A stretch of DNA of 64,000 nucleotides from a virus: the IMG/VR virus record IMGVR_UViG_3300026292_000623, positions 1-64,000 of that record; one strand, 5' to 3'. Below the pieces are notes generated by a model. That model did no database searches. It saw only the letters and a list, made by a program, of their open reading frames with translations, and was not told the DNA's origin. Of the stretch, positions 1-64,000 are shown one piece after another (positions within the stretch are counted from its first letter, which is position 1; each line of letters opens with the position of its first letter). A program made the position numbers and the translations under genes.

Positions 1-248
1 CTTTTAGCCCACCAAGGCCATTTTTTTACTCTGCTTAATAGTGGTCCTAATATCCATTCTAGTAATCTACTATATGCTGACCAAAAACGATCACTAATAT
101 TGTAAGGTGGTGTTTTTAATATTATTAATACAAATGCTATCCACCAAACCCATATTGGATGATCTTCACTTACGCCATATCCAAACATAAAAGGCAAAAT
201 TAATGCCGTTAGATATAAACCTATATAATTTCTTAAATGATTAAACAT
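1..248 (-). CDS. membrane protein, partial (runs off window start)
   Basis: Hand-translated MFNHLRNYIGLYLTALILPFMFG...WVWWIAFVLIIL...; open to position 1; start overlaps end of upstream gene; hydrophobic segments; not in ORF track. Confidence 0.6.
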   Translation of the reverse strand, partial: MFNHLRNYIGLYLTALILPFMFGYGVSEDHPIWVWWIAFVLIILKTPPYNISDRFWSAYSRLLEWILGPLLSRVKKWPWWAK

Positions 249-1305
249 AACTTTCACAATCTCCTTCTCTAACTATATCACTTGTTAAGCAATGGATACC
301 ACCATCCCAAAAATACTGATGACGGAAGTTCCAATAAATTGGTTCAATACCATGTGCTTCCATTTCAGCAAAGGCAGTTTCATTTTTACCTGTACATATT
401 ACTGTACTCTCGTCTATTGACAATACGTTTACATCAAATACACTTTCATCTGGACAGCCTACCCAGTGACTTAACCATTTGCTTACATACTCTTTATGAA
501 ATCTTTGTTTACGAGTTTTTTGAAAATCTTCTGGCATATCAAAATTATCAGCCACTTCTATTATAGTCCAATTCTTCATTTCTTCTGGTACCCAGTTTTT
601 ATTCCAGGTCATTAGTACGCCAGGTTTTAGCAATGCAATTTTGCCATCGATATGTCCTCCGACTGGTATGTCCAAAAATTGTGTCTTAGGATATCGCAAC
701 TTTATTTCACGTTGAATCCATTCACGGCCCAGTTCCGTACCTTTTCCTCGCTTATTGTCTCCCTCGTATGGTTGACTAAACAATACACGGTCCCCACACT
801 TTATCATGTTAGCCGCATGATAAAGTAAGCGATGATTCTCTACAAAGTAGTCATATTTTTTGCCACTTTCAATCATTGCTCCTGGCATACTAACCCAATC
901 AGCACCCTCACGAAACCATTTACTACAATGATCGTAATATGCTAAATTCTCAAAGTATCTATTATCACTTCCTGTATAAATTTCAAATATTGTATTACCG
1001 TAAGGCATTAATGTATCACGTGGCATTAATGGATGATTAGGGAATCTACAATGCATCCAAGGTAATTGGATTAATTCTCCAGCAGTTATTGTGAATATGT
1101 CTTTTGGTCTTACAACCTCAACACCTTTGTCTTTTAATATGTTTTCTAATACGGTTAAATCTTCGGCAGTTTCCCTAAATATCTGCTCCATGACATTTCT
1201 AGTTTCTTCATCTTTATGCCATGAAAATGTTTCTGGGGGAAACGGAGCACCTAATATAACCCGTTTGAGCGGCTGAAACTCGCTCCATACATTTACTGAT
1301 TTCAT
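241..1305 (-). CDS. amidinotransferase (pentein fold; glycine / inosamine-phosphate amidinotransferase-like)
   Basis: N-terminal SEFQPLKRVILG, PRD, GHID, FDVNVLSID and C-terminal GGIHCLT with catalytic Cys. Confidence 0.85.
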   Translation of the reverse strand: MKSVNVWSEFQPLKRVILGAPFPPETFSWHKDEETRNVMEQIFRETAEDLTVLENILKDKGVEVVRPKDIFTITAGELIQLPWMHCRFPNHPLMPRDTLMPYGNTIFEIYTGSDNRYFENLAYYDHCSKWFREGADWVSMPGAMIESGKKYDYFVENHRLLYHAANMIKCGDRVLFSQPYEGDNKRGKGTELGREWIQREIKLRYPKTQFLDIPVGGHIDGKIALLKPGVLMTWNKNWVPEEMKNWTIIEVADNFDMPEDFQKTRKQRFHKEYVSKWLSHWVGCPDESVFDVNVLSIDESTVICTGKNETAFAEMEAHGIEPIYWNFRHQYFWDGGIHCLTSDIVREGDCESYV

Positions 1306-1362
1306 TATGGTTCCTTTGGTAATATCTTGTATTATTGGTCAAGTAGACCTGATTTCTGTTGC

Positions 1363-1376
1363 ATAAATATATTTAT
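1363..1376. promoter_or_regulatory. palindromic back-to-back late-promoter motif ATAAATATATTTAT
   Basis: Perfect 14-bp palindrome with ATAAATA on both strands, between divergent genes; T4 late consensus is TATAAATA. Confidence 0.55.
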
Positions 1377-1408
1377 CCGTATATAATATATACATTGGAG
1401 CAACAATC

Positions 1409-2239
1409 ATGACAAGAATCGCTAAAGACATTATAGCAAAGAATGACTTTGTAGTCAACGTATTTGACTATAATAATGACAAAATATTCGATACAGACGA
1501 GCTATATGCCGCCTTTGAGAGCGGTTGGCCAGTAGTAATACAGAACTTACCAATAGAAGGACTAGATTATCAATACTATGATGATCTACCTGATTGGACT
1601 ATTGAAGATAATAAATGGATTATGCCTTGGTATAATAGTCATATTAAGAATAGAACTAGATTAATGCTAGAACGTGGTTGGAATGATGAGCAGATTGATA
1701 TATTCCATAAGAAACATAAGCAGGCAAATAATGCTTGGAATGAATTATTTGATAAAATGTTTCCAAAATATAAAACCACAGAACGTATGCTCAGTCATAG
1801 ATATAATACATTGGTTGAGAATAAGCTACATTTAGATGAATTAGATGAACAACATACAGGCAATGAACAACAGATAAGAATGTTTGTACAACTAGATAAA
1901 AAGAGACCAAGAGTGTTAACATTTGGTCCTGATTTAGAACAACTGTATCACAAATATTATTGGGATTTTAATTTAAAAGAATTAGATAAAAATAATGTAC
2001 ACACTTTTATAAGTGAAATGAGAAATCGTTGTGTATGGAATGAAAAGAAATGGGATCAGTTTCATCACCCATTACATTACATAACTTTTAATCCAGGTGA
2101 CATTTGGTTTTTTAATGCACAATGGATTACTCACCAAATTGTGTTTGGCACAAAATTACAATGCTTTGAAGCTGATATACTAAATGATAGTTTAATCTAT
2201 CCTGAATTATGTATGGCTGAACGTATTAAAAAATTATAA
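1409..2239 (+). CDS. Kdo hydroxylase (KdoO)-like Fe(II)/2-oxoglutarate dioxygenase
   Basis: LHLD (HxD), RMFVQLD..PRV, FNPGDIWFF...THQIVFG follow the KdoO motif order. Confidence 0.6.
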   Translation: MTRIAKDIIAKNDFVVNVFDYNNDKIFDTDELYAAFESGWPVVIQNLPIEGLDYQYYDDLPDWTIEDNKWIMPWYNSHIKNRTRLMLERGWNDEQIDIFHKKHKQANNAWNELFDKMFPKYKTTERMLSHRYNTLVENKLHLDELDEQHTGNEQQIRMFVQLDKKRPRVLTFGPDLEQLYHKYYWDFNLKELDKNNVHTFISEMRNRCVWNEKKWDQFHHPLHYITFNPGDIWFFNAQWITHQIVFGTKLQCFEADILNDSLIYPELCMAERIKKL

Positions 2240-2917
2240 TTTTAATTTATATATACTATCAAATGGAGGTTCTGGATAAGGCCTATAATCATATGGATAT
2301 GGTATTCTTCTATGATAACCAATTCTAGGATCTACATAATGAGGATACATACTTTCTTTTCCTGTTGCAGAATCAATATAGTTACGTCTACCTACACCAA
2401 TTACTAAATCTGTTTTACCGTGTGTTCCTAATATCTCTGCGGTTCTACTACGACTTCTAACACATTGACATAACGCAGTATCCCAACCTCTAGCAGTAAG
2501 TGCATGAATAAATGACAAAGCAACCATACCTATTTCTATGTTATCTGTATTAGCTACACCAAGTGGTTCACGATGCTCTATTGTTTGGAATCTAGTTTCT
2601 AAGTCGTGTACATTACGTTTACTAAAAACTATTAGTGTTGGAGCAAGTACTTGAGGATTGCCTTTGTCTTCTTCAACAGATTTATCTGTATTTCGATGAC
2701 TGTTTAAATGTAATTGTTTTCTTGTTTCCTCATCTTTTGGTCCTCTGATTATATCAATTATGTATGGCATTTTTCTATTTTTACTAGGACAGTATTTCCA
2801 AACTTCTCTAGCAACTTCTTCCATAACATCAGCAGGTATTTCTTCTTCAGTCCAACTAAATGTAGTTGAACGATTAGAAATAATATCTACCCATTTCTCA
2901 TATTTAAAATAAGACAT
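2234..2917 (-). CDS. nitroreductase-family flavoprotein
   Basis: NRSTTFSW..EEIP, CPSKNRKMPY (cf. APSxxNxQPW), EIGMVAL...A.ARGWDT. Confidence 0.7.
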   Translation of the reverse strand: MSYFKYEKWVDIISNRSTTFSWTEEEIPADVMEEVAREVWKYCPSKNRKMPYIIDIIRGPKDEETRKQLHLNSHRNTDKSVEEDKGNPQVLAPTLIVFSKRNVHDLETRFQTIEHREPLGVANTDNIEIGMVALSFIHALTARGWDTALCQCVRSRSRTAEILGTHGKTDLVIGVGRRNYIDSATGKESMYPHYVDPRIGYHRRIPYPYDYRPYPEPPFDSIYKLKL

Positions 2918-2944
2918 ATAGTACTTGTTCCTTTACACTATTTA

Positions 2945-4771
2945 TTATGCTTCTACTATGTATTCATAGAAATACGTGGTTGTTGCTGGTCCAACATTTA
3001 CATCAAAGAAGTAGTCATAATAGTTTCCACTAACTTGTACTTTACTGATATTACCTGATACTAACATTGATGCTATTGTAGTCGTGTTATTACCAATTTC
3101 AAAACTATCTCCTACTGATAAGTTATCTAGAACATATGAAATATTACGGCGTAAGTCTTTGTCAACACCTTCATTCATTCTAATACGTACTTGTGGGTTA
3201 CCAGTTGAACTATCACCTGAATTGTACCATTGTGCCTGCGGTGAACCAGAATCAGCATGGTATTCACCACCTAAGAATGTGTCACCTGATGATGGCGGAC
3301 TCCAAACTCCTGATGGATCAGCAATATGGAACCATTGTGATTTAGAAAGAACATTACTATAATCACCAGCTTCTTTCATCAACCAAACTTGTCTAAGCTC
3401 ACCATCTTCTGTTGTTGAATCATCTATCGCAGTTATAGTAGCACTAACTTGTCCATTTGAAACTGTTAGAGTTCCACTTGTTCCAGGCTGTCCTGATATA
3501 TCATTCCAATTTGGATCGCCAGCTGAATCATAGCTACCATAATATGTTGATACACAAGTGAAGTATACTGTAACTCCGTCTGGTGCATCTGTTGTTGCTG
3601 TCCAAGTCATGGTATCGCCTTCAGCTAATTGCGCCTGATAATTTGAATCGTCATAGTTATTAGTGTCAATGGTGCTGGATGAATTAGTAGGATGATCAAT
3701 CGTTGTTGTTACACTCCAATTATAAGCAGATGCATCCTGTACCGGATCTTGTGATGTATCATTGATTGTAATTTCAGGAGTTTGTGTTACATAATTATCT
3801 GGAACATCTGCCCACTCGTCTGCTATTGAAATTTTAATTGTAAATTTTTCGAATCCAGCTTCAGTAATATTGTCAGCTGAAATAGAAAGTGATGTAGTAG
3901 TTCCTCCACCTGATACTGGTGGCTTTCTTGCAAGTGATTGTGTACCATCCATAAGCCAATCAATGTAGTGCGGCGTGCCGCTTTCGTTGAATTCGCTGTT
4001 CTCAACTAAATGAACCCATAGATAAGTTCCATCTGGTGCATCTGTTGTAGTAGTGATAGTATAATCTTCACCTTCATTAACACTTGTCACTTCCTGACCA
4101 GTGGCGTCAGATGTAAGAGCTACTGTATATGTATATTGTGATAAGTCAATTGAACCTGCATCACTTGTATCATTAAGTACAACAGGAATTGTTGCTTCAC
4201 CATTGTCTAATGTTAATTGTAAAGTTTCAGCTCCCTCTGTAGTAGTATCTTCAGTAGTATTTAAAGTTATTGAATCTGTTGTTCCTGTTACAAAGTTTCC
4301 TGTAAGACTAGCGCCGTCTATATCTGCACTAGCAACTCCAGATATTGTATATGGCACGGTAGTTCCAGTCGCTACGCCTGATGTTGCTAGTGTGATTGTA
4401 ACACTACTTCCTTCATCAACAGAGTTAACATCACTAGTTAATGTATAGACTACAGTTACTTGATTCTTTTCTGCAAATAAGTCTCCATCTTCTGTTGCGT
4501 GTATTGTCCAATCACCTACTTTAACACCTCCATCTGCTATAAAAGGCCTTTGTGAACCTGTTATTGCAGTTTCAGATAGATTCATATCTCCATTACCGTC
4601 AACTGTCATTCTCCAGTCACCGATACGTAGACCTTTATCAACTCTAAACATTCTTTGTGAACCTGATATAGTATGCATATTAGAAACTTGCAGGTCGCCG
4701 TTTGCTAATTCTACGATGCTCCATTCGCCTAAACGAACGCCAGCATCTGCCATAAATGCTTTTTGTGCCAT
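2945..4771 (-). CDS. virion fibre / adhesin-like protein with N-terminal repeats and Calx-beta-like repeats
   Basis: Three ~34-aa F-x-x-D-x-G-x-x-x-G-x-W repeats, then three (SV)xEG...TT(D/E)G(A)E beta-sandwich repeats; Ser/Thr/Asp-rich; ATAAATA motif upstream. Confidence 0.6.
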   Translation of the reverse strand: MAQKAFMADAGVRLGEWSIVELANGDLQVSNMHTISGSQRMFRVDKGLRIGDWRMTVDGNGDMNLSETAITGSQRPFIADGGVKVGDWTIHATEDGDLFAEKNQVTVVYTLTSDVNSVDEGSSVTITLATSGVATGTTVPYTISGVASADIDGASLTGNFVTGTTDSITLNTTEDTTTEGAETLQLTLDNGEATIPVVLNDTSDAGSIDLSQYTYTVALTSDATGQEVTSVNEGEDYTITTTTDAPDGTYLWVHLVENSEFNESGTPHYIDWLMDGTQSLARKPPVSGGGTTTSLSISADNITEAGFEKFTIKISIADEWADVPDNYVTQTPEITINDTSQDPVQDASAYNWSVTTTIDHPTNSSSTIDTNNYDDSNYQAQLAEGDTMTWTATTDAPDGVTVYFTCVSTYYGSYDSAGDPNWNDISGQPGTSGTLTVSNGQVSATITAIDDSTTEDGELRQVWLMKEAGDYSNVLSKSQWFHIADPSGVWSPPSSGDTFLGGEYHADSGSPQAQWYNSGDSSTGNPQVRIRMNEGVDKDLRRNISYVLDNLSVGDSFEIGNNTTTIASMLVSGNISKVQVSGNYYDYFFDVNVGPATTTYFYEYIVEA

Positions 4772-4853
4772 GGTTTTCTCCTAAATTATTACAGTTACTT
4801 CTCTAACTATTTCTAATATTTATTATGATCTTAATTAGAATTAACCATTTGGT

Positions 4854-4916
4854 TTATTTTTGATTTAGTATTCTTTTAAGCAAATCTACGTATTTTTTAT
4901 ATTCTTCTTTACTCAT
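4854..4916 (-). CDS. possible 20-aa peptide
   Basis: MSKEEYKKYVDLLKRILNQK preceded by GGAG ribosome-binding site; hand-translated. Confidence 0.3.
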   Translation of the reverse strand: MSKEEYKKYVDLLKRILNQK

Positions 4917-5736
4917 TATTTTCTCCTAGTTTATCTAATGCTGAAATCATTCTTGTCATTCCAATTCCACCACCTACTCTTGGAAAAAAGTCAAACTCTA
5001 AGAATTTTTCTAATTCTGCTTCTACACGTTCTTTACCAAACAAGTCAAATAGTAACTTACTATATGCACCGTCTGTGATTGTATGGAATGTATCACGCAT
5101 TTGCTCTACGTCTGTAGAACGCTCTGCTGATCCTATTGTTTCCATTCCACCTAGTATTACATCTATCTTTTTACTTGTACCATCAGTATTTCTACTCATA
5201 TTCCAGAAAGGACTTGTAAACTCTGGAAAGTCAGTTATACTGCAACTACCAAACTTTTCGTACATATCAGTTTCGTGTTCAGCTTTTAGTTCGCCTTCTA
5301 CTTTGTAGTATGTTTGCCACTCTGCATAAGTTTTTTGAGTTATTGGATCAAACCCTAAATGGTCACATAATTCAATTTCCATTTGCCTTAAGTCATTTAT
5401 GTCTCCTGGCATTTCAAATTCAAACATTGGAAATATTATATCGTGTCTTCCTGGTATTGCATTTGGTTCTTGTCTATATGAAGTACTTACACAAAAGAAT
5501 CCTTTTGATTCTGGTTCTGTAAGTAACTCGTGTTCTAGCCACATTTGGCCTGTTTGTGGAAGTGGCCATACTTGGCCTGCATACTTGTATGTTGCTACAT
5601 TGAACGGATCTTCACAAGCCGCTAATATAGATAATCTGTTTTGGGTATGAACTTCTTGGAAGCCTTTAGCCAAAAAAAATGACCTTAAAAGGCCAACTGT
5701 CTTCGTAAATTTTACGGGGGATATTAACTGTGTCAT
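4909..5736 (-). CDS. truncated class IIb aminoacyl-tRNA synthetase paralogue (AsnRS/AspRS catalytic domain only; archaeal Asn synthetase / EpmA-like)
   Basis: Motif 1 LRSFFLAKGFQEV, LPQTGQ, motif 2 YRQE...RH..F.MFEFE, ETIGSAER, motif 3 GGGIGMTR; no anticodon-binding domain. Confidence 0.8.
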   Translation of the reverse strand: MTQLISPVKFTKTVGLLRSFFLAKGFQEVHTQNRLSILAACEDPFNVATYKYAGQVWPLPQTGQMWLEHELLTEPESKGFFCVSTSYRQEPNAIPGRHDIIFPMFEFEMPGDINDLRQMEIELCDHLGFDPITQKTYAEWQTYYKVEGELKAEHETDMYEKFGSCSITDFPEFTSPFWNMSRNTDGTSKKIDVILGGMETIGSAERSTDVEQMRDTFHTITDGAYSKLLFDLFGKERVEAELEKFLEFDFFPRVGGGIGMTRMISALDKLGENNE

Positions 5737-5808
5737 TTCTTTTCCTTTTCGTTGTTCAAAAAAAAATATTCGATAGCCAAAAAAAAATCTGATTAATTTG
5801 TTATCGTT

Positions 5809-5973
5809 TTATTTATCTTCTGCGTCTTCTTTTAATCTAAATTTAATGTTGCAATATCCACATACTGCTTCTCCACCATCTGGTATAGTATAATATACTT
5901 TAGGGTGATCACCTTCTGGATCTCCAGTACATGAAACTTTCTTGTCATCTACATATATTATTGTTTGTTCCAT
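5809..5973 (-). CDS. zf-CHCC zinc-finger protein (54 aa)
   Basis: Hand-translated MEQTIIYVDDKKVSCTGDPEGDHPKVYYTIPDGGEAVCGYCNIKF...; C..HPxVY..CxYC; TAATG-coupled to upstream gene; missing from ORF track. Confidence 0.85.
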   Translation of the reverse strand: MEQTIIYVDDKKVSCTGDPEGDHPKVYYTIPDGGEAVCGYCNIKFRLKEDAEDK

Positions 5974-7202
5974 TATCTTCTTAACTCGTTATTGCCCCAT
6001 AAACGACCAAAATCAATTCCTTGATCTCCACGTTCTGGAAAATAGTCTTCACAGTCTCCTTCACGTTCTAAATCACTTGTAGCACAATGCAACCCACCGT
6101 CCCAGAAGAATCTGTGCCTCATATTACAGGTAACAACATCTACTTTATGCTTACCTAATCTATCTTCAAGTTCTTTAGCAGGTCCACTAGCAATTACTGT
6201 ATTCTCATCAACACTTAAACAATTTACATCAAAATTAGTCTCCCAACAAGCACCTACACTAGGGTGCATATATAAGTCAATAAACTTATGTAATGCTTCG
6301 TTTTGTTCTTCGCCTGCTATCCAATAATCTGCTACTGGTCTTTTTTTGTTTAATCTCCATTCGTCTTTTATTGCTACTCTATAATCTTGCCAAGCAGATG
6401 TGTGATCGTTATGCTTTCTGTCTATTTTAATCACGTCCCAACCTGGATATGTTTCTTCGTATTTGTTTACGTTTGTATGACTAATAAGTAATCCTGGTCG
6501 TATTAGAGCTAATACTGCATCTGTATGTCCACCCATAACTGTAGTATTGATTCTAAAATTGTATCCATATATTTCATTAAACTTTTTAAACCATTCAACC
6601 AATACTTTAGTAGGACCATTAAAGTCATGCAAGTCAATCATAATATCTCTACCAGTTCTCATAATACTAGGCCATGAAATAGCAAATCCTTTACCAGGAC
6701 TTATCTCTTGGCATTCTTTTATTATGTTTAGTTCATTATTTGCATCTGCTAAATCTATGTAATCATTACAGCCTGCCCAAGGTGCATATTCGTCTTTATT
6801 AAAAATGTTATCTTTATCTATTATTGTTTTATTCCATTTTCCAAAAACAGAATCAGTTTTTCCAGTTAATAGTTTTTCACCAAATATAATTTGATCATCT
6901 CTAGGTGTATTAAATGGTCTTGGTATGTATCCTTCTTCCTCTACAAATTCAGTTACACTTTCATATCTTTTATGATCTACAACACAAGTATCTGGCATTC
7001 TGTAAACTTTTACACCGTAGCTTTCTGTTAATACTTTACAAAAATAATCCAAGTCTTCTCTGGTTTCTTCATTTACTTTAGTCATTACGTCTGCTACTTT
7101 TTTATCATGATAGTCTTCAAAGAAACCTTTTGGAAATACATTTCCTACCATTACCTTTGTTAGTTTATCCCAACTATTATAACTTTTAAATCCAAAATTC
7201 AT
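5973..7202 (-). CDS. amidinotransferase (pentein fold), second paralogue
   Basis: SWDKLTKVMVG, PRD, GHTD, FDVNCLSVD, GGLHCAT. Confidence 0.85.
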   Translation of the reverse strand: MNFGFKSYNSWDKLTKVMVGNVFPKGFFEDYHDKKVADVMTKVNEETREDLDYFCKVLTESYGVKVYRMPDTCVVDHKRYESVTEFVEEEGYIPRPFNTPRDDQIIFGEKLLTGKTDSVFGKWNKTIIDKDNIFNKDEYAPWAGCNDYIDLADANNELNIIKECQEISPGKGFAISWPSIMRTGRDIMIDLHDFNGPTKVLVEWFKKFNEIYGYNFRINTTVMGGHTDAVLALIRPGLLISHTNVNKYEETYPGWDVIKIDRKHNDHTSAWQDYRVAIKDEWRLNKKRPVADYWIAGEEQNEALHKFIDLYMHPSVGACWETNFDVNCLSVDENTVIASGPAKELEDRLGKHKVDVVTCNMRHRFFWDGGLHCATSDLEREGDCEDYFPERGDQGIDFGRLWGNNELRR

Positions 7203-7279
7203 TTTATTTACTCCATAAATTGCTAAACCACAATTCCCATTTACATGACCAGCTTATGTTATCTCTGATATGTTCTATG

Positions 7280-8536
7280 TCAATCGAGTTCATTTCTAAT
7301 TCGTTCAAACTCGGGCGACACTTTGGTAACAGTTTGTTTCCTGAATCTGTCGTAGTTTTCAGTGACTTTGACGTACTCACGCATGATGCTAGGATCATAC
7401 TTATGCTTACGATCAAGACTAAAATTAACCACTTCCATAAGAGGTTCTTCATACTGTTTAAAGTGTGGACTGTTTCCGATACTTTTAAGAAATTCCAATA
7501 TTTGTTCACGTTGTCTCTCTTTCAACCATTCTGGAGCATGAGCCATACTGTAATATTGAGGTTCTATAAGTTGATTAGTACTCATACCAATACCTCTATT
7601 ACTAGTCATTTGGTAGTCATGCATAAACTTCCAAAATTTTGTAATGTGAAGTGCATTAGTCATCTGGTTAACTGTAGTAACTCTTACCTTAATACGTTTA
7701 CCTTCTTTAGTATCTGCGAACTTAACTAACTTGTCAAAGTTTTTCCAAACACTATTCCATTTAGATGGCGGTCTTAAATAATCGTTCATTTCTCCCATAC
7801 CTTCTAATGAGCAATTAACTATTACACGTTCAAACTTACTTAATTGTTCTAACCATTTGTCTTGCATATTAGTAATGTTTGTATAAAAACTTAATTCAAT
7901 ATGTTCTGCGTGTCCACTTTCTACTGCAAGATCTAATAGTTTAAACATATCTTTGGCTACTGTTGGTTCACCTCCGATTAATTTTATTTTACGAGCATAC
8001 TTTAACATAGGAGTAAAACTTTCCCATTCTATTCCTGGTTGAAGTAATGCTTCTTTTTTATCTGCAATCATGCCTTTCCAATCCTTGTGATCTACTCCAA
8101 GTCCTTGGTCTATCATTTTTGCACGTTCTATACTTACCAAATGTGATGCTTCTTTATTACACATTTGACATTGTAAATTACATAAATTTCCTAGTCTAAA
8201 ATCAAATTGTAATGGTTGATCTACTTTCCAATCGTTAGCTGATGCATCAGCTACTACATCGTCAATTACATCTTTCCATTGTTCGTTTTCCCATTGTCTT
8301 GAACTCATAATACCATTACGTTCCAAGTGTTGACATTCTCCACATTCAGGTAACCATTCACCTGCTGTCATTTTACGTCTTACTTCTTTTACATAGTCAT
8401 GATTCCAAGTACCTTCAATGCCTAGTTCTTCTTGATTAACTAACTTCTTAGGTTCTTTAGCCATACAACATAGCCTATAACGTCCACCGTTATATGTACT
8501 ATATTGAACAAATGGTAACGAACAAAATCCGCTCAT
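7280..8536 (-). CDS. radical SAM protein with N-terminal twitch/SPASM-like domain
   Basis: FCSLPF..RLCC..CxxC, then CNLQCQMC and GGEP; likely start MSGFC (ORF track start 8569). Confidence 0.85.
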   Translation of the reverse strand: MSGFCSLPFVQYSTYNGGRYRLCCMAKEPKKLVNQEELGIEGTWNHDYVKEVRRKMTAGEWLPECGECQHLERNGIMSSRQWENEQWKDVIDDVVADASANDWKVDQPLQFDFRLGNLCNLQCQMCNKEASHLVSIERAKMIDQGLGVDHKDWKGMIADKKEALLQPGIEWESFTPMLKYARKIKLIGGEPTVAKDMFKLLDLAVESGHAEHIELSFYTNITNMQDKWLEQLSKFERVIVNCSLEGMGEMNDYLRPPSKWNSVWKNFDKLVKFADTKEGKRIKVRVTTVNQMTNALHITKFWKFMHDYQMTSNRGIGMSTNQLIEPQYYSMAHAPEWLKERQREQILEFLKSIGNSPHFKQYEEPLMEVVNFSLDRKHKYDPSIMREYVKVTENYDRFRKQTVTKVSPEFERIRNELD

Positions 8537-8537
8537 A

Positions 8538-9077
8538 TTATATACACATCTCCAAAAAGGCACCAGCACCTTTTGATTGATTATTTTCCCATTCTATTGC
8601 CGCATTCTCATCAGCAAAATCTGTTACGTATTTGTAACATATAAATGGTTTATTAAAATGTCTACAAACCTTTGCTATACCGTAAGATTCCATATCAACT
8701 ACATCACTTGTAAGTTCTGGTGGTGCTTGTACAAAATTATCACCACTACTACAACTCCAAGCACTATTAGAAATTTTTAAATCTCCTTCAAATCCTGTTT
8801 CTTCAAATGGTGTAACACCTAAATCTGCTTGTGGTCTTGCATCCATATCACGTTGTTTAACTGTTCCTATTTGAATTAATTGTTCTGCTAGTTCTTTATT
8901 TAATGCACCAGCAGTTCCGTAATTAATAATTGCTTCGCAATCCTTTTGTATACAAGCCATAGTGGCAAACATTGTAGCATTTACTTTACCTACTCCATGA
9001 TACCATACTTTAAATTGTTCTGGATCTAAGTCATGCTCCGGCAATTCATTCTTTAACGCAATTAGTATATATTTCAT
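8538..9077 (-). CDS. MTA/SAH (5'-deoxyadenosine) nucleosidase family
   Basis: GVGKVNA, INYGTAG, SGDNFV, DMES, KYVTD motifs of the PNP/MTAN family. Confidence 0.8.
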   Translation of the reverse strand: MKYILIALKNELPEHDLDPEQFKVWYHGVGKVNATMFATMACIQKDCEAIINYGTAGALNKELAEQLIQIGTVKQRDMDARPQADLGVTPFEETGFEGDLKISNSAWSCSSGDNFVQAPPELTSDVVDMESYGIAKVCRHFNKPFICYKYVTDFADENAAIEWENNQSKGAGAFLEMCI

Positions 9078-10391
9078 TTATCTTTCCTCTATATCTAAAT
9101 ATTTCAAATCTTCACCAAAATGTTTCCAGTTCTGACTTAAACCATGCTTCTTTAGCATTAACTCTTTTGTCAGATGCTGATTATCTAGATTTCCTTTTTC
9201 GTCTATATAAAATCTTGCAACATCAAGCATTCTGCCCATAGGACTTTTTCTTGCTGGTGGGTTACTGTTTTCCCAATCGTCCCATCTTTTTTTAATTCTA
9301 TTTTTTGTTTCCTGACTTAGATTTCTAAAATCTATATATGTATTTGATTCTTCATACTTTGAACTTAATATTGGATTTACATTAAACCAGTCTATTTGTT
9401 TATCACCTACTTTATCATATAACCAATCTGCTATATCAGTTATTTGTCCTATGTTTAATGCAGTCATGACTGTATTACTACTAAACTCAATATTTATTTC
9501 ATTTGCTAACTCTCTGTACCTATTAGTATTATCTTCTATCTGTTGCCATTTATATTTTCCTGGTCGTTGTAGTGTAACTTTTTCTCCTACTCCGTCAAGA
9601 CTAAAAATAATAATTATTTTTCCAATCTTTTTCCAAGATTCAATTACCCTTTTACTAGGAAAGTGACTAGCATTAGTATGATATTCTATTGCTAGATTTT
9701 TTGGATTCTCATTTTGTTGAATAACTTTTTCTAACAAGTCATCATGTTTGTGTTCCAGCATAGGTTCACCACCAACAAATTTTAGATAACGTAATTCAGA
9801 TAAATCATCATTTATATTATCATTAGATTCGTGAAAACCTTTTGGAATCTTTGTCTTAGGATTCTGTATACTAAAAATTGTACTACTGGCTTGAGGTCCG
9901 CACATAATACAAGCCATATTACAAAGACTGCTTATTCCTGTTTCTAAGTATCTTATTTTTGAAGGCCCTGGTGTAGTATCTCTGGTTTCTACTTTTACAT
10001 CAATATTTAATCTAGGAAGACTTCCTCTAACTAATTGATCACCATTGGCTTCTGCTATAAGTAAATCATTTTCCATACCCCAACATTTTCCACATTGGTA
10101 TGGTTTTTTACCTTCACTCATTTGTTTTCTTATACCAGTAAAATATTCACCTTCTCTGGCTTGTTTTAATCCGTCTCGAATATGAGGAGCATCATCATTT
10201 TTTGTTCTAGGGCCAAAAAATCTGCAACATGGCATAACTTCACCACTAGGTCCTACTGCGGCACCAGCCCAAAGATATGCACAATAACTTGCAGTAGGCA
10301 AGTCTGCTAATCTTTCTTTGATAGTCTTTGGGACTAACTTTCCATCTACTACAATATGTCGAGTTCTATTCTGTTCCATCTTTTGGCTCAT
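9078..10391 (-). CDS. radical SAM protein with N-terminal twitch/SPASM-like domain
   Basis: YCAYLW..PCC..CGKC; CNMACIMC; GGEP. Confidence 0.85.
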   Translation of the reverse strand: MSQKMEQNRTRHIVVDGKLVPKTIKERLADLPTASYCAYLWAGAAVGPSGEVMPCCRFFGPRTKNDDAPHIRDGLKQAREGEYFTGIRKQMSEGKKPYQCGKCWGMENDLLIAEANGDQLVRGSLPRLNIDVKVETRDTTPGPSKIRYLETGISSLCNMACIMCGPQASSTIFSIQNPKTKIPKGFHESNDNINDDLSELRYLKFVGGEPMLEHKHDDLLEKVIQQNENPKNLAIEYHTNASHFPSKRVIESWKKIGKIIIIFSLDGVGEKVTLQRPGKYKWQQIEDNTNRYRELANEINIEFSSNTVMTALNIGQITDIADWLYDKVGDKQIDWFNVNPILSSKYEESNTYIDFRNLSQETKNRIKKRWDDWENSNPPARKSPMGRMLDVARFYIDEKGNLDNQHLTKELMLKKHGLSQNWKHFGEDLKYLDIEER

Positions 10392-11796
10392 CTAGTAAGT
10401 AAGCCATTTCAGGAAATGTTGCACGGAAATCCGTGCCACGAAGTTTATCTAGTTTTTTAATGTATTCTCTAAACTCAGGAAGCCTACGGGTCCAGTCTTC
10501 ACTTTTAGCAAACTTAATCATGCCACGTAAACGTTTAATTCCATAACTAGCTTCTAACCATTTTTCATAAGGTACTTTGCCTTTGTGCCAGCTTGGAACA
10601 CCTAGTTCCCAATTCTTCTTCCACCATTCAATAAACTCTTCATACTTGGCTTCAGTCTTATCTAAAAACTCTCTTGGTAATACTTTAACATTCAAATGTC
10701 CTGGCCAATATACAAAGTGATAATTAATACCACCTGCACCAAATGGCCACATATTAGTTTTCTTTAGTCCGCTTTCCTGAAGTTTCCATTTAAGGAAATC
10801 TGGAATATAATGAATGTTTAAAGCATTAACTGCACAGGCAATAGTTACTTCTACATTATTCGAAGTCATTGTATCCAAACGTTTGAACTGTTTTAAATTA
10901 TGTTCCCACTCACTTGGATATCTTATATAATCATTCATAGCACCGATACTATCAACACTATAATGCATACGAACTTTTTGAAAATGTTTCCATTGCTCAA
11001 GTAACCTATCTGGTAACTCAATACAGTTTGAATTGTAACGCACTTCAATTTGGTGTGCGTAACCCATTTCAATAACTTTATCTAAGATCTCATAATGCTC
11101 TTCAATAACAGTTGATTCTCCACCTGCAAAATATAATTGTCTAATATATGGAATCTGTTTCCAAAACTGATCCCAAAATTTTGGATTGTCTTTGTGCCAA
11201 TTATAACTTGCTTCAAATTCTCTACCTTTTTTCTCCCATACCATAGTATCTTTGAGTGTTTTATTTTCAATTTGTGGGTGTAATGCTTTCCAGTCTTTAA
11301 CCCAACCACTCGAGTCATGTGGGCTACACATAACACAGGCTAGTTGACATTTAGTTCCCATACGTATATCAATATAACGAAGTTTACTGTCAGTACTTCC
11401 ATCTTCGTATGTTTCTCTTTTTAATTGTTCTATGTCAATCCCGTCTTTAATCCAGTAGTCCGTTTCCCATTGTCGCTTACTCCTATGTCCTGCGGCCTCT
11501 TCCTTGTAGCACTTTAAACAACTTGCCGGTTTGTCGCCTTCCATCATCATCTTACGTACACTTCTCATATAAGAATTATTCCAGCTACTATCTAAATCTG
11601 AATTATTTAAGTTGGCAGGTCTGCCATCTTCTAGTTTCAAAACTCCAACACGACCACCATGCTTTTTGTCGTTTGTAGCACCTACCGAACTTGCATTCGC
11701 GGTACAACATACTCTCATACTTCCATCTGGTCTCGTTGATAAATGAATCCATGGTAGGATACAAAAAGTATCCGAGGGTAACTTATTATCTGACAT
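10366..11796 (-). CDS. radical SAM protein with N-terminal twitch/SPASM-like domain
   Basis: FCILPW..RVCC..CLKC; CQLACVMC; AGGE; likely start MSDNK. Confidence 0.85.
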   Translation of the reverse strand: MSDNKLPSDTFCILPWIHLSTRPDGSMRVCCTANASSVGATNDKKHGGRVGVLKLEDGRPANLNNSDLDSSWNNSYMRSVRKMMMEGDKPASCLKCYKEEAAGHRSKRQWETDYWIKDGIDIEQLKRETYEDGSTDSKLRYIDIRMGTKCQLACVMCSPHDSSGWVKDWKALHPQIENKTLKDTMVWEKKGREFEASYNWHKDNPKFWDQFWKQIPYIRQLYFAGGESTVIEEHYEILDKVIEMGYAHQIEVRYNSNCIELPDRLLEQWKHFQKVRMHYSVDSIGAMNDYIRYPSEWEHNLKQFKRLDTMTSNNVEVTIACAVNALNIHYIPDFLKWKLQESGLKKTNMWPFGAGGINYHFVYWPGHLNVKVLPREFLDKTEAKYEEFIEWWKKNWELGVPSWHKGKVPYEKWLEASYGIKRLRGMIKFAKSEDWTRRLPEFREYIKKLDKLRGTDFRATFPEMAYLLDEPKDGTE

Positions 11797-11855
11797 TATT
11801 TTTCCTTTGTGCAAGTTCGTCTGCACCGTACTTTGTATTTATCATTGATTTGTGG

Positions 11856-12560
11856 TTAAATAATATATGTAGTTTCTACAGATCCTTTATTTACTAGTTC
11901 CCAAGTTTCGTCTGTAGCATTGCCTGTTAACTGCAAACAAGGGCGTTTACGCCAACTTCCGTTCCAAGTTAAATGAGGTAGTGTACTCCACTCCCACGTG
12001 AATATAGTACCTGCTTTCCATTGTGTATATACACGATTACCAAATTGAAATATCTGTCCTGGCTCCCAATCTTCCATAGGAATTAGGAACCTTATTTTGT
12101 TATCGTTTTGATATTTAAAATCAGGATTATCAATAACTCGTTCAGCACGTGGATTACCTGGTAAGTTATCTATATGCCACATAAGCTGATCATTAGGATA
12201 TTGATCATTAAACTTACAGGTAAGTTTATCATCTTTGTTAAATTTTAAAAAATCTGTAATTTTTGTAAATGTAGGGAATTCGCCTGGAAACTTATCAAAG
12301 TTCACTTTACGGAACATAGTGGCTTCTGGTTTGCCATCTGGGTTCTCTTTATCTTCTTCTACGTGATCTTGGCTTTTTTTGTTAGCGGCGTGTTCGTATC
12401 TTTGTTCGTTGTAGTTTTGATTCTGTACACCTTTAGATCTAGCTAACTCTATTTCATCTGTCCAGTCGCCTACAAAACGACCTATAATTTTTACATATTC
12501 GCCCTCTTTATCTTCTCTGAATTTATCAAAGTGCCAAGGGCTTTTAAAAGGTGATCCCAT
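11856..12560 (-). CDS. Fe(II)/2OG oxygenase-like (cupin; Asp/Asn beta-hydroxylase-like)
   Basis: WHID (HxD), RFLIPMEDWEPG, W.AG..F.W...PH.T.N, R..LQLTG. Confidence 0.65.
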   Translation of the reverse strand: MGSPFKSPWHFDKFREDKEGEYVKIIGRFVGDWTDEIELARSKGVQNQNYNEQRYEHAANKKSQDHVEEDKENPDGKPEATMFRKVNFDKFPGEFPTFTKITDFLKFNKDDKLTCKFNDQYPNDQLMWHIDNLPGNPRAERVIDNPDFKYQNDNKIRFLIPMEDWEPGQIFQFGNRVYTQWKAGTIFTWEWSTLPHLTWNGSWRKRPCLQLTGNATDETWELVNKGSVETTYII

Positions 12561-13232
12561 TTATCTCTCCGGAATTGTTGCTGATGCAATATAAACATCT
12601 GAATGCTTATGTTTATTTACCTCTGCATACTCCAAAGATTTATCTAGGTTAAATGAATTCCAATTTTTAAATAGTTCTGTATTCCACGGTTTAAAGTCTA
12701 ATCCTTTACGTATTGCAAAGTCTGTAATATTAGAACTTTCTCTCCATAGTAGTTCCCACATTCTATCGTAGTTTTTATATCCTGGTCTATAGTCTGGATA
12801 GTGTGTTTCATCAAAGCACATAACTTCACTCCACCAAGCGAAGCTTTTTTGTGGTTCTCTATAAACTAATATAATTTTATCACCTGGGAAATGATTCCAT
12901 ATGTAATCTAAATTAAAGTGCCTAGCAAATACATGGCCTTTAATAATACGATATCCTTGTCCAGAAAATACCCCATTTATGTCATCTATTAATTTGTGTG
13001 GTTTGAAAAAATTAAAGTCTTCCCAATCTTCACCACAGCCCATACCCGGACCCCAATAACTACCACGATGTCCATTGTTGGAATCATTTGGATCTACTGG
13101 TCTATGATATTGAGTTCTTTCTGGAGTTTCGTCTGTACGATCACAAGATAAGATAGAGCGAAGTTGAATATCTAGTCCGCTCCATCTAGATCCTGGTATA
13201 CCGCATAGCCATACATTTATATTATTTGTCAA
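12561..13232 (-). CDS. sulfotransferase-like P-loop protein
   Basis: GIPGSRWS loop, IIKGH, IILVYREP pattern. Confidence 0.45.
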   Translation of the reverse strand: MTNNINVWLCGIPGSRWSGLDIQLRSILSCDRTDETPERTQYHRPVDPNDSNNGHRGSYWGPGMGCGEDWEDFNFFKPHKLIDDINGVFSGQGYRIIKGHVFARHFNLDYIWNHFPGDKIILVYREPQKSFAWWSEVMCFDETHYPDYRPGYKNYDRMWELLWRESSNITDFAIRKGLDFKPWNTELFKNWNSFNLDKSLEYAEVNKHKHSDVYIASATIPER

Positions 13233-13518
13233 AATGTTTTCCTAAAAATCCGGTAACGCCATTCATCACGTCTGATTTAATTGCGTCATAATCTAATTTA
13301 AGATTAATTTTTGACATAGAGTCAACTGTCAAGGCTTTTAAGATATCATCTTTTGGAGATTCTTCTTTTATTTTTTTAAGATCTTCTTGAGTCAGTACAA
13401 CCTTCTCACCGGTAGCTAGGTTTATTTGAACCTCTTTAATATACTCTGCTGGTATATGGTCCATAGATACCTGATCAAAGATCAGATCAAAAGATCTATC
13501 TTTTCGTTCAATCGGCAT
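13222..13518 (-). CDS. hypothetical protein
   Basis: Intact ORF in operon with RBS. Confidence 0.6.
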   Translation of the reverse strand: MPIERKDRSFDLIFDQVSMDHIPAEYIKEVQINLATGEKVVLTQEDLKKIKEESPKDDILKALTVDSMSKINLKLDYDAIKSDVMNGVTGFLGKHFDK

Positions 13519-13540
13519 TTTTGCCCGCCTTCTTGTTTAA

Positions 13541-14170
13541 TTATTCAGCTGGCTCTTCAACTTTAGCCTCAGTCTTCTTTGGTCCTGGTTTTAAACCTGG
13601 TGCCAATTCATAGGCCTGAGATTTAAGATTTTTAGCTTCAACTTCAAATGATTTAGCTTGAGCTAATAAATTCTTAGCCATCTGTGTATCATCTAAAGCT
13701 TCGCCTTGTGTTGAAGGTGCTTCAGCAACTGGTGCAGGAGCGGCCTGATCAGCCTTAACTTCCTTACCTGCCATTGGTGTTTCATCCGATGGAGGTGCTA
13801 CTACTGGTGCGTTTTTAGTTTCTTCGCGAACAATATTATTAATTTCAGTTAAGCCTACTGCAACTTCTGCATTAGGTGTCATTAAAACATTGTCTGTAGG
13901 TTGTTTCATAAGTCTGTTTGTCTTATGAAGTGTTTGAAGCATATTAGTACCATCTGCCATTACTGATCTCTCAGCATACTCGTAGAAGTTAGGACTTGCT
14001 TGAGCACCTGGTGCTTCTACTGCATTGATTACATCATCATGCATCCAATCTGGAAGTGCATCAGTATCTACAACCAAACAACTTTTTGGATCATCTGGTA
14101 GTTCTCTGAATACAACTACAACTTTTTTCTGCGTGTTGGCCAATTTACCAACGTGTTTAGTATTTCTCAT
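13541..14170 (-). CDS. hypothetical phage protein
   Basis: Likely start MRNTKHVG after GGAG; Ala/Pro-rich linker. Confidence 0.65.
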   Translation of the reverse strand: MRNTKHVGKLANTQKKVVVVFRELPDDPKSCLVVDTDALPDWMHDDVINAVEAPGAQASPNFYEYAERSVMADGTNMLQTLHKTNRLMKQPTDNVLMTPNAEVAVGLTEINNIVREETKNAPVVAPPSDETPMAGKEVKADQAAPAPVAEAPSTQGEALDDTQMAKNLLAQAKSFEVEAKNLKSQAYELAPGLKPGPKKTEAKVEEPAE

Positions 14171-14174
14171 TCTA

Positions 14175-14417
14175 TTACTCCTTTGCCGGAGTTTCTGCAG
14201 GTGCATCAGCTTTATCTTTTGCTTTTGCATCTTCAGGTGTTTCCGGAGTATTTGCTTTAATAAAAGCTACTAGCTTTTCAAAACATTTTCCAACTTGACC
14301 TGCTTCAGCGGCTTTAAATGCACCACGTTGTGTAGCAAGATCAATGATATTAGCTGAAAGAACAATGTCTTGGATAGACAATGTTACAGATTCAGCATTT
14401 TTCTTTTCTTCTGCCAT
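14175..14417 (-). CDS. hypothetical phage protein
   Basis: GGAG RBS and ATAAATA motif upstream. Confidence 0.65.
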   Translation of the reverse strand: MAEEKKNAESVTLSIQDIVLSANIIDLATQRGAFKAAEAGQVGKCFEKLVAFIKANTPETPEDAKAKDKADAPAETPAKE

Positions 14418-14456
14418 TTTAATCTCCTTTGATTAATAATTAACTACTATGTTTAT

Positions 14457-14789
14457 TTATGCCGGCTCGTGTGCGGTATCTGCTAATTTGCTAACATAAA
14501 GGTTCTTTTTGAACTGTTCAATGTCTTCGGGTAGCTCAAACCATAGTTGGTATATATGTTTCACCTTATCTAAAGGTTTAATATGATACAACCCAGAAAT
14601 ATTATCAACTAATGATTTCCAGGATATATCTTCATTGTTGGTAACAATTACTACTCTATTCCTAACCATCTTTTCTAGCAATGGAGTACCTTTAAGTAAC
14701 TCTATATCTGAAGTACTTAAACTATTACCATTTGGTACTAATTTTATTTTACTTTCAGTCTTAGCTTGTTGCTTCTTTACTAATCCCAT
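14457..14789 (-). CDS. hypothetical protein
   Basis: Intact ORF in operon. Confidence 0.55.
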   Translation of the reverse strand: MGLVKKQQAKTESKIKLVPNGNSLSTSDIELLKGTPLLEKMVRNRVVIVTNNEDISWKSLVDNISGLYHIKPLDKVKHIYQLWFELPEDIEQFKKNLYVSKLADTAHEPA

Positions 14790-14804
14790 ATAGTACCTTT
14801 TTCT

Positions 14805-15011
14805 TTACTGTTTTTTTAACTGAACAGCCACAGGACCTTTTTTGCCATCTTCAACTTCAAACTCAAGACTATCACCTTCTTGTAGTGATTCAATTCCTGA
14901 ATCTTTTACTGCTGAAATATGTACAAAGATATCCTTCTCTTCGCCGTCAACGGCAATAAAACCAAAACCTTTAGTTCCATTAAACCATTTTACTTTACCT
15001 TGTTTACTCAT
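14805..15011 (-). CDS. cspA: cold-shock protein
   Basis: GKVKWFN..KGFGFI (RNP1), DIFVHIS (RNP2), 68 aa. Confidence 0.95.
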
Positions 15012-15023
15012 ATTTTCCTTTTC

Positions 15024-16199
15024 TTATGCCGCTTCGTAATGTACTGTTACACCAAATGGTGCTTTAATTCTTTTTTGCTTATCACTATGGATTACAAAAA
15101 GTGAATCACAGTAGTCTGGGTTTCCCCAACTCTCCCAAGGGTATCCGTCTGTGAACATGACTAACTGATCTGGATTGATGTCGTTCAATTCCATATAGTT
15201 ATAAACTGCATCAAAGTCAGTTCCACCACCACCTTCAAGTCGGTAGTCGCTCATAGTTCGTCCATCATCACTATGGAATTCTTCAACACCATAAACCTTA
15301 GTGTCAAATTGCATAATAGTAACATTATAGCTATTATACTGATCCATAATACCCTGTACTTCAGATAGGAAGTCACGAAGCATATCTTGACTTATACTTC
15401 CTGAAGTATCTAATGCAATCGCTATATTCAATTGCTCGTCCTTATTCATACCAGGAAAAATAACTTCTCCTGACCTTTTACTTGGACGCATAAAAGTAAA
15501 ATCGTTTTTAAGAGAACTTTCTAATTGTGTTCTAAGAATATCTCTCCAATCCATTTTAGGAGCAACTAATTCGTTAATCATTCTCTTAACAGAATCAGGC
15601 ACGTCCATTCCAGCATTTTGTGCCGCTTGGATTGCCGCTTGTTTAATTTCGTCTGCTAGTGCTTTCTTTTCTTCTTCACTTAATTCAGCACCTAAACCTT
15701 TACCACCTTCGCCATCTTCATCACCTGGTTTAATCTCTTCCAAGTGTACATCCATACCTTTAGCATCTTTTTTATTTGCTTTAAGATGGTCATAAATCTC
15801 ATAACTGTTCCAACCTTGATATTTCCAATCAAGACAAATTTTGCCACCACCTAGTTTATCTTCTGTAATTGGTTCACCTACATTTTGTTCAACTAGTGTC
15901 ATATTAATATTATAATCAGCCGCCGCATTATATAATTGCGGTTCTCTATCTCCTCTTGCCTGCATATGATCAAATACACAATGCAGTACTTCGTGACCCA
16001 CTAAAAAGTCTAACATAGGATCTGTTAAACTATTTACAAACTCACGATTAAAAAGAAACTTTCTACCATCTGTTGCCGCAGTAGGAAGATAATCAGCTTC
16101 TTCAATTTTTAATCTAACAGCCAATTGCCCAAAAAACGGTTTAGTTAATAGCAATCTAACTCTAGATTGTGTAATTCTTTCTTCAGCAGTTTTAATCAT
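15024..16199 (-). CDS. DUF2201-type metallopeptidase-like / vWA protein (MoxR partner)
   Basis: TAATDG, HEVLH (HExxH), MIDAS DTSGS, GGGTDF, FTDG. Confidence 0.85.
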   Translation of the reverse strand: MIKTAEERITQSRVRLLLTKPFFGQLAVRLKIEEADYLPTAATDGRKFLFNREFVNSLTDPMLDFLVGHEVLHCVFDHMQARGDREPQLYNAAADYNINMTLVEQNVGEPITEDKLGGGKICLDWKYQGWNSYEIYDHLKANKKDAKGMDVHLEEIKPGDEDGEGGKGLGAELSEEEKKALADEIKQAAIQAAQNAGMDVPDSVKRMINELVAPKMDWRDILRTQLESSLKNDFTFMRPSKRSGEVIFPGMNKDEQLNIAIALDTSGSISQDMLRDFLSEVQGIMDQYNSYNVTIMQFDTKVYGVEEFHSDDGRTMSDYRLEGGGGTDFDAVYNYMELNDINPDQLVMFTDGYPWESWGNPDYCDSLFVIHSDKQKRIKAPFGVTVHYEAA

Positions 16200-16229
16200 C
16201 TTTATGTCCCTTATCTAACTTATAACTAT

Positions 16230-16258
16230 ATAATACTATCTTTACCAACATATGTCAA
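16230..16258 (-). promoter_or_regulatory. sigma70-type promoter
   Basis: TTGACA-17 nt-TATTAT upstream of vWA gene. Confidence 0.7.
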
Positions 16259-16596
16259 CCTTTATGTGACAATTTAAATACCATTGCATCTGGTTGGTTT
16301 TTAAAGAAAACTCTATCATTTTCGATATGAAAATCTTGGTGATAAAAGTGTTTTCTACAAAATTTAGTTATCCAAGTCTTATGTCCTTTACTATATAATG
16401 GAATAATTTCGCAGTTTTTCATCCATTCTTTCTTGTATTTACTAATATCACTAGCACTATAATCTTTAAATTCTAATCCGTATAATCTAATATTAGTTCT
16501 CTGCCTTGGGGTGAATTGGGAGAGATCTATTGTCTCTCCCTCTTTTAATTTAGGCGTCAAGTACGAGTCTACCATATCGGTTAAAGTACTCATCAA
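16255..16596 (-). CDS. hypothetical protein
   Basis: ORF between MoxR and vWA genes; C-terminal FKNQPDAMVFKL motif. Confidence 0.55.
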   Translation of the reverse strand: MMSTLTDMVDSYLTPKLKEGETIDLSQFTPRQRTNIRLYGLEFKDYSASDISKYKKEWMKNCEIIPLYSKGHKTWITKFCRKHFYHQDFHIENDRVFFKNQPDAMVFKLSHKG

Positions 16597-17674
16597 ACCT
16601 CTCTATTTTTTGTTGCTTAGGTACCAACTTGTATTGTTGCATTGCTATTCTAGAAGCCATAACAACCATTTCAGTTTCAAAGTTATCCATCATAAAGCTG
16701 ATGAAGTTTGAGAAACTTTTATGGTACTTGTCCATAACTTTAGAACTAGCACCTGCTTTTTCACCAGCTATAAATCTATCTCTCAACTCATAACATAGTG
16801 ATGTAGCAAGAGCATACATAGCTGATACTTCAGTGTTCTCAACTTTTTTAATTTTAGCATCTAACACATCTTCAGGAACAGGAAGGTCTCCTGCTATTTT
16901 TCTATGAGCCATAAACTTGACAGCAACACCTTCTCCTACACAACCTGCAACCATATCTGTTTGTAGGCTTTCAGAAAGTTCATCACCATCTTCTAGTAAT
17001 TCTGAAGTAAATGTCCAAGCCCTTGGTGTAGCAAATCCACGTGAACTTGATTGTGGATCAAAGTTATAAAGATCACCTTTAGCAAATGAAAGGTATCCAA
17101 CTACATCTGGGTTAACATTATTATGAACTGCCCAATTTAACCAATCTTGGAAATCAACACGTAGTTCAAAGTGTACGAATCTATTCTCAAGTGGCTTAGG
17201 CATTCTATAAGTAACACCTTTGTCAGTCTCTCTATTACCAGCGGCAATTAAAACTACATTGTCTGGCAACACATACTGACCAATTCGTCTATTAAGGATT
17301 AACTGATAACCTGCGGCTTGTACACTAGGAGCGGCAGAGTTCATCTCGTCTAAGAAAACGATAACAGTATCAAACTGTTTCGCAAATTCTTCTGAAGGTA
17401 AATCAGCTGGTGGTAACCAAACCATTTTACCATTTTTTAAATCTGGAGCTGGATAACCTCTAAGGTCAGTTGGCTCAAATAAAGCAAGTCTCATATCAAC
17501 AACGTGAGTCTTACCTAATGCACCAGAATCTCCAATACCTTGGATTAATTCTGATTTACCAATTCCTGGAGGGCCCCATAAAAATACAGGTCTCTTCTTT
17601 TTAAAAGCCCTAGTAATCAAAGTAGTGGCTTCGCTAATTTTTACAGTTCTTGTATCTGATATCGCAGTTTGCAT
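16550..17674 (-). CDS. MoxR-family AAA+ ATPase
   Basis: Walker A GPPGIGKS, Walker B VFLDE, AAGN, LENRF; likely start MQTAISD. Confidence 0.9.
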   Translation of the reverse strand: MQTAISDTRTVKISEATTLITRAFKKKRPVFLWGPPGIGKSELIQGIGDSGALGKTHVVDMRLALFEPTDLRGYPAPDLKNGKMVWLPPADLPSEEFAKQFDTVIVFLDEMNSAAPSVQAAGYQLILNRRIGQYVLPDNVVLIAAGNRETDKGVTYRMPKPLENRFVHFELRVDFQDWLNWAVHNNVNPDVVGYLSFAKGDLYNFDPQSSSRGFATPRAWTFTSELLEDGDELSESLQTDMVAGCVGEGVAVKFMAHRKIAGDLPVPEDVLDAKIKKVENTEVSAMYALATSLCYELRDRFIAGEKAGASSKVMDKYHKSFSNFISFMMDNFETEMVVMASRIAMQQYKLVPKQQKIERFDEYFNRYGRLVLDA

Positions 17675-17718
17675 TTTTTGTCCTTCTTCTAAGTTTGCTT
17701 TCTTTGGCATATAATATT

Positions 17719-17747
17719 ATAATAAGATATCTTACTTATTCTGTCAA
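17719..17747 (-). promoter_or_regulatory. sigma70-type promoter containing palindrome TAAGATATCTTA
   Basis: TTGACA-17 nt-TATTAT. Confidence 0.7.
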
Positions 17748-17751
17748 CCTT

Positions 17752-17919
17752 TTATTTTTGTGTTACTGTAGGTAGTGACCAAATCATCATTGCAATTCCA
17801 AAAATTGCAAATCCAAAAAATCCAGTCCAATTATCATTCATTGGGATTCCATTGTATCCACCGTCAATACAACCTACTGCTAAAATTAAACTAAAAAGTC
17901 CTAAAGTAAATCTAATCAT
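17752..17919 (-). CDS. small two-helix membrane protein (55 aa)
   Basis: Hand-translated MIRFTLGLFSLILAVGCIDGG...GFFGFAIFGIAMMIWSLPTVTQK; AAGGAG RBS and own promoter; not in ORF track. Confidence 0.7.
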   Translation of the reverse strand: MIRFTLGLFSLILAVGCIDGGYNGIPMNDNWTGFFGFAIFGIAMMIWSLPTVTQK

Positions 17920-17955
17920 ATTTTTTATATCTCCTTTGTTTCTAACTATACTATT

Positions 17956-17984
17956 ATAATACAGTAAGACGTCTTGATTGTCAA
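17956..17984 (-). promoter_or_regulatory. sigma70-type promoter containing palindrome AAGACGTCTT
   Basis: TTGACA-17 nt-TATTAT. Confidence 0.7.
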
Positions 17985-18007
17985 CCTTTTATGCAAAAAA
18001 AGATCAT

Positions 18008-18036
18008 AAAAAAACCCTTGATTTACAAGGGTTTTT
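18008..18036 (-). terminator. intrinsic terminator (possibly bidirectional)
   Basis: AAAACCCTTG-attta-CAAGGGTTTT hairpin flanked by A/T runs, just after the 18061 stop. Confidence 0.7.
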
Positions 18037-18060
18037 AAATTAATTTAAATTATTTTTGTA

Positions 18061-19452
18061 TTAATTCATACATTTTGGCTCAAATCCAAAGTTTCTGTCT
18101 ACAAAATAAGCTGATTTTTTAGATTTCCACATTCCATCATCTGCAACTATAGTATGATCTCTATCTGTATAATTCTCAATTAACCAGTCTAATGATATAG
18201 CCATTTGGTGTGTATGATATGCTGAATCACCTTCATCTGTTGTCATATTTCCTGCCTTAACTGAATCTTTACGTTTTCTATACTTTTTAACATCTGTAAG
18301 ACCTAAGTTAAGTACATCTACAGTTTTATCTATTTTTTTCTTTAATTTTTTTGGAAATTTATAACCCCATAGTTCAGCTATAGCATAAATTCCTAGCAAA
18401 TTGTTTACACCTTTTGAATGATACCATACATCTCTAACACCTCTAAAACTATTATTATGAATATATCCATCATTGTATATAATACTATCAGCTTTAGCAA
18501 CTACTTTGTCAAACCATTTTGTTGCTTCTTCTGGTTTATCTTTCCAGGCTAGATATGACAATACAGAAACAGTTCCATCTGCCATTTGGTAAAAACCTCT
18601 TGATCCACTTGCTAATTCTTTTGTAGCCCAAGGTTTAACATAGTCTTTCCATAGTGCATCAATATACTTGTCAACAATTTTAAATTGTTCGTCAGTAAAT
18701 TGATCTTTCATCAAATATGCTTGTTGCATATATTGACCTCCAAATATTTGGACTTCTTGTGGTTTATGTGAAGCACAAGGAGCATCTCCCTTACCTTTTC
18801 CTCCACCATAACAACTTTTAATTTTACCTTGTTTTTTCATCTCGCTGATTTCTGCGTCAGTCCACGTATTTAACATTACACCGGCTTTTGCCCAAGCTAC
18901 CATAACTTCTGCAATAATTGGACCGTGTTCTTCCATTTTGTTGTTTACTATTGCATAAACAATAGTTCCGTGTAATAGTGCCATTCTATTAGAATGTTTT
19001 TCGTGATTAACACTTACACTATCTGATCTTGAAGTATGATCTTTATTCCAATCATATTCAACAAGTTCCATTAAATGATCTAGATTATTTCCTTGAAGCT
19101 CAGGATTTCTTGCATTGCTCACGTGTGTTATAGCAAGATCCATTTCCCAATATGTTTTGCCCCAACTTCCATAACCGTGAACACCTTCTAATGAACAAGT
19201 GTCTTTTGTAAGTTCATTTGCAAAGAAATATTTTGGAATAACAATATTATTCTTTGATGTTGATGACATTGCTTTAGCTGGTGTACTGCAACCTACTAAT
19301 GCTAATATAATTAAAATAAAAAGAATACCTTTGAAAAAAGATACCCAATAGATACCATAGTGAGACATACCCACTCTTTTCCTAAAAGCCTCACAATAAG
19401 ACTTGTGCCACTTAATAATTTGATCCATAATATTTTCTCCGTTTATCATCAT
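18061..19452 (-). CDS. membrane-anchored alginate-lyase-like (alpha/alpha barrel) protein
   Basis: Hydrophobic N-terminus with possible lipobox LVGC; RGVRDVWYH resembles the RG..A..YH motif of PL5-type lyases. Confidence 0.5.
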   Translation of the reverse strand: MMINGENIMDQIIKWHKSYCEAFRKRVGMSHYGIYWVSFFKGILFILIILALVGCSTPAKAMSSTSKNNIVIPKYFFANELTKDTCSLEGVHGYGSWGKTYWEMDLAITHVSNARNPELQGNNLDHLMELVEYDWNKDHTSRSDSVSVNHEKHSNRMALLHGTIVYAIVNNKMEEHGPIIAEVMVAWAKAGVMLNTWTDAEISEMKKQGKIKSCYGGGKGKGDAPCASHKPQEVQIFGGQYMQQAYLMKDQFTDEQFKIVDKYIDALWKDYVKPWATKELASGSRGFYQMADGTVSVLSYLAWKDKPEEATKWFDKVVAKADSIIYNDGYIHNNSFRGVRDVWYHSKGVNNLLGIYAIAELWGYKFPKKLKKKIDKTVDVLNLGLTDVKKYRKRKDSVKAGNMTTDEGDSAYHTHQMAISLDWLIENYTDRDHTIVADDGMWKSKKSAYFVDRNFGFEPKCMN

Positions 19453-19464
19453 AATAATACGTAT

Positions 19465-19493
19465 ATTATAAGATATCTTGGCTAAAATGTCAA
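19465..19493 (-). promoter_or_regulatory. consensus sigma70 promoter containing palindrome AAGATATCTT
   Basis: TTGACA-17 nt-TATAAT. Confidence 0.8.
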
Positions 19494-19500
19494 TGGTTAA

Positions 19501-20736
19501 TTATCGTTGTACTTTAGCGATTGATTTAACGATTTTTTCGTGGTTGAACTCTTTTAGTGCGATTTTCATTGAAATTATGTCATCTCCACGTTTGATTTTA
19601 ACATCCCATATATCACCTGGAAATGCTTGTAAGGTAAGTCTCATAACGCCAAAACTATTCTCTATTCTTTCGCCGTTTATACTTAATATAATATCACCTT
19701 GTAATAGTCCAGCTAGTTCACCTACTGTTTTTTCTGGTTCTTCTTCACCTTCTTCTATTTCAGGATAATTGATATATGCCATATGTCTTTCATCTTTAGG
19801 TATATCTTTAACATCTTCTAAATCAAATCTACCTAAACTAAAAGGAAATTCTGCATAAGGAACATATCCTTTAGATGGGTAATGTGGGCTTAATATATAG
19901 TTTAATGATCTTAATGCTTGAGTTGATGAAATTGCTACTCCTACTCCATCCCAACCAGGAACTCTTCTACCAGGGCTATATATAGCCTGTGCTACACCTA
20001 CTACTTCGCCTTCTAAGTTTATAATAGGTCCTCCACTATTACCTTGGTTAATTACTGCGTCAGTTTGTATCATTAATGCATATGGTCTTAAACCGTATCT
20101 TTGTGAGTGTGTAATATGTCCTTGTGTTGTTGTCCAAGGCATACCCATTCCGTGACCAATAATAACTATAGGATCACCTGTGTTGTAATCATCTCTATCA
20201 GCAAACTTTAAAGGTTTCCATTCTTCATTATCTTTTTTAGTTATTTTTAGTACACCTATATCTGCTACTTGATCCCAACCTACTATTTCAGCATCATAAG
20301 ACCAATACTCTTCGGCTGTATTAATTTTAATTTTTACACTTTCGTTATCTATAGCTGAATCAATAACGTGATGATTTGTAACAATGTAACCTTCTGTATC
20401 TGTTACTTTAACAAAAAATCCTGTTCCTCTACCATTAAATGCGGTATTTTCAGGTTGTGCTTCATCAACTACATTAATTATAACAATACGAGTATAATTC
20501 TCGTATATTACAAATTTCTGACTACGTTCCAGATCAAAATGTTTACCATTTAATAAAACGCCATTAACGTCATATAATACTTCTCCAATGGTTTCATTTT
20601 TCTCGTGTAACCAAAATATTCCATTATGTATTGCTTGTTGGATTGGTCTGTAGTAAGAACTTACTACAACTGCGACAGAGACTACGATAAGTAGTCTGGC
20701 TAGATTACCTAGAGCTTTGTTTACTAGTCTCAACAT
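19501..20736 (-). CDS. HtrA/DegP-family serine protease with one PDZ domain
   Basis: TNHHV, DIGVL, GNSGGP triad; AGLLQGDIILSING PDZ; N-terminal membrane anchor. Confidence 0.9.
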   Translation of the reverse strand: MLRLVNKALGNLARLLIVVSVAVVVSSYYRPIQQAIHNGIFWLHEKNETIGEVLYDVNGVLLNGKHFDLERSQKFVIYENYTRIVIINVVDEAQPENTAFNGRGTGFFVKVTDTEGYIVTNHHVIDSAIDNESVKIKINTAEEYWSYDAEIVGWDQVADIGVLKITKKDNEEWKPLKFADRDDYNTGDPIVIIGHGMGMPWTTTQGHITHSQRYGLRPYALMIQTDAVINQGNSGGPIINLEGEVVGVAQAIYSPGRRVPGWDGVGVAISSTQALRSLNYILSPHYPSKGYVPYAEFPFSLGRFDLEDVKDIPKDERHMAYINYPEIEEGEEEPEKTVGELAGLLQGDIILSINGERIENSFGVMRLTLQAFPGDIWDVKIKRGDDIISMKIALKEFNHEKIVKSIAKVQR

Positions 20737-20775
20737 AAAGTTTACCTTTTCTATGTATGTATTTACCTTTAAACT

Positions 20776-21528
20776 TTATGTATTAAAGGGCTCTTTTGTC
20801 CACTCACTATAAAGACGATTGCCCCATCTTACGTCTTCGTCATCGGCTGGATGGTCCCAAGCTACTTCGTTAACTGTACATTTAACCTTGCCTGCAATGT
20901 CGTTAATGTACTCTTCAGACCATTTAAAAAAGTCTACCCATTTGGCGTGTTCGTTGTCGTGTGTAATACCTGGATTGCATCTCCAAAATATCTTTCCGCC
21001 GGGCTTTGTTAAACTAACAACGTTATTGACTTGTCTATCTATTTCTTTTTGATCTCCAAAGTTAATACTTCCTAAGGCTAAAACAATGTCATATTTGTTG
21101 TGATGTTCTTTTAATTTTGCAAATTCATTAATTCCCATTTTTATATCTGCACCAGGATGATATGGATCTATTCCAATTAATCTGCCACCTAGTTTAGATT
21201 TCCATTCGTTATCTCCGCACCCTACATCTAATATTTTTAATGGTACATCTGGTGATTGATCTTGTAAGGTACTAATATAATCTAATAATTGCTGTCCTGT
21301 TCTACGTGTATTCCATTTTAATTGTTGTACCCAATATGTGCCTTCTTCTTCGGGATTGTCATTAGGACCAAAATATCTTTCTAATATTACTTCATCTAAC
21401 CAATACTGTAGTCTCATAAAGTTTTTGAAAAGCTCTGGTTGATTTTCATTATGTTTTGTTATATCTATACCATATCTCATCTCAATAAATTTGGCTAGGT
21501 CCTGTAATACTTTTTTGTTTATTCTCAT
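20776..21528 (-). CDS. class I SAM-dependent methyltransferase
   Basis: ILDVGCG, GIDP, YDIVLALGSINFG, LTKPGG. Confidence 0.8.
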   Translation of the reverse strand: MRINKKVLQDLAKFIEMRYGIDITKHNENQPELFKNFMRLQYWLDEVILERYFGPNDNPEEEGTYWVQQLKWNTRRTGQQLLDYISTLQDQSPDVPLKILDVGCGDNEWKSKLGGRLIGIDPYHPGADIKMGINEFAKLKEHHNKYDIVLALGSINFGDQKEIDRQVNNVVSLTKPGGKIFWRCNPGITHDNEHAKWVDFFKWSEEYINDIAGKVKCTVNEVAWDHPADDEDVRWGNRLYSEWTKEPFNT

Positions 21529-22220
21529 TTAAACTCTCTAATTAATGGAAATATTTCTGCAATAACATCTGCACAGGCACGAGCTATTTCCATATGCTCT
21601 TTTTGTGTACCATTTGCTCCTCGCAATTCTATATAGTGTACCCAACTTCTTAATGTACCATTTACATACAGTCTACTTGAAGTAAGTCCTTCTGGTAGTA
21701 CTGCTCTAGCTTGTTCTTTAGCAATACCATTTTCAATAGCCCAATTATATACTTCCTTACAATTATTTATTACTCCGTGTTGTTTTCTTTGCCAATTTGT
21801 AATTAGTTCTTGGTCTTTTACATTTAATTGTAATTCTGGATTGTTTTCAATTTCAATTGAGTTTTGTCTATTAGTAAGATCTTGTTTACGTGTTTCTCTA
21901 ATCTTAAACTGCATACCTTGTTCATTTACATCAGCATAACGTTGACTAAACTCTTGGAAACTAAAACTACGATGCCTTAGTATTTGTCTAGCTATATCTC
22001 TGGTTGTTTCAATTTCTAAACAAGCACTAACCATTTCTAAAGGTGACCAATGCTTATGTTTAATTAGGTATGATATTAATTTACTGCTAGTCTTCTTATT
22101 AATCTGTGCCGTAGGGTTACTTACTTTGGCACAGAATGCTATAAGGTCTTGAGCATTCTCTAAACCTTCTGCCTCAAAATGTTCTGTTGGCTTACTATAA
22201 CTGACCAAACGTACTTCCAT
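21525..22220 (-). CDS. thyX: FAD-dependent thymidylate synthase
   Basis: HWSPLE, RHRSFSFQEFSQRY, KEQAR.VLP. Confidence 0.95.
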   Translation of the reverse strand: MEVRLVSYSKPTEHFEAEGLENAQDLIAFCAKVSNPTAQINKKTSSKLISYLIKHKHWSPLEMVSACLEIETTRDIARQILRHRSFSFQEFSQRYADVNEQGMQFKIRETRKQDLTNRQNSIEIENNPELQLNVKDQELITNWQRKQHGVINNCKEVYNWAIENGIAKEQARAVLPEGLTSSRLYVNGTLRSWVHYIELRGANGTQKEHMEIARACADVIAEIFPLIREFK

Positions 22221-22224
22221 TTTA

Positions 22225-22677
22225 CTATTCCTCTTCTTCAGTATTTAGTACTTTTATCTTCAAGGTTTTGCCACCACCGTGACTATCTTCTGTTTCTATT
22301 TCCATTTGATCAATATTAACATCTACATTAAATATACCACTCTCATCAGATATCTGTAAAGTAGATAAGTTACTTAATGTATCATCTTCTTCTAACTTTT
22401 CTGCTAACTCTTTATATCCACATTCAATACCTACATCGTACATATCTGCACTAAATTTAAATACTTTATATAGTGAATCTCTATAGTTACCATCTTCTTC
22501 TATTTCTGCTTTATGCATTCTGCTTATTACTGCATAGAATGCTTTTTGTTTATCCTCAAGACTTAAATTATACCACCATTTGGCATTTTCTTTAGGATTT
22601 ATTTTTACCTTTTTAACTTTTGTTTCCATCTCTATTTTTTCTAATTGTCTTACAAAACGACTAAATTCAGATTCCAT
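22225..22677 (-). CDS. hypothetical protein
   Basis: Intact ORF in operon. Confidence 0.55.
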   Translation of the reverse strand: MESEFSRFVRQLEKIEMETKVKKVKINPKENAKWWYNLSLEDKQKAFYAVISRMHKAEIEEDGNYRDSLYKVFKFSADMYDVGIECGYKELAEKLEEDDTLSNLSTLQISDESGIFNVDVNIDQMEIETEDSHGGGKTLKIKVLNTEEEE

Positions 22678-22694
22678 AAAATTACTTTCGTTAT

Positions 22695-23009
22695 CTAGTG
22701 ATCATTAAATTTTTTAATTAATTTAGAAAGATCTAGTTTTGGTTTTTGTACTTCACCAATAGTAACTTTATGTGATACTTTCTTCTTTTTTATTTTAATT
22801 AAAAATGCTCCTGTATTTTTTGGTTGTCTGATAATAGTTTTACAGTTTGTGTTTGAGTGTACCCAAGCAAGTATTTCTTCTGCTATTTTACCGTGTCCTG
22901 TAATAATTTCTGTTTCTTTTATGTCTTTATAATAACAATCAGATATATGTCTGGTAAACTCTTTCCAGGCATCGTGTATTGTATATCCGTGTAAATCTAA
23001 CTTGATCAT
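22695..23009 (-). CDS. stand-alone Smr/MutS2 domain protein
   Basis: LDLHG, IITGHG, NTGA motifs. Confidence 0.85.
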   Translation of the reverse strand: MIKLDLHGYTIHDAWKEFTRHISDCYYKDIKETEIITGHGKIAEEILAWVHSNTNCKTIIRQPKNTGAFLIKIKKKKVSHKVTIGEVQKPKLDLSKLIKKFNDH

Positions 23010-23212
23010 AACGACATCACGAACTCTTTACCACGCCAATTGGCTACATAAAGATTACGTTTTAAATGAACGAAATTTAAGGGGACTCCGTGTAAGGCAG
23101 TTTTGATTGAATGTTGTGTGTTTGATATGTAATCTACTTCGTAAGTTTCGTCATTGTCTGTACATTTGACTTTTATCTTATCTTGTAAATCAAAGTTATT
23201 AATCTTTGCCAT
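23006..23212 (-). CDS. hypothetical protein
   Basis: Overlapping start/stop with neighbours. Confidence 0.55.
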   Translation of the reverse strand: MAKINNFDLQDKIKVKCTDNDETYEVDYISNTQHSIKTALHGVPLNFVHLKRNLYVANWRGKEFVMSL

Positions 23213-23528
23213 CTAACCAACCTTGGGTTCCTGCTAGTTTAGCAAGAAATGCATCTTTTTCTGTGAATAAAACCATTTTCTTTTTATCTATATAATAAGG
23301 ATATCTCATTTTTCTTAATAATTGGATTAAATTTCCTGCACTAAGAGCTGGAGGGTCTACAACCCATTTATCGTATTTCTTACCTAATAGTTTCAAACCT
23401 ATCTTTGTTAATCTTAAGGTTTGTGTATTTTTAAAAACTGTTTTGATGGGTATATTTTTGTCGTCAGTAATAAGGTTCAGAATCTTAGTCTGAATCTTTT
23501 GCATCTCTACTGATTTTTTCTCCATCAA
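23199..23528 (-). CDS. hypothetical phage protein
   Basis: LRLTKIG...YPYYI...F.EKDAFLAKL. Confidence 0.55.
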   Translation of the reverse strand: MMEKKSVEMQKIQTKILNLITDDKNIPIKTVFKNTQTLRLTKIGLKLLGKKYDKWVVDPPALSAGNLIQLLRKMRYPYYIDKKKMVLFTEKDAFLAKLAGTQGWLDGKD

Positions 23529-23787
23529 CTAGTTTTACCACACTAAACTTATCTGTATTAAACTTTTTATTCAGCCTATCCGCTAAATTAAAAGCATGAC
23601 CGCTATTAGAGAAACTAACCTTCTTATACTTTGGACCTGGATAATTTACTAACGTATTCATAGTCCTTAGATTAATTGGTTTGTTTTCATAATACACCGC
23701 ATAAATTGCAACGGCGTCAAGAATTTGTTCACTATTATATTGCTTATCAACTGAGTCAAGTATAATTGTCGGTTTTGGTCTAGCCAT
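23485..23787 (-). CDS. hypothetical phage protein
   Basis: Likely start MARPKPT with AAGGAG RBS and GTAAATA motif upstream. Confidence 0.65.
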   Translation of the reverse strand: MARPKPTIILDSVDKQYNSEQILDAVAIYAVYYENKPINLRTMNTLVNYPGPKYKKVSFSNSGHAFNLADRLNKKFNTDKFSVVKLVDGEKISRDAKDSD

Positions 23788-23849
23788 TAAATGTTTCTCC
23801 TTATTACTTGTATTTACCATACAAGTGAGAAAAAACATCAGTTAATGGC

Positions 23850-24347
23850 CTATTTTTTGTCGCTTTCGAGTTCTTCTTGCTCTTTTTGTAGCTTGTTTAT
23901 AACGTCTTCTGTTGTTTGTAAGCTAGTACCCATTTGTACAATGCAAGTTAAACCTGTGCTTACTTGTACCATTAATACAGTATATTCGCCTGTTAATGGA
24001 TTCCTAGTAAGTATTAAGCCATCAAATGGATCGTTAGGAACGTATCCTGGGTTTTTAAAACCTGACATAACTATCTGTTGACCACGTGCCATTGTATATG
24101 CTCTAACATTGCCCATACTATGACATTGTAAAGCTCTTGTATGTATTGTCCAACCTTGATCATCCCATGGTAACTCTTCTTCAGCAGTACCTTCTTCAAC
24201 TTTATTATCTTCTTTTGATTGTTCTGCTTCAGGAGTAGTTAAAATAGGCGGTGAACTATCCAATAAACTATTTGGATTAATTGTTTCTGCTGATAATATA
24301 CTTGTAGCAAAAAGCAATATTATCAATGATAGTATATAGTGTCTCAT
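23850..24347 (-). CDS. exported hypothetical protein
   Basis: N-terminal signal peptide; two Cys. Confidence 0.55.
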   Translation of the reverse strand: MRHYILSLIILLFATSILSAETINPNSLLDSSPPILTTPEAEQSKEDNKVEEGTAEEELPWDDQGWTIHTRALQCHSMGNVRAYTMARGQQIVMSGFKNPGYVPNDPFDGLILTRNPLTGEYTVLMVQVSTGLTCIVQMGTSLQTTEDVINKLQKEQEELESDKK

Positions 24348-24799
24348 TCTTTTTTAGCCTTCTTTAAGTTTAAATTCATATCCCACTCTGTGAGATAAGG
24401 GCCTCTATGTTCGTATTTGTCCAATGTTTCTAATTTAGGACAAAATGCGTGTTGCCACCCCATACCATCATATTTTAAAATATAATAGCCTGCAACAAAT
24501 ATTGTTTTTCCATCTTTAGCTTTTTTAAATAAAGCTCTAGATTCATCTTCAACTGCAAATAGTACAGGAGTATTTGTTGGAAATCCCTTGTACTCTTGAT
24601 TTGCATTAGTAGTCTGTGTTACTACTGTTTCTTTAAAACTATCCAAATTTGGAAGTAATTCTTTTGTGTTATTGTCTTGATTAAAATATTCAAATCCATT
24701 GTCAAGTTTTCTTACCGTACCTACTTTGCCGTAGCCACTTTCAACTATCCAATACTTGTCTTTGATTATTTGTTTAATCTTTAGCATCTTCAACTTCAA
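24344..24799 (-). CDS. hypothetical phage protein
   Basis: Intact ORF; AGYY...FCPKLETL. Confidence 0.55.
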   Translation of the reverse strand: MKLKMLKIKQIIKDKYWIVESGYGKVGTVRKLDNGFEYFNQDNNTKELLPNLDSFKETVVTQTTNANQEYKGFPTNTPVLFAVEDESRALFKKAKDGKTIFVAGYYILKYDGMGWQHAFCPKLETLDKYEHRGPYLTEWDMNLNLKKAKKE

Positions 24800-25097
24800 T
24801 AATCCTGTCTATTCTAAATCCACGCCATCCATTAGCTTTGGTATCCCATACACTTAATACTTCTGGATTAATATTTCTAACTTTCTTTTGACTTAATGGA
24901 TCTTCTTTTTTAGCTGGAGGTAATATATTTTCTTGCAATGTGCAAGTCATTTCTCTAAAATCACCATTTAGTTTATTAAACTTTACAACTAGTTTACCTT
25001 TTTTTAAACGTTCTGTTAAGTCTTTTCTAATTGAATCTATTTCTTGTTGTTCCATAATCTTTAGTTTCTCCAGTCTGTTAGTTACAAATTCCATCAT
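24774..25097 (-). CDS. DUF2693 / WYL-like SH3 beta-barrel phage protein
   Basis: V.F.K.NG..REM.CTL ... VWD....WR.FR.DRI. Confidence 0.7.
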   Translation of the reverse strand: MMEFVTNRLEKLKIMEQQEIDSIRKDLTERLKKGKLVVKFNKLNGDFREMTCTLQENILPPAKKEDPLSQKKVRNINPEVLSVWDTKANGWRGFRIDRIIEVEDAKD

Positions 25098-25264
25098 TTT
25101 TTATCATTACCCGGATAGTCTTTCCAAAATTGTGTTATAGGATTATCGGGTTCCAATTCTTCTTTATCATCTTTGTATGTTGCTATTTTAAATGCAATAA
25201 AAAATCCTATTACAGTAAGTATTATTCCAGCAACTCCCATAAGTATCCCAAAATCAGCTGGCAT
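25094..25264 (-). CDS. small membrane protein (56 aa)
   Basis: Hand-translated MPADFGILMGVAGIILTVIGFFIAFK...; fills the gap with overlaps at both ends. Confidence 0.6.
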   Translation of the reverse strand: MPADFGILMGVAGIILTVIGFFIAFKIATYKDDKEELEPDNPITQFWKDYPGNDKK

Positions 25265-26003
25265 TCATTGCCTTTAAAAGACTCCAAGTAGATTTCCAGC
25301 CATCAACTTGATAGCACTTATCGTTATTATTATTACGTTTAATTATAGCATTTTTAAGAGGTTCGTCGTTACCTCCTGGTTGCATCATATCACCAAAGAA
25401 GTATACATCCATATCATTAAAGTCTTCTAGTATTTGACTCTTGTCTGCACCTACAGGCATTATGTCTATACCTGTTGCTCCTGCTACTTGAGCACTCACA
25501 CCAGATTCTAAGAAACGTCTATTAAACTTCTTACAAATATATTCACGTTCATTATTAATTAAGTCAAAGTCTTCGTATTCTTTTCTGTCTTTAAAATATT
25601 GTTCTTGATCTTCTTTTACAGATTCAGTACCTCTACCTAATATACTAAAATTAACTAAACCAGGTCTTTCATCTATATGAAGTCCTATTCGTTTTTTAAA
25701 TGGAGATTCTTCTAACATCTCTTCTAAGAATTCTCTAATTTCAGAATTAATTTCCCAATCGTTTTCACGAAGTGGAGCTCCGCCTTGATATACACTATTT
25801 CCACTACATTGATAACAACGTTTAACTCCGTGACATATTAAATAATCTAATTGTTCTAATGTTTTTTCATAATTGCTACCTGTTACTATATAGCATTCAT
25901 GCTTCTCAATAAATTCTAAAAAGAACATTTCAAACTCTGGATCAATTTTTTCTCTACTGTCTGTTAATGTTCCGTCTACATCAAATATATATGCTCTAGG
26001 CAT
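25254..26003 (-). CDS. HAD-IIB phosphomannomutase-like enzyme
   Basis: FDVDGTLT, VTGS, ER.GLVNFS, DKS, FFGD...GGND as in HAD-type PMM. Confidence 0.8.
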   Translation of the reverse strand: MPRAYIFDVDGTLTDSREKIDPEFEMFFLEFIEKHECYIVTGSNYEKTLEQLDYLICHGVKRCYQCSGNSVYQGGAPLRENDWEINSEIREFLEEMLEESPFKKRIGLHIDERPGLVNFSILGRGTESVKEDQEQYFKDRKEYEDFDLINNEREYICKKFNRRFLESGVSAQVAGATGIDIMPVGADKSQILEDFNDMDVYFFGDMMQPGGNDEPLKNAIIKRNNNNDKCYQVDGWKSTWSLLKAMNAS

Positions 26004-26994
26004 TTGCACTCCCATAACTTGAATTTAAATATTGTGAATGATCTTGTGCTTTCTCTGATACTCTTTGCATATCCCACTTGCCACAAAATCTCATAAAATG
26101 AATTCCTACTTGCGACTTTGGTTGCTTCTGCACTTGTTCAACAATAGCTTCATCAAGAACTTTCTTAATATTATCAGGTTGTGCATTAAGATCAATTAAC
26201 TGTAAATTACGTTGATAGTCATCAAGTACTCTGTGTTCTACATTTTCATGATCAACCCATCTTTGTAACATAAAGTTATTCCAATTAAAACCTTTTGTAT
26301 CTTTATCAGCAAAGGCTTCTTGCATACCTACTTTATTTTTAGTACCTTTTTTACGAGCACCAGGAAATGCACTAAAGATATTATCACTTGTATCTCCACG
26401 TATACACTTCTCAAATAGTAAGTATTCCGGATTGCCTAATTGTTTAGGCTCTTTAGTTTTCTTATCAATAATAGCTTTTCCGTTATCATCAAATATACCA
26501 TCTGTAGTAATTAACTGTCCCATAATACCATTGTATTGTGTTACATTTTCTTTAATAAGCTGATAGAAATCACTATCGCTACTTACTATACAATGTTTGT
26601 CATTAGGGTGATTGTGTATCCAACGTGCTATAAAGTCATCTGCTTCGCACTCTTTACTTTGTAGTACTGTACAATTTGTTTTATCTTTAAAGAAGTTCTG
26701 TAGCTCATCAAACGCCTCCCAAAACTCTTCATCTTCGGTTTTCTCTTGATCAGTTAAAGCAGATCTTGCTTCAGCTCTGTTACGTTTATAAGGTTCATAT
26801 GCATCTTTACGCCAGCTACGTCCTTCTAAACATAATACAACGTGTGTACCTTTTTGTTCACGCCATACTTTGTTAATACTATTAAAAATAATATGATATG
26901 ACATACCAATTTTAGTTTTCATATCACTTCCTCTTACAACGTGCCTTGCTCTAAAAAACATATTAGCGGCATCGACTAGAATATAACTCAACAT
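25996..26994 (-). CDS. rnh: T4-type RNase H / 5'-3' exonuclease
   Basis: LVD..N, SWRK..Y..YK.NR, EADD, SSDSDF.QL, GDTSDNI. Confidence 0.9.
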   Translation of the reverse strand: MLSYILVDAANMFFRARHVVRGSDMKTKIGMSYHIIFNSINKVWREQKGTHVVLCLEGRSWRKDAYEPYKRNRAEARSALTDQEKTEDEEFWEAFDELQNFFKDKTNCTVLQSKECEADDFIARWIHNHPNDKHCIVSSDSDFYQLIKENVTQYNGIMGQLITTDGIFDDNGKAIIDKKTKEPKQLGNPEYLLFEKCIRGDTSDNIFSAFPGARKKGTKNKVGMQEAFADKDTKGFNWNNFMLQRWVDHENVEHRVLDDYQRNLQLIDLNAQPDNIKKVLDEAIVEQVQKQPKSQVGIHFMRFCGKWDMQRVSEKAQDHSQYLNSSYGSANA

Positions 26995-27013
26995 TCTGTT
27001 CCTTTTAATTAAA

Positions 27014-27289
27014 TTAAACTTCTTCTGCGATTCCTCTGCATAGTGTAGTAAACCATGCATCAACTATTTCATTTTCATCTTTACCACTATAGCCTGCATC
27101 TTCAAGTTTGGCTACAAAGTGTTTATTCCATTCTAATTCAAAGTAGCCGTCGCCTGGATTCTTTTCGTCAAACTTAACGTCTACTACTCTTACAAATGGT
27201 TTGCCTTCGGCTGTTGCTTTTTCTTTGTCAGATAAGATTTGCTTTCTATTTTTATCTCCTGACATCAGATCTTTTAGTTTTTTAAACAT
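27014..27289 (-). CDS. hypothetical phage protein
   Basis: GYFELEWN..F...L..AGY.G. Confidence 0.6.
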   Translation of the reverse strand: MFKKLKDLMSGDKNRKQILSDKEKATAEGKPFVRVVDVKFDEKNPGDGYFELEWNKHFVAKLEDAGYSGKDENEIVDAWFTTLCRGIAEEV

Positions 27290-27292
27290 TTA

Positions 27293-27724
27293 TTATCCTA
27301 TTAGTTTTGCTATTGAATCTTCTGTATATTCCCTAGCACCTTCATCATCGCCATCACACTCAAGCCTATCTGCTATTCGTGTTGCACCAAGTGCTTCCAT
27401 ACGTGCATCTATCTTTTTACCTGCACCACAGAAATTTGTATGCGAACTATCTCCTAATGCACATACTGCATATTTTGTCTTACTTAAATCAAGTTCTGCT
27501 TTTTCTAGTTCACTATAAAAGTTATCACCATTAGTAGGTACATCACCTTGTCCTGTGCTACTAGAAACAAATATAACATTTTCCATTGCTTGGAAGTCTT
27601 CCATAGAAACATCATTCATCTCAAATATTTCTACGCCTTTATCTTTTACTTTTTCGTGAACATCGTTTGCAACATCTTCTGCGGTTCCAAACATAGACGC
27701 CCATAATATATTTACTTTTACCAT
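27293..27724 (-). CDS. flavodoxin
   Basis: SMFGTAE FMN loop, SSTGQGDVP, ALGDSSH..FCGAG. Confidence 0.9.
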   Translation of the reverse strand: MVKVNILWASMFGTAEDVANDVHEKVKDKGVEIFEMNDVSMEDFQAMENVIFVSSSTGQGDVPTNGDNFYSELEKAELDLSKTKYAVCALGDSSHTNFCGAGKKIDARMEALGATRIADRLECDGDDEGAREYTEDSIAKLIG

Positions 27725-28803
27725 CCTATTTTCTCCCACGGTACATCTTTATTACCAAAATGTCCAAATGTACAGTTCTTACTATACATATAATACTTGA
27801 ATAAATCAAATTTGTCAATGATTCCTTTTGGTGTTAAGTCGATATTTTCTTTAATGAACTTTTCAATACTTTTGTTATGTCCATTACTATCAACATATAT
27901 ACTTGTTGGTTCTTTAACACCAATAGCATAACTTAATTGAATACTACACCAATCAGCCATATTGTCAGCAACTACATTCTTTGCTAACCAACGTGCCATA
28001 TATGCCGCACTTCTGTCTACCTTCGTAGGGTCCTTTCCGCTAAAAGCGCCACCACCGTGAGGAGCAAAGCCCCCATATGTATCAACGATAATCTTTCTGC
28101 CTGTAAGACCAGAATCACCGTCAGGACCGCCGATAACAAAGTTACCGGTTGGATTAATATGCCATATAGTATTTTCATCAACTAAATCTCCTAATACTGT
28201 CATACCTGCTAATTTGCATATATTTCTTGCTTGTTCAATTTGACCATCACCGTGTTGACTACTAATAACAACTTGATCAACTCTTTTTGGTCTTCCACCT
28301 TCGTACTGAATACTTACTTGTGATTTACTGTCAGGACCTAGTACGTGTTGTCTTTGTGGTTTTAAAGTTTTAAGAATTTCGTGTGCATAAAATATAGGTG
28401 CTGGTAAGTATGCGTCATTATCATCACAAGCATATCCAAACATTATACCTTGGTCTCCTGCACCGAAGTCGTCTGTACCTAACCCAATATCTGAACTTTG
28501 TGAATGTAATTCATTGTAGACTTTTAACTTATCCCAATGAAATCCATCTTGTTCATATCCTATTTCTTTTACTTTATCTCTAATTATTTGTTCTACTTCT
28601 TCATTAGTAACATTAAAGTTTTTAACTTCACCTGCTACTGTTACAAGATTAGTAGTTACAAGAGTTTCAACTGCTACTCTTGTGGTATCATCGCCTGCTT
28701 TAAGACCCGCATCAACAAGAGCATCACTGATTTGATCTGCTACTTTGTCTGGGTGCCCATCACTAACACTTTCGCTAGTAAAGACATAATTACCTTGTTT
28801 CAT
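27718..28803 (-). CDS. metK: S-adenosylmethionine synthetase
   Basis: FTSESVSDGHPDK, GAGDQG, GLTGRKIIVDTYGG, GGGAFSGKD. Confidence 0.97.
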   Translation of the reverse strand: MKQGNYVFTSESVSDGHPDKVADQISDALVDAGLKAGDDTTRVAVETLVTTNLVTVAGEVKNFNVTNEEVEQIIRDKVKEIGYEQDGFHWDKLKVYNELHSQSSDIGLGTDDFGAGDQGIMFGYACDDNDAYLPAPIFYAHEILKTLKPQRQHVLGPDSKSQVSIQYEGGRPKRVDQVVISSQHGDGQIEQARNICKLAGMTVLGDLVDENTIWHINPTGNFVIGGPDGDSGLTGRKIIVDTYGGFAPHGGGAFSGKDPTKVDRSAAYMARWLAKNVVADNMADWCSIQLSYAIGVKEPTSIYVDSNGHNKSIEKFIKENIDLTPKGIIDKFDLFKYYMYSKNCTFGHFGNKDVPWEKIGW

Positions 28804-29198
28804 AGTATTGCTATCCTTTTCCTAATTGTTTCTATTAGACTCCCTAACCCATTTCTTCGTTGTGGTGTTAGTAATTGTTGAATGTTAAGTTTCTCAAAGT
28901 CTTCTAGTTTTATTTGCTTTGCTTCTGCAACTGTTTTATCTGAAAAACAATCACATACTATACTTGTTATTCCTTTTGTTATCATAGCATCACTGTCATA
29001 GTAAACTTGTACTTTGCCTTCTACAACACCAACGTCTACCCATATCTGTGATATACAACCTCCTACTAAACGATCTTTTGTTCTTAACTCTTTTGGTAGG
29101 TTAGTTTCTTTTTTTGCTAACTCTACAAGATATGTCAGTCTTTCTGTGCCATCTTCAATTAAGTTTAAATTATCTGCCCACTCTGTTATACTTGCCAT
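28800..29198 (-). CDS. sufE: SufE-family sulfur acceptor
   Basis: V.GCISQIW, DSDA.I.KG, LTPQRRNGL. Confidence 0.9.
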   Translation of the reverse strand: MASITEWADNLNLIEDGTERLTYLVELAKKETNLPKELRTKDRLVGGCISQIWVDVGVVEGKVQVYYDSDAMITKGITSIVCDCFSDKTVAEAKQIKLEDFEKLNIQQLLTPQRRNGLGSLIETIRKRIAIL

Positions 29199-29584
29199 TA
29201 TCTATGCATTCTATTTTTGTTTTGGTAATTCTTCACTGCTGATTTAATAGCATCTTCTGCTAATACACTACAATGAATCTTAACCGGAGGTAGAGAAAGT
29301 TCATCTACAATATCCATATTTTTAATTTCTTTTGCTTCTCCTATTGTCATACCTTTAACCATTTCTGTTACAAGACTGCTACTTGCAATAGCACTCCCAC
29401 AACCATATGTTTTAAAACAAGCATCTTCTATAACTTCACCTTCTACTTTTATTTGTAACTGCATTACATCTCCACAAGCAGGTGCTCCTACAAGACCTGT
29501 TCCTACTGTAGGGTCTTCTTTATTCATTTTACCTACGTTACGTGGATTTTTGTAATGATCCATAACTTTTTTACTATAAGCCAT
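29198..29584 (-). CDS. iscU: Fe-S cluster scaffold
   Basis: HYKNPRNVG, APACGD, GCGSAIASSS, LPPVKIHCS. Confidence 0.95.
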   Translation of the reverse strand: MAYSKKVMDHYKNPRNVGKMNKEDPTVGTGLVGAPACGDVMQLQIKVEGEVIEDACFKTYGCGSAIASSSLVTEMVKGMTIGEAKEIKNMDIVDELSLPPVKIHCSVLAEDAIKSAVKNYQNKNRMHR

Positions 29585-29672
29585 TATAGCTTCTCCTATA
29601 TTATATTGCTTAAACCTGTATCAGTGTATATTGCTACTATCGTAAACACTAAAAGTATCGCTATTAATAATT

Positions 29673-29993
29673 TCATATTGTTTCTCCTATAAAGTAATGA
29701 TTTATTAGTCCCATTGCTATCAATGTTACCAATACACCATTAAGCATAATAAGGGCCCTATCGTGCCAAAGCATACCTACCCAAAACCAACCTAAAGTAC
29801 CAAACAATCCAAACCATAAATCAACTAGTGGCATAACACCTGTCGCTCTAGCTACTGTCGCTCCAAGGATTAATATACTTGCTATCCATTTTACATACCA
29901 GGATAAATCACCTTTAGGTGTAACTTTTTTAAATACTCTTGTAGAGTTAAGTTCTTTAATTTTATCGTCTAGTTTTTTTACGTATTGATTCAT
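29673..29993 (-). CDS. small membrane protein
   Basis: Three hydrophobic segments; WYVKW, W.DRALI.LN. Confidence 0.6.
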   Translation of the reverse strand: MNQYVKKLDDKIKELNSTRVFKKVTPKGDLSWYVKWIASILILGATVARATGVMPLVDLWFGLFGTLGWFWVGMLWHDRALIMLNGVLVTLIAMGLINHYFIGETI

Positions 29994-30095
29994 TTTTTCT
30001 TTTTTTATCTTTTAATGTTTTTTCTATTGGAAATAAAATTACATTTTTATATTTGAATAATTGAATTCTCCATTTCAAATATTCTAAATAAGTCA

Positions 30096-30992
30096 TTAAG
30101 TTCCAATAGCATTACCAAACAGATAAACGTGTACTCTTGCCGCAACATTGTATCCACGTTTAAATGCCTTTTCAGCAACTTTACCTGCACCTGCTGTCTG
30201 CTCTTCTTCCCTAGCACCTGTTGGCATAACCCATACTGGCCAGTCAACACCTGCTTCTTTAAACTGTTTTATTACTGATTCCATTTCATCCCACTCTCTA
30301 TCATCTGGGCCTACTACAAACTTTAATTGCCCTTTGCTAGATAGTTTTCTGTACTCTGCAACTACTTCAGGCTTAATAGCCTTATCAGGTTTCTCACCTG
30401 ATACTGTAAATAGTTTAGGACTACAACTAAAAAATATTTCAGTTTTAATTCTTTTAACCCATTCTATAAATGGTTCTCTTAACTTCTGTGTACCATTAGT
30501 TTCAAATGTCATAGAACCTGGCAAGTTATTTTGTCTTTCAAGTTCTTCATATATTCCTATTGTAGCCATTTGCCCTGTTAGCATTAATGGCTCACCACCT
30601 GTAATACATAAATGCTGTCTTTGTCCTGTTACAGGATGTAAAAACAATCCATTTGGATTACTATCATTTTTCATTATGTCTACAATTTTATTTGCTAATA
30701 CTGAAGGAGTTTCTTGGCCCATAAGACTTTTAAACTTTTTGGCCCACGTATAACTACTATCACAACCTTTTTCCCATACAGGTAAATCTTCAACTCTTTC
30801 TACACTTGAAACATCAAAATCTTCAAATGGTAATTCATAACTATCTGGGTTTGTAGGATCTAATTGTCCAAAACCATTACATTGTAGATTACATAAAAAG
30901 AATCTTATCCAGGCAGTAGGAACTCCTGTATAATGTCCTTCGCCTTGTATAGAATGAAATATTTCTGAGTAGTAATATTTTTTCTCTTCCAT
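30096..30992 (-). CDS. queE: 7-carboxy-7-deazaguanine synthase (radical SAM)
   Basis: EIFHSIQGEG..TG.P..WIRF..CNL.C, CDS, ITGGEP, ETNGT, SPK, RVHV. Confidence 0.9.
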   Translation of the reverse strand: MEEKKYYYSEIFHSIQGEGHYTGVPTAWIRFFLCNLQCNGFGQLDPTNPDSYELPFEDFDVSSVERVEDLPVWEKGCDSSYTWAKKFKSLMGQETPSVLANKIVDIMKNDSNPNGLFLHPVTGQRQHLCITGGEPLMLTGQMATIGIYEELERQNNLPGSMTFETNGTQKLREPFIEWVKRIKTEIFFSCSPKLFTVSGEKPDKAIKPEVVAEYRKLSSKGQLKFVVGPDDREWDEMESVIKQFKEAGVDWPVWVMPTGAREEEQTAGAGKVAEKAFKRGYNVAARVHVYLFGNAIGT

Positions 30993-31073
30993 ACTTATTT
31001 ATATCCTTTTGCTTTAAATACTAAGAAAAGATCCGTAATTATTAGGCACCACGGATCTTTTATAAATTTTGAG

Positions 31074-31583
31074 TTACTGTCTTTGAAACGTAAGTTCAAA
31101 AACTTTACCATTTTGATCAGTAAATCTAATTGTACTGTGGCTATACACGTTTTGTTGAACTGTATTATATGTTGTATTAGTTTCACAGATTGTTTGTCTC
31201 TTATAACCAACAATATTATTGTTATTATTCTGAGCATTGTTTTTACCAATCTTAGAACCAATTACTGCACCAACACCTGTTGCAACTTTACTACCGTCTC
31301 CACTTCCAATTTTAGAACCAATTACACCACCAATAATAGCACCTAGTATTTCTGCACCATCTGTACTACCACCTGTGTTTCCATATATCGGAACATCAAC
31401 TTCTCTACAAGTTTGAGTAGATGGGTTGGGTGTTTTGATTGTTTTAACGATATAATGATCTTTAATATACGCCCTATCTGTCTTTACAGGATCAGATGTA
31501 AATCCACCTGCACTAGCAGTTGACGTATATGTTAAAATTATTGCAACTGTTAATGTTACAATACTAGTTATTACTTTTCCCAT
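31074..31583 (-). CDS. exported glycine-zipper protein (YcfJ-like)
   Basis: Signal peptide; GAIIGGVIG..IG.G.G...AT.VGAVIG; flanking Cys pair. Confidence 0.75.
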   Translation of the reverse strand: MGKVITSIVTLTVAIILTYTSTASAGGFTSDPVKTDRAYIKDHYIVKTIKTPNPSTQTCREVDVPIYGNTGGSTDGAEILGAIIGGVIGSKIGSGDGSKVATGVGAVIGSKIGKNNAQNNNNNIVGYKRQTICETNTTYNTVQQNVYSHSTIRFTDQNGKVFELTFQRQ

Positions 31584-32358
31584 TTGTAACCTCCTTGATT
31601 AATAGGGTTTCATTTACCTTAACAACGTTCTTTATTATACTATGATTTAGGATATTTGTCAATGCTTTTACATCTTTAGGAAAACAAGATCCACTATATC
31701 CTAGTGTTCCTTGAGAGTTTGGCACTAGCATATGTGTCGATCCTATAGTAGGAAATTTTCCTAATACACTAGATAAAGTGCCATAGTTTACCTCAGGTTG
31801 TATTTTATCATATAACTCATGAAACCAAGCCACTTTTGTAGCTAACCAGGCGTTATGAGTATATTTTATTATACTTGCTGTCTCTCTATTGGTAAATTCT
31901 GTTGGAATAGCAACTGTATGAATTTCATTAAATAAGTCTGCCCACCAAACGGCATCATCATACATATTATCATGATGTCCAAATATCTGTATATGTTGGT
32001 TAGCAAAATCTTCTTTTGCACTTGCTTCACGTAAAAATTCTGGGTTGTATACTACGTTATTATCGTAGCCACTTAATAAGTCTGGTGTTACAGTACTCTT
32101 TAATAATATTCTTTCTCCGTGGTTGCATAACTTTAATACTTCTCTAATATGTTTATCGTCGCAACTTCCATCTTCTTTACTTGGTGTTGGTACACAAATA
32201 ATTATACCATCTGCTTTAATTATAGCATCAATAGGATAATTTTCTGGATATAGTTTAGGATCAACTCTAGTTACTTCTACTCCGCCTTGCTCTAAAAAGT
32301 CAGCAACTGTTCCTCCTACAAACCCACAACCAAATACTGCTATCTTATATGTCTTCAA
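31564..32358 (-). CDS. UDP-glucose/GDP-mannose 6-dehydrogenase family (short form)
   Basis: GCGFVG, CVPTP, KSTV.P, NPEFLRE, K...NAWLATKV, GYSGSCFPKD. Confidence 0.85.
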   Translation of the reverse strand: MKTYKIAVFGCGFVGGTVADFLEQGGVEVTRVDPKLYPENYPIDAIIKADGIIICVPTPSKEDGSCDDKHIREVLKLCNHGERILLKSTVTPDLLSGYDNNVVYNPEFLREASAKEDFANQHIQIFGHHDNMYDDAVWWADLFNEIHTVAIPTEFTNRETASIIKYTHNAWLATKVAWFHELYDKIQPEVNYGTLSSVLGKFPTIGSTHMLVPNSQGTLGYSGSCFPKDVKALTNILNHSIIKNVVKVNETLLIKEVTNGKSNN

Positions 32359-33120
32359 TTATCTATCCTTTAAATATTTTTGAAATGTTACTGTTCCTGT
32401 TTTTATTAACTTTTTCCAATCTTCTCTTGGTTCAGTTTCTAATGCTCTACACAGGTTGAGATATTCTCCTTCTACCTCATTTAATAGTCTTCCTATGTTA
32501 ACAATATAATTTGGAGCTAACTCTGCTAGGTATGGAAAGTTTGTTGTAACATTTTTCATATCTATCATTTTAACATAAGTTGATTTTAGTTTTTCTCTTC
32601 TAGATCTAACACTATCTTCTAAAGTTAAATCATACAGCCTTCTACCAATTAACCACTCATAGTCTCCAGCTATCATCATAATATTTTTATAAGGTTTACA
32701 TTCTTTTAATATATCTGAATTAATTTGCCAAGTACGAGCTTTACCTGGATTGTGTTGAGCTGATAATTTTAATGCAATACTTTTATACGACTTTTTTTCA
32801 ACATAGTCAGGCATAAAATACTTTTCGTGATCATTTAATGATATATACTCTTTTTCTGTTAGGCCTAGTTTTCTTAGTCTAGGTGGCATCGCTATCTTGT
32901 CAACAGGCATTTTAGTATTAATATGCCAACTTACTCCATCACACTTATAATGTAAAGGTAAGTCAAATTCGTATTTCGTTCCAGCTGACCCGGCGACTGG
33001 ACTATATAAATATCTTCCCTTAAACTTTGGAAAGTCGTTATGTTGATTGATAAACCATAACAGCCAGGTGCCGGGCCAACCCGAATCGTGCCAAACTAAA
33101 AATAACTTTTTATTTTTCAT
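32359..33120 (-). CDS. hypothetical protein, possibly sulfotransferase-like fold
   Basis: SGWPGTWLLWFINQH N-terminal loop; otherwise unrecognised. Confidence 0.4.
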   Translation of the reverse strand: MKNKKLFLVWHDSGWPGTWLLWFINQHNDFPKFKGRYLYSPVAGSAGTKYEFDLPLHYKCDGVSWHINTKMPVDKIAMPPRLRKLGLTEKEYISLNDHEKYFMPDYVEKKSYKSIALKLSAQHNPGKARTWQINSDILKECKPYKNIMMIAGDYEWLIGRRLYDLTLEDSVRSRREKLKSTYVKMIDMKNVTTNFPYLAELAPNYIVNIGRLLNEVEGEYLNLCRALETEPREDWKKLIKTGTVTFQKYLKDR

Positions 33121-33599
33121 TATACTAAATTACTATACTTCTTTAATTTTAGTTTCTTAACTTTTTTACGTGCTTTAATCTCATCTTTAGTAATATAACC
33201 TGCATCTTTGATTAAGTCAATCATATATGCTACATCACCTACTTCTTCAATTAAGGCTTGTATCTTTTTCTTGTCAATACCCCATCTAGCAATCTTCATA
33301 CATATTTGTACTAACTCGCCACATTCTTCAGCAGTTATACAAAATAATTCTTTTTCTTTATTTAGATCTGATTTAACAATTTCTTCTTTGAATTCTGTTT
33401 TCACTTCGTGTTCTCTCCATACCGTTGAATATCCATCTGGGTATGCTGACTGATAGTAATCAATTCCTTGATGATTTCGCATTTTCCATAACATCCAATC
33501 GTAGTATCTTTCTGGTTCTTTATCTTCTGCCAACTCATTATTCCTTCTCTGATTATTCCCATAAGTGATCGTAATATTTGCCAAACAGCCTATAACCAT
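33120..33599 (-). CDS. MazG-like nucleotide pyrophosphohydrolase domain protein
   Basis: EECGELVQ...K..R ... EEVGDV; true start uncertain. Confidence 0.7.
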   Translation of the reverse strand: MVIGCLANITITYGNNQRRNNELAEDKEPERYYDWMLWKMRNHQGIDYYQSAYPDGYSTVWREHEVKTEFKEEIVKSDLNKEKELFCITAEECGELVQICMKIARWGIDKKKIQALIEEVGDVAYMIDLIKDAGYITKDEIKARKKVKKLKLKKYSNLV

Positions 33600-34041
33600 T
33601 TTCTACTCGATCTCTATATTTCTGCATTCCTTTTTTGTCAACTTTATATGTATGATTAGGACCTTCTGTCATTTCCATCAAGCCAGGTTCTATCTTGTCT
33701 TTTAATTTCATATCCCATACACCAGAAGTAAACTCTTGTTCCCAATCATATAGTTTAGATTTAAAAGCAAATATCATTTCGTCTAGTATCCACTCCCAAC
33801 ACTCTTCATCTGTTTTATATTGTATTGGAGCATCTAAACTTTCTTCTAATAGAACAGGTATACCTTTTGTATTTGATTTTTTTAATTGAACTAGCATAGG
33901 ATGGATAATATGTGCTAATGTCACATCCATATTAAAAGTATCCCATTCATCAATCTTTACAGATATATGTTGCTCTTTATTCATACCCATCTTATAAAGT
34001 ATTCCAGATGGATTTGGATAATCTTTAATATTAACTTTCAT
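33553..34041 (-). CDS. hypothetical phage protein
   Basis: D.WDT..MD.TLA.II.PML.QLK; W.WILDEMIFAF; G..LFGKY. Confidence 0.6.
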   Translation of the reverse strand: MKVNIKDYPNPSGILYKMGMNKEQHISVKIDEWDTFNMDVTLAHIIHPMLVQLKKSNTKGIPVLLEESLDAPIQYKTDEECWEWILDEMIFAFKSKLYDWEQEFTSGVWDMKLKDKIEPGLMEMTEGPNHTYKVDKKGMQKYRDRVENGYRLFGKYYDHLWE

Positions 34042-34249
34042 AGTTTACTACCTTTACATTATTTCTAGTTGATTTTTTCCGCCAAACGTCTGCGGCCTTT
34101 TCTGCGTCTGTCTTAGACTTATAAGTTTCTGGAACAAGATCCCAACAATGTTTGCTATTACTTTTTGTTACATAGATCCAATCGTTAGGAGCAAGTTCAA
34201 CTTTTATTGCATATTGTTTCGTCACTTTGCCTCCCAATGTTCGTTGCAC
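34031..34249 (-). CDS. hypothetical protein
   Basis: Short ORF filling operon gap. Confidence 0.5.
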   Translation of the reverse strand: MQRTLGGKVTKQYAIKVELAPNDWIYVTKSNSKHCWDLVPETYKSKTDAEKAADVWRKKSTRNNVKVVNYES

Positions 34250-34797
34250 CTTGGTTCATAAGTTTCTGCACCACCTACTTTTACTCTTTCACTCATTTTA
34301 GTGGCTCTTAGTCTTTGAGTTTTACCAGCATCTAAACCACATACAGTACAAAATGCTTTTATTTTTAATACTTCATCAGCTAATGCTAAACATCTTGATG
34401 TAGTTTCAAAAGGCACTCCTCTACTATCTTGATCTAATCCTGATACTACAAAATTAACTCCTTCTCTCAAACCTTCTTCAATGAACCACATAGTTTCTGA
34501 CGTATCAAAAAATTGCACTTCATCAATGAATACTGTGTGAAAGTTATAAGGTTTAATTGTGTAATTGTCTTTGACTAACTCAAGGTCTATTACTGCTACT
34601 GCTGGATGTTTTAATTGATTGTGTGTGACAATAAAATTACTATCATACCTATCATCAATAACTGGCTTCAGCACTAGAACCTTGTGTCCGCCATGTTCGA
34701 TAAAGAGCAATCGCTTTAGAAGCTCACTGCTCTTACCGGCAAACATAGGGCCTGCGATGACCTCTAGTTTGCCTCTTTTATATGGTTTAACTGACAT
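34222..34797 (-). CDS. tdk: thymidine kinase
   Basis: GPMFAGKS, IDEVQFF, GLD.D, CTVC, GG.E.YEPRC. Confidence 0.95.
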   Translation of the reverse strand: MSVKPYKRGKLEVIAGPMFAGKSSELLKRLLFIEHGGHKVLVLKPVIDDRYDSNFIVTHNQLKHPAVAVIDLELVKDNYTIKPYNFHTVFIDEVQFFDTSETMWFIEEGLREGVNFVVSGLDQDSRGVPFETTSRCLALADEVLKIKAFCTVCGLDAGKTQRLRATKMSERVKVGGAETYEPRCNEHWEAK

Positions 34798-37484
34798 TAA
34801 AATGTTACCTTATAGTTAATGCCAAATTCAACAGTATCGTTTTCAGTACCTGCATAGTTTGTTCTCATCTCTGCAAAACTTGAGATTGAACTATTTTCAG
34901 TAAGTCCTACATTGTAAAACACACCAAAGTCTATCTCTCTATTTTGTGACTTTAACGAACTGTTTATTTCGCTATTCTCAATATCACCATTAGCACTTAC
35001 TGTAGAAGGCATATTAAACTTCGCATCTCCATCTACTATAGCAACTGGCATACTTGTTGTAAACCCGAAGCTATGGGTGTCTATTGTACGTTTAACACCT
35101 ATTGTAGCACTATTTGACAACATTAAATCTGCACTTTTAAGCATTGAGCTTTTATCAACGTTTAGATTAGTGAAACCTACTGTTGCACTACCAAACACGT
35201 TAACGCCATTTCCTACATCAAAATTATTGTTATAACCTACGTATGTAGTTTGTGAACCGTTAACTCTCATAAGAGGACTATCAGCAATATTACCTAAGAA
35301 GCTTTTATCTTCTGTAATATAACCTATTGTAAACTTATTTATGTTTGTAGCAATTCCGTACTGACTAGCATTTTCATTGACACTTAACATTGTATTATAC
35401 GATACTGGTACAAAATGTCCACCTGTATAACCTGCATAATAGTTTGTATCAAATCCTGCTTTAGTATTTAAAATAGCACTAGTAGTTCTAGTATCATTAA
35501 CTTGAACCATACTATTTCCATCAAAGTAATAGTCTCTGTCATATTCGTCAACTACCATTACTTCAGTCAATGCTGAAATTGTAGCACCACCACTCATTGC
35601 AATAGTACCGTCTACACTAACTGTATTTCCATCTGCTCTACCTGTTGTAGGAATACCAACTGCACCTTGTGGAAGTGTTGCCGCATCTAAATCCAACAAA
35701 CCTTGACCATGAACGTTAACATCATAATTTGCTATTGTTTTATCTGCTGTCGTTAACAATAACTTCTTAATGTTTTCACCTTTCATATGTGGCCACATTT
35801 GATGTATAATAGCAACTGCACCACTAACCTGTGGAGCCGCCATCGACGTACCACTATTAGTTCTGTATTCACCATTAGCATCTGGTGCCGCAATATATCT
35901 ACCTGGCGCCATAATATAATGATCACTAACTCTATTATTTGAATTACAAGTATTAGTAATCGCATTAAAGTCATAACAGATAGTACCTGCTTTGTTACTA
36001 CCGTGTGCTATCTTATTAGTTCTTGTATCCCAATTACCAACAATAATAACTCTTTCACCAACACCTTCTTCAAATGCAAGTTTACTTGGTTGTCCTGCAA
36101 AATCAGCATTTTGATTACCTGCCGCTAATACAAGAATTGCTTCATGACCTTTCATTGCTTCAACAATATTTTTGTAATATAGATCACTACTGTATAGAGC
36201 CGCATATCCATATTTGTCATATGTAATACCATTTCTACCTCTTGTATCATTTGCAAAATACATACCCGGTGATACTTCTGTAGCACTATTCATATAAGTT
36301 CTATCAAAGTTATAGTTTGCACTTATATTGATTACATCAGCACCATGCTCAACTGACCAAGCAATAGCTTCATCGGCTGTACTAAAATCAAACATACCAA
36401 AGTTCCAGGCTGTTTTAGCAATTAATAGATCTGCATCTGGAGCAACACCTGTAGTACCTACGCCATCTAAATTACCTGCCGCGATACCTGCAACGTGTGT
36501 TCCGTGTGAATATCTATTTCCATCATGAATAGTTTCATGACCAGCTTTACAAGCACCTGTGAAACATTGTGCTCCTATAATTTTATTTTCAAACTCACTG
36601 TGGTCCATATCAATACCAGTATCTAGTATAGCAATGACACTACCGTCACCTGTATATCCTCTACTCCAGGCCGCCGGTGCACCAATTACTTCTAAATGAT
36701 TACCATAGTGTTTAGAAAGAACTTCTGTAGTATACCACTCATTAATTCTACTATTCATATTCCAAACTGCATCTTTATAAGTTTGTGTATCATACAAAGA
36801 TACATCAGACCTAGCAAGATATTCAGCTTCAGTTAAAGTAATAACTACTGTATCTTCTTTTGGTTCTTCAATTACTACTGCATATTCTCTGATAAGTTCT
36901 CTTTCAACTTTTGTTTCAGTTTCAGCAGTCTTTTCTATTTTGATTGTTTTAACATCACTAGTAGAACCTTTTGATCCATCACTATAATGTTTAATAGTTT
37001 GTGTATTCTGCCAATGTTGTTTTTTAATAGGAGTAGAATATATTTTAGTAACAACTGCAAATTCTTTAACAGTATTACCAGTTCGTTCTTCTACAACTAC
37101 TGAACTTTCACTAGCAACGACAGTATCACCTTTAGTCACAATAACACCATTAGTAACTTTAGTTTCTGTTTTAACCAAAGTAACTACTGATTCTTTTTTA
37201 TTGATCAGTGATTGAAATTTTACTATTTCACCTTTTTGCCATTCATATCTGGCTTTCATATTTTGGAACCATGAATATTTTCCAAATAGGTGATCGTACC
37301 TTGTAATTAAACTACCGTACGTTTTATTACTTCTCTCATATGCTTTAATCATTGAAGTAGAGAAGCTGATTTGCAATCCGCTATTTAAACTAGACGCATA
37401 ATCATAATAGCTCTTAAATTGACTAGCATTTGCTGATGTAGACAATCCTACAATTAACAATGCAACTGCAATTAGCTTTTTCAT
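34797..37484 (-). CDS. exported S8 subtilisin-like protease with C-terminal beta-barrel (autotransporter-like)
   Basis: Signal peptide; DTG, HGTHVAG, AAGN, GTSMAAP; amphipathic beta C-terminus ending YKVTF. Confidence 0.85.
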   Translation of the reverse strand: MKKLIAVALLIVGLSTSANASQFKSYYDYASSLNSGLQISFSTSMIKAYERSNKTYGSLITRYDHLFGKYSWFQNMKARYEWQKGEIVKFQSLINKKESVVTLVKTETKVTNGVIVTKGDTVVASESSVVVEERTGNTVKEFAVVTKIYSTPIKKQHWQNTQTIKHYSDGSKGSTSDVKTIKIEKTAETETKVERELIREYAVVIEEPKEDTVVITLTEAEYLARSDVSLYDTQTYKDAVWNMNSRINEWYTTEVLSKHYGNHLEVIGAPAAWSRGYTGDGSVIAILDTGIDMDHSEFENKIIGAQCFTGACKAGHETIHDGNRYSHGTHVAGIAAGNLDGVGTTGVAPDADLLIAKTAWNFGMFDFSTADEAIAWSVEHGADVINISANYNFDRTYMNSATEVSPGMYFANDTRGRNGITYDKYGYAALYSSDLYYKNIVEAMKGHEAILVLAAGNQNADFAGQPSKLAFEEGVGERVIIVGNWDTRTNKIAHGSNKAGTICYDFNAITNTCNSNNRVSDHYIMAPGRYIAAPDANGEYRTNSGTSMAAPQVSGAVAIIHQMWPHMKGENIKKLLLTTADKTIANYDVNVHGQGLLDLDAATLPQGAVGIPTTGRADGNTVSVDGTIAMSGGATISALTEVMVVDEYDRDYYFDGNSMVQVNDTRTTSAILNTKAGFDTNYYAGYTGGHFVPVSYNTMLSVNENASQYGIATNINKFTIGYITEDKSFLGNIADSPLMRVNGSQTTYVGYNNNFDVGNGVNVFGSATVGFTNLNVDKSSMLKSADLMLSNSATIGVKRTIDTHSFGFTTSMPVAIVDGDAKFNMPSTVSANGDIENSEINSSLKSQNREIDFGVFYNVGLTENSSISSFAEMRTNYAGTENDTVEFGINYKVTF

Positions 37485-37522
37485 AATAGTCTCCTGACTG
37501 TTTTTAGTTTATCAATACATAT

Positions 37523-37551
37523 ATAATAACAAAGAATACCAAGAATGTCAA
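37523..37551 (-). promoter_or_regulatory. sigma70-type promoter
   Basis: TTGACA-17 nt-TATTAT upstream of S8 protease. Confidence 0.7.
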
Positions 37552-37591
37552 CCGAAATGTCTTGGTTAAAAGCCCAATAAAATCAAGGGTT

Positions 37592-38134
37592 TTATAAAAT
37601 TTCGTATAAACTCTGCCCTTTTTGGCGTATTTTTGTGTTACCTGTGTCAGTTTCTAGCTCTTTATTATCGTACTCTATGCCATAGATTATAACATCATTA
37701 TCTATGCTTTTAGCATAGAATTTAAGTAACTCTTTTTTAAACTCGTCAGTGTCTATTTCAGCTTGAAAAAACATACCTTTTTCGTATGTAAGGGATTTTA
37801 GATAGAATCCAGGATCTCTATCATTTGGATCTATTATTTGATTTCTTGTTATTGTTGGATTTGCTGATGTATATACATCTTTGCCATTCTCATCTTTTAC
37901 TGTAATTTTACAATCATCTGCATTCACTCCATAAGTGTGTGCTATATCACCTGTATCATAAAAGTTTCCAATATATCTTTCATCATCTTCAGGAATATTA
38001 TCTGCATAATTAAACAAATGATCTGTTAATGCTTCATCGGGTTGAGATTCCCAATACTCGTAGGCTTCTTGCGATAGTGTACCTACTACAATTTCTCCGC
38101 CAGAACCAGTAATTTCAATATCATATATTGCCAT
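37592..38134 (-). CDS. hypothetical acidic phage protein
   Basis: Likely start MAIYDIEITGSGGE; EKG.FF motif. Confidence 0.6.
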   Translation of the reverse strand: MAIYDIEITGSGGEIVVGTLSQEAYEYWESQPDEALTDHLFNYADNIPEDDERYIGNFYDTGDIAHTYGVNADDCKITVKDENGKDVYTSANPTITRNQIIDPNDRDPGFYLKSLTYEKGMFFQAEIDTDEFKKELLKFYAKSIDNDVIIYGIEYDNKELETDTGNTKIRQKGQSLYEIL

Positions 38135-38621
38135 AGTTCCTTTCTCCTTCCCAAGGAAATACAACCCAGACGTCTTTCTCCATCTTGTTTATTTCCAAGG
38201 CTGTGTAGTCTACTTCACCAAATTTACTGGCTCCATTATCTACAAGAGCGGCAGTTCTTACATTAAGACCCCATCGTGCATCATCAAATTCTGTTTCCAT
38301 CCAGTCTTGTTGTATCCACTTAAAGGTACGACCACTATCATTTATATCATCAAATACTAAAATGTTTTTACCATTTCTAGCATCTTGTGCCATTCTCTTA
38401 TTGCTTTCGGGATCGTTGTCTTTGTCTACATCTCTAAATCTAACATCAAGAGCATACATTTTAATACCTGTTGTGTTAGACATAATAGTGGCAGGAACTA
38501 ATCCGCCACGTGTTAACCCAACTATGTAGTCGGGTCTCCAATTATCTGCATACATAAGATTATTAATAGTAGTAATCATATGTTCGATATCTTTCCAAGT
38601 GTAATAAACTTTATCTACCAT
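38121..38621 (-). CDS. type I phosphoribosyltransferase (Gpt/XGPRT-like)
   Basis: VGLTRGGLVPA, ILVFDDINDSGRT PRPP loop, WVVFPWE. Confidence 0.9.
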   Translation of the reverse strand: MVDKVYYTWKDIEHMITTINNLMYADNWRPDYIVGLTRGGLVPATIMSNTTGIKMYALDVRFRDVDKDNDPESNKRMAQDARNGKNILVFDDINDSGRTFKWIQQDWMETEFDDARWGLNVRTAALVDNGASKFGEVDYTALEINKMEKDVWVVFPWEGERNYGNI

Positions 38622-38633
38622 GACTACTATTCC

Positions 38634-39320
38634 TTACCTTGGTGCAAATTCTTGTTGTAATTTGATTTGATTAAAGAACTCTGCTTTTGTTCCTGGGTCT
38701 TGAAAGAAAGCACCTTCAAGAACTGTGGTTTGAGTTAAACTGCTATGGGCCATTATGCCTCTATTTTCACAACAACCATGTGTTGCTTGAACATATACTC
38801 CAACATTTTTACTGCCTGTTGCTTTCATAATTTCGTGTGCAATTACATTATTAAGTTCTTCTTGTAATGTTCCACGTCTTGCACACCATTGTGCAATTCT
38901 TGTATACTTACTTAATCCAATAAGTTTCTCTGCCGCAAGTATTCCAATATATGCAACACCACTTACTGGTTGATGATGATGAGAGCAAACACTTTTAAGT
39001 TCACTTCGTACAACTAACATTCCTTTATAACCATCTTCAATATGATTAGGAAATGCCGTTGCATTTGGCATAGGATTATACCTACCACTCATTAATTCAT
39101 TAATATACATTTTAGCTAAACGTCTACCTGTATCCATACTGTTAGGATCGTTTTCTCTGTCAATTACTAAACTGTCTATTATTGCTTCAAACTTTGGTGT
39201 AAGTTCTTTTATAAGTTCTTGTTTATCACCTTCTTGTAATACCTTACTGATATTATCACCTGCCCAATATCTAATATTAGCATCTTTTAGTTTTTGTTTT
39301 ATTTCATCACTTTTTGCCAT
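38634..39320 (-). CDS. folE: GTP cyclohydrolase I
   Basis: SVCSHH, GLSKY.R, LQEEL, ATHGC...RG. Confidence 0.95.
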   Translation of the reverse strand: MAKSDEIKQKLKDANIRYWAGDNISKVLQEGDKQELIKELTPKFEAIIDSLVIDRENDPNSMDTGRRLAKMYINELMSGRYNPMPNATAFPNHIEDGYKGMLVVRSELKSVCSHHHQPVSGVAYIGILAAEKLIGLSKYTRIAQWCARRGTLQEELNNVIAHEIMKATGSKNVGVYVQATHGCCENRGIMAHSSLTQTTVLEGAFFQDPGTKAEFFNQIKLQQEFAPR

Positions 39321-40314
39321 TTTTATTTTTCTCCGAGTTAAAGACGAGGATGTCTGCTGAGTGCTTAACCTCTTTTCGTGTGTACCAGTTATATGCTGTC
39401 TTCACAATGTGATTCAAATCATACTGTGGAGTCCAACCTAATACACTATTTGTTATAAAATCATTTGCAACTAGTTTCGCAGGATCTCCTGCTCTAGCTG
39501 GTCCAAATGTTACATTAGGTTTTAAAGGAGTATTATCTTCTACGGCTTTTACAATTTCTTTATTACTGTAGCCTTTTCCTTCACCTAAATTAAATACATG
39601 AGCACCTATGTTACTCTTTGTAAATTCTACTGCTTTTGCTATTCCGTTAGCAACATCTTCTACATGAACATAATCTCTTATACAAGTTCCATCTGGTGTT
39701 TTAAAATTATCACCATTAAGTGTAAAGTCTTTTCCGTCCATAGTCATTTCCATAAGTTTAGCAATAATATGAGTTCCATCTTTTTCTTGACCTAACTCAC
39801 CTTCGCTATCTGCACCTGCTACATTAAAGAAACGTAAACTTACACTAGATAAACTATAAGCTCTAGCAAAGTCTTTTAACATAATCTCTGTCATACGTTT
39901 ACTCCAGCCATATGGATTAACTGGTTTTACTTCATCTGTTTCTGTGCAATATTCACCGTCTGGTTCTCCATAAACTGCCGCACTACTTGCAAATACAAAT
40001 CTACTTATACCAACAGTTTTACAAGCATCTAGTAAAACTAGAGTGCCAGTTACATTATTAAAATAATAAGATGCAGGATCAAGTACACTAGGGCCTACTA
40101 AACTTGTTGCACCAATATGTACTACACAATCAACATCTTTTAAAAATGCTAAAATAGCAGGATCTGTATAACTACCTTCAAAGAAATCATTATAATAATC
40201 ATGTCTTATAGGATTACGATCAACTGCTACTACAAAATGTTTATCGTTTATTAATTTTTTACAAGTTTGAGCACCAATATATCCATTTGCTCCTGTTACT
40301 AATACCTTAGCCAT
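39307..40314 (-). CDS. galE: UDP-glucose 4-epimerase
   Basis: TGANGYIG, SSAAVYG, YGWSK, RFFNVAGA, DGTCIRDYVHV. Confidence 0.9.
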   Translation of the reverse strand: MAKVLVTGANGYIGAQTCKKLINDKHFVVAVDRNPIRHDYYNDFFEGSYTDPAILAFLKDVDCVVHIGATSLVGPSVLDPASYYFNNVTGTLVLLDACKTVGISRFVFASSAAVYGEPDGEYCTETDEVKPVNPYGWSKRMTEIMLKDFARAYSLSSVSLRFFNVAGADSEGELGQEKDGTHIIAKLMEMTMDGKDFTLNGDNFKTPDGTCIRDYVHVEDVANGIAKAVEFTKSNIGAHVFNLGEGKGYSNKEIVKAVEDNTPLKPNVTFGPARAGDPAKLVANDFITNSVLGWTPQYDLNHIVKTAYNWYTRKEVKHSADILVFNSEKNKNGKK

Positions 40315-41532
40315 TTAATACTTTGCCTCCGCTACGTGATCTCTATATCTATTACCACTACGTAACCATTGATTAGCTTTATAGTTTCCTTCCATAATAT
40401 CTATCATACGTTCAATAGTACCATCTGTCCAATCACTTAACTTACCCATTTTCTCACTTGGCTTTTCTAATCCAGTCATAATTTTAGCAACTGCATCTTC
40501 TTTACTCCAAGGAGTATAAAGTCTACTATAATCATTTGCAAACGTTTCTGGAAAGCTTCTGTAAGCTGGATATACTACGTTACAACCTAATGTATCTGCT
40601 TCACTTACTGTATTACTAACCCAATCTTGTAATGCACAATTAAATAAAACTTTACTATCATTTACTATATTATAATAATCGTTTTTTTGCAAGTCTTTAT
40701 ATATCTTTAATTGACCTTTTTCTTCCATTTCCAAAGCTCTAGTTAAATACTTTTCATTATTACTTCTTAATGGACCACCACTTAATACTGCAAACTCTAC
40801 AGGATCAATTCTATCTGTTAAATCTTTTCTATCAAAGTTTCTAGTTTGTTCATGCACCATTTCAATAACATCCATAAAAAAGTCTGGTTGTTTCTCTTGA
40901 TCAAAACGTGCCGCAAATACAACTCTATTACTACGTTCTGCCCATGGCTTAACTTTATTGTTTACTCTTTCTAATACTTCTTCTTTACCAAAACTTAAAC
41001 CTGATATATTATAAATTGGTGCCTCCCAACCTGCTATTCTCATATGAGCAACCATCTCTTCATTTGTTGCTAGTATATGAACATTAGGAATTTCATTACA
41101 CATTTTTTCATACAAGCCCATCCATTTGCTCATACCCCATACGTGAACAAAATCATCTGGATCAACAGCCTGTGCTAAACAACGTAAGAAAATCTTAGGT
41201 CGTTGTGCTTCTGGAATTTGACACATAATATATGGTAAACTCTCAATACCTGGTTGAAACATATCTTCGAAGAAAACTGCATCTTCATGAGTTACTTCTC
41301 CGTTTCTCATCATTTGTACTAAATTCATAAGTTGACTCATACCAAAGTAACTTCTACCGTGTGCATCTAATACTTGTCCTACACTAATTGATTTTGTGTT
41401 ATCAATAGTAGTACCTGGTACAATAACATAATCTATATTTTTCTTTTTAAATACTCTTTCGCTCCACTCTTGTAATTGTAGAGTATATCTGCCTTCATAT
41501 GGTTCTAATCCCATATAGAATAATTTACGCAT
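40315..41532 (-). CDS. GT-B fold glycosyltransferase (GT4-like)
   Basis: VVFAARFDQEKQP; ALQDWVSNTVSEA..LG..VYP (D/E-x7-E type); 405 aa two-domain size. Confidence 0.75.
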   Translation of the reverse strand: MRKLFYMGLEPYEGRYTLQLQEWSERVFKKKNIDYVIVPGTTIDNTKSISVGQVLDAHGRSYFGMSQLMNLVQMMRNGEVTHEDAVFFEDMFQPGIESLPYIMCQIPEAQRPKIFLRCLAQAVDPDDFVHVWGMSKWMGLYEKMCNEIPNVHILATNEEMVAHMRIAGWEAPIYNISGLSFGKEEVLERVNNKVKPWAERSNRVVFAARFDQEKQPDFFMDVIEMVHEQTRNFDRKDLTDRIDPVEFAVLSGGPLRSNNEKYLTRALEMEEKGQLKIYKDLQKNDYYNIVNDSKVLFNCALQDWVSNTVSEADTLGCNVVYPAYRSFPETFANDYSRLYTPWSKEDAVAKIMTGLEKPSEKMGKLSDWTDGTIERMIDIMEGNYKANQWLRSGNRYRDHVAEAKY

Positions 41533-41947
41533 CAGCTTTCACCTCCTCTACTTCGTTATCATTTGAAGCTTCTTCTTTTGGTTGAATCCAAAGTTTGCCC
41601 ACGTGTATTTTTAGTTTTTTAGGGCTACGATCTTTCTGCATTTTAATTTGAATGTCAAAAGTAATAGCATTTTCCTTTTCAGTAGGAACTATTTCAAAGC
41701 TGAAAATCTTTCTAGCTTCTCGTAGATCTCCCAAATAAGAATTAAATACACTAATCAATTGATTAGTTTCTTTTTCATTATACATATAACCATCATATGG
41801 TTGTATAATCTTAAGTAGGTCATATTTAATATCATTGATATTATAGAACCCACTCATTCTAAAGTAACGAACCGCGACACTTTCTTCTTTGCGTTCACGT
41901 TTTACAAAGTCTTTTTTTACTTCAACGTTTTTATTATCTGTAGACAT
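41525..41947 (-). CDS. hypothetical protein
   Basis: Intact ORF within the deazaguanine cluster. Confidence 0.6.
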   Translation of the reverse strand: MSTDNKNVEVKKDFVKRERKEESVAVRYFRMSGFYNINDIKYDLLKIIQPYDGYMYNEKETNQLISVFNSYLGDLREARKIFSFEIVPTEKENAITFDIQIKMQKDRSPKKLKIHVGKLWIQPKEEASNDNEVEEVKADA

Positions 41948-41950
41948 TGT

Positions 41951-42352
41951 CTATCCTTTAGTTACAGGGTTAAAAGTCATTGTTGCACCATTCTCGTTAT
42001 CTTCTGCAACACTTATTGTTATTGATCTATTTGGATACCTATTATGAATTTGATTAGCTAACTCTTCACCAATCATTTCACAACTTCTATGATTAAGTTC
42101 TAGGACTCCATCTTTAGCATATAATGATTCTAGCCATCTTTTAAATTGAATAAATTCAATATCTCTGTCATCGTGGAATACATCAATTGCTACTCTAAAG
42201 TGAAAAATATGTCTGTGTGCATATCCTAAGAAACTCACATCATATTCATCACCTGTTGCAAGAGCTGGGTCATCTTTTGCCGCAGGGTACAAATGTACTC
42301 CTTCTTTTTGAAATGTTACCCAAATTTGCCTTGTCGTCACATCTAGTGCCAT
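41951..42352 (-). CDS. QueD-like T-fold protein (possible DpdL-type CDG decarboxylase)
   Basis: H...LGYAHRHIF metal motif, SCE, C-terminal EDNENG; lacks the CxxxHGH of canonical QueD. Confidence 0.7.
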   Translation of the reverse strand: MALDVTTRQIWVTFQKEGVHLYPAAKDDPALATGDEYDVSFLGYAHRHIFHFRVAIDVFHDDRDIEFIQFKRWLESLYAKDGVLELNHRSCEMIGEELANQIHNRYPNRSITISVAEDNENGATMTFNPVTKG

Positions 42353-42353
42353 A

Positions 42354-42551
42354 TTATTCTTTCTCTTCTCTATCTGCCTTCATTAATTTTAGCATTTCCC
42401 AAAGTTTCCAGTCAATTGCTTCTAGATACTTCATTAATTGCTTTTTGTAAACATCATCTGCTACAGCCTCATCAACTGGTGCGTCTGGATTTACAACTCC
42501 TGGTTCAGTAGCCTTAGCTTCTTCATCCATTAAACGTATTTTTTTAGTCAT
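42354..42551 (-). CDS. hypothetical protein
   Basis: GGAG-type RBS; IDWKLWE. Confidence 0.55.
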   Translation of the reverse strand: MTKKIRLMDEEAKATEPGVVNPDAPVDEAVADDVYKKQLMKYLEAIDWKLWEMLKLMKADREEKE

Positions 42552-42561
42552 TTAGATTCTC

Positions 42562-43101
42562 CTATTCGATTATCTTATCTGATTTATATTGATCCCATTG
42601 TGTGAATCTATCGCGATCCATCAAATCATGAACTCTATGAGTCCATACTCCTTTGTTGGTTGCATTAAAATCTGTGTCATCAATTTTAATACAAGCATTA
42701 TATCCCAACTGTTCAATGTCTGGAACCTTAACACTAATCATTGGTATAAAATTATTATATTTTGTGTAACCTGCTTCTTGTATCCATTCTAAGTATTCAT
42801 GTTCAAAGTCTAATGTTACAAGTAATCCTTCTTCACATAGTGTCTTAACTAGATTATCCCAACCTTCTTCTTGTTGCTTTAATATCTCATCATTATCTGA
42901 TAAATCAAAACTTTGATTTGCTCCTAGATAAACGTGTTCAACATTGTTTTTCATTGCAAGTTCTATTACTTCTTCTGGATCTTGCATACCTACAACAAAC
43001 AAAGTTTCTTTACCAAATGCAGGTGTATGTTCTATTTCAACACCCTTAAAGAATGTTATACCGTCAATTGGTTTTGAACTTGTTGAGTAATCTCTTTTCA
43101 T
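42562..43101 (-). CDS. hypothetical protein in deazaguanine cluster
   Basis: Enzyme-like motifs GVEIEHTP..G..TLFV, HVYLGANQSF, KIDD.DF.ATN.GVW. Confidence 0.65.
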   Translation of the reverse strand: MKRDYSTSSKPIDGITFFKGVEIEHTPAFGKETLFVVGMQDPEEVIELAMKNNVEHVYLGANQSFDLSDNDEILKQQEEGWDNLVKTLCEEGLLVTLDFEHEYLEWIQEAGYTKYNNFIPMISVKVPDIEQLGYNACIKIDDTDFNATNKGVWTHRVHDLMDRDRFTQWDQYKSDKIIE

Positions 43102-43284
43102 TTAATAAGCCTCTGCTAATTGTGTTTCTAATCTTGTGATTTGCATTTTTAAATCAAGTTTTTTATACTTTAATTCTTTTAATACTTCTTCACTAGCATA
43201 CTGATTATATAACGTATTAATTTCTTTGTCAAGCATTCTGTGTTTTTTCTTTAATGTATTTAGATATGTTGCTTTATCAGCCAT
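43102..43284 (-). CDS. DUF465 / YdcH-like coiled-coil protein
   Basis: L.KKH..LD.EI ... LK.KKL.LK..I. Confidence 0.65.
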   Translation of the reverse strand: MADKATYLNTLKKKHRMLDKEINTLYNQYASEEVLKELKYKKLDLKMQITRLETQLAEAY

Positions 43285-44785
43285 TTGTTTCCTCCAAGTT
43301 ACTTAAGAAGTCTTCTGCGGCCTCTACTTGTTCGCTAGTATACTCGCCGTCATCAACGTCTTGTATATCATCACCAGAATCAAATAAACTATCAAATGCA
43401 CTCTGTGAAGTTTTGATAGACTTCATTCCACTGAAATGAGTAAGCATTGATTCTGCTTCTTCTAACATCTGCATTGGCTTTTCACTCTTAAACAATTTAT
43501 TAATGAACTCCGTAACATAAATTACATCTCTAGGAACCCATAAATCAAATTCTTCTTGTTTAGGTTTTACTTTACGCCATTCTAAATGACTTGGCTTATA
43601 TCTTGTACAAGCAATATCTGCCAATGTATTTGCTCTTTGCACACTCTCAATATGTTGGTATACATTGTGTGCCATTAATAAGAAGTATGAGAAACTATCC
43701 CAACTTGTCTTACCTTCTTTACCAATTTTGTTTAACATACCTGGGCCCATATAACATAAGTCACCCATTGTCATACGTTCTCCAATAGGACTATTGAATG
43801 GGAAAGGTATATTGCTATGTTGAAATTTCTTATCGTCAACTGCTTGTTCCATTACATAACTAAACTTATCGTTACGATGAACGTGTTGACTATATGCTTG
43901 TCCTTTGGCTGTAGTAATAAAAGGACTAGCGGCATCATACGTAACCATCATATTAGGATTAATAGTTTCTCTAATGTTACGTTGTATTGCCGTAAAGATA
44001 CAAGACCAATTAAGTTTACTTGTACCCAAATAGTGAATTAAATCTCTGCCTGGATCTAATAATTTCTCATCTCGCATTACAATAAGTCTACGTAGAGCAA
44101 GATGCAACTGCTTCATATTATAACCTGCCATTGCCCAACCTTCAAATGGATAATGCTTAACTGCACTAAACCAATCATCAGCTTGTTGCTCATTGTTACC
44201 TTGTAACACATTTAAGAATTTAGTTTTACCTTGTCTATGTTTAACAAAGTAATCATTATTATGAATAGTATAATCTAAACAATCAACCCAGTCTTTTAAT
44301 CCTGTTTTAGCATTCAATGGTGGAGCCGCCGCTAGTGTAGGAACATCTAACACCATACTATAATCGGCTGTATGCTCTAACCAATTTAAAATTGTTTTAC
44401 GTAAATCATCATCAGTTTTAAAATTAGGCCAATCACATTTAATTACACCTGTTGCAATTTGAAATCCACCACTGTCTCCAAGTATGAAACTATGCTCTCT
44501 ATCTCTTTTTTGAATCATAGGTTCTTGCTCATCACTCTTTGCTGGATCTCGAGTGGCGTGACCTGCAGAGTATAAACCCCACTTGTAACTATAATAAGTA
44601 TCTTTTGGTTTTAGGAAATCAAAGCCATCTATGCCAAACTCAAAGCCCTTGGGCATTCTTTCTGGTTTAACAAAGTCAGGCCTTTTCTGTGCTTGTCTAA
44701 TGAATTTAGAATAAAAACTACTAATGCTCGGCAAGAATACTGAGTAGTCTTTATTACTTTCTGTAAGATTTTTGTTACTTGCCAT
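43277..44785 (-). CDS. guanine transglycosylase (TGT superfamily; DpdA-like)
   Basis: DSGGFQ, MVLDVP, NVLQG, GWA, HYLG, YDAASP, C-terminal HN; no CxCxxC zinc motif. Confidence 0.85.
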   Translation of the reverse strand: MASNKNLTESNKDYSVFLPSISSFYSKFIRQAQKRPDFVKPERMPKGFEFGIDGFDFLKPKDTYYSYKWGLYSAGHATRDPAKSDEQEPMIQKRDREHSFILGDSGGFQIATGVIKCDWPNFKTDDDLRKTILNWLEHTADYSMVLDVPTLAAAPPLNAKTGLKDWVDCLDYTIHNNDYFVKHRQGKTKFLNVLQGNNEQQADDWFSAVKHYPFEGWAMAGYNMKQLHLALRRLIVMRDEKLLDPGRDLIHYLGTSKLNWSCIFTAIQRNIRETINPNMMVTYDAASPFITTAKGQAYSQHVHRNDKFSYVMEQAVDDKKFQHSNIPFPFNSPIGERMTMGDLCYMGPGMLNKIGKEGKTSWDSFSYFLLMAHNVYQHIESVQRANTLADIACTRYKPSHLEWRKVKPKQEEFDLWVPRDVIYVTEFINKLFKSEKPMQMLEEAESMLTHFSGMKSIKTSQSAFDSLFDSGDDIQDVDDGEYTSEQVEAAEDFLSNLEETNG

Positions 44786-44812
44786 TTACTATCCTTTTAA
44801 GTAAGGTTAAAA

Positions 44813-45565
44813 TTATACAGTTAATGCTGGTAAGATGTAGTCGTATTTGCCTAATCCTGAATCAACTGAAATCATTAATGCACCTTTTTTACTGATGTTC
44901 ATTACACAAGTTCCGCTCATACCTAGTCTTAAAATTGCTAACACTTGGTTTAATGGCCATGCATAACCTTCTTTTATTTCTCCATTTACATTGTTTGCAA
45001 ATGTACGTTTACCTGTAAAAGATCCATCAGCGGCACCTACTGTAAGAATTAAATCACCATTATCTGTTTTAACAGTAAAGTTAGGTTCAATTCCACCATA
45101 GATTCCTGCAACTGCTTGAAGCTCACTTACTTTAGCTTTAGTAGGTGCAAAACTTACATCCCACTCAACGCCTTTGAACTTAACAGTTTGTAAGGTCTGT
45201 TCAATAATTTCTTTACTCATAAATCTGTATTGATCCGTATTGCCTTCTTTGTCTTTAAACAATAAATGATCTGGAACTGTTGCTCCATTACGTTCACGAG
45301 TTACTACATCAACTGTAGCATCATCTGTTTGATAGTTAGGTAGTCCTGTAACACCAGATAAAAATCCAAGGTTTCCAAGACCAAATTCGCCGTTAAATTG
45401 TTCAACTGTATTATGCATTTTTGCTTGTAAGATTACTGTACGATCAGCATCCATTGCATCTAATTCAGTAGACTCATCTGTGCCTGTTACTTTCACTGAA
45501 GTAATAAAGCCTAGTCCGGCTGTGTGCTTAACAATGTCTTGCACTATATCACGAGTTTGACTCAT
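44813..45565 (-). CDS. gp45-like DNA polymerase sliding clamp
   Basis: 250-aa alpha/beta protein ending ISKKGALMISVDSG..YDYILPA, as in PCNA/gp45-type clamps; phage replication context. Confidence 0.65.
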   Translation of the reverse strand: MSQTRDIVQDIVKHTAGLGFITSVKVTGTDESTELDAMDADRTVILQAKMHNTVEQFNGEFGLGNLGFLSGVTGLPNYQTDDATVDVVTRERNGATVPDHLLFKDKEGNTDQYRFMSKEIIEQTLQTVKFKGVEWDVSFAPTKAKVSELQAVAGIYGGIEPNFTVKTDNGDLILTVGAADGSFTGKRTFANNVNGEIKEGYAWPLNQVLAILRLGMSGTCVMNISKKGALMISVDSGLGKYDYILPALTV

Positions 45566-45598
45566 TTAGTTTCTCCTGTTTGAGTTATTAATATAAAC

Positions 45599-45627
45599 AT
45601 ATTACAATAGTATTTAGAAAATGTCAA
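45599..45627 (-). promoter_or_regulatory. sigma70-type promoter for the clamp-TGT operon
   Basis: TTGACA-17 nt-TAATAT; CTAAATA late-like motif within the spacer. Confidence 0.6.
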
Positions 45628-45646
45628 CAAAAACATTGACTTATAC

Positions 45647-46186
45647 CTATTTTAATTTAAGTTTTAGTTTACCAATAGATTGTTGAACACATAATGCCTG
45701 TACTTTACAATCTTCTAAAGCATTATGGGCATCAAAGTCTATTTCTTTTCTTGGATCATTTGGCATAATACTGAATAGTGTTCTACTATCTCTTATTTTC
45801 CAAAATGCCCAAGGTATATGATGTTGGTACTGCTTATACATATTTTCTAGTATAACTATATCGAATGCAGGTCCTTGGCACCATATAACATCAGCACCAA
45901 CACACCATTTATTTAGATGTTGTAGGACTTCTAGTACCGGAGTTCTTCCTTCGTCACCAAGTGCTTCATCTCTAACACTTTTTTCTTGCCTACTCCACCA
46001 TTCTAGGGTGCTGTCTAATGTTGTTCTTCCTTTTGCTAACTGTTCATCTACATCAAATCGATAGTAGAATTCATTGTGAGTATCACTGATTTCGTTAGGG
46101 TTGAACTTTACCCCTCCTATAGTTAAAACAACACAATCAGGTCCTGTGCCTAATGTTTCTAAATCTATCATTGCGTGTGTTGTCAT
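45647..46186 (-). CDS. DEDDh 3'-5' exonuclease (DexA-like)
   Basis: MIDLETL, W..G..FD, RD.RT, HNALED. Confidence 0.85.
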   Translation of the reverse strand: MTTHAMIDLETLGTGPDCVVLTIGGVKFNPNEISDTHNEFYYRFDVDEQLAKGRTTLDSTLEWWSRQEKSVRDEALGDEGRTPVLEVLQHLNKWCVGADVIWCQGPAFDIVILENMYKQYQHHIPWAFWKIRDSRTLFSIMPNDPRKEIDFDAHNALEDCKVQALCVQQSIGKLKLKLK

Positions 46187-46641
46187 TACCAGTTATCCTC
46201 ACTCCATTGTATACCTTTAATTTTTTGTACACAATTATTAAGTTCTTCTTTTGTAGAAGATTCGATAGCACCAACTAACCATTGCATTGCAAATGGTTTT
46301 GTTTTACTTCTTTTATTATCAATTAAATACTGCTTCACTTCTTCTTCGTTAATATTGTTATTGTAAATATACCTTGCAATTTGATAATAGGTATCTTCTA
46401 CCCAATGAGTATTTTTAATATTTCTAGTAATTGTAGCATTGTTGGTAATATCTGTCAATACAAACTTATCTGTATATAATGAGTGAAAATTTAAACTACG
46501 TGGAAAAGGTATTTCAAATTTCCAACATTGTCTTGATAAGCGGGTCGCATAAAATGATACTAACTGATAATCGTAAAAATTATTCCATAATTTATAGTCA
46601 TTATCTAGTTCTTGTTCATCTAGTTTAATATCTTGTATCAT
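46186..46641 (-). CDS. hypothetical protein
   Basis: ORF with own promoter. Confidence 0.5.
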   Translation of the reverse strand: MIQDIKLDEQELDNDYKLWNNFYDYQLVSFYATRLSRQCWKFEIPFPRSLNFHSLYTDKFVLTDITNNATITRNIKNTHWVEDTYYQIARYIYNNNINEEEVKQYLIDNKRSKTKPFAMQWLVGAIESSTKEELNNCVQKIKGIQWSEDNW

Positions 46642-46676
46642 TTATCATCGCGATTCAAAGTTTCAGTTTAAAGTTT

Positions 46677-46705
46677 ATTGTAGCAGATTAAAGGTTACTT
46701 GTCAA
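46677..46705 (-). promoter_or_regulatory. sigma70-type promoter (extended -10)
   Basis: TTGACA-17 nt-TACAAT preceded by TG. Confidence 0.65.
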
Positions 46706-47830
46706 GTCTTTTTGTATTGATTTATAGAAGTCGGTAAACTCTGGAAATGCTTTTTCAAATGAGTTACCATGATAGTTATCATGTCTATTGATAATATTTT
46801 TTCTGCTCCACAAGTCTGGTTGTGTTGGTTTTATATTTTTAAATGCCATTTGTATATTTGGGTAATCTTTCCAATGTTCAACTAGTTTATCTAAATGCTC
46901 TTGTGGTAAACAATCAATGCTTAAATCATATGGGTTGGTAACAAAATTATGCCTCACTTTATCAACATATTTAGATAGGTTATCAAAAACATACCTGGCC
47001 GCATATGAGTTTGGCCAACCTATGGCTGTTCTTATTGTTGTGTGTATTGATTCTGGATCAGTTTGTTTAAATTTATGAAACTCTTTTAGATTATTAAAAA
47101 CTGTATTCCACGTACCTTTATGTCTCCAATAGTTATGTTGATCTTCTATACAATCTATACTGATTGCCAAGTCAACGTCAGCAAATCCACTTACAGTTTC
47201 AAAAACATCATAGCCATGTCTTTTTAATATACTGCCATTGGTTGATATACTTATACTAGTTTCTTTTTCTCTGCCTAGCTCTTTAATCTTATTACATATC
47301 TCATAAAAAGATTTGGTCATTAATGGTTCACCTCCTGCAAACGATACGTGTTCTACAGTATGTAAATTATCTAAACATTGTTTTAATTCGTGTACGTTAT
47401 TAAGTACTCCTGTCTTTCCAAGTTGACCTTCAATTTTGGCGTGTGTACTGCTCAAATAACTGCCACACATTTTACAACTAAAATTACATAGATTACTTTC
47501 TCTATAATCTAAATACCTTAGTACAAACTTATCCGGTTGCCATGGGCGGTGTTCATTTAAATATTTTTCATTGAATTCTTGTCTTAATGATTTAGTTCCT
47601 TTTTGCTCTTGCGATACACAATTAGTACACATAGATGGAAGTATATCAGAATCTAACATAATCTTTTTGAACTTTTCCATTTCTGGATGTGTGAAACGTT
47701 CTTCAAAAGACATATGTCTTTTTTCTTTATTGGGAATTAATATTTTATTTGCTTCGCAACATACTTGTACACCTCCATTAGTATGATCATATGTTGTTAT
47801 CCACGGTGCTATACAAGACGGCTTTTTCAT
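46688..47830 (-). CDS. radical SAM protein with N-terminal twitch/SPASM-like domain
   Basis: CIAPW..VCC..CTNC; CNFSCKMC; AGGEP; STNG. Confidence 0.85.
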   Translation of the reverse strand: MKKPSCIAPWITTYDHTNGGVQVCCEANKILIPNKEKRHMSFEERFTHPEMEKFKKIMLDSDILPSMCTNCVSQEQKGTKSLRQEFNEKYLNEHRPWQPDKFVLRYLDYRESNLCNFSCKMCGSYLSSTHAKIEGQLGKTGVLNNVHELKQCLDNLHTVEHVSFAGGEPLMTKSFYEICNKIKELGREKETSISISTNGSILKRHGYDVFETVSGFADVDLAISIDCIEDQHNYWRHKGTWNTVFNNLKEFHKFKQTDPESIHTTIRTAIGWPNSYAARYVFDNLSKYVDKVRHNFVTNPYDLSIDCLPQEHLDKLVEHWKDYPNIQMAFKNIKPTQPDLWSRKNIINRHDNYHGNSFEKAFPEFTDFYKSIQKDLTSNL

Positions 47831-48924
47831 TATTTAAATTGTTCAGCAAATGGATCGAACTCTGTTCCACATTTCATTGAACATACGCCTAGCTTTCCAT
47901 TTTTGATACTATCTAATTTCCAACTACGTTGTATATCCTGCATGATACCACTTGCGAATACTCCTTCTATTCCGTGTAACTTTGCATTTATCCCATCTTT
48001 ACCACCAGCTCTATCAATAAAGTCCCATATCTGTTCTACTTTAGGATCTTCGTGCCACCACTTATACATTCTACCTGCTGTCCAACAACAAGGCATTATT
48101 AATCCTTCTGCGGTTACAAATATACTATTCTTTTCACCGTTAGCTACTTTACATTTTATTTTAGCTTGGTTGTAATAATTCATCATACCACCATAACTTT
48201 TCTCTATCTCTTTTTGTTTTAATAAAGCAAGGTTTTGGTGTTCTTTCTTTTGTGGTTTTGCTAGTACGGTTGTCTGCTCCCCTTTTCTATTACGTGCTTG
48301 ATGTATCTCTTTTGGCTGACTTGATTGAGTAATAAAACGCCCTGTCTTCTTTTTCATAAACTTCTCAACGCCCCACTCTTTGGCTAACTGTTCAGCTCTA
48401 TCTACATCTTTTTCACTATGTTCAAATATTAAATAATCCCATCTTGCTCTTCCACCTGCATTAATAAATGCTTTCATATTACGTTCAACGTGTTCCCACT
48501 TAACACCTTGTCTATATAAATGATTAGTTTCTTCTAGTCCATCTACACTAAAGATTACACAACCTTTTTTGCCTATAACTTTAGCTACTTCTGCCCACCA
48601 TTCAGGTTTCTTTGCACCTGCATTAGTGTTCATACTTAACCACATATTAGGATTACAATCACGAAACCATTGAAATATTTCTAATGTATCTCTGGCACTA
48701 ATAGGATCACCCAAGTTACCACACATATACATCGTGTGTAATTGAGCTATAAAATCGTGTGGAAATATATCAATACAATGATCTAATGTAAGTTCTGCTT
48801 CTTTACCTTTGATGTGTGGATTTACTTCGCCGCCATTGACATTACGATCACACATAGGGCATGATGCATTGCACCGTTGGGTCACTTCGAGGTGAACTTC
48901 GTTTATGGCATTGTACTTGTACAT
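47830..48924 (-). CDS. radical SAM protein with C-terminal SPASM/twitch domain
   Basis: CNASCPMC, CGNLGDP, FSVDG; C-terminal KC...PCCW...CSMKC. Confidence 0.85.
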   Translation of the reverse strand: MYKYNAINEVHLEVTQRCNASCPMCDRNVNGGEVNPHIKGKEAELTLDHCIDIFPHDFIAQLHTMYMCGNLGDPISARDTLEIFQWFRDCNPNMWLSMNTNAGAKKPEWWAEVAKVIGKKGCVIFSVDGLEETNHLYRQGVKWEHVERNMKAFINAGGRARWDYLIFEHSEKDVDRAEQLAKEWGVEKFMKKKTGRFITQSSQPKEIHQARNRKGEQTTVLAKPQKKEHQNLALLKQKEIEKSYGGMMNYYNQAKIKCKVANGEKNSIFVTAEGLIMPCCWTAGRMYKWWHEDPKVEQIWDFIDRAGGKDGINAKLHGIEGVFASGIMQDIQRSWKLDSIKNGKLGVCSMKCGTEFDPFAEQFK

Positions 48925-48948
48925 AGGATATCTTTCTTAGTATTTATT

Positions 48949-49299
48949 TTAAAATAACTGGTCAAATATAAAGTAATCCACTATGAACGTGGCTTCAGCA
49001 CCTATGAATACGGATAAGTAGAATCGGTCAGTTTTCATCCACAACCATTTAATAAAGCCCCAGGCTAATCCAACCCTGGCTGTGTAAACTGCATTGGCAT
49101 ATATCCATTCCATTATTGGAGGGAATTCTTCTGCACCAAACAACATAGAAAATACACCACTATCGTATATAAAACTTATTTGTGCACCAATTAGTACTGC
49201 AATACTATATGGCATAAATTTCATTAAGAACTTAATAATGTGAGCTGTAACTAATAACCTATATCCTACATAAACTACGTTAGCTACTAATAATTCCAT
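48949..49299 (-). CDS. membrane protein
   Basis: About four hydrophobic segments, internally duplicated IGA(Q/E).xF.xD motif. Confidence 0.6.
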   Translation of the reverse strand: MELLVANVVYVGYRLLVTAHIIKFLMKFMPYSIAVLIGAQISFIYDSGVFSMLFGAEEFPPIMEWIYANAVYTARVGLAWGFIKWLWMKTDRFYLSVFIGAEATFIVDYFIFDQLF

Positions 49300-49568
49300 T
49301 AATTATCCAATACAAATTTAACATCTTTTCCAGGACCTACTTCGCTGGGCATACCTCCATATTCGTATACATAATGTTTTATTACTGCTTTATACCACAT
49401 CCAACTATTGTGATGTGCATCTTTATTAAACTTATGAATTGAGTTATTATCTGCAGGCATTACACTTATTGCTCGTGCCGCTTCTTTCTGCAATTCTCTT
49501 GTTTCTAAGGAATCTAAATGTTTATCAAATTCTGCTACGGTAAGTTCCCATACTTCATCGTCTTCCAT
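49299..49568 (-). CDS. hypothetical protein
   Basis: TAATG-coupled ORF. Confidence 0.6.
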   Translation of the reverse strand: MEDDEVWELTVAEFDKHLDSLETRELQKEAARAISVMPADNNSIHKFNKDAHHNSWMWYKAVIKHYVYEYGGMPSEVGPGKDVKFVLDN

Positions 49569-49804
49569 TACATTCCTCTTAATCTTTCTATCATTGCTTC
49601 TTTTGGATTGCTAAATCTAAAGGTTAACATCTGTCTACCTTCTTTAGTATAATGTACTTCTTGCAACCAAAAGTCATTGTCTTTACCATATGTAAATCCT
49701 TTATTGGTTAGCAAAGAAGATATATTTGCTACTGCATCCATTGTAGCAAACTGCTCTTTGTGTGTTGTGAAATCATCTGTAAAGTATTTTATGTCTGCTT
49801 TCAT
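49568..49804 (-). CDS. hypothetical protein (tandem paralogue A)
   Basis: KG..YG.D..FW...F.FS...EAM. Confidence 0.6.
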   Translation of the reverse strand: MKADIKYFTDDFTTHKEQFATMDAVANISSLLTNKGFTYGKDNDFWLQEVHYTKEGRQMLTFRFSNPKEAMIERLRGM

Positions 49805-50055
49805 TAATGTATACTTGCCGCGATCCCTACACCAGAAAGTTTTAATAACATTGCTTCGTGTTGATCACTAAATCCAAATCTTATTGCTACTTCTTTTAAT
49901 TTTACATCTCTAACTATATCATGAAACCAAAAATCTGTGCCGTACTCTAATCCTTTAGCACCTAGCTCTGCTGATATCTTGCAACAAGCATCTTGTTCTC
50001 CTGTGTGCTCAAGGTCTTCACCAACTACAAATTCTATATATACTACATCATTCAT
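49804..50055 (-). CDS. hypothetical protein (tandem paralogue B)
   Basis: KG..YG.DFW...FGFS...EAM. Confidence 0.6.
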   Translation of the reverse strand: MNDVVYIEFVVGEDLEHTGEQDACCKISAELGAKGLEYGTDFWFHDIVRDVKLKEVAIRFGFSDQHEAMLLKLSGVGIAASIH

Positions 50056-51035
50056 TACTTAACACCTATTAACATAAACCTATTGTATAAATGAGTATCT
50101 AACTCACCCTCATATAAAATACTTTGCATAGGATATTTCTTTTTAACGTCTTCTATATCTTTACAACAATTAACGTGTTGCTCGTTGCTGAAGTAATCAT
50201 TTTGATGTAACAATACAAATGTTCCTTTTGGTAAATTCTCATACCAAGTATTATCCATATGTTCACAACTAGTATTAATTACTAGATGTATTTTTCCTCT
50301 ATCAATAAAACTATTATCATAGATATCTTGAGGAAGTAATTTGCCTGCGTCTTTGTGCTTTTGTTCTAAGTCAGCACTATACGTTAACATATTTTTATCA
50401 TTCCATCTAATTTTGTTTACATCTGTTGTAATAGGTGTAAACTTTTCTTCTTTAACTTCATTAGGATATAATCTTTTACTTGGCTCAATAACATTTTGAT
50501 CTAAGTCTAAACTCCATATCTTAGAAACATCAAATTGTGAGAATAACATATGAGCAATAAAGTTATACCAGCCTCCATAAAATACTACGTTACCTATAGG
50601 ACCATCAACTACTTTTGCTAGTTCGCTTACTAGCCATAGTTTACTTTTAACTTGGCCTCTACTTAAGAAGTCATTCATGTCAGGCATCTCTGCGGCCTTA
50701 TCGCCGTCTGCCCAATAGTTAATAAACTTACATATGTTTACTAAGAAAGGATCTTCAAACATATATTTTCTGAATAGTGTTGCAACTAACTGTGGTTTAA
50801 TTTCTACGTCATCTAATTGTTCGTGTAATAATACATTCATCCAAGCCTTCACGTGTGCAGGATTTGAATTAGGCATATTAGCTAGATCAATCATAACATC
50901 ACGTTTCCTATACCAATTATCATGATATAGAGCTTTGTGTACATTTTCCCATCGGCCTGCTTGACCATTAAAGTCAAAGTATTCACTTAACCCATTCATC
51001 CAATGGTATTGTTCTTTAAACTCAGACAACTTCAT
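50055..51035 (-). CDS. SAM-dependent methyltransferase-like protein
   Basis: SRGQVKSKLWL, VVFYGGWY, SLDLD, VINTSCEHM Rossmann-type pattern. Confidence 0.6.
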   Translation of the reverse strand: MKLSEFKEQYHWMNGLSEYFDFNGQAGRWENVHKALYHDNWYRKRDVMIDLANMPNSNPAHVKAWMNVLLHEQLDDVEIKPQLVATLFRKYMFEDPFLVNICKFINYWADGDKAAEMPDMNDFLSRGQVKSKLWLVSELAKVVDGPIGNVVFYGGWYNFIAHMLFSQFDVSKIWSLDLDQNVIEPSKRLYPNEVKEEKFTPITTDVNKIRWNDKNMLTYSADLEQKHKDAGKLLPQDIYDNSFIDRGKIHLVINTSCEHMDNTWYENLPKGTFVLLHQNDYFSNEQHVNCCKDIEDVKKKYPMQSILYEGELDTHLYNRFMLIGVK

Positions 51036-51726
51036 TAAATTTCTCCTTTAACCACTTCCAGTCATTAATCTTTCTTAATGCTTCTGTGTTATTTTTATAA
51101 TGCTCTCCAAAGTCTTTACCTTGATTAGCACCTAATATAGCATAGTCACCGTATCTTCTATTGTCTCCACGTGTACACCATACTTCAAGTCTATATGCGT
51201 CATCAACTTGTTTGTTGTGATCAATAATATTACTTGACAACTTTGTGCATTCACGAAATGCACTACGCCATGTATTAAATGGATCTGTATTAAAAGCCGT
51301 AACATTACTTATCTCAAATTTAGGAACAAACTTTGCTCCTATACTTGTAGTCATATCTACTTTAAATTCTTCTACTGCTAGTAAGTTCTTTTTAGGAAAT
51401 AGTTTAAGTCCGCCATATCCATATATTAAATCGTTTATAGGATTATGACTCCTATATGTAAATACACATTCTGTTTCCGGAACACCAGGATATGCTTCTC
51501 TTCTATCACTAGGCTCAAACTTAAACTGAAAGTTTTCTTGGATAACTGCATCAGCATCACATACATAAAAATAGCTAGTATTTGATTCTTCAGCACAGGC
51601 TTTGTGTGCATTTAGTAATCCTTCAATGCCATCTATACGTTTTGCGTGTGGTGCTTTTAATTTTAGTATCTCAAAATTATCATCTGCCTCTGGCTCTCCA
51701 AAGGTTAACATAAAAACATCTAACAT
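51022..51726 (-). CDS. GT-A fold glycosyltransferase-like protein
   Basis: AH..CA, YVCDADA (DxD), YGYGGLKL, WRSAFRE. Confidence 0.6.
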   Translation of the reverse strand: MLDVFMLTFGEPEADDNFEILKLKAPHAKRIDGIEGLLNAHKACAEESNTSYFYVCDADAVIQENFQFKFEPSDRREAYPGVPETECVFTYRSHNPINDLIYGYGGLKLFPKKNLLAVEEFKVDMTTSIGAKFVPKFEISNVTAFNTDPFNTWRSAFRECTKLSSNIIDHNKQVDDAYRLEVWCTRGDNRRYGDYAILGANQGKDFGEHYKNNTEALRKINDWKWLKEKFNEVV

Positions 51727-51736
51727 ATAATTCTCT

Positions 51737-52363
51737 CTAACTTTCGCGAACTGCTCGATCTACTTCAAAGTCTAACCAATATGGATCAGCTGGTTTGATG
51801 TATTTCTTGTTCGCATCTTCTTTTAGAATCTCATCTATTTCTGGATCCCAATAAGCAATAGGCCAATCTAGATCTCTACTTACTTGTTCCAAATAACTGC
51901 TCTTATACAAATACAATAGTTCTTGACTTAAAAAGCTACACTTTTGATTCTCTAATAACCATTTAAAGTTTTCTTTTGCTATTGGTGTTGTATGAGTTTT
52001 TCTAATTCTCTTTTGTTGATATTCTAATATAGTTTGATCTCTACCAATAATTGCTATATCAACTGCATCAACATATTCTTCTGCTATTTTAATAAATTCT
52101 TTATATCTAGGGACTACTGGTTCTTGATTTTTAAAATATGGACAACTTACACTAGTAACAAAATGTTCACTTTGTGTCCAGTCGAACTCTCTTAACAACT
52201 CAGGGTCTTGCCACATATCAGCAAATGGTTCGTGATGGTGTCCTTCCCAATAAGTATTGAGTAGGCTTTTCCAACCATATACATCTTCATGTACTGCTAA
52301 ACATTTACTGAAAACATGATTGCCTGAACCTTGCGGTCCGGTTATAATTAATAATCTGCTCAT
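51737..52363 (-). CDS. sulfotransferase-like P-loop protein
   Basis: IITGPQGSGNH, HEPF, IIGRD. Confidence 0.5.
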   Translation of the reverse strand: MSRLLIITGPQGSGNHVFSKCLAVHEDVYGWKSLLNTYWEGHHHEPFADMWQDPELLREFDWTQSEHFVTSVSCPYFKNQEPVVPRYKEFIKIAEEYVDAVDIAIIGRDQTILEYQQKRIRKTHTTPIAKENFKWLLENQKCSFLSQELLYLYKSSYLEQVSRDLDWPIAYWDPEIDEILKEDANKKYIKPADPYWLDFEVDRAVRES

Positions 52364-52372
52364 TTATACTCT

Positions 52373-52401
52373 ATTATATACAGTAGTGGTTGATTTGTCA
52401 A
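52373..52401 (-). promoter_or_regulatory. consensus sigma70 promoter
   Basis: TTGACA-17 nt-TATAAT. Confidence 0.75.
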
Positions 52402-52412
52402 GCTATACTTAA

Positions 52413-52428
52413 CATAAATATATTTATG
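52413..52428. promoter_or_regulatory. palindromic back-to-back late-promoter motif CATAAATATATTTATG
   Basis: Perfect 16-bp palindrome at a divergent junction; same core as 1363-1376; last 3 nt are the ATG of the + strand gene. Confidence 0.55.
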
Positions 52429-53634
52429 CTATCTCAATTCCCCACTTCGAACAAAGTAGAATTAGAGCTCACTTCAAAGTGTACTATTAAATGTCCTAAC
52501 TGTCCTAGAACATACCAAGCTGATCGCAGGCATGAATGGGACAATGGTAATATAAAAGAAGATGAGCTAATTAAGTTTCTACAAAGTACAGGTACCAATG
52601 ATTTTAGGTTAACAGGTGCTTATGGTGATGCATTATACCACCCTCAGTTAATAAAAGTACTAAAAGCTATAAAAAGTCTACCTGGTGGTAGGTTTATATT
52701 TGATACTAATGGAAGCTATCGTAAAAAAGAAGATTGGGATGAGATTGGTAAACTAATGGCTAATAATGATTATATTGTTTTTAGTATAGACGGAACTCCA
52801 GAAAACTTTACAAAATATAGAGTAAATGCAGACTGGCCTAGTATTAAAACTGGTGTAGAAACTTTAGTAAGTTATGGAGCTAGGCTTAGATGGAAATATA
52901 TAGTATTTAAATATAATCAAGACTTTGAAACTATGAAAGAAGCATATGATACTGCTACAGAGCTAGGCTTTTTTCAATTTGTTGTAGTTCATACACATAG
53001 AACTCCTCCAGGTATGTTAGCTAGTAAAGAAGATTTTGATGCTAACTTAACTAAACTAGAAGAATATGTTTATAACAAGACCCAAGAAGCATTTGAACGT
53101 TATGGGCATGAATATAAGAAACACATTACTAGATTGAAAATTGCTATTACTCCTAGAACAAGTCAATTTAAAATGAAAGAAATAATTGAAAATAAAGCAC
53201 CAGAAGCACATAGTATTACAATAAAAGATAAGACTACTAAAACTATTGACATTGAAAATAAACCAGTAGTAACAAATAATTTAAAAGAACAAGACAGAAA
53301 TAAAGATAAGTTTGCTACAATGTCAATTACATTTAAAAAAGAAACTGTAGAAACAAAAAGTGTTTACCCACAATGTATGAATATGGATAATTATACTAAC
53401 TTTATATCAAGTGAAGGATTGTTTTTACCTTGCTGTTTCTTACGAGTAGATCAAAAGAAAAACTTTGAAGAAGCTGGTATTACACAAGAAGATATTAAAT
53501 CAATGAGCATATACGAAAACACCCGAGACGAGATCATCTCAGGTGTTGCGTTTAAAAAGATAATGCGTAACTTTGAAAATATGACTATCTGTAAAAGAAT
53601 ATGTCCTAAATCAAAAGTTAAATCAAAACATTAA
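52426..53634 (+). CDS. radical SAM protein with C-terminal SPASM/twitch domain
   Basis: CTIKCPNC, GAYGD, TNGS, FSIDG; C-terminal PQC...PCCF...CKRIC; likely start MLSQF. Confidence 0.85.
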   Translation: MLSQFPTSNKVELELTSKCTIKCPNCPRTYQADRRHEWDNGNIKEDELIKFLQSTGTNDFRLTGAYGDALYHPQLIKVLKAIKSLPGGRFIFDTNGSYRKKEDWDEIGKLMANNDYIVFSIDGTPENFTKYRVNADWPSIKTGVETLVSYGARLRWKYIVFKYNQDFETMKEAYDTATELGFFQFVVVHTHRTPPGMLASKEDFDANLTKLEEYVYNKTQEAFERYGHEYKKHITRLKIAITPRTSQFKMKEIIENKAPEAHSITIKDKTTKTIDIENKPVVTNNLKEQDRNKDKFATMSITFKKETVETKSVYPQCMNMDNYTNFISSEGLFLPCCFLRVDQKKNFEEAGITQEDIKSMSIYENTRDEIISGVAFKKIMRNFENMTICKRICPKSKVKSKH

Positions 53635-54131
53635 TTAGCTAATGGGTTATCCAAAGCTCTTTGTAATCTCTTATTAAGTCTTTCTTCTAATTCTTTCAGT
53701 TTAAGATCAGTACTAGTTCTAAGACTATCAGCTTTTTGTTCGTAGTCAGTTAATAACTGATCACGTTTGTTTTCAAAACGTTGGTCAGCTAAATCAATTG
53801 CTACACGAACATCTTCTTCAGTCTTATTTACATCGTCTTCAACTTGATCAACAATACGTTCTAATCTAACAATATCATCACGTAATCCGTTTTTAATATC
53901 TTTAGAATAGTCTAGTGCTTCGTCAAGTTTAGTCTGAACTATTGCTAGTTCTTCTCTTATTCCGCTAAGATCTGGTGCCACGTATTGTTCGATTTTGTCT
54001 TTCATATTTGAATAGTCTTTGTAAAATTCAAAACCTCCCCATAGTGCCCCACTTATCATACCTAATAAAGGAATTATTAATAATAGTTTACTGCCGCCTA
54101 CTTTCAGGCCTTTGTATTCTATTTCAGCCAT
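53631..54131 (-). CDS. membrane-anchored coiled-coil protein
   Basis: Likely start MAEIEY; one TM helix, long coiled coil, ends ALDNPLAN. Confidence 0.65.
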   Translation of the reverse strand: MAEIEYKGLKVGGSKLLLIIPLLGMISGALWGGFEFYKDYSNMKDKIEQYVAPDLSGIREELAIVQTKLDEALDYSKDIKNGLRDDIVRLERIVDQVEDDVNKTEEDVRVAIDLADQRFENKRDQLLTDYEQKADSLRTSTDLKLKELEERLNKRLQRALDNPLAN

Positions 54132-54132
54132 C

Positions 54133-54762
54133 TTATATCTCCTTTTCATTTCCATCATGACTCTCTCTTGGAAGCCATTTATCGGAAGGTCTTAATGGAT
54201 CGTTTTCAGAATCCCATCTTCCACTTAATCTAAGTACAAGATTAATTCCGTTGTCTTTTGCTAGTTTCCTAGCTTCGTCTATTTGGTGCTCGTTAAAACT
54301 AAAAGGTATCCATTGCCAGTAGACTTGTTTACCTTTTTTAACACCTAAACACATTGCATCAAATGACTGTTGCCAGTCAATTCCAACTCTATATTTGTGA
54401 GCTGTATCTTTTAGCCCATCAACTCCAAACCATAATTCATTATATTTATTTACATATGAATCATAAAGCTCTTCCCACCAGGATACTTTCTTTCCAGATC
54501 CATTTGTGTGAATTGCAAAGGTATTGTTAGTATTGTCCAACCATTTTGTAAATTCAATTAGGTTAGGATGATATATAGGATCACCCAAGTTACCACACAT
54601 AATAACGTTTTTTGGTTTTGTTTTAATTACTAATTCTTTTGCATGATCTATATCTAAATCATCAATAGTATATCTTCCTCGTCTAATAGTCCTAGGGCAT
54701 TTAGGGCATTCCAATATACACCTTTTACTCATTTCTAAATGTAATAGTATTCCTGTATTCAT
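54133..54762 (-). CDS. radical SAM core domain (no SPASM domain)
   Basis: CILECPKC, MCGNLGDP, HTNGS, FGVDG, FNEHQ. Confidence 0.8.
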   Translation of the reverse strand: MNTGILLHLEMSKRCILECPKCPRTIRRGRYTIDDLDIDHAKELVIKTKPKNVIMCGNLGDPIYHPNLIEFTKWLDNTNNTFAIHTNGSGKKVSWWEELYDSYVNKYNELWFGVDGLKDTAHKYRVGIDWQQSFDAMCLGVKKGKQVYWQWIPFSFNEHQIDEARKLAKDNGINLVLRLSGRWDSENDPLRPSDKWLPRESHDGNEKEI

Positions 54763-55046
54763 GATTTAACGTGTAACCATTCCTCTGTAGGCTTCTCAAC
54801 TGATGTAAATGGTTTTCTACATTGGTCATAACAAGCCTTTTGTGCCCAATCTTTGGGATTCTCTTTTAAGTTTTTTACAAATTCTTTTAATTGTACATTT
54901 AAAATATCTTCAATAGTATTATAGTTTAAATTCCATTTTCTATTTTCATTTATTCTTCCTTTTTCACCTAACCAGCAACAAGGCCTTACTTGACTATTAG
55001 AAGTAACATAAAGTCTTTCAGCATTTTCACATTTTGGATAAATCAT
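54759..55046 (-). CDS. stand-alone SPASM/twitch Fe-S domain protein
   Basis: IYPKC...YV...VRPCCW...CYDQC; ATGA overlap with the radical SAM core gene. Confidence 0.7.
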   Translation of the reverse strand: MIYPKCENAERLYVTSNSQVRPCCWLGEKGRINENRKWNLNYNTIEDILNVQLKEFVKNLKENPKDWAQKACYDQCRKPFTSVEKPTEEWLHVKS

Positions 55047-55158
55047 ATAAACTTGCTCTTTCTAATTTTAAATAATCGTTTGTAGAGTGTGCTGGCTTAA
55101 CACAGAAAGCTAATATTCCTAGCATTATGAATAGTAATAATGTAAATCTTAAGTCCAT
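55027..55158 (-). CDS. small exported/membrane peptide (43 aa)
   Basis: Hand-translated MDLRFTLLLFIMLGILAFCVKPAHS... Confidence 0.4.
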   Translation of the reverse strand: MDLRFTLLLFIMLGILAFCVKPAHSTNDYLKLERASLYDLSKM

Positions 55159-55178
55159 CCTGCTACCCTCTATATCCG

Positions 55179-55517
55179 TCATTTGTTTGTTCTTTCTTTA
55201 AAATTAAATTGTAATCCAAACACAACTCCTGCTCTGTTTTCTTCTAATGCTGGCATTACAAAAAAATTCTTATATCTTAACCTTGTCATTGGTACAACAT
55301 CATAATCATATCCAGTAGCAACTCCAAGATCTAATGTCAAGTCTTCACTTATGTTTAACTTGTATGCCCCTACTAAACTTGTTCTATCTAAACTATTATA
55401 GTATGCACCCACAATAGTCTTATCTGTTTCACATACGGCATAAGGATGTGCTTGATTATACTCATTTGCTAATCCTATATGCATAGACAGAGCCAAACCT
55501 AATACTAGACAACTCAT
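55179..55517 (-). CDS. small beta-barrel-like protein (PagP-like motifs)
   Basis: S.H...N..HP, GAYYNS..R.S, G.ATGY, alternating beta pattern. Confidence 0.4.
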   Translation of the reverse strand: MSCLVLGLALSMHIGLANEYNQAHPYAVCETDKTIVGAYYNSLDRTSLVGAYKLNISEDLTLDLGVATGYDYDVVPMTRLRYKNFFVMPALEENRAGVVFGLQFNFKERTNK

Positions 55518-57670
55518 TATTCCATACCCTCATATTGCATATCAACCATTTTCTTATGTAATAGTTCACTTGCTAGTCCATTTCTTAACCCACGTTGGTT
55601 CTCTGGTATTTTCTTATCTTGATATATTGCTTCTGGTTGATAAAAGTTTATGCCTGGTATATTATATTTACCGTATTCATTAAAACCCGGCACATAATTA
55701 ATTAGTGATGCAATTAATTGTTGTAAGGCCGCCTGGTCTTTTAATGATTGTGCTTCTCCCATTAATATTGCTAATTTTTCTAATTTCTTTTTAATAATTT
55801 CTTTCATTTTCTTTTTCTTAGCCGCCGCTTTTTCTTTAGCAGATAATTTCTTTACTTTTTTATTTTTTGTTTCTTTTTTAACTACAACTTCTTCGCTATC
55901 TGATTCTTCTTTTTCTTCACTTTCTTTTTCTTCTGATTCTTCTTCTTTTTCATCAGTACTTTCCTCTTCAGTACTTTCCTCTTCAGTGCTTTCTTCCTCT
56001 GTAGACTCTTCCTCAGTACTTTCCTCTTCTGTAGTTTCTTCCTCTGTAGTTTCTTCTTCTGTAGTTTCCTCTTCTACTGTATTTTCTTCTGTTGTTTCTT
56101 CTGTTGTACTATCTTCTGTTGTTGTTTCATTGTTTGTATCTGTTTCTGGTTCAGATACTTCTGGTTCCATTTCTAGTTCTTGTTCAATTTCATTTTCTAC
56201 TTCTTGCTCTATTGATTCTATGCTTATATCTGGTAATTCTATTTCTATATCTGGTATCTCTACTTCTGGTGTTGTGTTTGTATTGTTAGTTCCAACACCT
56301 GTATCAATTTCTATTTCAGGTAATGCTATTTCTGGCTCTGGGGCTGTAGGAATAACTACGATTGGTAAGTCAGGAGTTTCAAGTATATCATCTACTATGG
56401 AATCACCTGTTCCAGTTCCATCATCTATATCAGTAGGATCAGAAGGTGTAACTGGTGCTACATAACCTGGACACATATCATCATATTGTGGATTAAGTAA
56501 ACATTGTTTATCAAAGTATGCTTGTTCATAACCTGTACATTGTACTGAATATGTTGCATCTAAATCACATTGTTGCTTTAAGTATGCGGCTTCGTATCCA
56601 TCACAACTGCTATCGTGTAAAGGATCTAAATTACATTGTTGAGTTAAGTAAGCGGCCGCATATCCATCACAGCCGGTATCATACAATGCATCTAAACTAC
56701 ATTGTTGATTGTAATAGGCTGTGGCATAACCTGCACACCCACTATCATATAAAGGATTAGCGGCACATTGGGCATTATAGAATGCTTGAGCATAACCTGG
56801 ACACCCTGCATCATATAATGCATTGGCGGCACAATTTGTATCATATTCATATTGTGCAAGAGCCGTCGCATAACCTGGACAACTAGGATCGTATAAGGCT
56901 GTATCTGTGCAAGGGTTTGTTCTATATGTAAACCATGTTTGTAAATCACTTACAACTGGTCCATAATATCCATCCCAAGCACCTTTGTCTGCTCCTACAA
57001 ATCTAAAACGAACATCACCTAATTGATTTGGTGTGTATATTGTTCCTATTTTATCTACGTGATTATAAAATTCTATATTACCTTCTACTACTTGCCAACG
57101 TACTGATCCTTGTGTTACTTCATTTGCACTATGACTATTTGCTCCATTCCACAGATACCATTTATCCATAGACCAAGTCTCTGATTTAATTACTGTACCA
57201 TTTGCATCAGTAATTTCAATATCAACAACTAATTGGTCCCATTGATTTTTGTAAGCACCATCAAGTACTTCACCTGTATTTTGATTTACTCTGTTGTTAA
57301 GATTGTTGTTACAAAAATTACTTGCTGTTCCACTACCTTGATTTGATGTATTGAAGCAATGAACATACTTCCATTTGTAGTGAGCTTTGTCTACACTTAT
57401 TCCTGATGCTGATAATGCTTGATTGATTGCTACGGTTAGTTCAAATGTATTAACACATTCTCCCCATCTTACAGTTTGTTTACTCCAGTTTGAACTGTTT
57501 ACTTGGGCCGCGGTAGTGCCAGAAGGACAGCCACCATAAGGAGCTGTTATAGTCCCTTGACTTAAATTTTGTGTAGTAGGAGAAGTAGTAGTGTCTGCTA
57601 AACTGTTAGAGTAACAGAAGCAACAACAAACTAGCACCAACACCCATAGCCGCGCCTTCAAGTTTATCAT
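55517..57670 (-). CDS. exported protein with Cys-rich repeats and acidic stalk
   Basis: Signal peptide, G.D.G.W.GYYGP domain, seven C-x9-C-x-G-Y repeats, (S/T)TEEE repeats, basic C-terminal domain. Confidence 0.75.
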   Translation of the reverse strand: MINLKARLWVLVLVCCCFCYSNSLADTTTSPTTQNLSQGTITAPYGGCPSGTTAAQVNSSNWSKQTVRWGECVNTFELTVAINQALSASGISVDKAHYKWKYVHCFNTSNQGSGTASNFCNNNLNNRVNQNTGEVLDGAYKNQWDQLVVDIEITDANGTVIKSETWSMDKWYLWNGANSHSANEVTQGSVRWQVVEGNIEFYNHVDKIGTIYTPNQLGDVRFRFVGADKGAWDGYYGPVVSDLQTWFTYRTNPCTDTALYDPSCPGYATALAQYEYDTNCAANALYDAGCPGYAQAFYNAQCAANPLYDSGCAGYATAYYNQQCSLDALYDTGCDGYAAAYLTQQCNLDPLHDSSCDGYEAAYLKQQCDLDATYSVQCTGYEQAYFDKQCLLNPQYDDMCPGYVAPVTPSDPTDIDDGTGTGDSIVDDILETPDLPIVVIPTAPEPEIALPEIEIDTGVGTNNTNTTPEVEIPDIEIELPDISIESIEQEVENEIEQELEMEPEVSEPETDTNNETTTEDSTTEETTEENTVEEETTEEETTEEETTEEESTEEESTEEESTEEESTEEESTDEKEEESEEKESEEKEESDSEEVVVKKETKNKKVKKLSAKEKAAAKKKKMKEIIKKKLEKLAILMGEAQSLKDQAALQQLIASLINYVPGFNEYGKYNIPGINFYQPEAIYQDKKIPENQRGLRNGLASELLHKKMVDMQYEGME
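55953..56128 (-). repeat. coding 15-nt tandem repeat ((S/T)TEEE)n
   Basis: Units such as CAGTACTTTCCTCTT / CTGTAGTTTCTTCCT in tandem. Confidence 0.85.
56462..56911 (-). repeat. seven ~66-nt coding repeats (CxxNxLYDxxCxGYxxAYxxQQ)
   Basis: 22-aa periodicity in the translation. Confidence 0.85.
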
Positions 57671-58157
57671 TTTTACGTGTTTCCTGTTCTATGGCACTAG
57701 GTAAAAGTTCTTTATTCTCTTCAGCGTCCCATTCTGCTTGAGCTTCTTCACCTATCTTACCTCTAAATGGACAAGGAGTTCCTGCCATCTCCATGGCTTT
57801 GAATACTCTTGCGTCCTGACACATAATACTTACTGCGGCGACCTTCATACCCATATCATAAATTGTTTTAGATAACTTGAGTCTTTCACAGTTTAAATCT
57901 CTAACTGTTGATCCTCCACTAATACCTAGTATCTGGGTTTGTACTGCACCAGATACACCTACTGTACATAGGTCTGAATTACTGCTATTGATACTTGGTG
58001 ATATTGCACTTGGTGGTGGGCTTTTTACTGTCGTTTCTGTTGTCCCTTTTGTAGTGACATTGCTTGTTGATTCTGTTACGATAGGGTCTGACAATGCCTG
58101 CCCAGCAAATAACGTAACGATTGCAAATATAAAAAATGCTCTAATAAATACTGTCAT
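57606..58157 (-). CDS. exported Cys-containing phage protein with C-terminal membrane anchor
   Basis: Signal peptide; PPPSAISP..DLC..GVSGAVQTQILG..NCERLK..MCQD..GTPCP. Confidence 0.7.
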   Translation of the reverse strand: MTVFIRAFFIFAIVTLFAGQALSDPIVTESTSNVTTKGTTETTVKSPPPSAISPSINSSNSDLCTVGVSGAVQTQILGISGGSTVRDLNCERLKLSKTIYDMGMKVAAVSIMCQDARVFKAMEMAGTPCPFRGKIGEEAQAEWDAEENKELLPSAIEQETRKNDKLEGAAMGVGASLLLLLLL

Positions 58158-58229
58158 AGTATTGTTGACTCCTATATAACATACTAATATCCTAAAGGAT
58201 AATTAACTATATACATATTTATTAAAAGG

Positions 58230-58245
58230 TGTAAAAATATTTACA
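58230..58245. promoter_or_regulatory. inverted repeat TGTAAA-N4-TTTACA (TGT-N10-ACA), putative operator
   Basis: Palindrome 31 nt upstream of a Fis-type HTH gene, in a divergent intergenic region. Confidence 0.4.
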
Positions 58246-58276
58246 TTAGTTTTAATGATAAAAGGAAAGAAATATT

Positions 58277-58525
58277 ATGTTTAAACACCAAGCTATAGAA
58301 CAAAACCAAAAAGAGCAAGATGCACTCTTCGAGGCAATGGAACAGTTAGATTGGACTACTAAAGTTGATAGTGTTCCACTTGGTACAGAAGTAGAGAATC
58401 TAGAAAAAGAAAGAATAGTTAATGCTTTAGCATTACATGATGGTAATAGGACTAGAACTGCTGATCAATTAGGGATTGGTAGGACTTTGTTAATACATAA
58501 ATTAAAGAAATATAATTTAGTCTGA
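58277..58525 (+). CDS. stand-alone Fis-type helix-turn-helix protein
   Basis: LEKERIVNAL....GNRTRTADQLGIGR..L..KLKKY, typical of the NtrC-family C-terminal HTH. Confidence 0.85.
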   Translation: MFKHQAIEQNQKEQDALFEAMEQLDWTTKVDSVPLGTEVENLEKERIVNALALHDGNRTRTADQLGIGRTLLIHKLKKYNLV

Positions 58526-58723
58526 ATCTTTGCCCCACCTTATAAGATTCCATAGACGTTCGTGAAAGTAAAATGCAATAGTGTTCGCTGTCAATTGAAT
58601 GACAGCTATAGAACCACTTATTGTAAGATCTCGTAGAATAGCATAGCTGATTATAAAAGTACACAATGTACCAGTTAATCGCCAACTAATAGTCTTTATT
58701 AAACTTCTTAACCTCGTATCCAT
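58517..58723 (-). CDS. DUF2061 membrane protein
   Basis: RSLIKTISWR...T, YFHERLW..I.WG. Confidence 0.85.
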   Translation of the reverse strand: MDTRLRSLIKTISWRLTGTLCTFIISYAILRDLTISGSIAVIQLTANTIAFYFHERLWNLIRWGKDSD

Positions 58724-58739
58724 AATAATATTTAGTCAT

Positions 58740-58767
58740 AAAAAAAGGGCGACATTTCTGCCGCCCT
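58740..58767 (-). terminator. intrinsic terminator after tctC
   Basis: GGGCGGCA-GAAA-TGTCGCCC followed by a T run on the minus strand. Confidence 0.85.
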
Positions 58768-58790
58768 AGTTCTGGGGGATATACTCCAGC

Positions 58791-59852
58791 TTATTTTGCC
58801 GGTATTACATCTTCCTTGAAGATAGCAGGCTTACCTGTAAACTGTAAAAAGTCTACTAGATTTGCATACGTATCTCTTTGAATTTGATTACGTAAAATGT
58901 CAAGTGCCGCTTTCATATCGTCTCCGATAATCCATTCGTACTTACCAGTTTTTACATAGATCTTTGCCATTGACTCTGGGTCTGCTGTCATTGCTTTGAA
59001 TGCCGCAACTAACTTAGGCGTGTTTGGATTATTTCCTTTTGTCCAAAGTGCCTTTTGCATAACGTCACGGAAGTTTCTGCATAGCTCAAATGCTTTCCAG
59101 AATTCACCTGATGGTGCTTCGCCCCACTTCTGTTCAAACACTTCATGAATTGATTTGTTTGGCCAGTTTGGATCTGCATCAATCTCACCTGTTTCCAAGT
59201 TGAATACACCTTGTGAAAACCACATTGTTGAGTAGTCTTTACCTGTGTAATACTTGTTGTAGGCCGCTGTTGATTCACGTGTTACATTTAGTTCACCTCT
59301 TTGGTAACCTAATCTACGTTCACCACCTGATAAACCTTTAACATATGTATATTCAGTGTTAAAGATTTCTTTAGCTTTTTCCATAGTTAGACCTGGTCCA
59401 CCTTTAAGTAAGATGTGGGCCATCATGTCTGGGTTCATACCTGAACCTGCTGAGAAAATAATCGGCTCTTTATATGGGTCGATTTCATTTCTGTGACCGT
59501 TGATGATAGTTAAGTTCATCATTCCGATTGGATCATATTCATAGTAGTTATAGTCAACTTTGTCAACTAGGTATGATACACCGTTACCACCATGTGATAC
59601 CATTACGACTTTATCATCGTTTTGTAGTTCGTTATGGAACTTATTAAAACCAGGAATATCATTTGCTCCTGGAATATGCATGATCTTGATTCTTTCACCT
59701 AAGTGTTTCTCAAGTTCTTTTGCTACGATCGAAGTCCATACAGATGTACCTGAACCAGGCTTCTGTGGAACAATGAACGTATAATCGGCTAGTGCCGCAT
59801 TAGCTAAAAATGTGAATCCTAAGATTGCACCAACTAATAGTTTCTTCATCAT
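58791..59852 (-). CDS. tctC: tripartite tricarboxylate transporter substrate-binding protein (TctC/Bug-like)
   Basis: Signal peptide, FIVPQKPGSGT, PGA, Y.KG.SGGE......RGE; adjacent to tctA. Confidence 0.75.
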   Translation of the reverse strand: MMKKLLVGAILGFTFLANAALADYTFIVPQKPGSGTSVWTSIVAKELEKHLGERIKIMHIPGANDIPGFNKFHNELQNDDKVVMVSHGGNGVSYLVDKVDYNYYEYDPIGMMNLTIINGHRNEIDPYKEPIIFSAGSGMNPDMMAHILLKGGPGLTMEKAKEIFNTEYTYVKGLSGGERRLGYQRGELNVTRESTAAYNKYYTGKDYSTMWFSQGVFNLETGEIDADPNWPNKSIHEVFEQKWGEAPSGEFWKAFELCRNFRDVMQKALWTKGNNPNTPKLVAAFKAMTADPESMAKIYVKTGKYEWIIGDDMKAALDILRNQIQRDTYANLVDFLQFTGKPAIFKEDVIPAK

Positions 59853-59863
59853 GTTCTCCTTTA

Positions 59864-61357
59864 TTAAACGAAGTCTATCTTCGCTTTATTAAAAAATAAT
59901 CCCCAAATTGCGGCTATTATTGCTAGTGCAATAAATGTTGCCGGTACAGGGCTTAATAACATATCTTCCCAACCATAATTATAAGTCTGGAATTGTACAT
60001 AACTTTTTTCAACTCTCTCACTTAGAATAAATCCAATTAAGAAACTTACTCTAGAGAATTTGAAATACTTTAAAAATACACCAGCTAAACAACACATACC
60101 AAAAATGATATAGTCATCCATTAAACCTGTGTATTGTGTGCAAGACCATATCAGCGATGCTAATATTGGCCAAAAGTAAATTTGAAATGGAATGTTAGTA
60201 ATATAAACTGCATATTTGATAAACGCATATGCAATAGGTAATATTATTAATAAACTCCATAAGTAACTGCTCAGCAATACGTCAAAGAAATGTTCGTCCA
60301 TTAATACACTTGGTGTACCAAGTTCTAGACCAACATACATCAATAAACCCATTACAATAACTTCAAAAGGTGCACCCGGAATACCAAATAAGATTGTAGG
60401 AACATAACTGGTTGCTTTTTGTGCATTGTTTGCACCTTCACATCCAATAACGCCTCTTACATTTCCCTTTCCAATATTCTCACCTTTTTTACCAGCAACT
60501 GCTACTGTTTGACTATAGGCAAACCAATCAGCGATGTTACCACCAATACCTGGAATTAATCCAATAAAGCCTCCAATGAAGCCTCCTCTTAATCCATCCC
60601 ATTTGTATTTCCAACTGTCTTTGATTCCTTGCCACAGTTGGCCTATGATAACGCCGTTTGTTAGACTGATTTTTTGTGCTCTCATTTTGTAGGCACTCAA
60701 CAATTCTGGAAATGCTAATACACCTGCCATAACAGGTATCATTTGAATTCCATCACCTAAATACTCCCAATCGAGCCAATTTAACGAGCCTTCTTCAAAG
60801 CTCGGTATAACTGTAATCCAACGTGTTGCCGCTGTCTCTGGATCCATTCCAACGTGTCCTAAAAGAATACCGCCTATTAAAGCAAATATTCCTCTAACCC
60901 AATACTTGCTTGAAATGAAAATAACACAGGTCATTGCAAAAATTAAGAATGCAAACATCTCTATACTACCAAAATATAACACAATCTGTGAATACCAGGG
61001 TAAGAATAAAAATACTAATACACCCCAAATTAATCCATTGACCCAACTTGTTGATATTGCCGCACTCAATGCTCTTGCGGCCTCGCCTCTACGACTCATT
61101 GGAAATCCATCAATCATAGTAGCCGCGGCACCTCCAGCACCCGGTACGTTCATTACTACACCACAAAAACTGTCTCCTATACTAGAAGTTACAACTACTG
61201 CGGTTGTGAATACTACTAGCATATATGGATCGTGGAACATATGCACGAATGCATAAACTGCAATCAGTCCGGTGGTTGCACCTGCAACTGGAATTAGTCC
61301 TACAAAGAATCCGTAAGCTACACCTAGTAGTAAACAAGCAAGGTAAGTCTCAAACAC
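59864..61357 (-). CDS. tctA: tripartite tricarboxylate transporter large permease
   Basis: N.PG...AAAT.IDGFPM, G.IPGIG, E.ANNA....VPT..FGIPG; polytopic; GTG start. Confidence 0.9.
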   Translation of the reverse strand: MFETYLACLLLGVAYGFFVGLIPVAGATTGLIAVYAFVHMFHDPYMLVVFTTAVVVTSSIGDSFCGVVMNVPGAGGAAATMIDGFPMSRRGEAARALSAAISTSWVNGLIWGVLVFLFLPWYSQIVLYFGSIEMFAFLIFAMTCVIFISSKYWVRGIFALIGGILLGHVGMDPETAATRWITVIPSFEEGSLNWLDWEYLGDGIQMIPVMAGVLAFPELLSAYKMRAQKISLTNGVIIGQLWQGIKDSWKYKWDGLRGGFIGGFIGLIPGIGGNIADWFAYSQTVAVAGKKGENIGKGNVRGVIGCEGANNAQKATSYVPTILFGIPGAPFEVIVMGLLMYVGLELGTPSVLMDEHFFDVLLSSYLWSLLIILPIAYAFIKYAVYITNIPFQIYFWPILASLIWSCTQYTGLMDDYIIFGMCCLAGVFLKYFKFSRVSFLIGFILSERVEKSYVQFQTYNYGWEDMLLSPVPATFIALAIIAAIWGLFFNKAKIDFV

Positions 61358-61396
61358 TTATACTTCTCCGTTTATTTTATGATTTGAAATTGTCAA

Positions 61397-61526
61397 GCTA
61401 TCGAAATAGCAACCCAAAAAAACCTATTGTAAATTCTGGGTATACTTGCTCCCTTGCACTCGCTCTGGGTATTGTATATTGACGTTTGAAATGATAGTAC
61501 AGCTCTGCACTATTACTTTTATTTAT
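61397..61526 (-). ncRNA. candidate structured 5' leader of tctA-tctC
   Basis: ATAAATA motif then hairpins ATAGTGCA-gagc-TGTACTAT and GCTAT-TTCG-ATAGC; two TACCCAGA copies and one TTTGGGT partner. Confidence 0.3.
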
Positions 61527-61564
61527 CATCTGTAAGATAAAACACCTACATAATGATGAATTTC

Positions 61565-62251
61565 TTATATTTTCTTTAAAACAAAGTAATATCTTGAGCC
61601 TCTTTCGCCCATATCTTGATTTAAAGTAACCAATTCGCAACCCAATCTATCTGCACTATTGATAATGAATTCACTTGTCCACTCGAAAAAGTCTATCCAT
61701 TTTGCTTCAGGTGCTTCATGTTGTGTGCCTGGATTAGCTCTGAAATATAGTAATCCGTTTTGTTTTGTTAGACTAACTGCGTGTTCTAGTTCTGTGTAAA
61801 TTTTATCTACTGTACCAAAATTAATACTACCTAAACATATGATAACATCAAAATTGGTTTGTGCATTATAGTCTAATATTCCTACTTGTACATCTGCCCT
61901 TTCATTGTAAGGATCGATGCCGATAAGATTATTAATCTTACCTTTAAATTCATTGTAACCACAGCCCAAGTCTAAAACTTTCTTGGGCTGTAGGTTGTTC
62001 ACTTCATCAATTATTGATAATCCACTATACTTGTATCTTTTAGTTTGTGGTTGCCATACCTTACTGAAATAGTTCTTAAGTACTTCATGATCAATTAATT
62101 CAGTAAGGTTTGCTAAATTATCAAAAGAGCTAATATTAATATCAACACCAAATGTTCCATTAATAGCCTTTCTTAATAAGTTAGTATCTCGCATAAGCTG
62201 AGGACTTGCGGTAAACATAACTTGTAATTGTTTTATGATTTTACTGTTCAT
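61565..62251 (-). CDS. class I SAM-dependent methyltransferase (paralogue of 20776..21528)
   Basis: VLDLGCG.NE.K, GIDPY, LGSINFG, R.NPG, AKW.DFF.W shared. Confidence 0.8.
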   Translation of the reverse strand: MNSKIIKQLQVMFTASPQLMRDTNLLRKAINGTFGVDINISSFDNLANLTELIDHEVLKNYFSKVWQPQTKRYKYSGLSIIDEVNNLQPKKVLDLGCGYNEFKGKINNLIGIDPYNERADVQVGILDYNAQTNFDVIICLGSINFGTVDKIYTELEHAVSLTKQNGLLYFRANPGTQHEAPEAKWIDFFEWTSEFIINSADRLGCELVTLNQDMGERGSRYYFVLKKI

Positions 62252-62432
62252 TAGTTATTAGTGCCTTCTTATTCTCTTTATTCTCTTTAATGATTTCTTT
62301 TCTTATCTTATTCTTTGCTGGAATAGATGCTATATCTACTGCGGTTACTGTTAGTCCTCCTACATACAATATAGGTGGACCAAAACAACCAGTTAGCATC
62401 AAGCAAGTAACAATTAATAGAACAGTTCTCAT
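62241..62432 (-). CDS. small lipoprotein
   Basis: Lipobox LTGC. Confidence 0.55.
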   Translation of the reverse strand: MRTVLLIVTCLMLTGCFGPPILYVGGLTVTAVDIASIPAKNKIRKEIIKENKENKKALITNEQ

Positions 62433-62626
62433 TATTTTTCTTTGGGTATCTTAACCCATCTGTCTACGGCAGTTCCTTTACGATTTGTATACTCCACTCT
62501 TAACTCTTTTGTTCCTTTTGGAGCTGAATGACAAACTGATTTAAATATTTTCTTTAAACCTAGTCCTTCTTTCTCTTCGTTAAACTCTTTGCCGTCGGAG
62601 ATTTTAATACTTATCTTTCTACCCAT
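62432..62626 (-). CDS. hypothetical basic protein
   Basis: TAATG-coupled ORF. Confidence 0.55.
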   Translation of the reverse strand: MGRKISIKISDGKEFNEEKEGLGLKKIFKSVCHSAPKGTKELRVEYTNRKGTAVDRWVKIPKEK

Positions 62627-62826
62627 TAGTCAAACTCCGATCTGACTATATGTTTTCTTAATGCTCTGACAAGTTCTTCTATCTTGTCTACTACAGAAAT
62701 CATATCTTTATCTGTAATATACTTTTGTTTTTCTCTTAACTTGTCGTACTCTTTTAAGGGTATTGTTACTGTGCTTTGTTCGTTTTCAAACGATTTGTCA
62801 TTATCGTAATCATCTACACTTGTCAT
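62626..62826 (-). CDS. hypothetical protein
   Basis: AGGAGG RBS; VTIPLKEYDKL. Confidence 0.6.
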   Translation of the reverse strand: MTSVDDYDNDKSFENEQSTVTIPLKEYDKLREKQKYITDKDMISVVDKIEELVRALRKHIVRSEFD

Positions 62827-62847
62827 AACCCTCCTTGGTTACTGTTA

Positions 62848-63045
62848 TTACATTACTGCTTTTTTAGACGTCATTTCATTCTTTTTATCTTGAATTTCTT
62901 TACGTCTTGCTTTTGATAACTTGCCCATCTCACCTAATGCTTTTCTTGCTCTAGATGCGGCCGCTTTTACGCCTTTAGTTTCAAATGCTTCTGACTCACT
63001 TAAATAAGTTTGATAGTGTGCCATTATCTGTTCATGTGTACTCAT
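62848..63045 (-). CDS. histone H1-like Hc1-family protein
   Basis: F..KGVKAAASRARKAL.E..KL.K..RKE. Confidence 0.65.
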   Translation of the reverse strand: MSTHEQIMAHYQTYLSESEAFETKGVKAAASRARKALGEMGKLSKARRKEIQDKKNEMTSKKAVM

Positions 63046-63057
63046 ATTTCCCTTTCC

Positions 63058-63192
63058 TTACCCAAAGTGTTTTGTAATACTTTCAGGTAGTTTAGCTTTA
63101 ATTGGAGCCCAAATAGTGGACTCTATTTTTCCAATGTAAATTGGTCTTGGAATTAACCATCCTATTAATATTCCTATAATTAAAGTAGTCAT
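63058..63192 (-). CDS. small membrane protein (44 aa)
   Basis: Hand-translated MTTLIIGILIGWLIPRP...; fills gap. Confidence 0.5.
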   Translation of the reverse strand: MTTLIIGILIGWLIPRPIYIGKIESTIWAPIKAKLPESITKHFG

Positions 63193-63195
63193 ATT

Positions 63196-63600
63196 TTATA
63201 GTTCTCCGTTCTTTCGCATTCCATCGCGAATGCCTGTAGCACTAATCTTATGGATCTCTTCTCCTAGATCGTGCTGGGTAAATGTATACCCTACTCCCCT
63301 TCCATAGCTTATATCAACTATGTTAGGAACAATCATTATAACATATTCCTCGTTATATGTAAAGCCTTCTTTTGCTAGTTCTTTCTTGATATTTTCTTCA
63401 ACATCGGTAACAATAAAAGGATTATCATCTTGTTTCATAGTACGTCCACCTGACGCATCTGTTGATCTTGGAACAGTTCTAATTTGAATACATACTTGTC
63501 CTGTTTCAGCAAGAGCTTTTTTAAACAATTCTGTATGACCAGAATGCCAAGGTTGCCATCTTCCTAACATTTGAGTAGTTGGTTTAAATCTATCAAACAT
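63196..63600 (-). CDS. HxGH nucleotidyltransferase (cytidylyltransferase-like)
   Basis: GRWQPWHSGH, DNPF, YGRGVGY, ISAT.IR. Confidence 0.8.
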   Translation of the reverse strand: MFDRFKPTTQMLGRWQPWHSGHTELFKKALAETGQVCIQIRTVPRSTDASGGRTMKQDDNPFIVTDVEENIKKELAKEGFTYNEEYVIMIVPNIVDISYGRGVGYTFTQHDLGEEIHKISATGIRDGMRKNGEL

Positions 63601-63839
63601 TATTTCAATACCTCAATATCTGCGTTTGTTTCAATTACTACACGAGCTCCACAAGATAGTATAGGCTTTTCGTTGCCTCCATATCGTACAACCGAGTCAC
63701 CATTTATTTTAACTTCATGACAATAGGTATTTGTTTTACCTTCTTTGATTGTTATAACTGGTTCGTTTGTACCATGCTTTTTGTTTGCCCTTATCTTATG
63801 TTGGTTAACGTGTATGTATTTTTTTGCCATCTTTTTCAC
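63600..63839 (-). CDS. hypothetical phage protein
   Basis: IHVNQH.IR.N...P.IT...LSCGARV.IET. Confidence 0.6.
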   Translation of the reverse strand: MKKMAKKYIHVNQHKIRANKKHGTNEPVITIKEGKTNTYCHEVKINGDSVVRYGGNEKPILSCGARVVIETNADIEVLK

Positions 63840-63999
63840 TTTTAATAATCATTTCTTTTATTCTTATCATTTCGTTCTTATAGTGTTCGTATGCTTTTAA
63901 ATAACCTGGGTCTTGAGTCTCTACCCATTGTCTACTTGCAATGTCACAATTATTTTCTAAGTTTATTAAAATAGTTCTATATTGCTCTCTAAGATTCAC
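63805..63999 (-). CDS. hypothetical protein, possibly truncated by window end
   Basis: ORF at window edge. Confidence 0.4.
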   Translation of the reverse strand: MNLREQYRTILINLENNCDIASRQWVETQDPGYLKAYEHYKNEMIRIKEMIIKSEKDGKKIHTR

Positions 64000-64000
64000 T

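Follow-up and report, generated by a model that had tools for sequence, protein, structure and literature searches.

The gene run at positions 38121..45565 of an uncultured jumbo phage is read here, with roughly even confidence, as a 7-deazaguanine DNA modification module of the DpdA3/DpdL type that has been extended by a dedicated glycosyltransferase (GT). In the proposed pathway, FolE, a QueD from another part of the genome and a QueE-like enzyme would convert GTP into 7-carboxy-7-deazaguanine (CDG), from which a DpdL-type T-fold protein would form 7-deazaguanine (DG). A TGT-fold DpdA3-like enzyme would swap guanine in the phage DNA for the deazaguanine base. The GT4-like GT would attach a hexose, either to the free base before insertion or to the base already in DNA, with UDP-galactose or UDP-glucose from the adjacent GalE as donor. 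An XPRT-like phosphoribosyltransferase (PRTase) most likely salvages the released guanine to GMP and thus back to FolE. We infer the hexose on deazaguanine in DNA from gene linkage. Since a GT with its own sugar-supply gene lies inside a deazaguanine gene set in nearly all relatives, an unreported sugar-bearing purine in DNA is predicted, and no report of a glycosylated deazaguanine in DNA was found in the literature searched.

Gene run and source contig

The original prediction described a co-oriented run of genes in the window, i.e. the whole stretch of 64,000 nucleotides analysed. This was borne out, as the minus strand carries all eleven genes, tightly packed and at the coordinates given, with spacings that range between an overlap of 44 nt and a gap of 27 nt. 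Based on co-occurrence counts in phage records, bacterial and MAG contigs and 82 related viral loci, 54 of which have at least 4 kb of room for the GT, this arrangement is far beyond chance. Within a single virus clade, part of such linkage reflects inherited synteny, which counts against the main reading.

The contig comprises 72 kb, about 21 % of a jumbo-phage genome, and therefore genes missing from it say little. QueC, QueD, QueF, ArcS (DUF5591) and Pfam TGT were not found in it, so that the predicted absence of queC, queF and arcS holds across all 72 kb of this about 21 % complete contig. The lack of QueD counts against the main reading; all five of the fuller relatives carry a QueD elsewhere. 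Four of these five, including a relative that is 99 % complete, have no clear QueC. The window carries ThyX and no ThyA-type hydroxymethylase.

Transglycosylase and T-fold protein

The DpdA3-like transglycosylase (502 AA, P0001) is encoded at 43277..44785 on the minus strand. Its earlier label as TGT/DpdA-like is supported by the predicted fold and a homolog in the Pseudomonas jumbo phage PA5oct (Wroclawvirus), and not by any sequence model, as there is no match in Pfam, NCBIfam, PHROG or PDB sequences. Foldseek matched its AF2 model (pLDDT 86.6) to the Z. mobilis TGT (E 7.9e-8, prob 1.00). The top five VIA matches all belong to the TGT superfamily, with Z values of 18.8 for ArcTGT, 17.7 for QTRT2, 17.2 for bTGT, 15.9 for DpdA (7ui4) and 13.8 for Cap10, and the next fold follows at 11.8; all structural matches are distant, at 12-16 % identity. 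The motif GDSGGFQ (residues 103-109) is invariant except for the near-invariant G103. The protein groups with phage DNA enzymes, sharing 38.5 % identity (E 1e-108) with QCG76197.1 of PA5oct, which Cui et al. 2023 (PMC10516641) list among the DpdA3 proteins in their Supplementary Data S1. When its profile was compared directly with that of the DpdA3 prototype from phiST, which has 259 AA, no significant similarity was seen (E 0.096), and this counts against the main reading.

It is highly improbable that the TGT-fold enzyme modifies tRNA instead, with the sugar on a queuosine-like base, as known from the mannosyl- and galactosyl-queuosine of vertebrates. Sugar-bearing queuosines do occur in tRNA (PMC10690763), and the best structural matches, ArcTGT and bTGT, are tRNA enzymes that score above DpdA. 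However, these Z values differ by less than 3 among uniformly distant matches, the PA5oct homolog is classed as DpdA3, and PA5oct DNA is reported to resist five restriction enzymes with G-containing sites (PMC12191111). Moreover, the DpdA-like gene follows a clamp-like gene in 80 of the 82 loci and lies beside DNA polymerase in PA5oct and phage Phosso, and searches of the 72-kb contig gave neither QueC nor QueF nor any further gene for queuosine tailoring, a clear QueC also being absent from four of the five fuller relatives.

The clamp-like protein (250 AA, 44813..45565, minus strand) is encoded by the first gene of the run and belongs to phrog_12062, whose function is unknown. Its designation as a clamp is backed by ESM-feature neighbours, which are clusters named PCNA-like or carrying gp45-slide_C (scores 0.93-0.98), whereas a PDB sequence profile search found nothing; a homolog is annotated as a clamp in another record. 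Three small minus-strand genes follow the transglycosylase. The first (60 AA, 43102..43284) encodes a DUF465 protein as predicted (PF04325, 26.3 bits) and is present in 25/82 loci. The second, u179 (P0124, 42562..43101), has no family or PDB match, and lies between the DpdA-like gene and DpdL in 63/82 loci. The third (65 AA, 42354..42551) gave no match in family searches and occurs in 10/82 loci.

The T-fold protein (133 AA, P0122; 41951..42352, minus strand) had been labelled QueD-like, which had to be revised. It has no PTPS match, and its motif L42GYAHRHIF50 (L42-x3-H46-R47-H48-x-F50) fits the DpdL signature LxxxHRHxF and not the CxxxHGH of QueD. It matches phrog_17812 (E 5.5e-33), and tblastn gave 58.3 % identity to DpdL of PA5oct, 53.9 % to that of Acidovorax phage ACP17 and 32.2 % (E 2e-7) to that of phiST; DpdL is found in 72/82 loci. 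Because of this signature, P0122 is taken to be the proposed CDG decarboxylase, and the expected base is DG, not CDG as in the original pathway. This function of DpdL is a published proposal, and no dDG was detected in the E. coli expression described with it (Cui 2023, PMC10516641), which counts against the main reading. Directly after DpdL in 19/82 loci lies u140 (P0123; 41525..41947, minus strand), for which family searches gave no match and which overlaps the GT gene by 8 nt.

Among the closest known systems is the DpdL/DpdA3 system of Cellulophaga phage phiST, which produces 2'-deoxy-7-deazaguanosine, dDG (Cui, Hutinet et al., NAR 2023, PMC10516641). Like the window, phiST combines FolE and QueE with a T-fold protein of the DpdL type that bears LxxxHRHxF and with a highly divergent transglycosylase of TGT fold; both modules adjoin replication genes and have no QueC. 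In contrast to the window, no GT, GalE, u179 or PRTase is present within 9 kb of its DpdL, and MazG and a kinase-like gene are found instead.

Linkage and fold of the glycosyltransferase

The predicted GT-B glycosyltransferase (405 AA, 40315..41532, minus strand) was confirmed by a match to Glycos_transf_1 (27.3 bits, cut-off 26.4) and by the GT-B fold of its AF2 model (pLDDT 82.2). The GT is present in 62 of the 82 loci and in 53 of the 54 with at least 4 kb of room, the single miss being a locus with DpdL at the contig end; the median gap between DpdL and GT is 278 bp. In a tblastn search of 50,697 phage records, all 15 GT matches were at most 1.6 kb from a DpdL gene and fell into four lineages (PA5oct-like, Xanthomonas X1/BUDD, ACP17 and cyanophage BUCT-ZZ01), to which the GT family HMM adds phages Phosso and BCSR5. 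In bacterial and MAG contigs, a DpdA-like gene accompanies the GT at all 21 matching loci, seven of which are without DpdL, FolE or QueE nearby; some are preceded by a Vut_1 (YhhQ-type) transporter. The suspected co-occurrence with dpdA was thus found as tight linkage to dpdA and dpdL in both phages and bacterial islands. The GT travels with DpdA2 (ACP17) as well as DpdA3-like enzymes, and the X1 transglycosylase is DpdA2-like by our own reading. A GT of this kind is missing from 5 of the 11 types of cultured DpdL phage. The core pathway therefore does not require it, which counts against the main reading.

In bacterial islands, the pair of GT and DpdA-like gene is located among defence genes. 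The bacterial Dpd restriction-modification system likewise has a TGT-fold DNA transglycosylase (bDpdA, PDB 7ui4, Z 15.9 against the 502-AA model). PADLOC models gave no match to the GT and DpdA-like proteins, and none of dpdB, dpdC and dpdD-K was seen. The bacterial Dpd system is not known to include a GT.

PA5oct, whose restriction-resistant DNA also speaks for the main reading, shows the same order in gp162-gp170, namely clamp-like, DpdA3 (38.5 %), GT family, DpdL (58 %), PRTase and QueE. Supplementary Data S1 of PMC10516641 lists its DpdA3, DpdL, FolE, QueD and QueE, and the GT between DpdA3 and DpdL (QCG76198.1) is absent from the PA5oct row of that table. This GT differs from that of the window, as it belongs to the other subfamily with about 20 % identity and has 353 AA; in place of a full GalE, PA5oct encodes an epimerase-like fragment of 172 AA. 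In ACP17, gp119-gp126 combine QueD, FolE, u179, transglycosylase, GT (HMM E 2e-87), DpdL and QueE in one run adjoining DNA polymerase. Unlike in the window, the transglycosylase is classed as DpdA2 (PMC10516641), and PRTase and GalE are not nearby. As described in that paper, dDG was not obtained in E. coli when only DpdA2 and DpdL of ACP17 were co-expressed; the GT encoded between them was not included.

The structural matches of the GT model include BshA (E 6.5e-12), sucrose-phosphate synthase (Z 24.7), tetrahydrobiopterin (BH4) glucosyltransferase (Z 22.2) and the T4 alpha-glucosyltransferase (Z 19.3), which ranks only 29th. The nearest ones (BshA, sucrose-phosphate synthase, PimA) act on small molecules and not on DNA, and this model-based ranking counts against the main reading. 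The family has 25 invariant columns across 42 members and keeps a C-terminal E/D-x7-E stretch, which we take to be typical of GT4 enzymes. The T4 alpha- and beta-glucosyltransferases and other phage DNA GTs are likewise phage-encoded GT-B enzymes with a UDP-sugar donor, presumably serving restriction evasion. However, their known acceptors are 5-hydroxymethyl pyrimidines, whereas the GT in the window is linked to deazaguanine genes and is closest in structure to GT4 small-molecule enzymes.

HuiG, compared here by description, offers a parallel, as this GT adds GlcNAc to the 2-amino group of the 7-deazaguanine base in huimycin (PMC7439116). In the pathways of such N2-glycosylated 7-deazaguanines, including the dapiramicin type, the GT also lies beside FolE, QueD and QueE homologs. 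Unlike the module in the window, these pathways have no DpdA and yield secondary metabolites of actinomycetes, which are built on an O-methylated base derived from preQ0 and are not inserted into DNA (PMC7439116; bioRxiv 10.64898/2026.04.15.718813).

GalE (39307..40314, minus strand) reaches 297.5 bits with TIGR01179, whose cut-off is 262.3, and in 14 loci it comes immediately after the GT. The window also encodes a short protein resembling UDP-glucose dehydrogenase (264 AA, 31564..32358, minus strand), which matches PF03721, PF00984 and, over profile positions 73-295 of 413, TIGR03026 (E 4.8e-35). It is possibly involved in sugar supply, and in 13 loci the same short form is encoded within the module, at a point downstream of the GT.

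DG has no hydroxyl, amine or carboxyl group at C7 and therefore no obvious sugar acceptor there. Together with the small-molecule enzymes nearest to the GT, this makes it a serious possibility, although one we favour less than the main reading, that the module yields plain dDG like that of phiST, with no sugar on the final base, and that the GT serves another target required by the module, namely a transient intermediate of the pathway, the transglycosylase, another protein or another DNA position. dDG fully replaces dG in phiST (PMC10516641) and in Vibrio phage VP1 (bioRxiv 10.1101/2025.10.29.685425), the latter considered here for its base. However, phiST has no GT, so its dDG is uninformative on GT-bearing phages, and we count the lack of the GT in this phage, in which plain dDG was measured, in favour of the main reading. 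In addition, the GT accompanies DpdA-like genes even in the seven loci without DpdL, FolE and QueE, and the sugar-nucleotide genes in the same module point to stoichiometric sugar use and not to a trace modification.

A pterin glycoside is a very unlikely product. FolE and a PTPS-like T-fold enzyme, whose genes flank the GT, would feed tetrahydropterin to it, similar to the BH4 alpha-glucosyltransferase of Synechococcus PCC 7942, a good structural match of the GT (5zer, Z 22.2; also 5ze7). However, a dozen other GT4 enzymes match at least as closely, the GT tracks DpdA-like genes in seven loci without FolE or T-fold gene, P0122 does not have the catalytic Cys motif of QueD/PTPS, and QueE and the TGT-fold enzyme would have no role.

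Precursor and probable salvage genes

The family models PF01227 and PF00156 support the predicted folE and PRTase, as TIGR01179 does for galE. FolE, the GTP cyclohydrolase I (38634..39320, minus strand; 127.6 bits, E 4.7e-37; phrog_2197), is present in 51/82 loci. The QueE-like radical SAM protein (298 AA, P0125; 30096..30992, minus strand) retains its queE label on the basis of 37 % identity to the PA5oct homolog, listed as QueE by Cui 2023 (PMC10516641), whereas QueE models match only its N-terminal residues 10-39 (E 3.7e-10). QueE occurs in 43/82 loci.

The xanthine/guanine-type PRTase (38121..38621, minus strand; PF00156, 42.8 bits, E 4.5e-11; phrog_8995) also matches NF006613 XPRT (E 3.2e-14, below cut-off). 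ToyH and TubC join a deazaguanine base to PRPP in toyocamycin and tubercidin synthesis. By analogy, the deazaguanine could enter DNA before replication, with the PRTase joining the base to PRPP, the nucleotide being reduced and polymerised, and the TGT-fold protein and GT being accessory, which we consider unlikely. The position of the XPRT-like PRTase between FolE and QueE in 41/82 loci, its presence in BUCT-ZZ01 and PA5oct, the replication genes adjoining the module and the replacement of all G in DpdA3-type phages (Cui 2023, PMC10516641) are consistent with this route. However, the 9 kb around DpdL contain no PRTase in ACP17, X1, Phosso and phiST, a DpdA-family gene is present in all phages known to have these bases according to the same paper, and salvage of the excised guanine would explain the PRTase equally well.

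Contig and gene run

The parent IMG/VR record comprises 72,213 bp, of which the window covers 64 kb, and was estimated by CheckV to be about 21 % complete, which implies a jumbo phage with a genome of roughly 340 kb. The window has a G+C content of about 33 % with almost every gene on the minus strand, and a megablast search of the region against phage records found no near-identical DNA. The eleven co-oriented ORFs described in the original prediction are present from 45565 down to 38121, with a spacing that, judged by their coordinates, lies between an overlap of 44 nt and a gap of 27 nt, and five of them were confirmed by family models. Matches on the minus strand of this run were obtained for a phosphoribosyltransferase (PRTase; 38121-38621, PF00156), whose nearest relative is a xanthine PRTase, for FolE (38634-39320, PF01227, E-value 4.7e-37), for the UDP-glucose 4-epimerase GalE (39307-40314, TIGR01179, 297.5 bits, above the NCBIfam equivalog cutoff of 262.3), for the glycosyltransferase (GT; 40315-41532, Pfam Glycos_transf_1, 27.3 bits against a gathering score of 26.4), and for a DUF465 protein (43102-43284). 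The clamp-like protein (44813-45565, minus strand) yielded chance-level ribosomal matches only in a PDB profile search. For the conserved protein u179 (42562-43101, minus strand), the best look-alike in the atlas scored 0.78, which is below a useful score, and neither a profile search of the PDB nor Pfam models run on 20 members gave a match. One record annotates a gene at the matching position as a glycosylase without giving a basis, and the u179 HMM misses that locus.

The queE gene placed 7 kb downstream in the original prediction corresponds to 30096-30992 (minus strand). Its product is 37 % identical to PA5oct QCG76203.1, which is annotated as QueE and listed as such in the table of Cui et al. 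2023 (PMC10516641), but QueE models match only 30 N-terminal residues (residues 10-39, 39.9 bits against a cutoff of 260), and no full-length match was found. As claimed, models for QueC, QueF and ArcS-type DUF5591 had no match in the 72,213-bp contig, and the same applied to QueD and the Pfam TGT model. Since four fifths of the genome are missing, such absences from the contig say little.

Transglycosylase and expected base

The 502-aa protein P0001 (43277-44785, minus strand) had no match in Pfam (E-value 0.01), NCBIfam, PHROGs or PADLOC. Searches against PDB sequences with the single sequence, a 37-sequence profile or a 58-aa motif piece found nothing, and the Pfam TGT model PF01702 missed P0001 as well as the phage DpdA2 and DpdA3 examples scanned with it. 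Of the family searches, only the one by fold was productive. An AlphaFold2 model built on the 37-sequence alignment (pLDDT 86.6, pTM 0.86) matched the Zymomonas mobilis TGT in Foldseek (E-value 7.9e-8, probability 1.00), and in a structural search against representatives (VIA) all top five matches were TGT-superfamily chains with Z-scores of 13.8-18.8, namely archaeosine TGT (18.8), QTRT2 (17.7), bacterial TGT (17.2), the DNA preQ0 insertase DpdA (7ui4, 15.9) and Cap10 (13.8), with generic TIM barrels following from 11.8. By its predicted structure, P0001 is thus a TIM-barrel protein of the TGT superfamily. Its motif GDSGGFQ (103-109) is invariant from D104 to Q109 and near-invariant at G103 among the 37 sequences, in which D147 and D284 are also invariant, and D104, D147 and D284 follow predicted strands. 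In TGTs, the catalytic aspartates are presumably located at strand ends, as a DSGG-type motif and a nucleophilic Asp, with positions taken from the Z. mobilis enzyme.

A homolog of P0001 was found by tblastn in PA5oct-like Pseudomonas jumbo phages (38.5 % identity over 92 % of the length, E-value 1e-108), with further matches in Vibrio phage 2.275.O and Sinorhizobium phage Phosso, weak ones in P. putida phages, and none in phiST or Campylobacter phages at an E-value of 1e-3. The PA5oct homolog, QCG76197.1, is among the proteins that Cui et al. 2023 (PMC10516641) list as DpdA3 in their Supplementary Data S1, and on this sequence relationship the P0001 gene is assigned to DpdA3 as drawn by these authors; the assignment involves no direct link to the 259-aa phiST prototype. 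Here, hhalign of the P0001 family against that prototype (CGPG_00065, gp042) was not significant (E-value 0.096), nor was the alignment of GDSGGFQ on ADSGGLQ of a TGT-annotated Xanthomonas X1 protein (E-value 0.028). A reading in which tRNA rather than DNA is the target could draw on the higher Z-scores of the tRNA-type TGTs; with the PA5oct homolog placed in DpdA3, it is regarded as very improbable. The DNA of PA5oct resists G-site restriction enzymes, which bears indirectly on a possible insertion of a deazaguanine into DNA by DpdA3, and the END-nuclease preprint infers from restriction digests a modified G in this phage (both PMC12191111).

The T-fold protein P0122 (41951-42352, minus strand) had been labelled QueD-like, a label that has to be replaced. 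P0122 reads L42-GYA-H46-R47-H48-I-F50 and thereby shows the DpdL signature LxxxHRHxF, as opposed to CxxxHGH of QueD (Cui et al. 2023, PMC10516641). Moreover, tblastn matched it to proteins of ACP17 (53.9 %, E-value 8e-38), PA5oct (58.3 %) and phiST (32.2 %, E-value 2e-7) whose accessions stand in the DpdL column of the same supplement. DpdL is the proposed decarboxylase of 7-carboxy-7-deazaguanine (CDG) behind 2'-deoxy-7-deazaguanosine (dDG), which is described to fully replace dG in the Cellulophaga phage phiST, while for DpdL prototypes in E. coli the authors detected no dDG (PMC10516641). By these sequence features, P0122 is a DpdL-type protein and a putative CDG decarboxylase. A PTPS/QueD gene was found elsewhere in the genome in all five fuller relatives (one of them 99 % complete), and QueC was missing in four of the five, with a weak partial match only in the fifth. 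Together with the DpdL identity, this makes 7-deazaguanine (DG), rather than CDG or preQ0, the expected base.

Linkage of the glycosyltransferase to the deazaguanine module

The original prediction had proposed the co-occurrence of the GT family with deazaguanine genes as a check, and this linkage was borne out in all three sequence sets searched. For the first set, all plus-strand ORFs of 80 related viral loci, with transglycosylases 43-97 % identical, were clustered together with the window and PA5oct. A DpdA-like gene was present in 82/82 loci, followed in frequency by the clamp-like gene (80/82), DpdL (72/82), u179 (63/82), the GT (62/82), FolE (51/82), QueE (43/82), the PRTase (41/82), GalE (14/82) and a gene resembling UDP-glucose dehydrogenase (UGDH; 13/82), and most absences are accounted for by contig ends. 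Among loci with at least 4 kb beyond DpdA/DpdL, a count that excludes PA5oct, the GT was found in 53 of 54, and the sole miss has DpdL at the very end of the contig. The gap from DpdL to the GT has a median of 278 bp, and the next gene behind the GT encodes FolE in 22 loci, GalE in 14 and a UGDH-like protein in 4. The GT is part of the deazaguanine module.

The UGDH-like protein of the window (31564-32358) has 264 aa and covers profile positions 73-295 of 413. This short form of about 267 aa is conserved in the 13 related loci, in the same module and downstream of the GT; either selection maintains a truncated enzyme here, or the protein has a new function. In two IMG/VR loci (L006, L056), homologs of radical-SAM (rSAM) genes of the window are interleaved with the GT, GalE and FolE of the module, and in some lineages such rSAM proteins may tailor the sugar or the base.

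In the second set, tblastn with the window GT matched 15 of 50,697 phage records, all 15 within 1.6 kb of a DpdL match. They comprise PA5oct-like phages, Xanthomonas X1 and BUDD, Acidovorax ACP17, and the T4-like cyanophage BUCT-ZZ01. A GT family HMM added Phosso and BCSR5. In phiST, RHph_I1_18, Bakedbeans, Ahp1 and D479 it located no GT within 9 kb of DpdL, so that six of 11 phage types carry the GT and five do not. The BUCT-ZZ01 GT is 69 % identical to that of the window and its DpdL 33 %, which points to an exchange of the GT between deazaguanine modules. The ACP17 GT (gp124) lies between a transglycosylase gene and a DpdL gene, which are DpdA2 and DpdL in the list of Cui et al. 2023 and which, co-expressed in E. 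coli by themselves, yielded no dDG (PMC10516641). The X1 GT is next to a gene with the annotation queuine tRNA-ribosyltransferase. It is therefore the deazaguanine module that the GT follows, and not one type of transglycosylase.

Module architecture varies among these phages. BUCT-ZZ01, a cultured phage of S. elongatus PCC 7942, has a compact module (L093, 3599-10533) in the order QueE, XGPRT, QueD, FolE, a second GT-like protein (447 aa), a 416-aa unknown protein that is probably the transglycosylase, DpdL and the GT; the second GT-like protein has a homolog in the Shimia island (32 %, E-value 7e-67). In Vibrio phage Bakedbeans (L096, 8212-9363), DpdL forms the C-terminal part of the 383-aa gp176, a fused form with no GT nearby. 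Phosso (L094, 469 kb) has the clamp, DpdL, GT, FolE and QueE together at about 150 kb and its DpdA-like gene at 323249-324589, about 170 kb from the rest, so the module can be split.

In the third set, all 21 GT loci on bacterial and archaeal genome contigs also contain a DpdA-like gene. Of these, 14 contain DpdL as well, and most of those resemble phage contigs binned into MAGs. The other seven have the GT/DpdA-like pair without DpdL, FolE and QueE; among them are loci of the isolates Shimia ponticola, Sulfitobacter sp. M05, Pelagibacterium luteolum and Azospirillum isscasi. The Shimia (L113) and Azospirillum (L120) loci have a gene for a Vut_1 (YhhQ-type) transporter ahead of the GT, and YhhQ is taken here to be a preQ0 importer. 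Integrases, ABC-3C and OLD-like genes surround the pair, and in the Pelagibacterium locus (L121) it is flanked by CBASS-like genes. The pair could represent a restriction-modification-like use of the same chemistry. The table of Cui et al. 2023 contains a YhhQ column (PMC10516641). Chromosomal islands with the pair were observed at L113, L120, L121, L119, L112, L115, L117 and L118, and in L113 and L120 it precedes an unknown protein of 538-585 aa. The window differs from the bacterial Dpd restriction-modification system, whose PADLOC models did not match P0001, the GT, u179 or DpdL at an E-value of 0.001.

Acceptor, significance and further window genes

The GT model (pLDDT 82.2) shows a GT-B fold with two Rossmann domains, and its nearest structures are retaining GT4 enzymes with small-molecule acceptors, led by sucrose-phosphate synthase (Z-score 24.7, 342 residues), TreT (24.0), BshA (23.9) and PimA (23.0), with PglA and WaaB also among the matches at Z-scores of 20-24. 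The DNA-bound T4 alpha-glucosyltransferase (1y6f) reached 19.3 and ranked 29th, behind many small-molecule GT4 enzymes. In BFVD, a library of viral structures, the best named match was an ACP17 protein (E-value 9.5e-15), and proteins named DNA alpha-GT appeared at ranks 44 and 46. The fold of the model is uninformative as to whether the acceptor is a base or DNA. The C-terminal E-x7-E is presumably the donor-site motif of GT4-type enzymes; the family consensus is QETLGISxYEG, and the window GT has D303-x7-E311, with E311 invariant in 42 sequences. The family has two branches, the window type (about 390-405 aa, 59-100 % identical, 14 loci) and the PA5oct type (about 357 aa, 18-24 % identical to the window GT, 48 loci), with 25 invariant columns in common. 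No fused GT forms were found among proteins of 764-2180 aa, which is weak evidence, and a complex prediction of P0001 with the GT, run without controls, scored 0.00 and is evidence neither way.

In the proposed mechanism, all catalytic steps of which are inferred, GTP would be converted to CDG by FolE, a QueD encoded elsewhere in the genome, and QueE; DpdL would turn CDG into DG, and the DpdA3-like enzyme would swap G in DNA for this base. The GT would then add a hexose from a UDP-sugar pool interconverted by GalE, and the PRTase would recycle the excised guanine to GMP. A nucleotide route through the PRTase that acts before replication is considered improbable. The acceptor is the weakest point; DG offers no handle at C7. 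As a precedent for glycosyl transfer by a GT to a 7-deazaguanine base, only the N2-glycosylation in huimycin and dapiramicin was found (PMC7439116, bioRxiv 10.64898/2026.04.15.718813). If the acceptor were one that all 7-deazaguanines share, this would agree with the presence of the GT with and without DpdL.

Other targets for the GT were weighed. That the phage makes plain dDG, as in phiST, and the GT acts on something else is rather unlikely, yet it is the most probable of the rival readings. A pterin glycoside as product, with tetrahydrobiopterin glucosyltransferase among the structural matches (Z-score 22.2), has a very slim chance, because the GT tracks DpdA in loci in which FolE and T-fold genes are missing. 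Glycosylation of hydroxymethyl-pyrimidines was rejected as the main reading since the GT goes with DpdA and DpdL and not with ThyA. No ThyA-type gene was found in the contig of the window, and the ThyA-family gene in three of five relatives (258-350 bits) fits an ordinary thymidylate synthase.

The joint reading, held tentatively, is that an aquatic jumbo-phage clade together with PA5oct, ACP17, X1 and BUCT-ZZ01 swaps guanine for a glycosylated 7-deazaguanine with a lineage-specific sugar, and that some bacteria use the same chemistry in defence islands. The sugar would be galactose or glucose where GalE follows the GT and a uronic acid where the UGDH-like gene follows, and in those bacteria the GT/DpdA-like pair with a YhhQ-type importer would mark the cell's own DNA. 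The sugar-bearing DNA bases known from phages are all pyrimidines. If correct, the joint reading would describe the first DNA purine that carries a sugar, and glycosylated deazapurines would form a new chemical class of DNA base. The eight phage deazaguanines described in Cui et al. 2023 are all sugar-free, the main text of that paper contains neither 'glycosyl' nor 'sugar', and the PA5oct row of its table does not include QCG76198.1 (PMC10516641), the PA5oct GT gene between DpdA3 and DpdL. Full-text searches of the open literature, outside subscription journals and bioRxiv supplements, turned up no glycosylated deazaguanine in DNA.

Both protein families are very large in metagenomes, with at least 7,711 relatives of the transglycosylase and at least 8,000 of the GT; the clade would be globally abundant under the joint reading, and such DNA could be common in marine and lake waters. 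It would also bear on restriction and CRISPR evasion, on what is recognised by modification-sensing defences, for example END nucleases and Dag glycosylases (PMC12191111, bioRxiv 10.1101/2025.10.29.685425), on sequencing bias against such phages, and on tools for enzymatic DNA labelling. Several cultured phages carry the GT, among them PA5oct and Paride on P. aeruginosa PAO1, so the prediction is open to a direct test.

Several other window genes stand out. A large rSAM set (7280-11826, 46688-48924, 52390-54762, 27293-29584, 8538-9077) comprises four clear twitch-domain proteins (NF033640, 215-413 bits) and a weaker one, a SPASM rSAM on the plus strand and a short rSAM, and is accompanied by genes for SAM synthetase, MTA/SAH nucleosidase, NifU, SufE and flavodoxin; two rSAM genes of the set are located immediately upstream of the clamp/DpdA run. 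Near rSAM genes, a 275-aa protein (4909-5736) forms a class II aminoacyl-tRNA-synthetase-like core (PF00152, E-value 3.6e-14) without an anticodon-binding domain. Three protease-type genes (34797-37484, 19501-20736, 15024-17710) include an S8 subtilase of 895 aa whose gene is inserted between those of the PRTase and QueE, an HtrA-like trypsin/PDZ protein, and a DUF2201 metallopeptidase/VWA protein adjoining an AAA ATPase. Finally, the phage encodes a full-length TctA membrane subunit of a tricarboxylate transporter (59864-61357, PF01970, E-value 6.7e-81).
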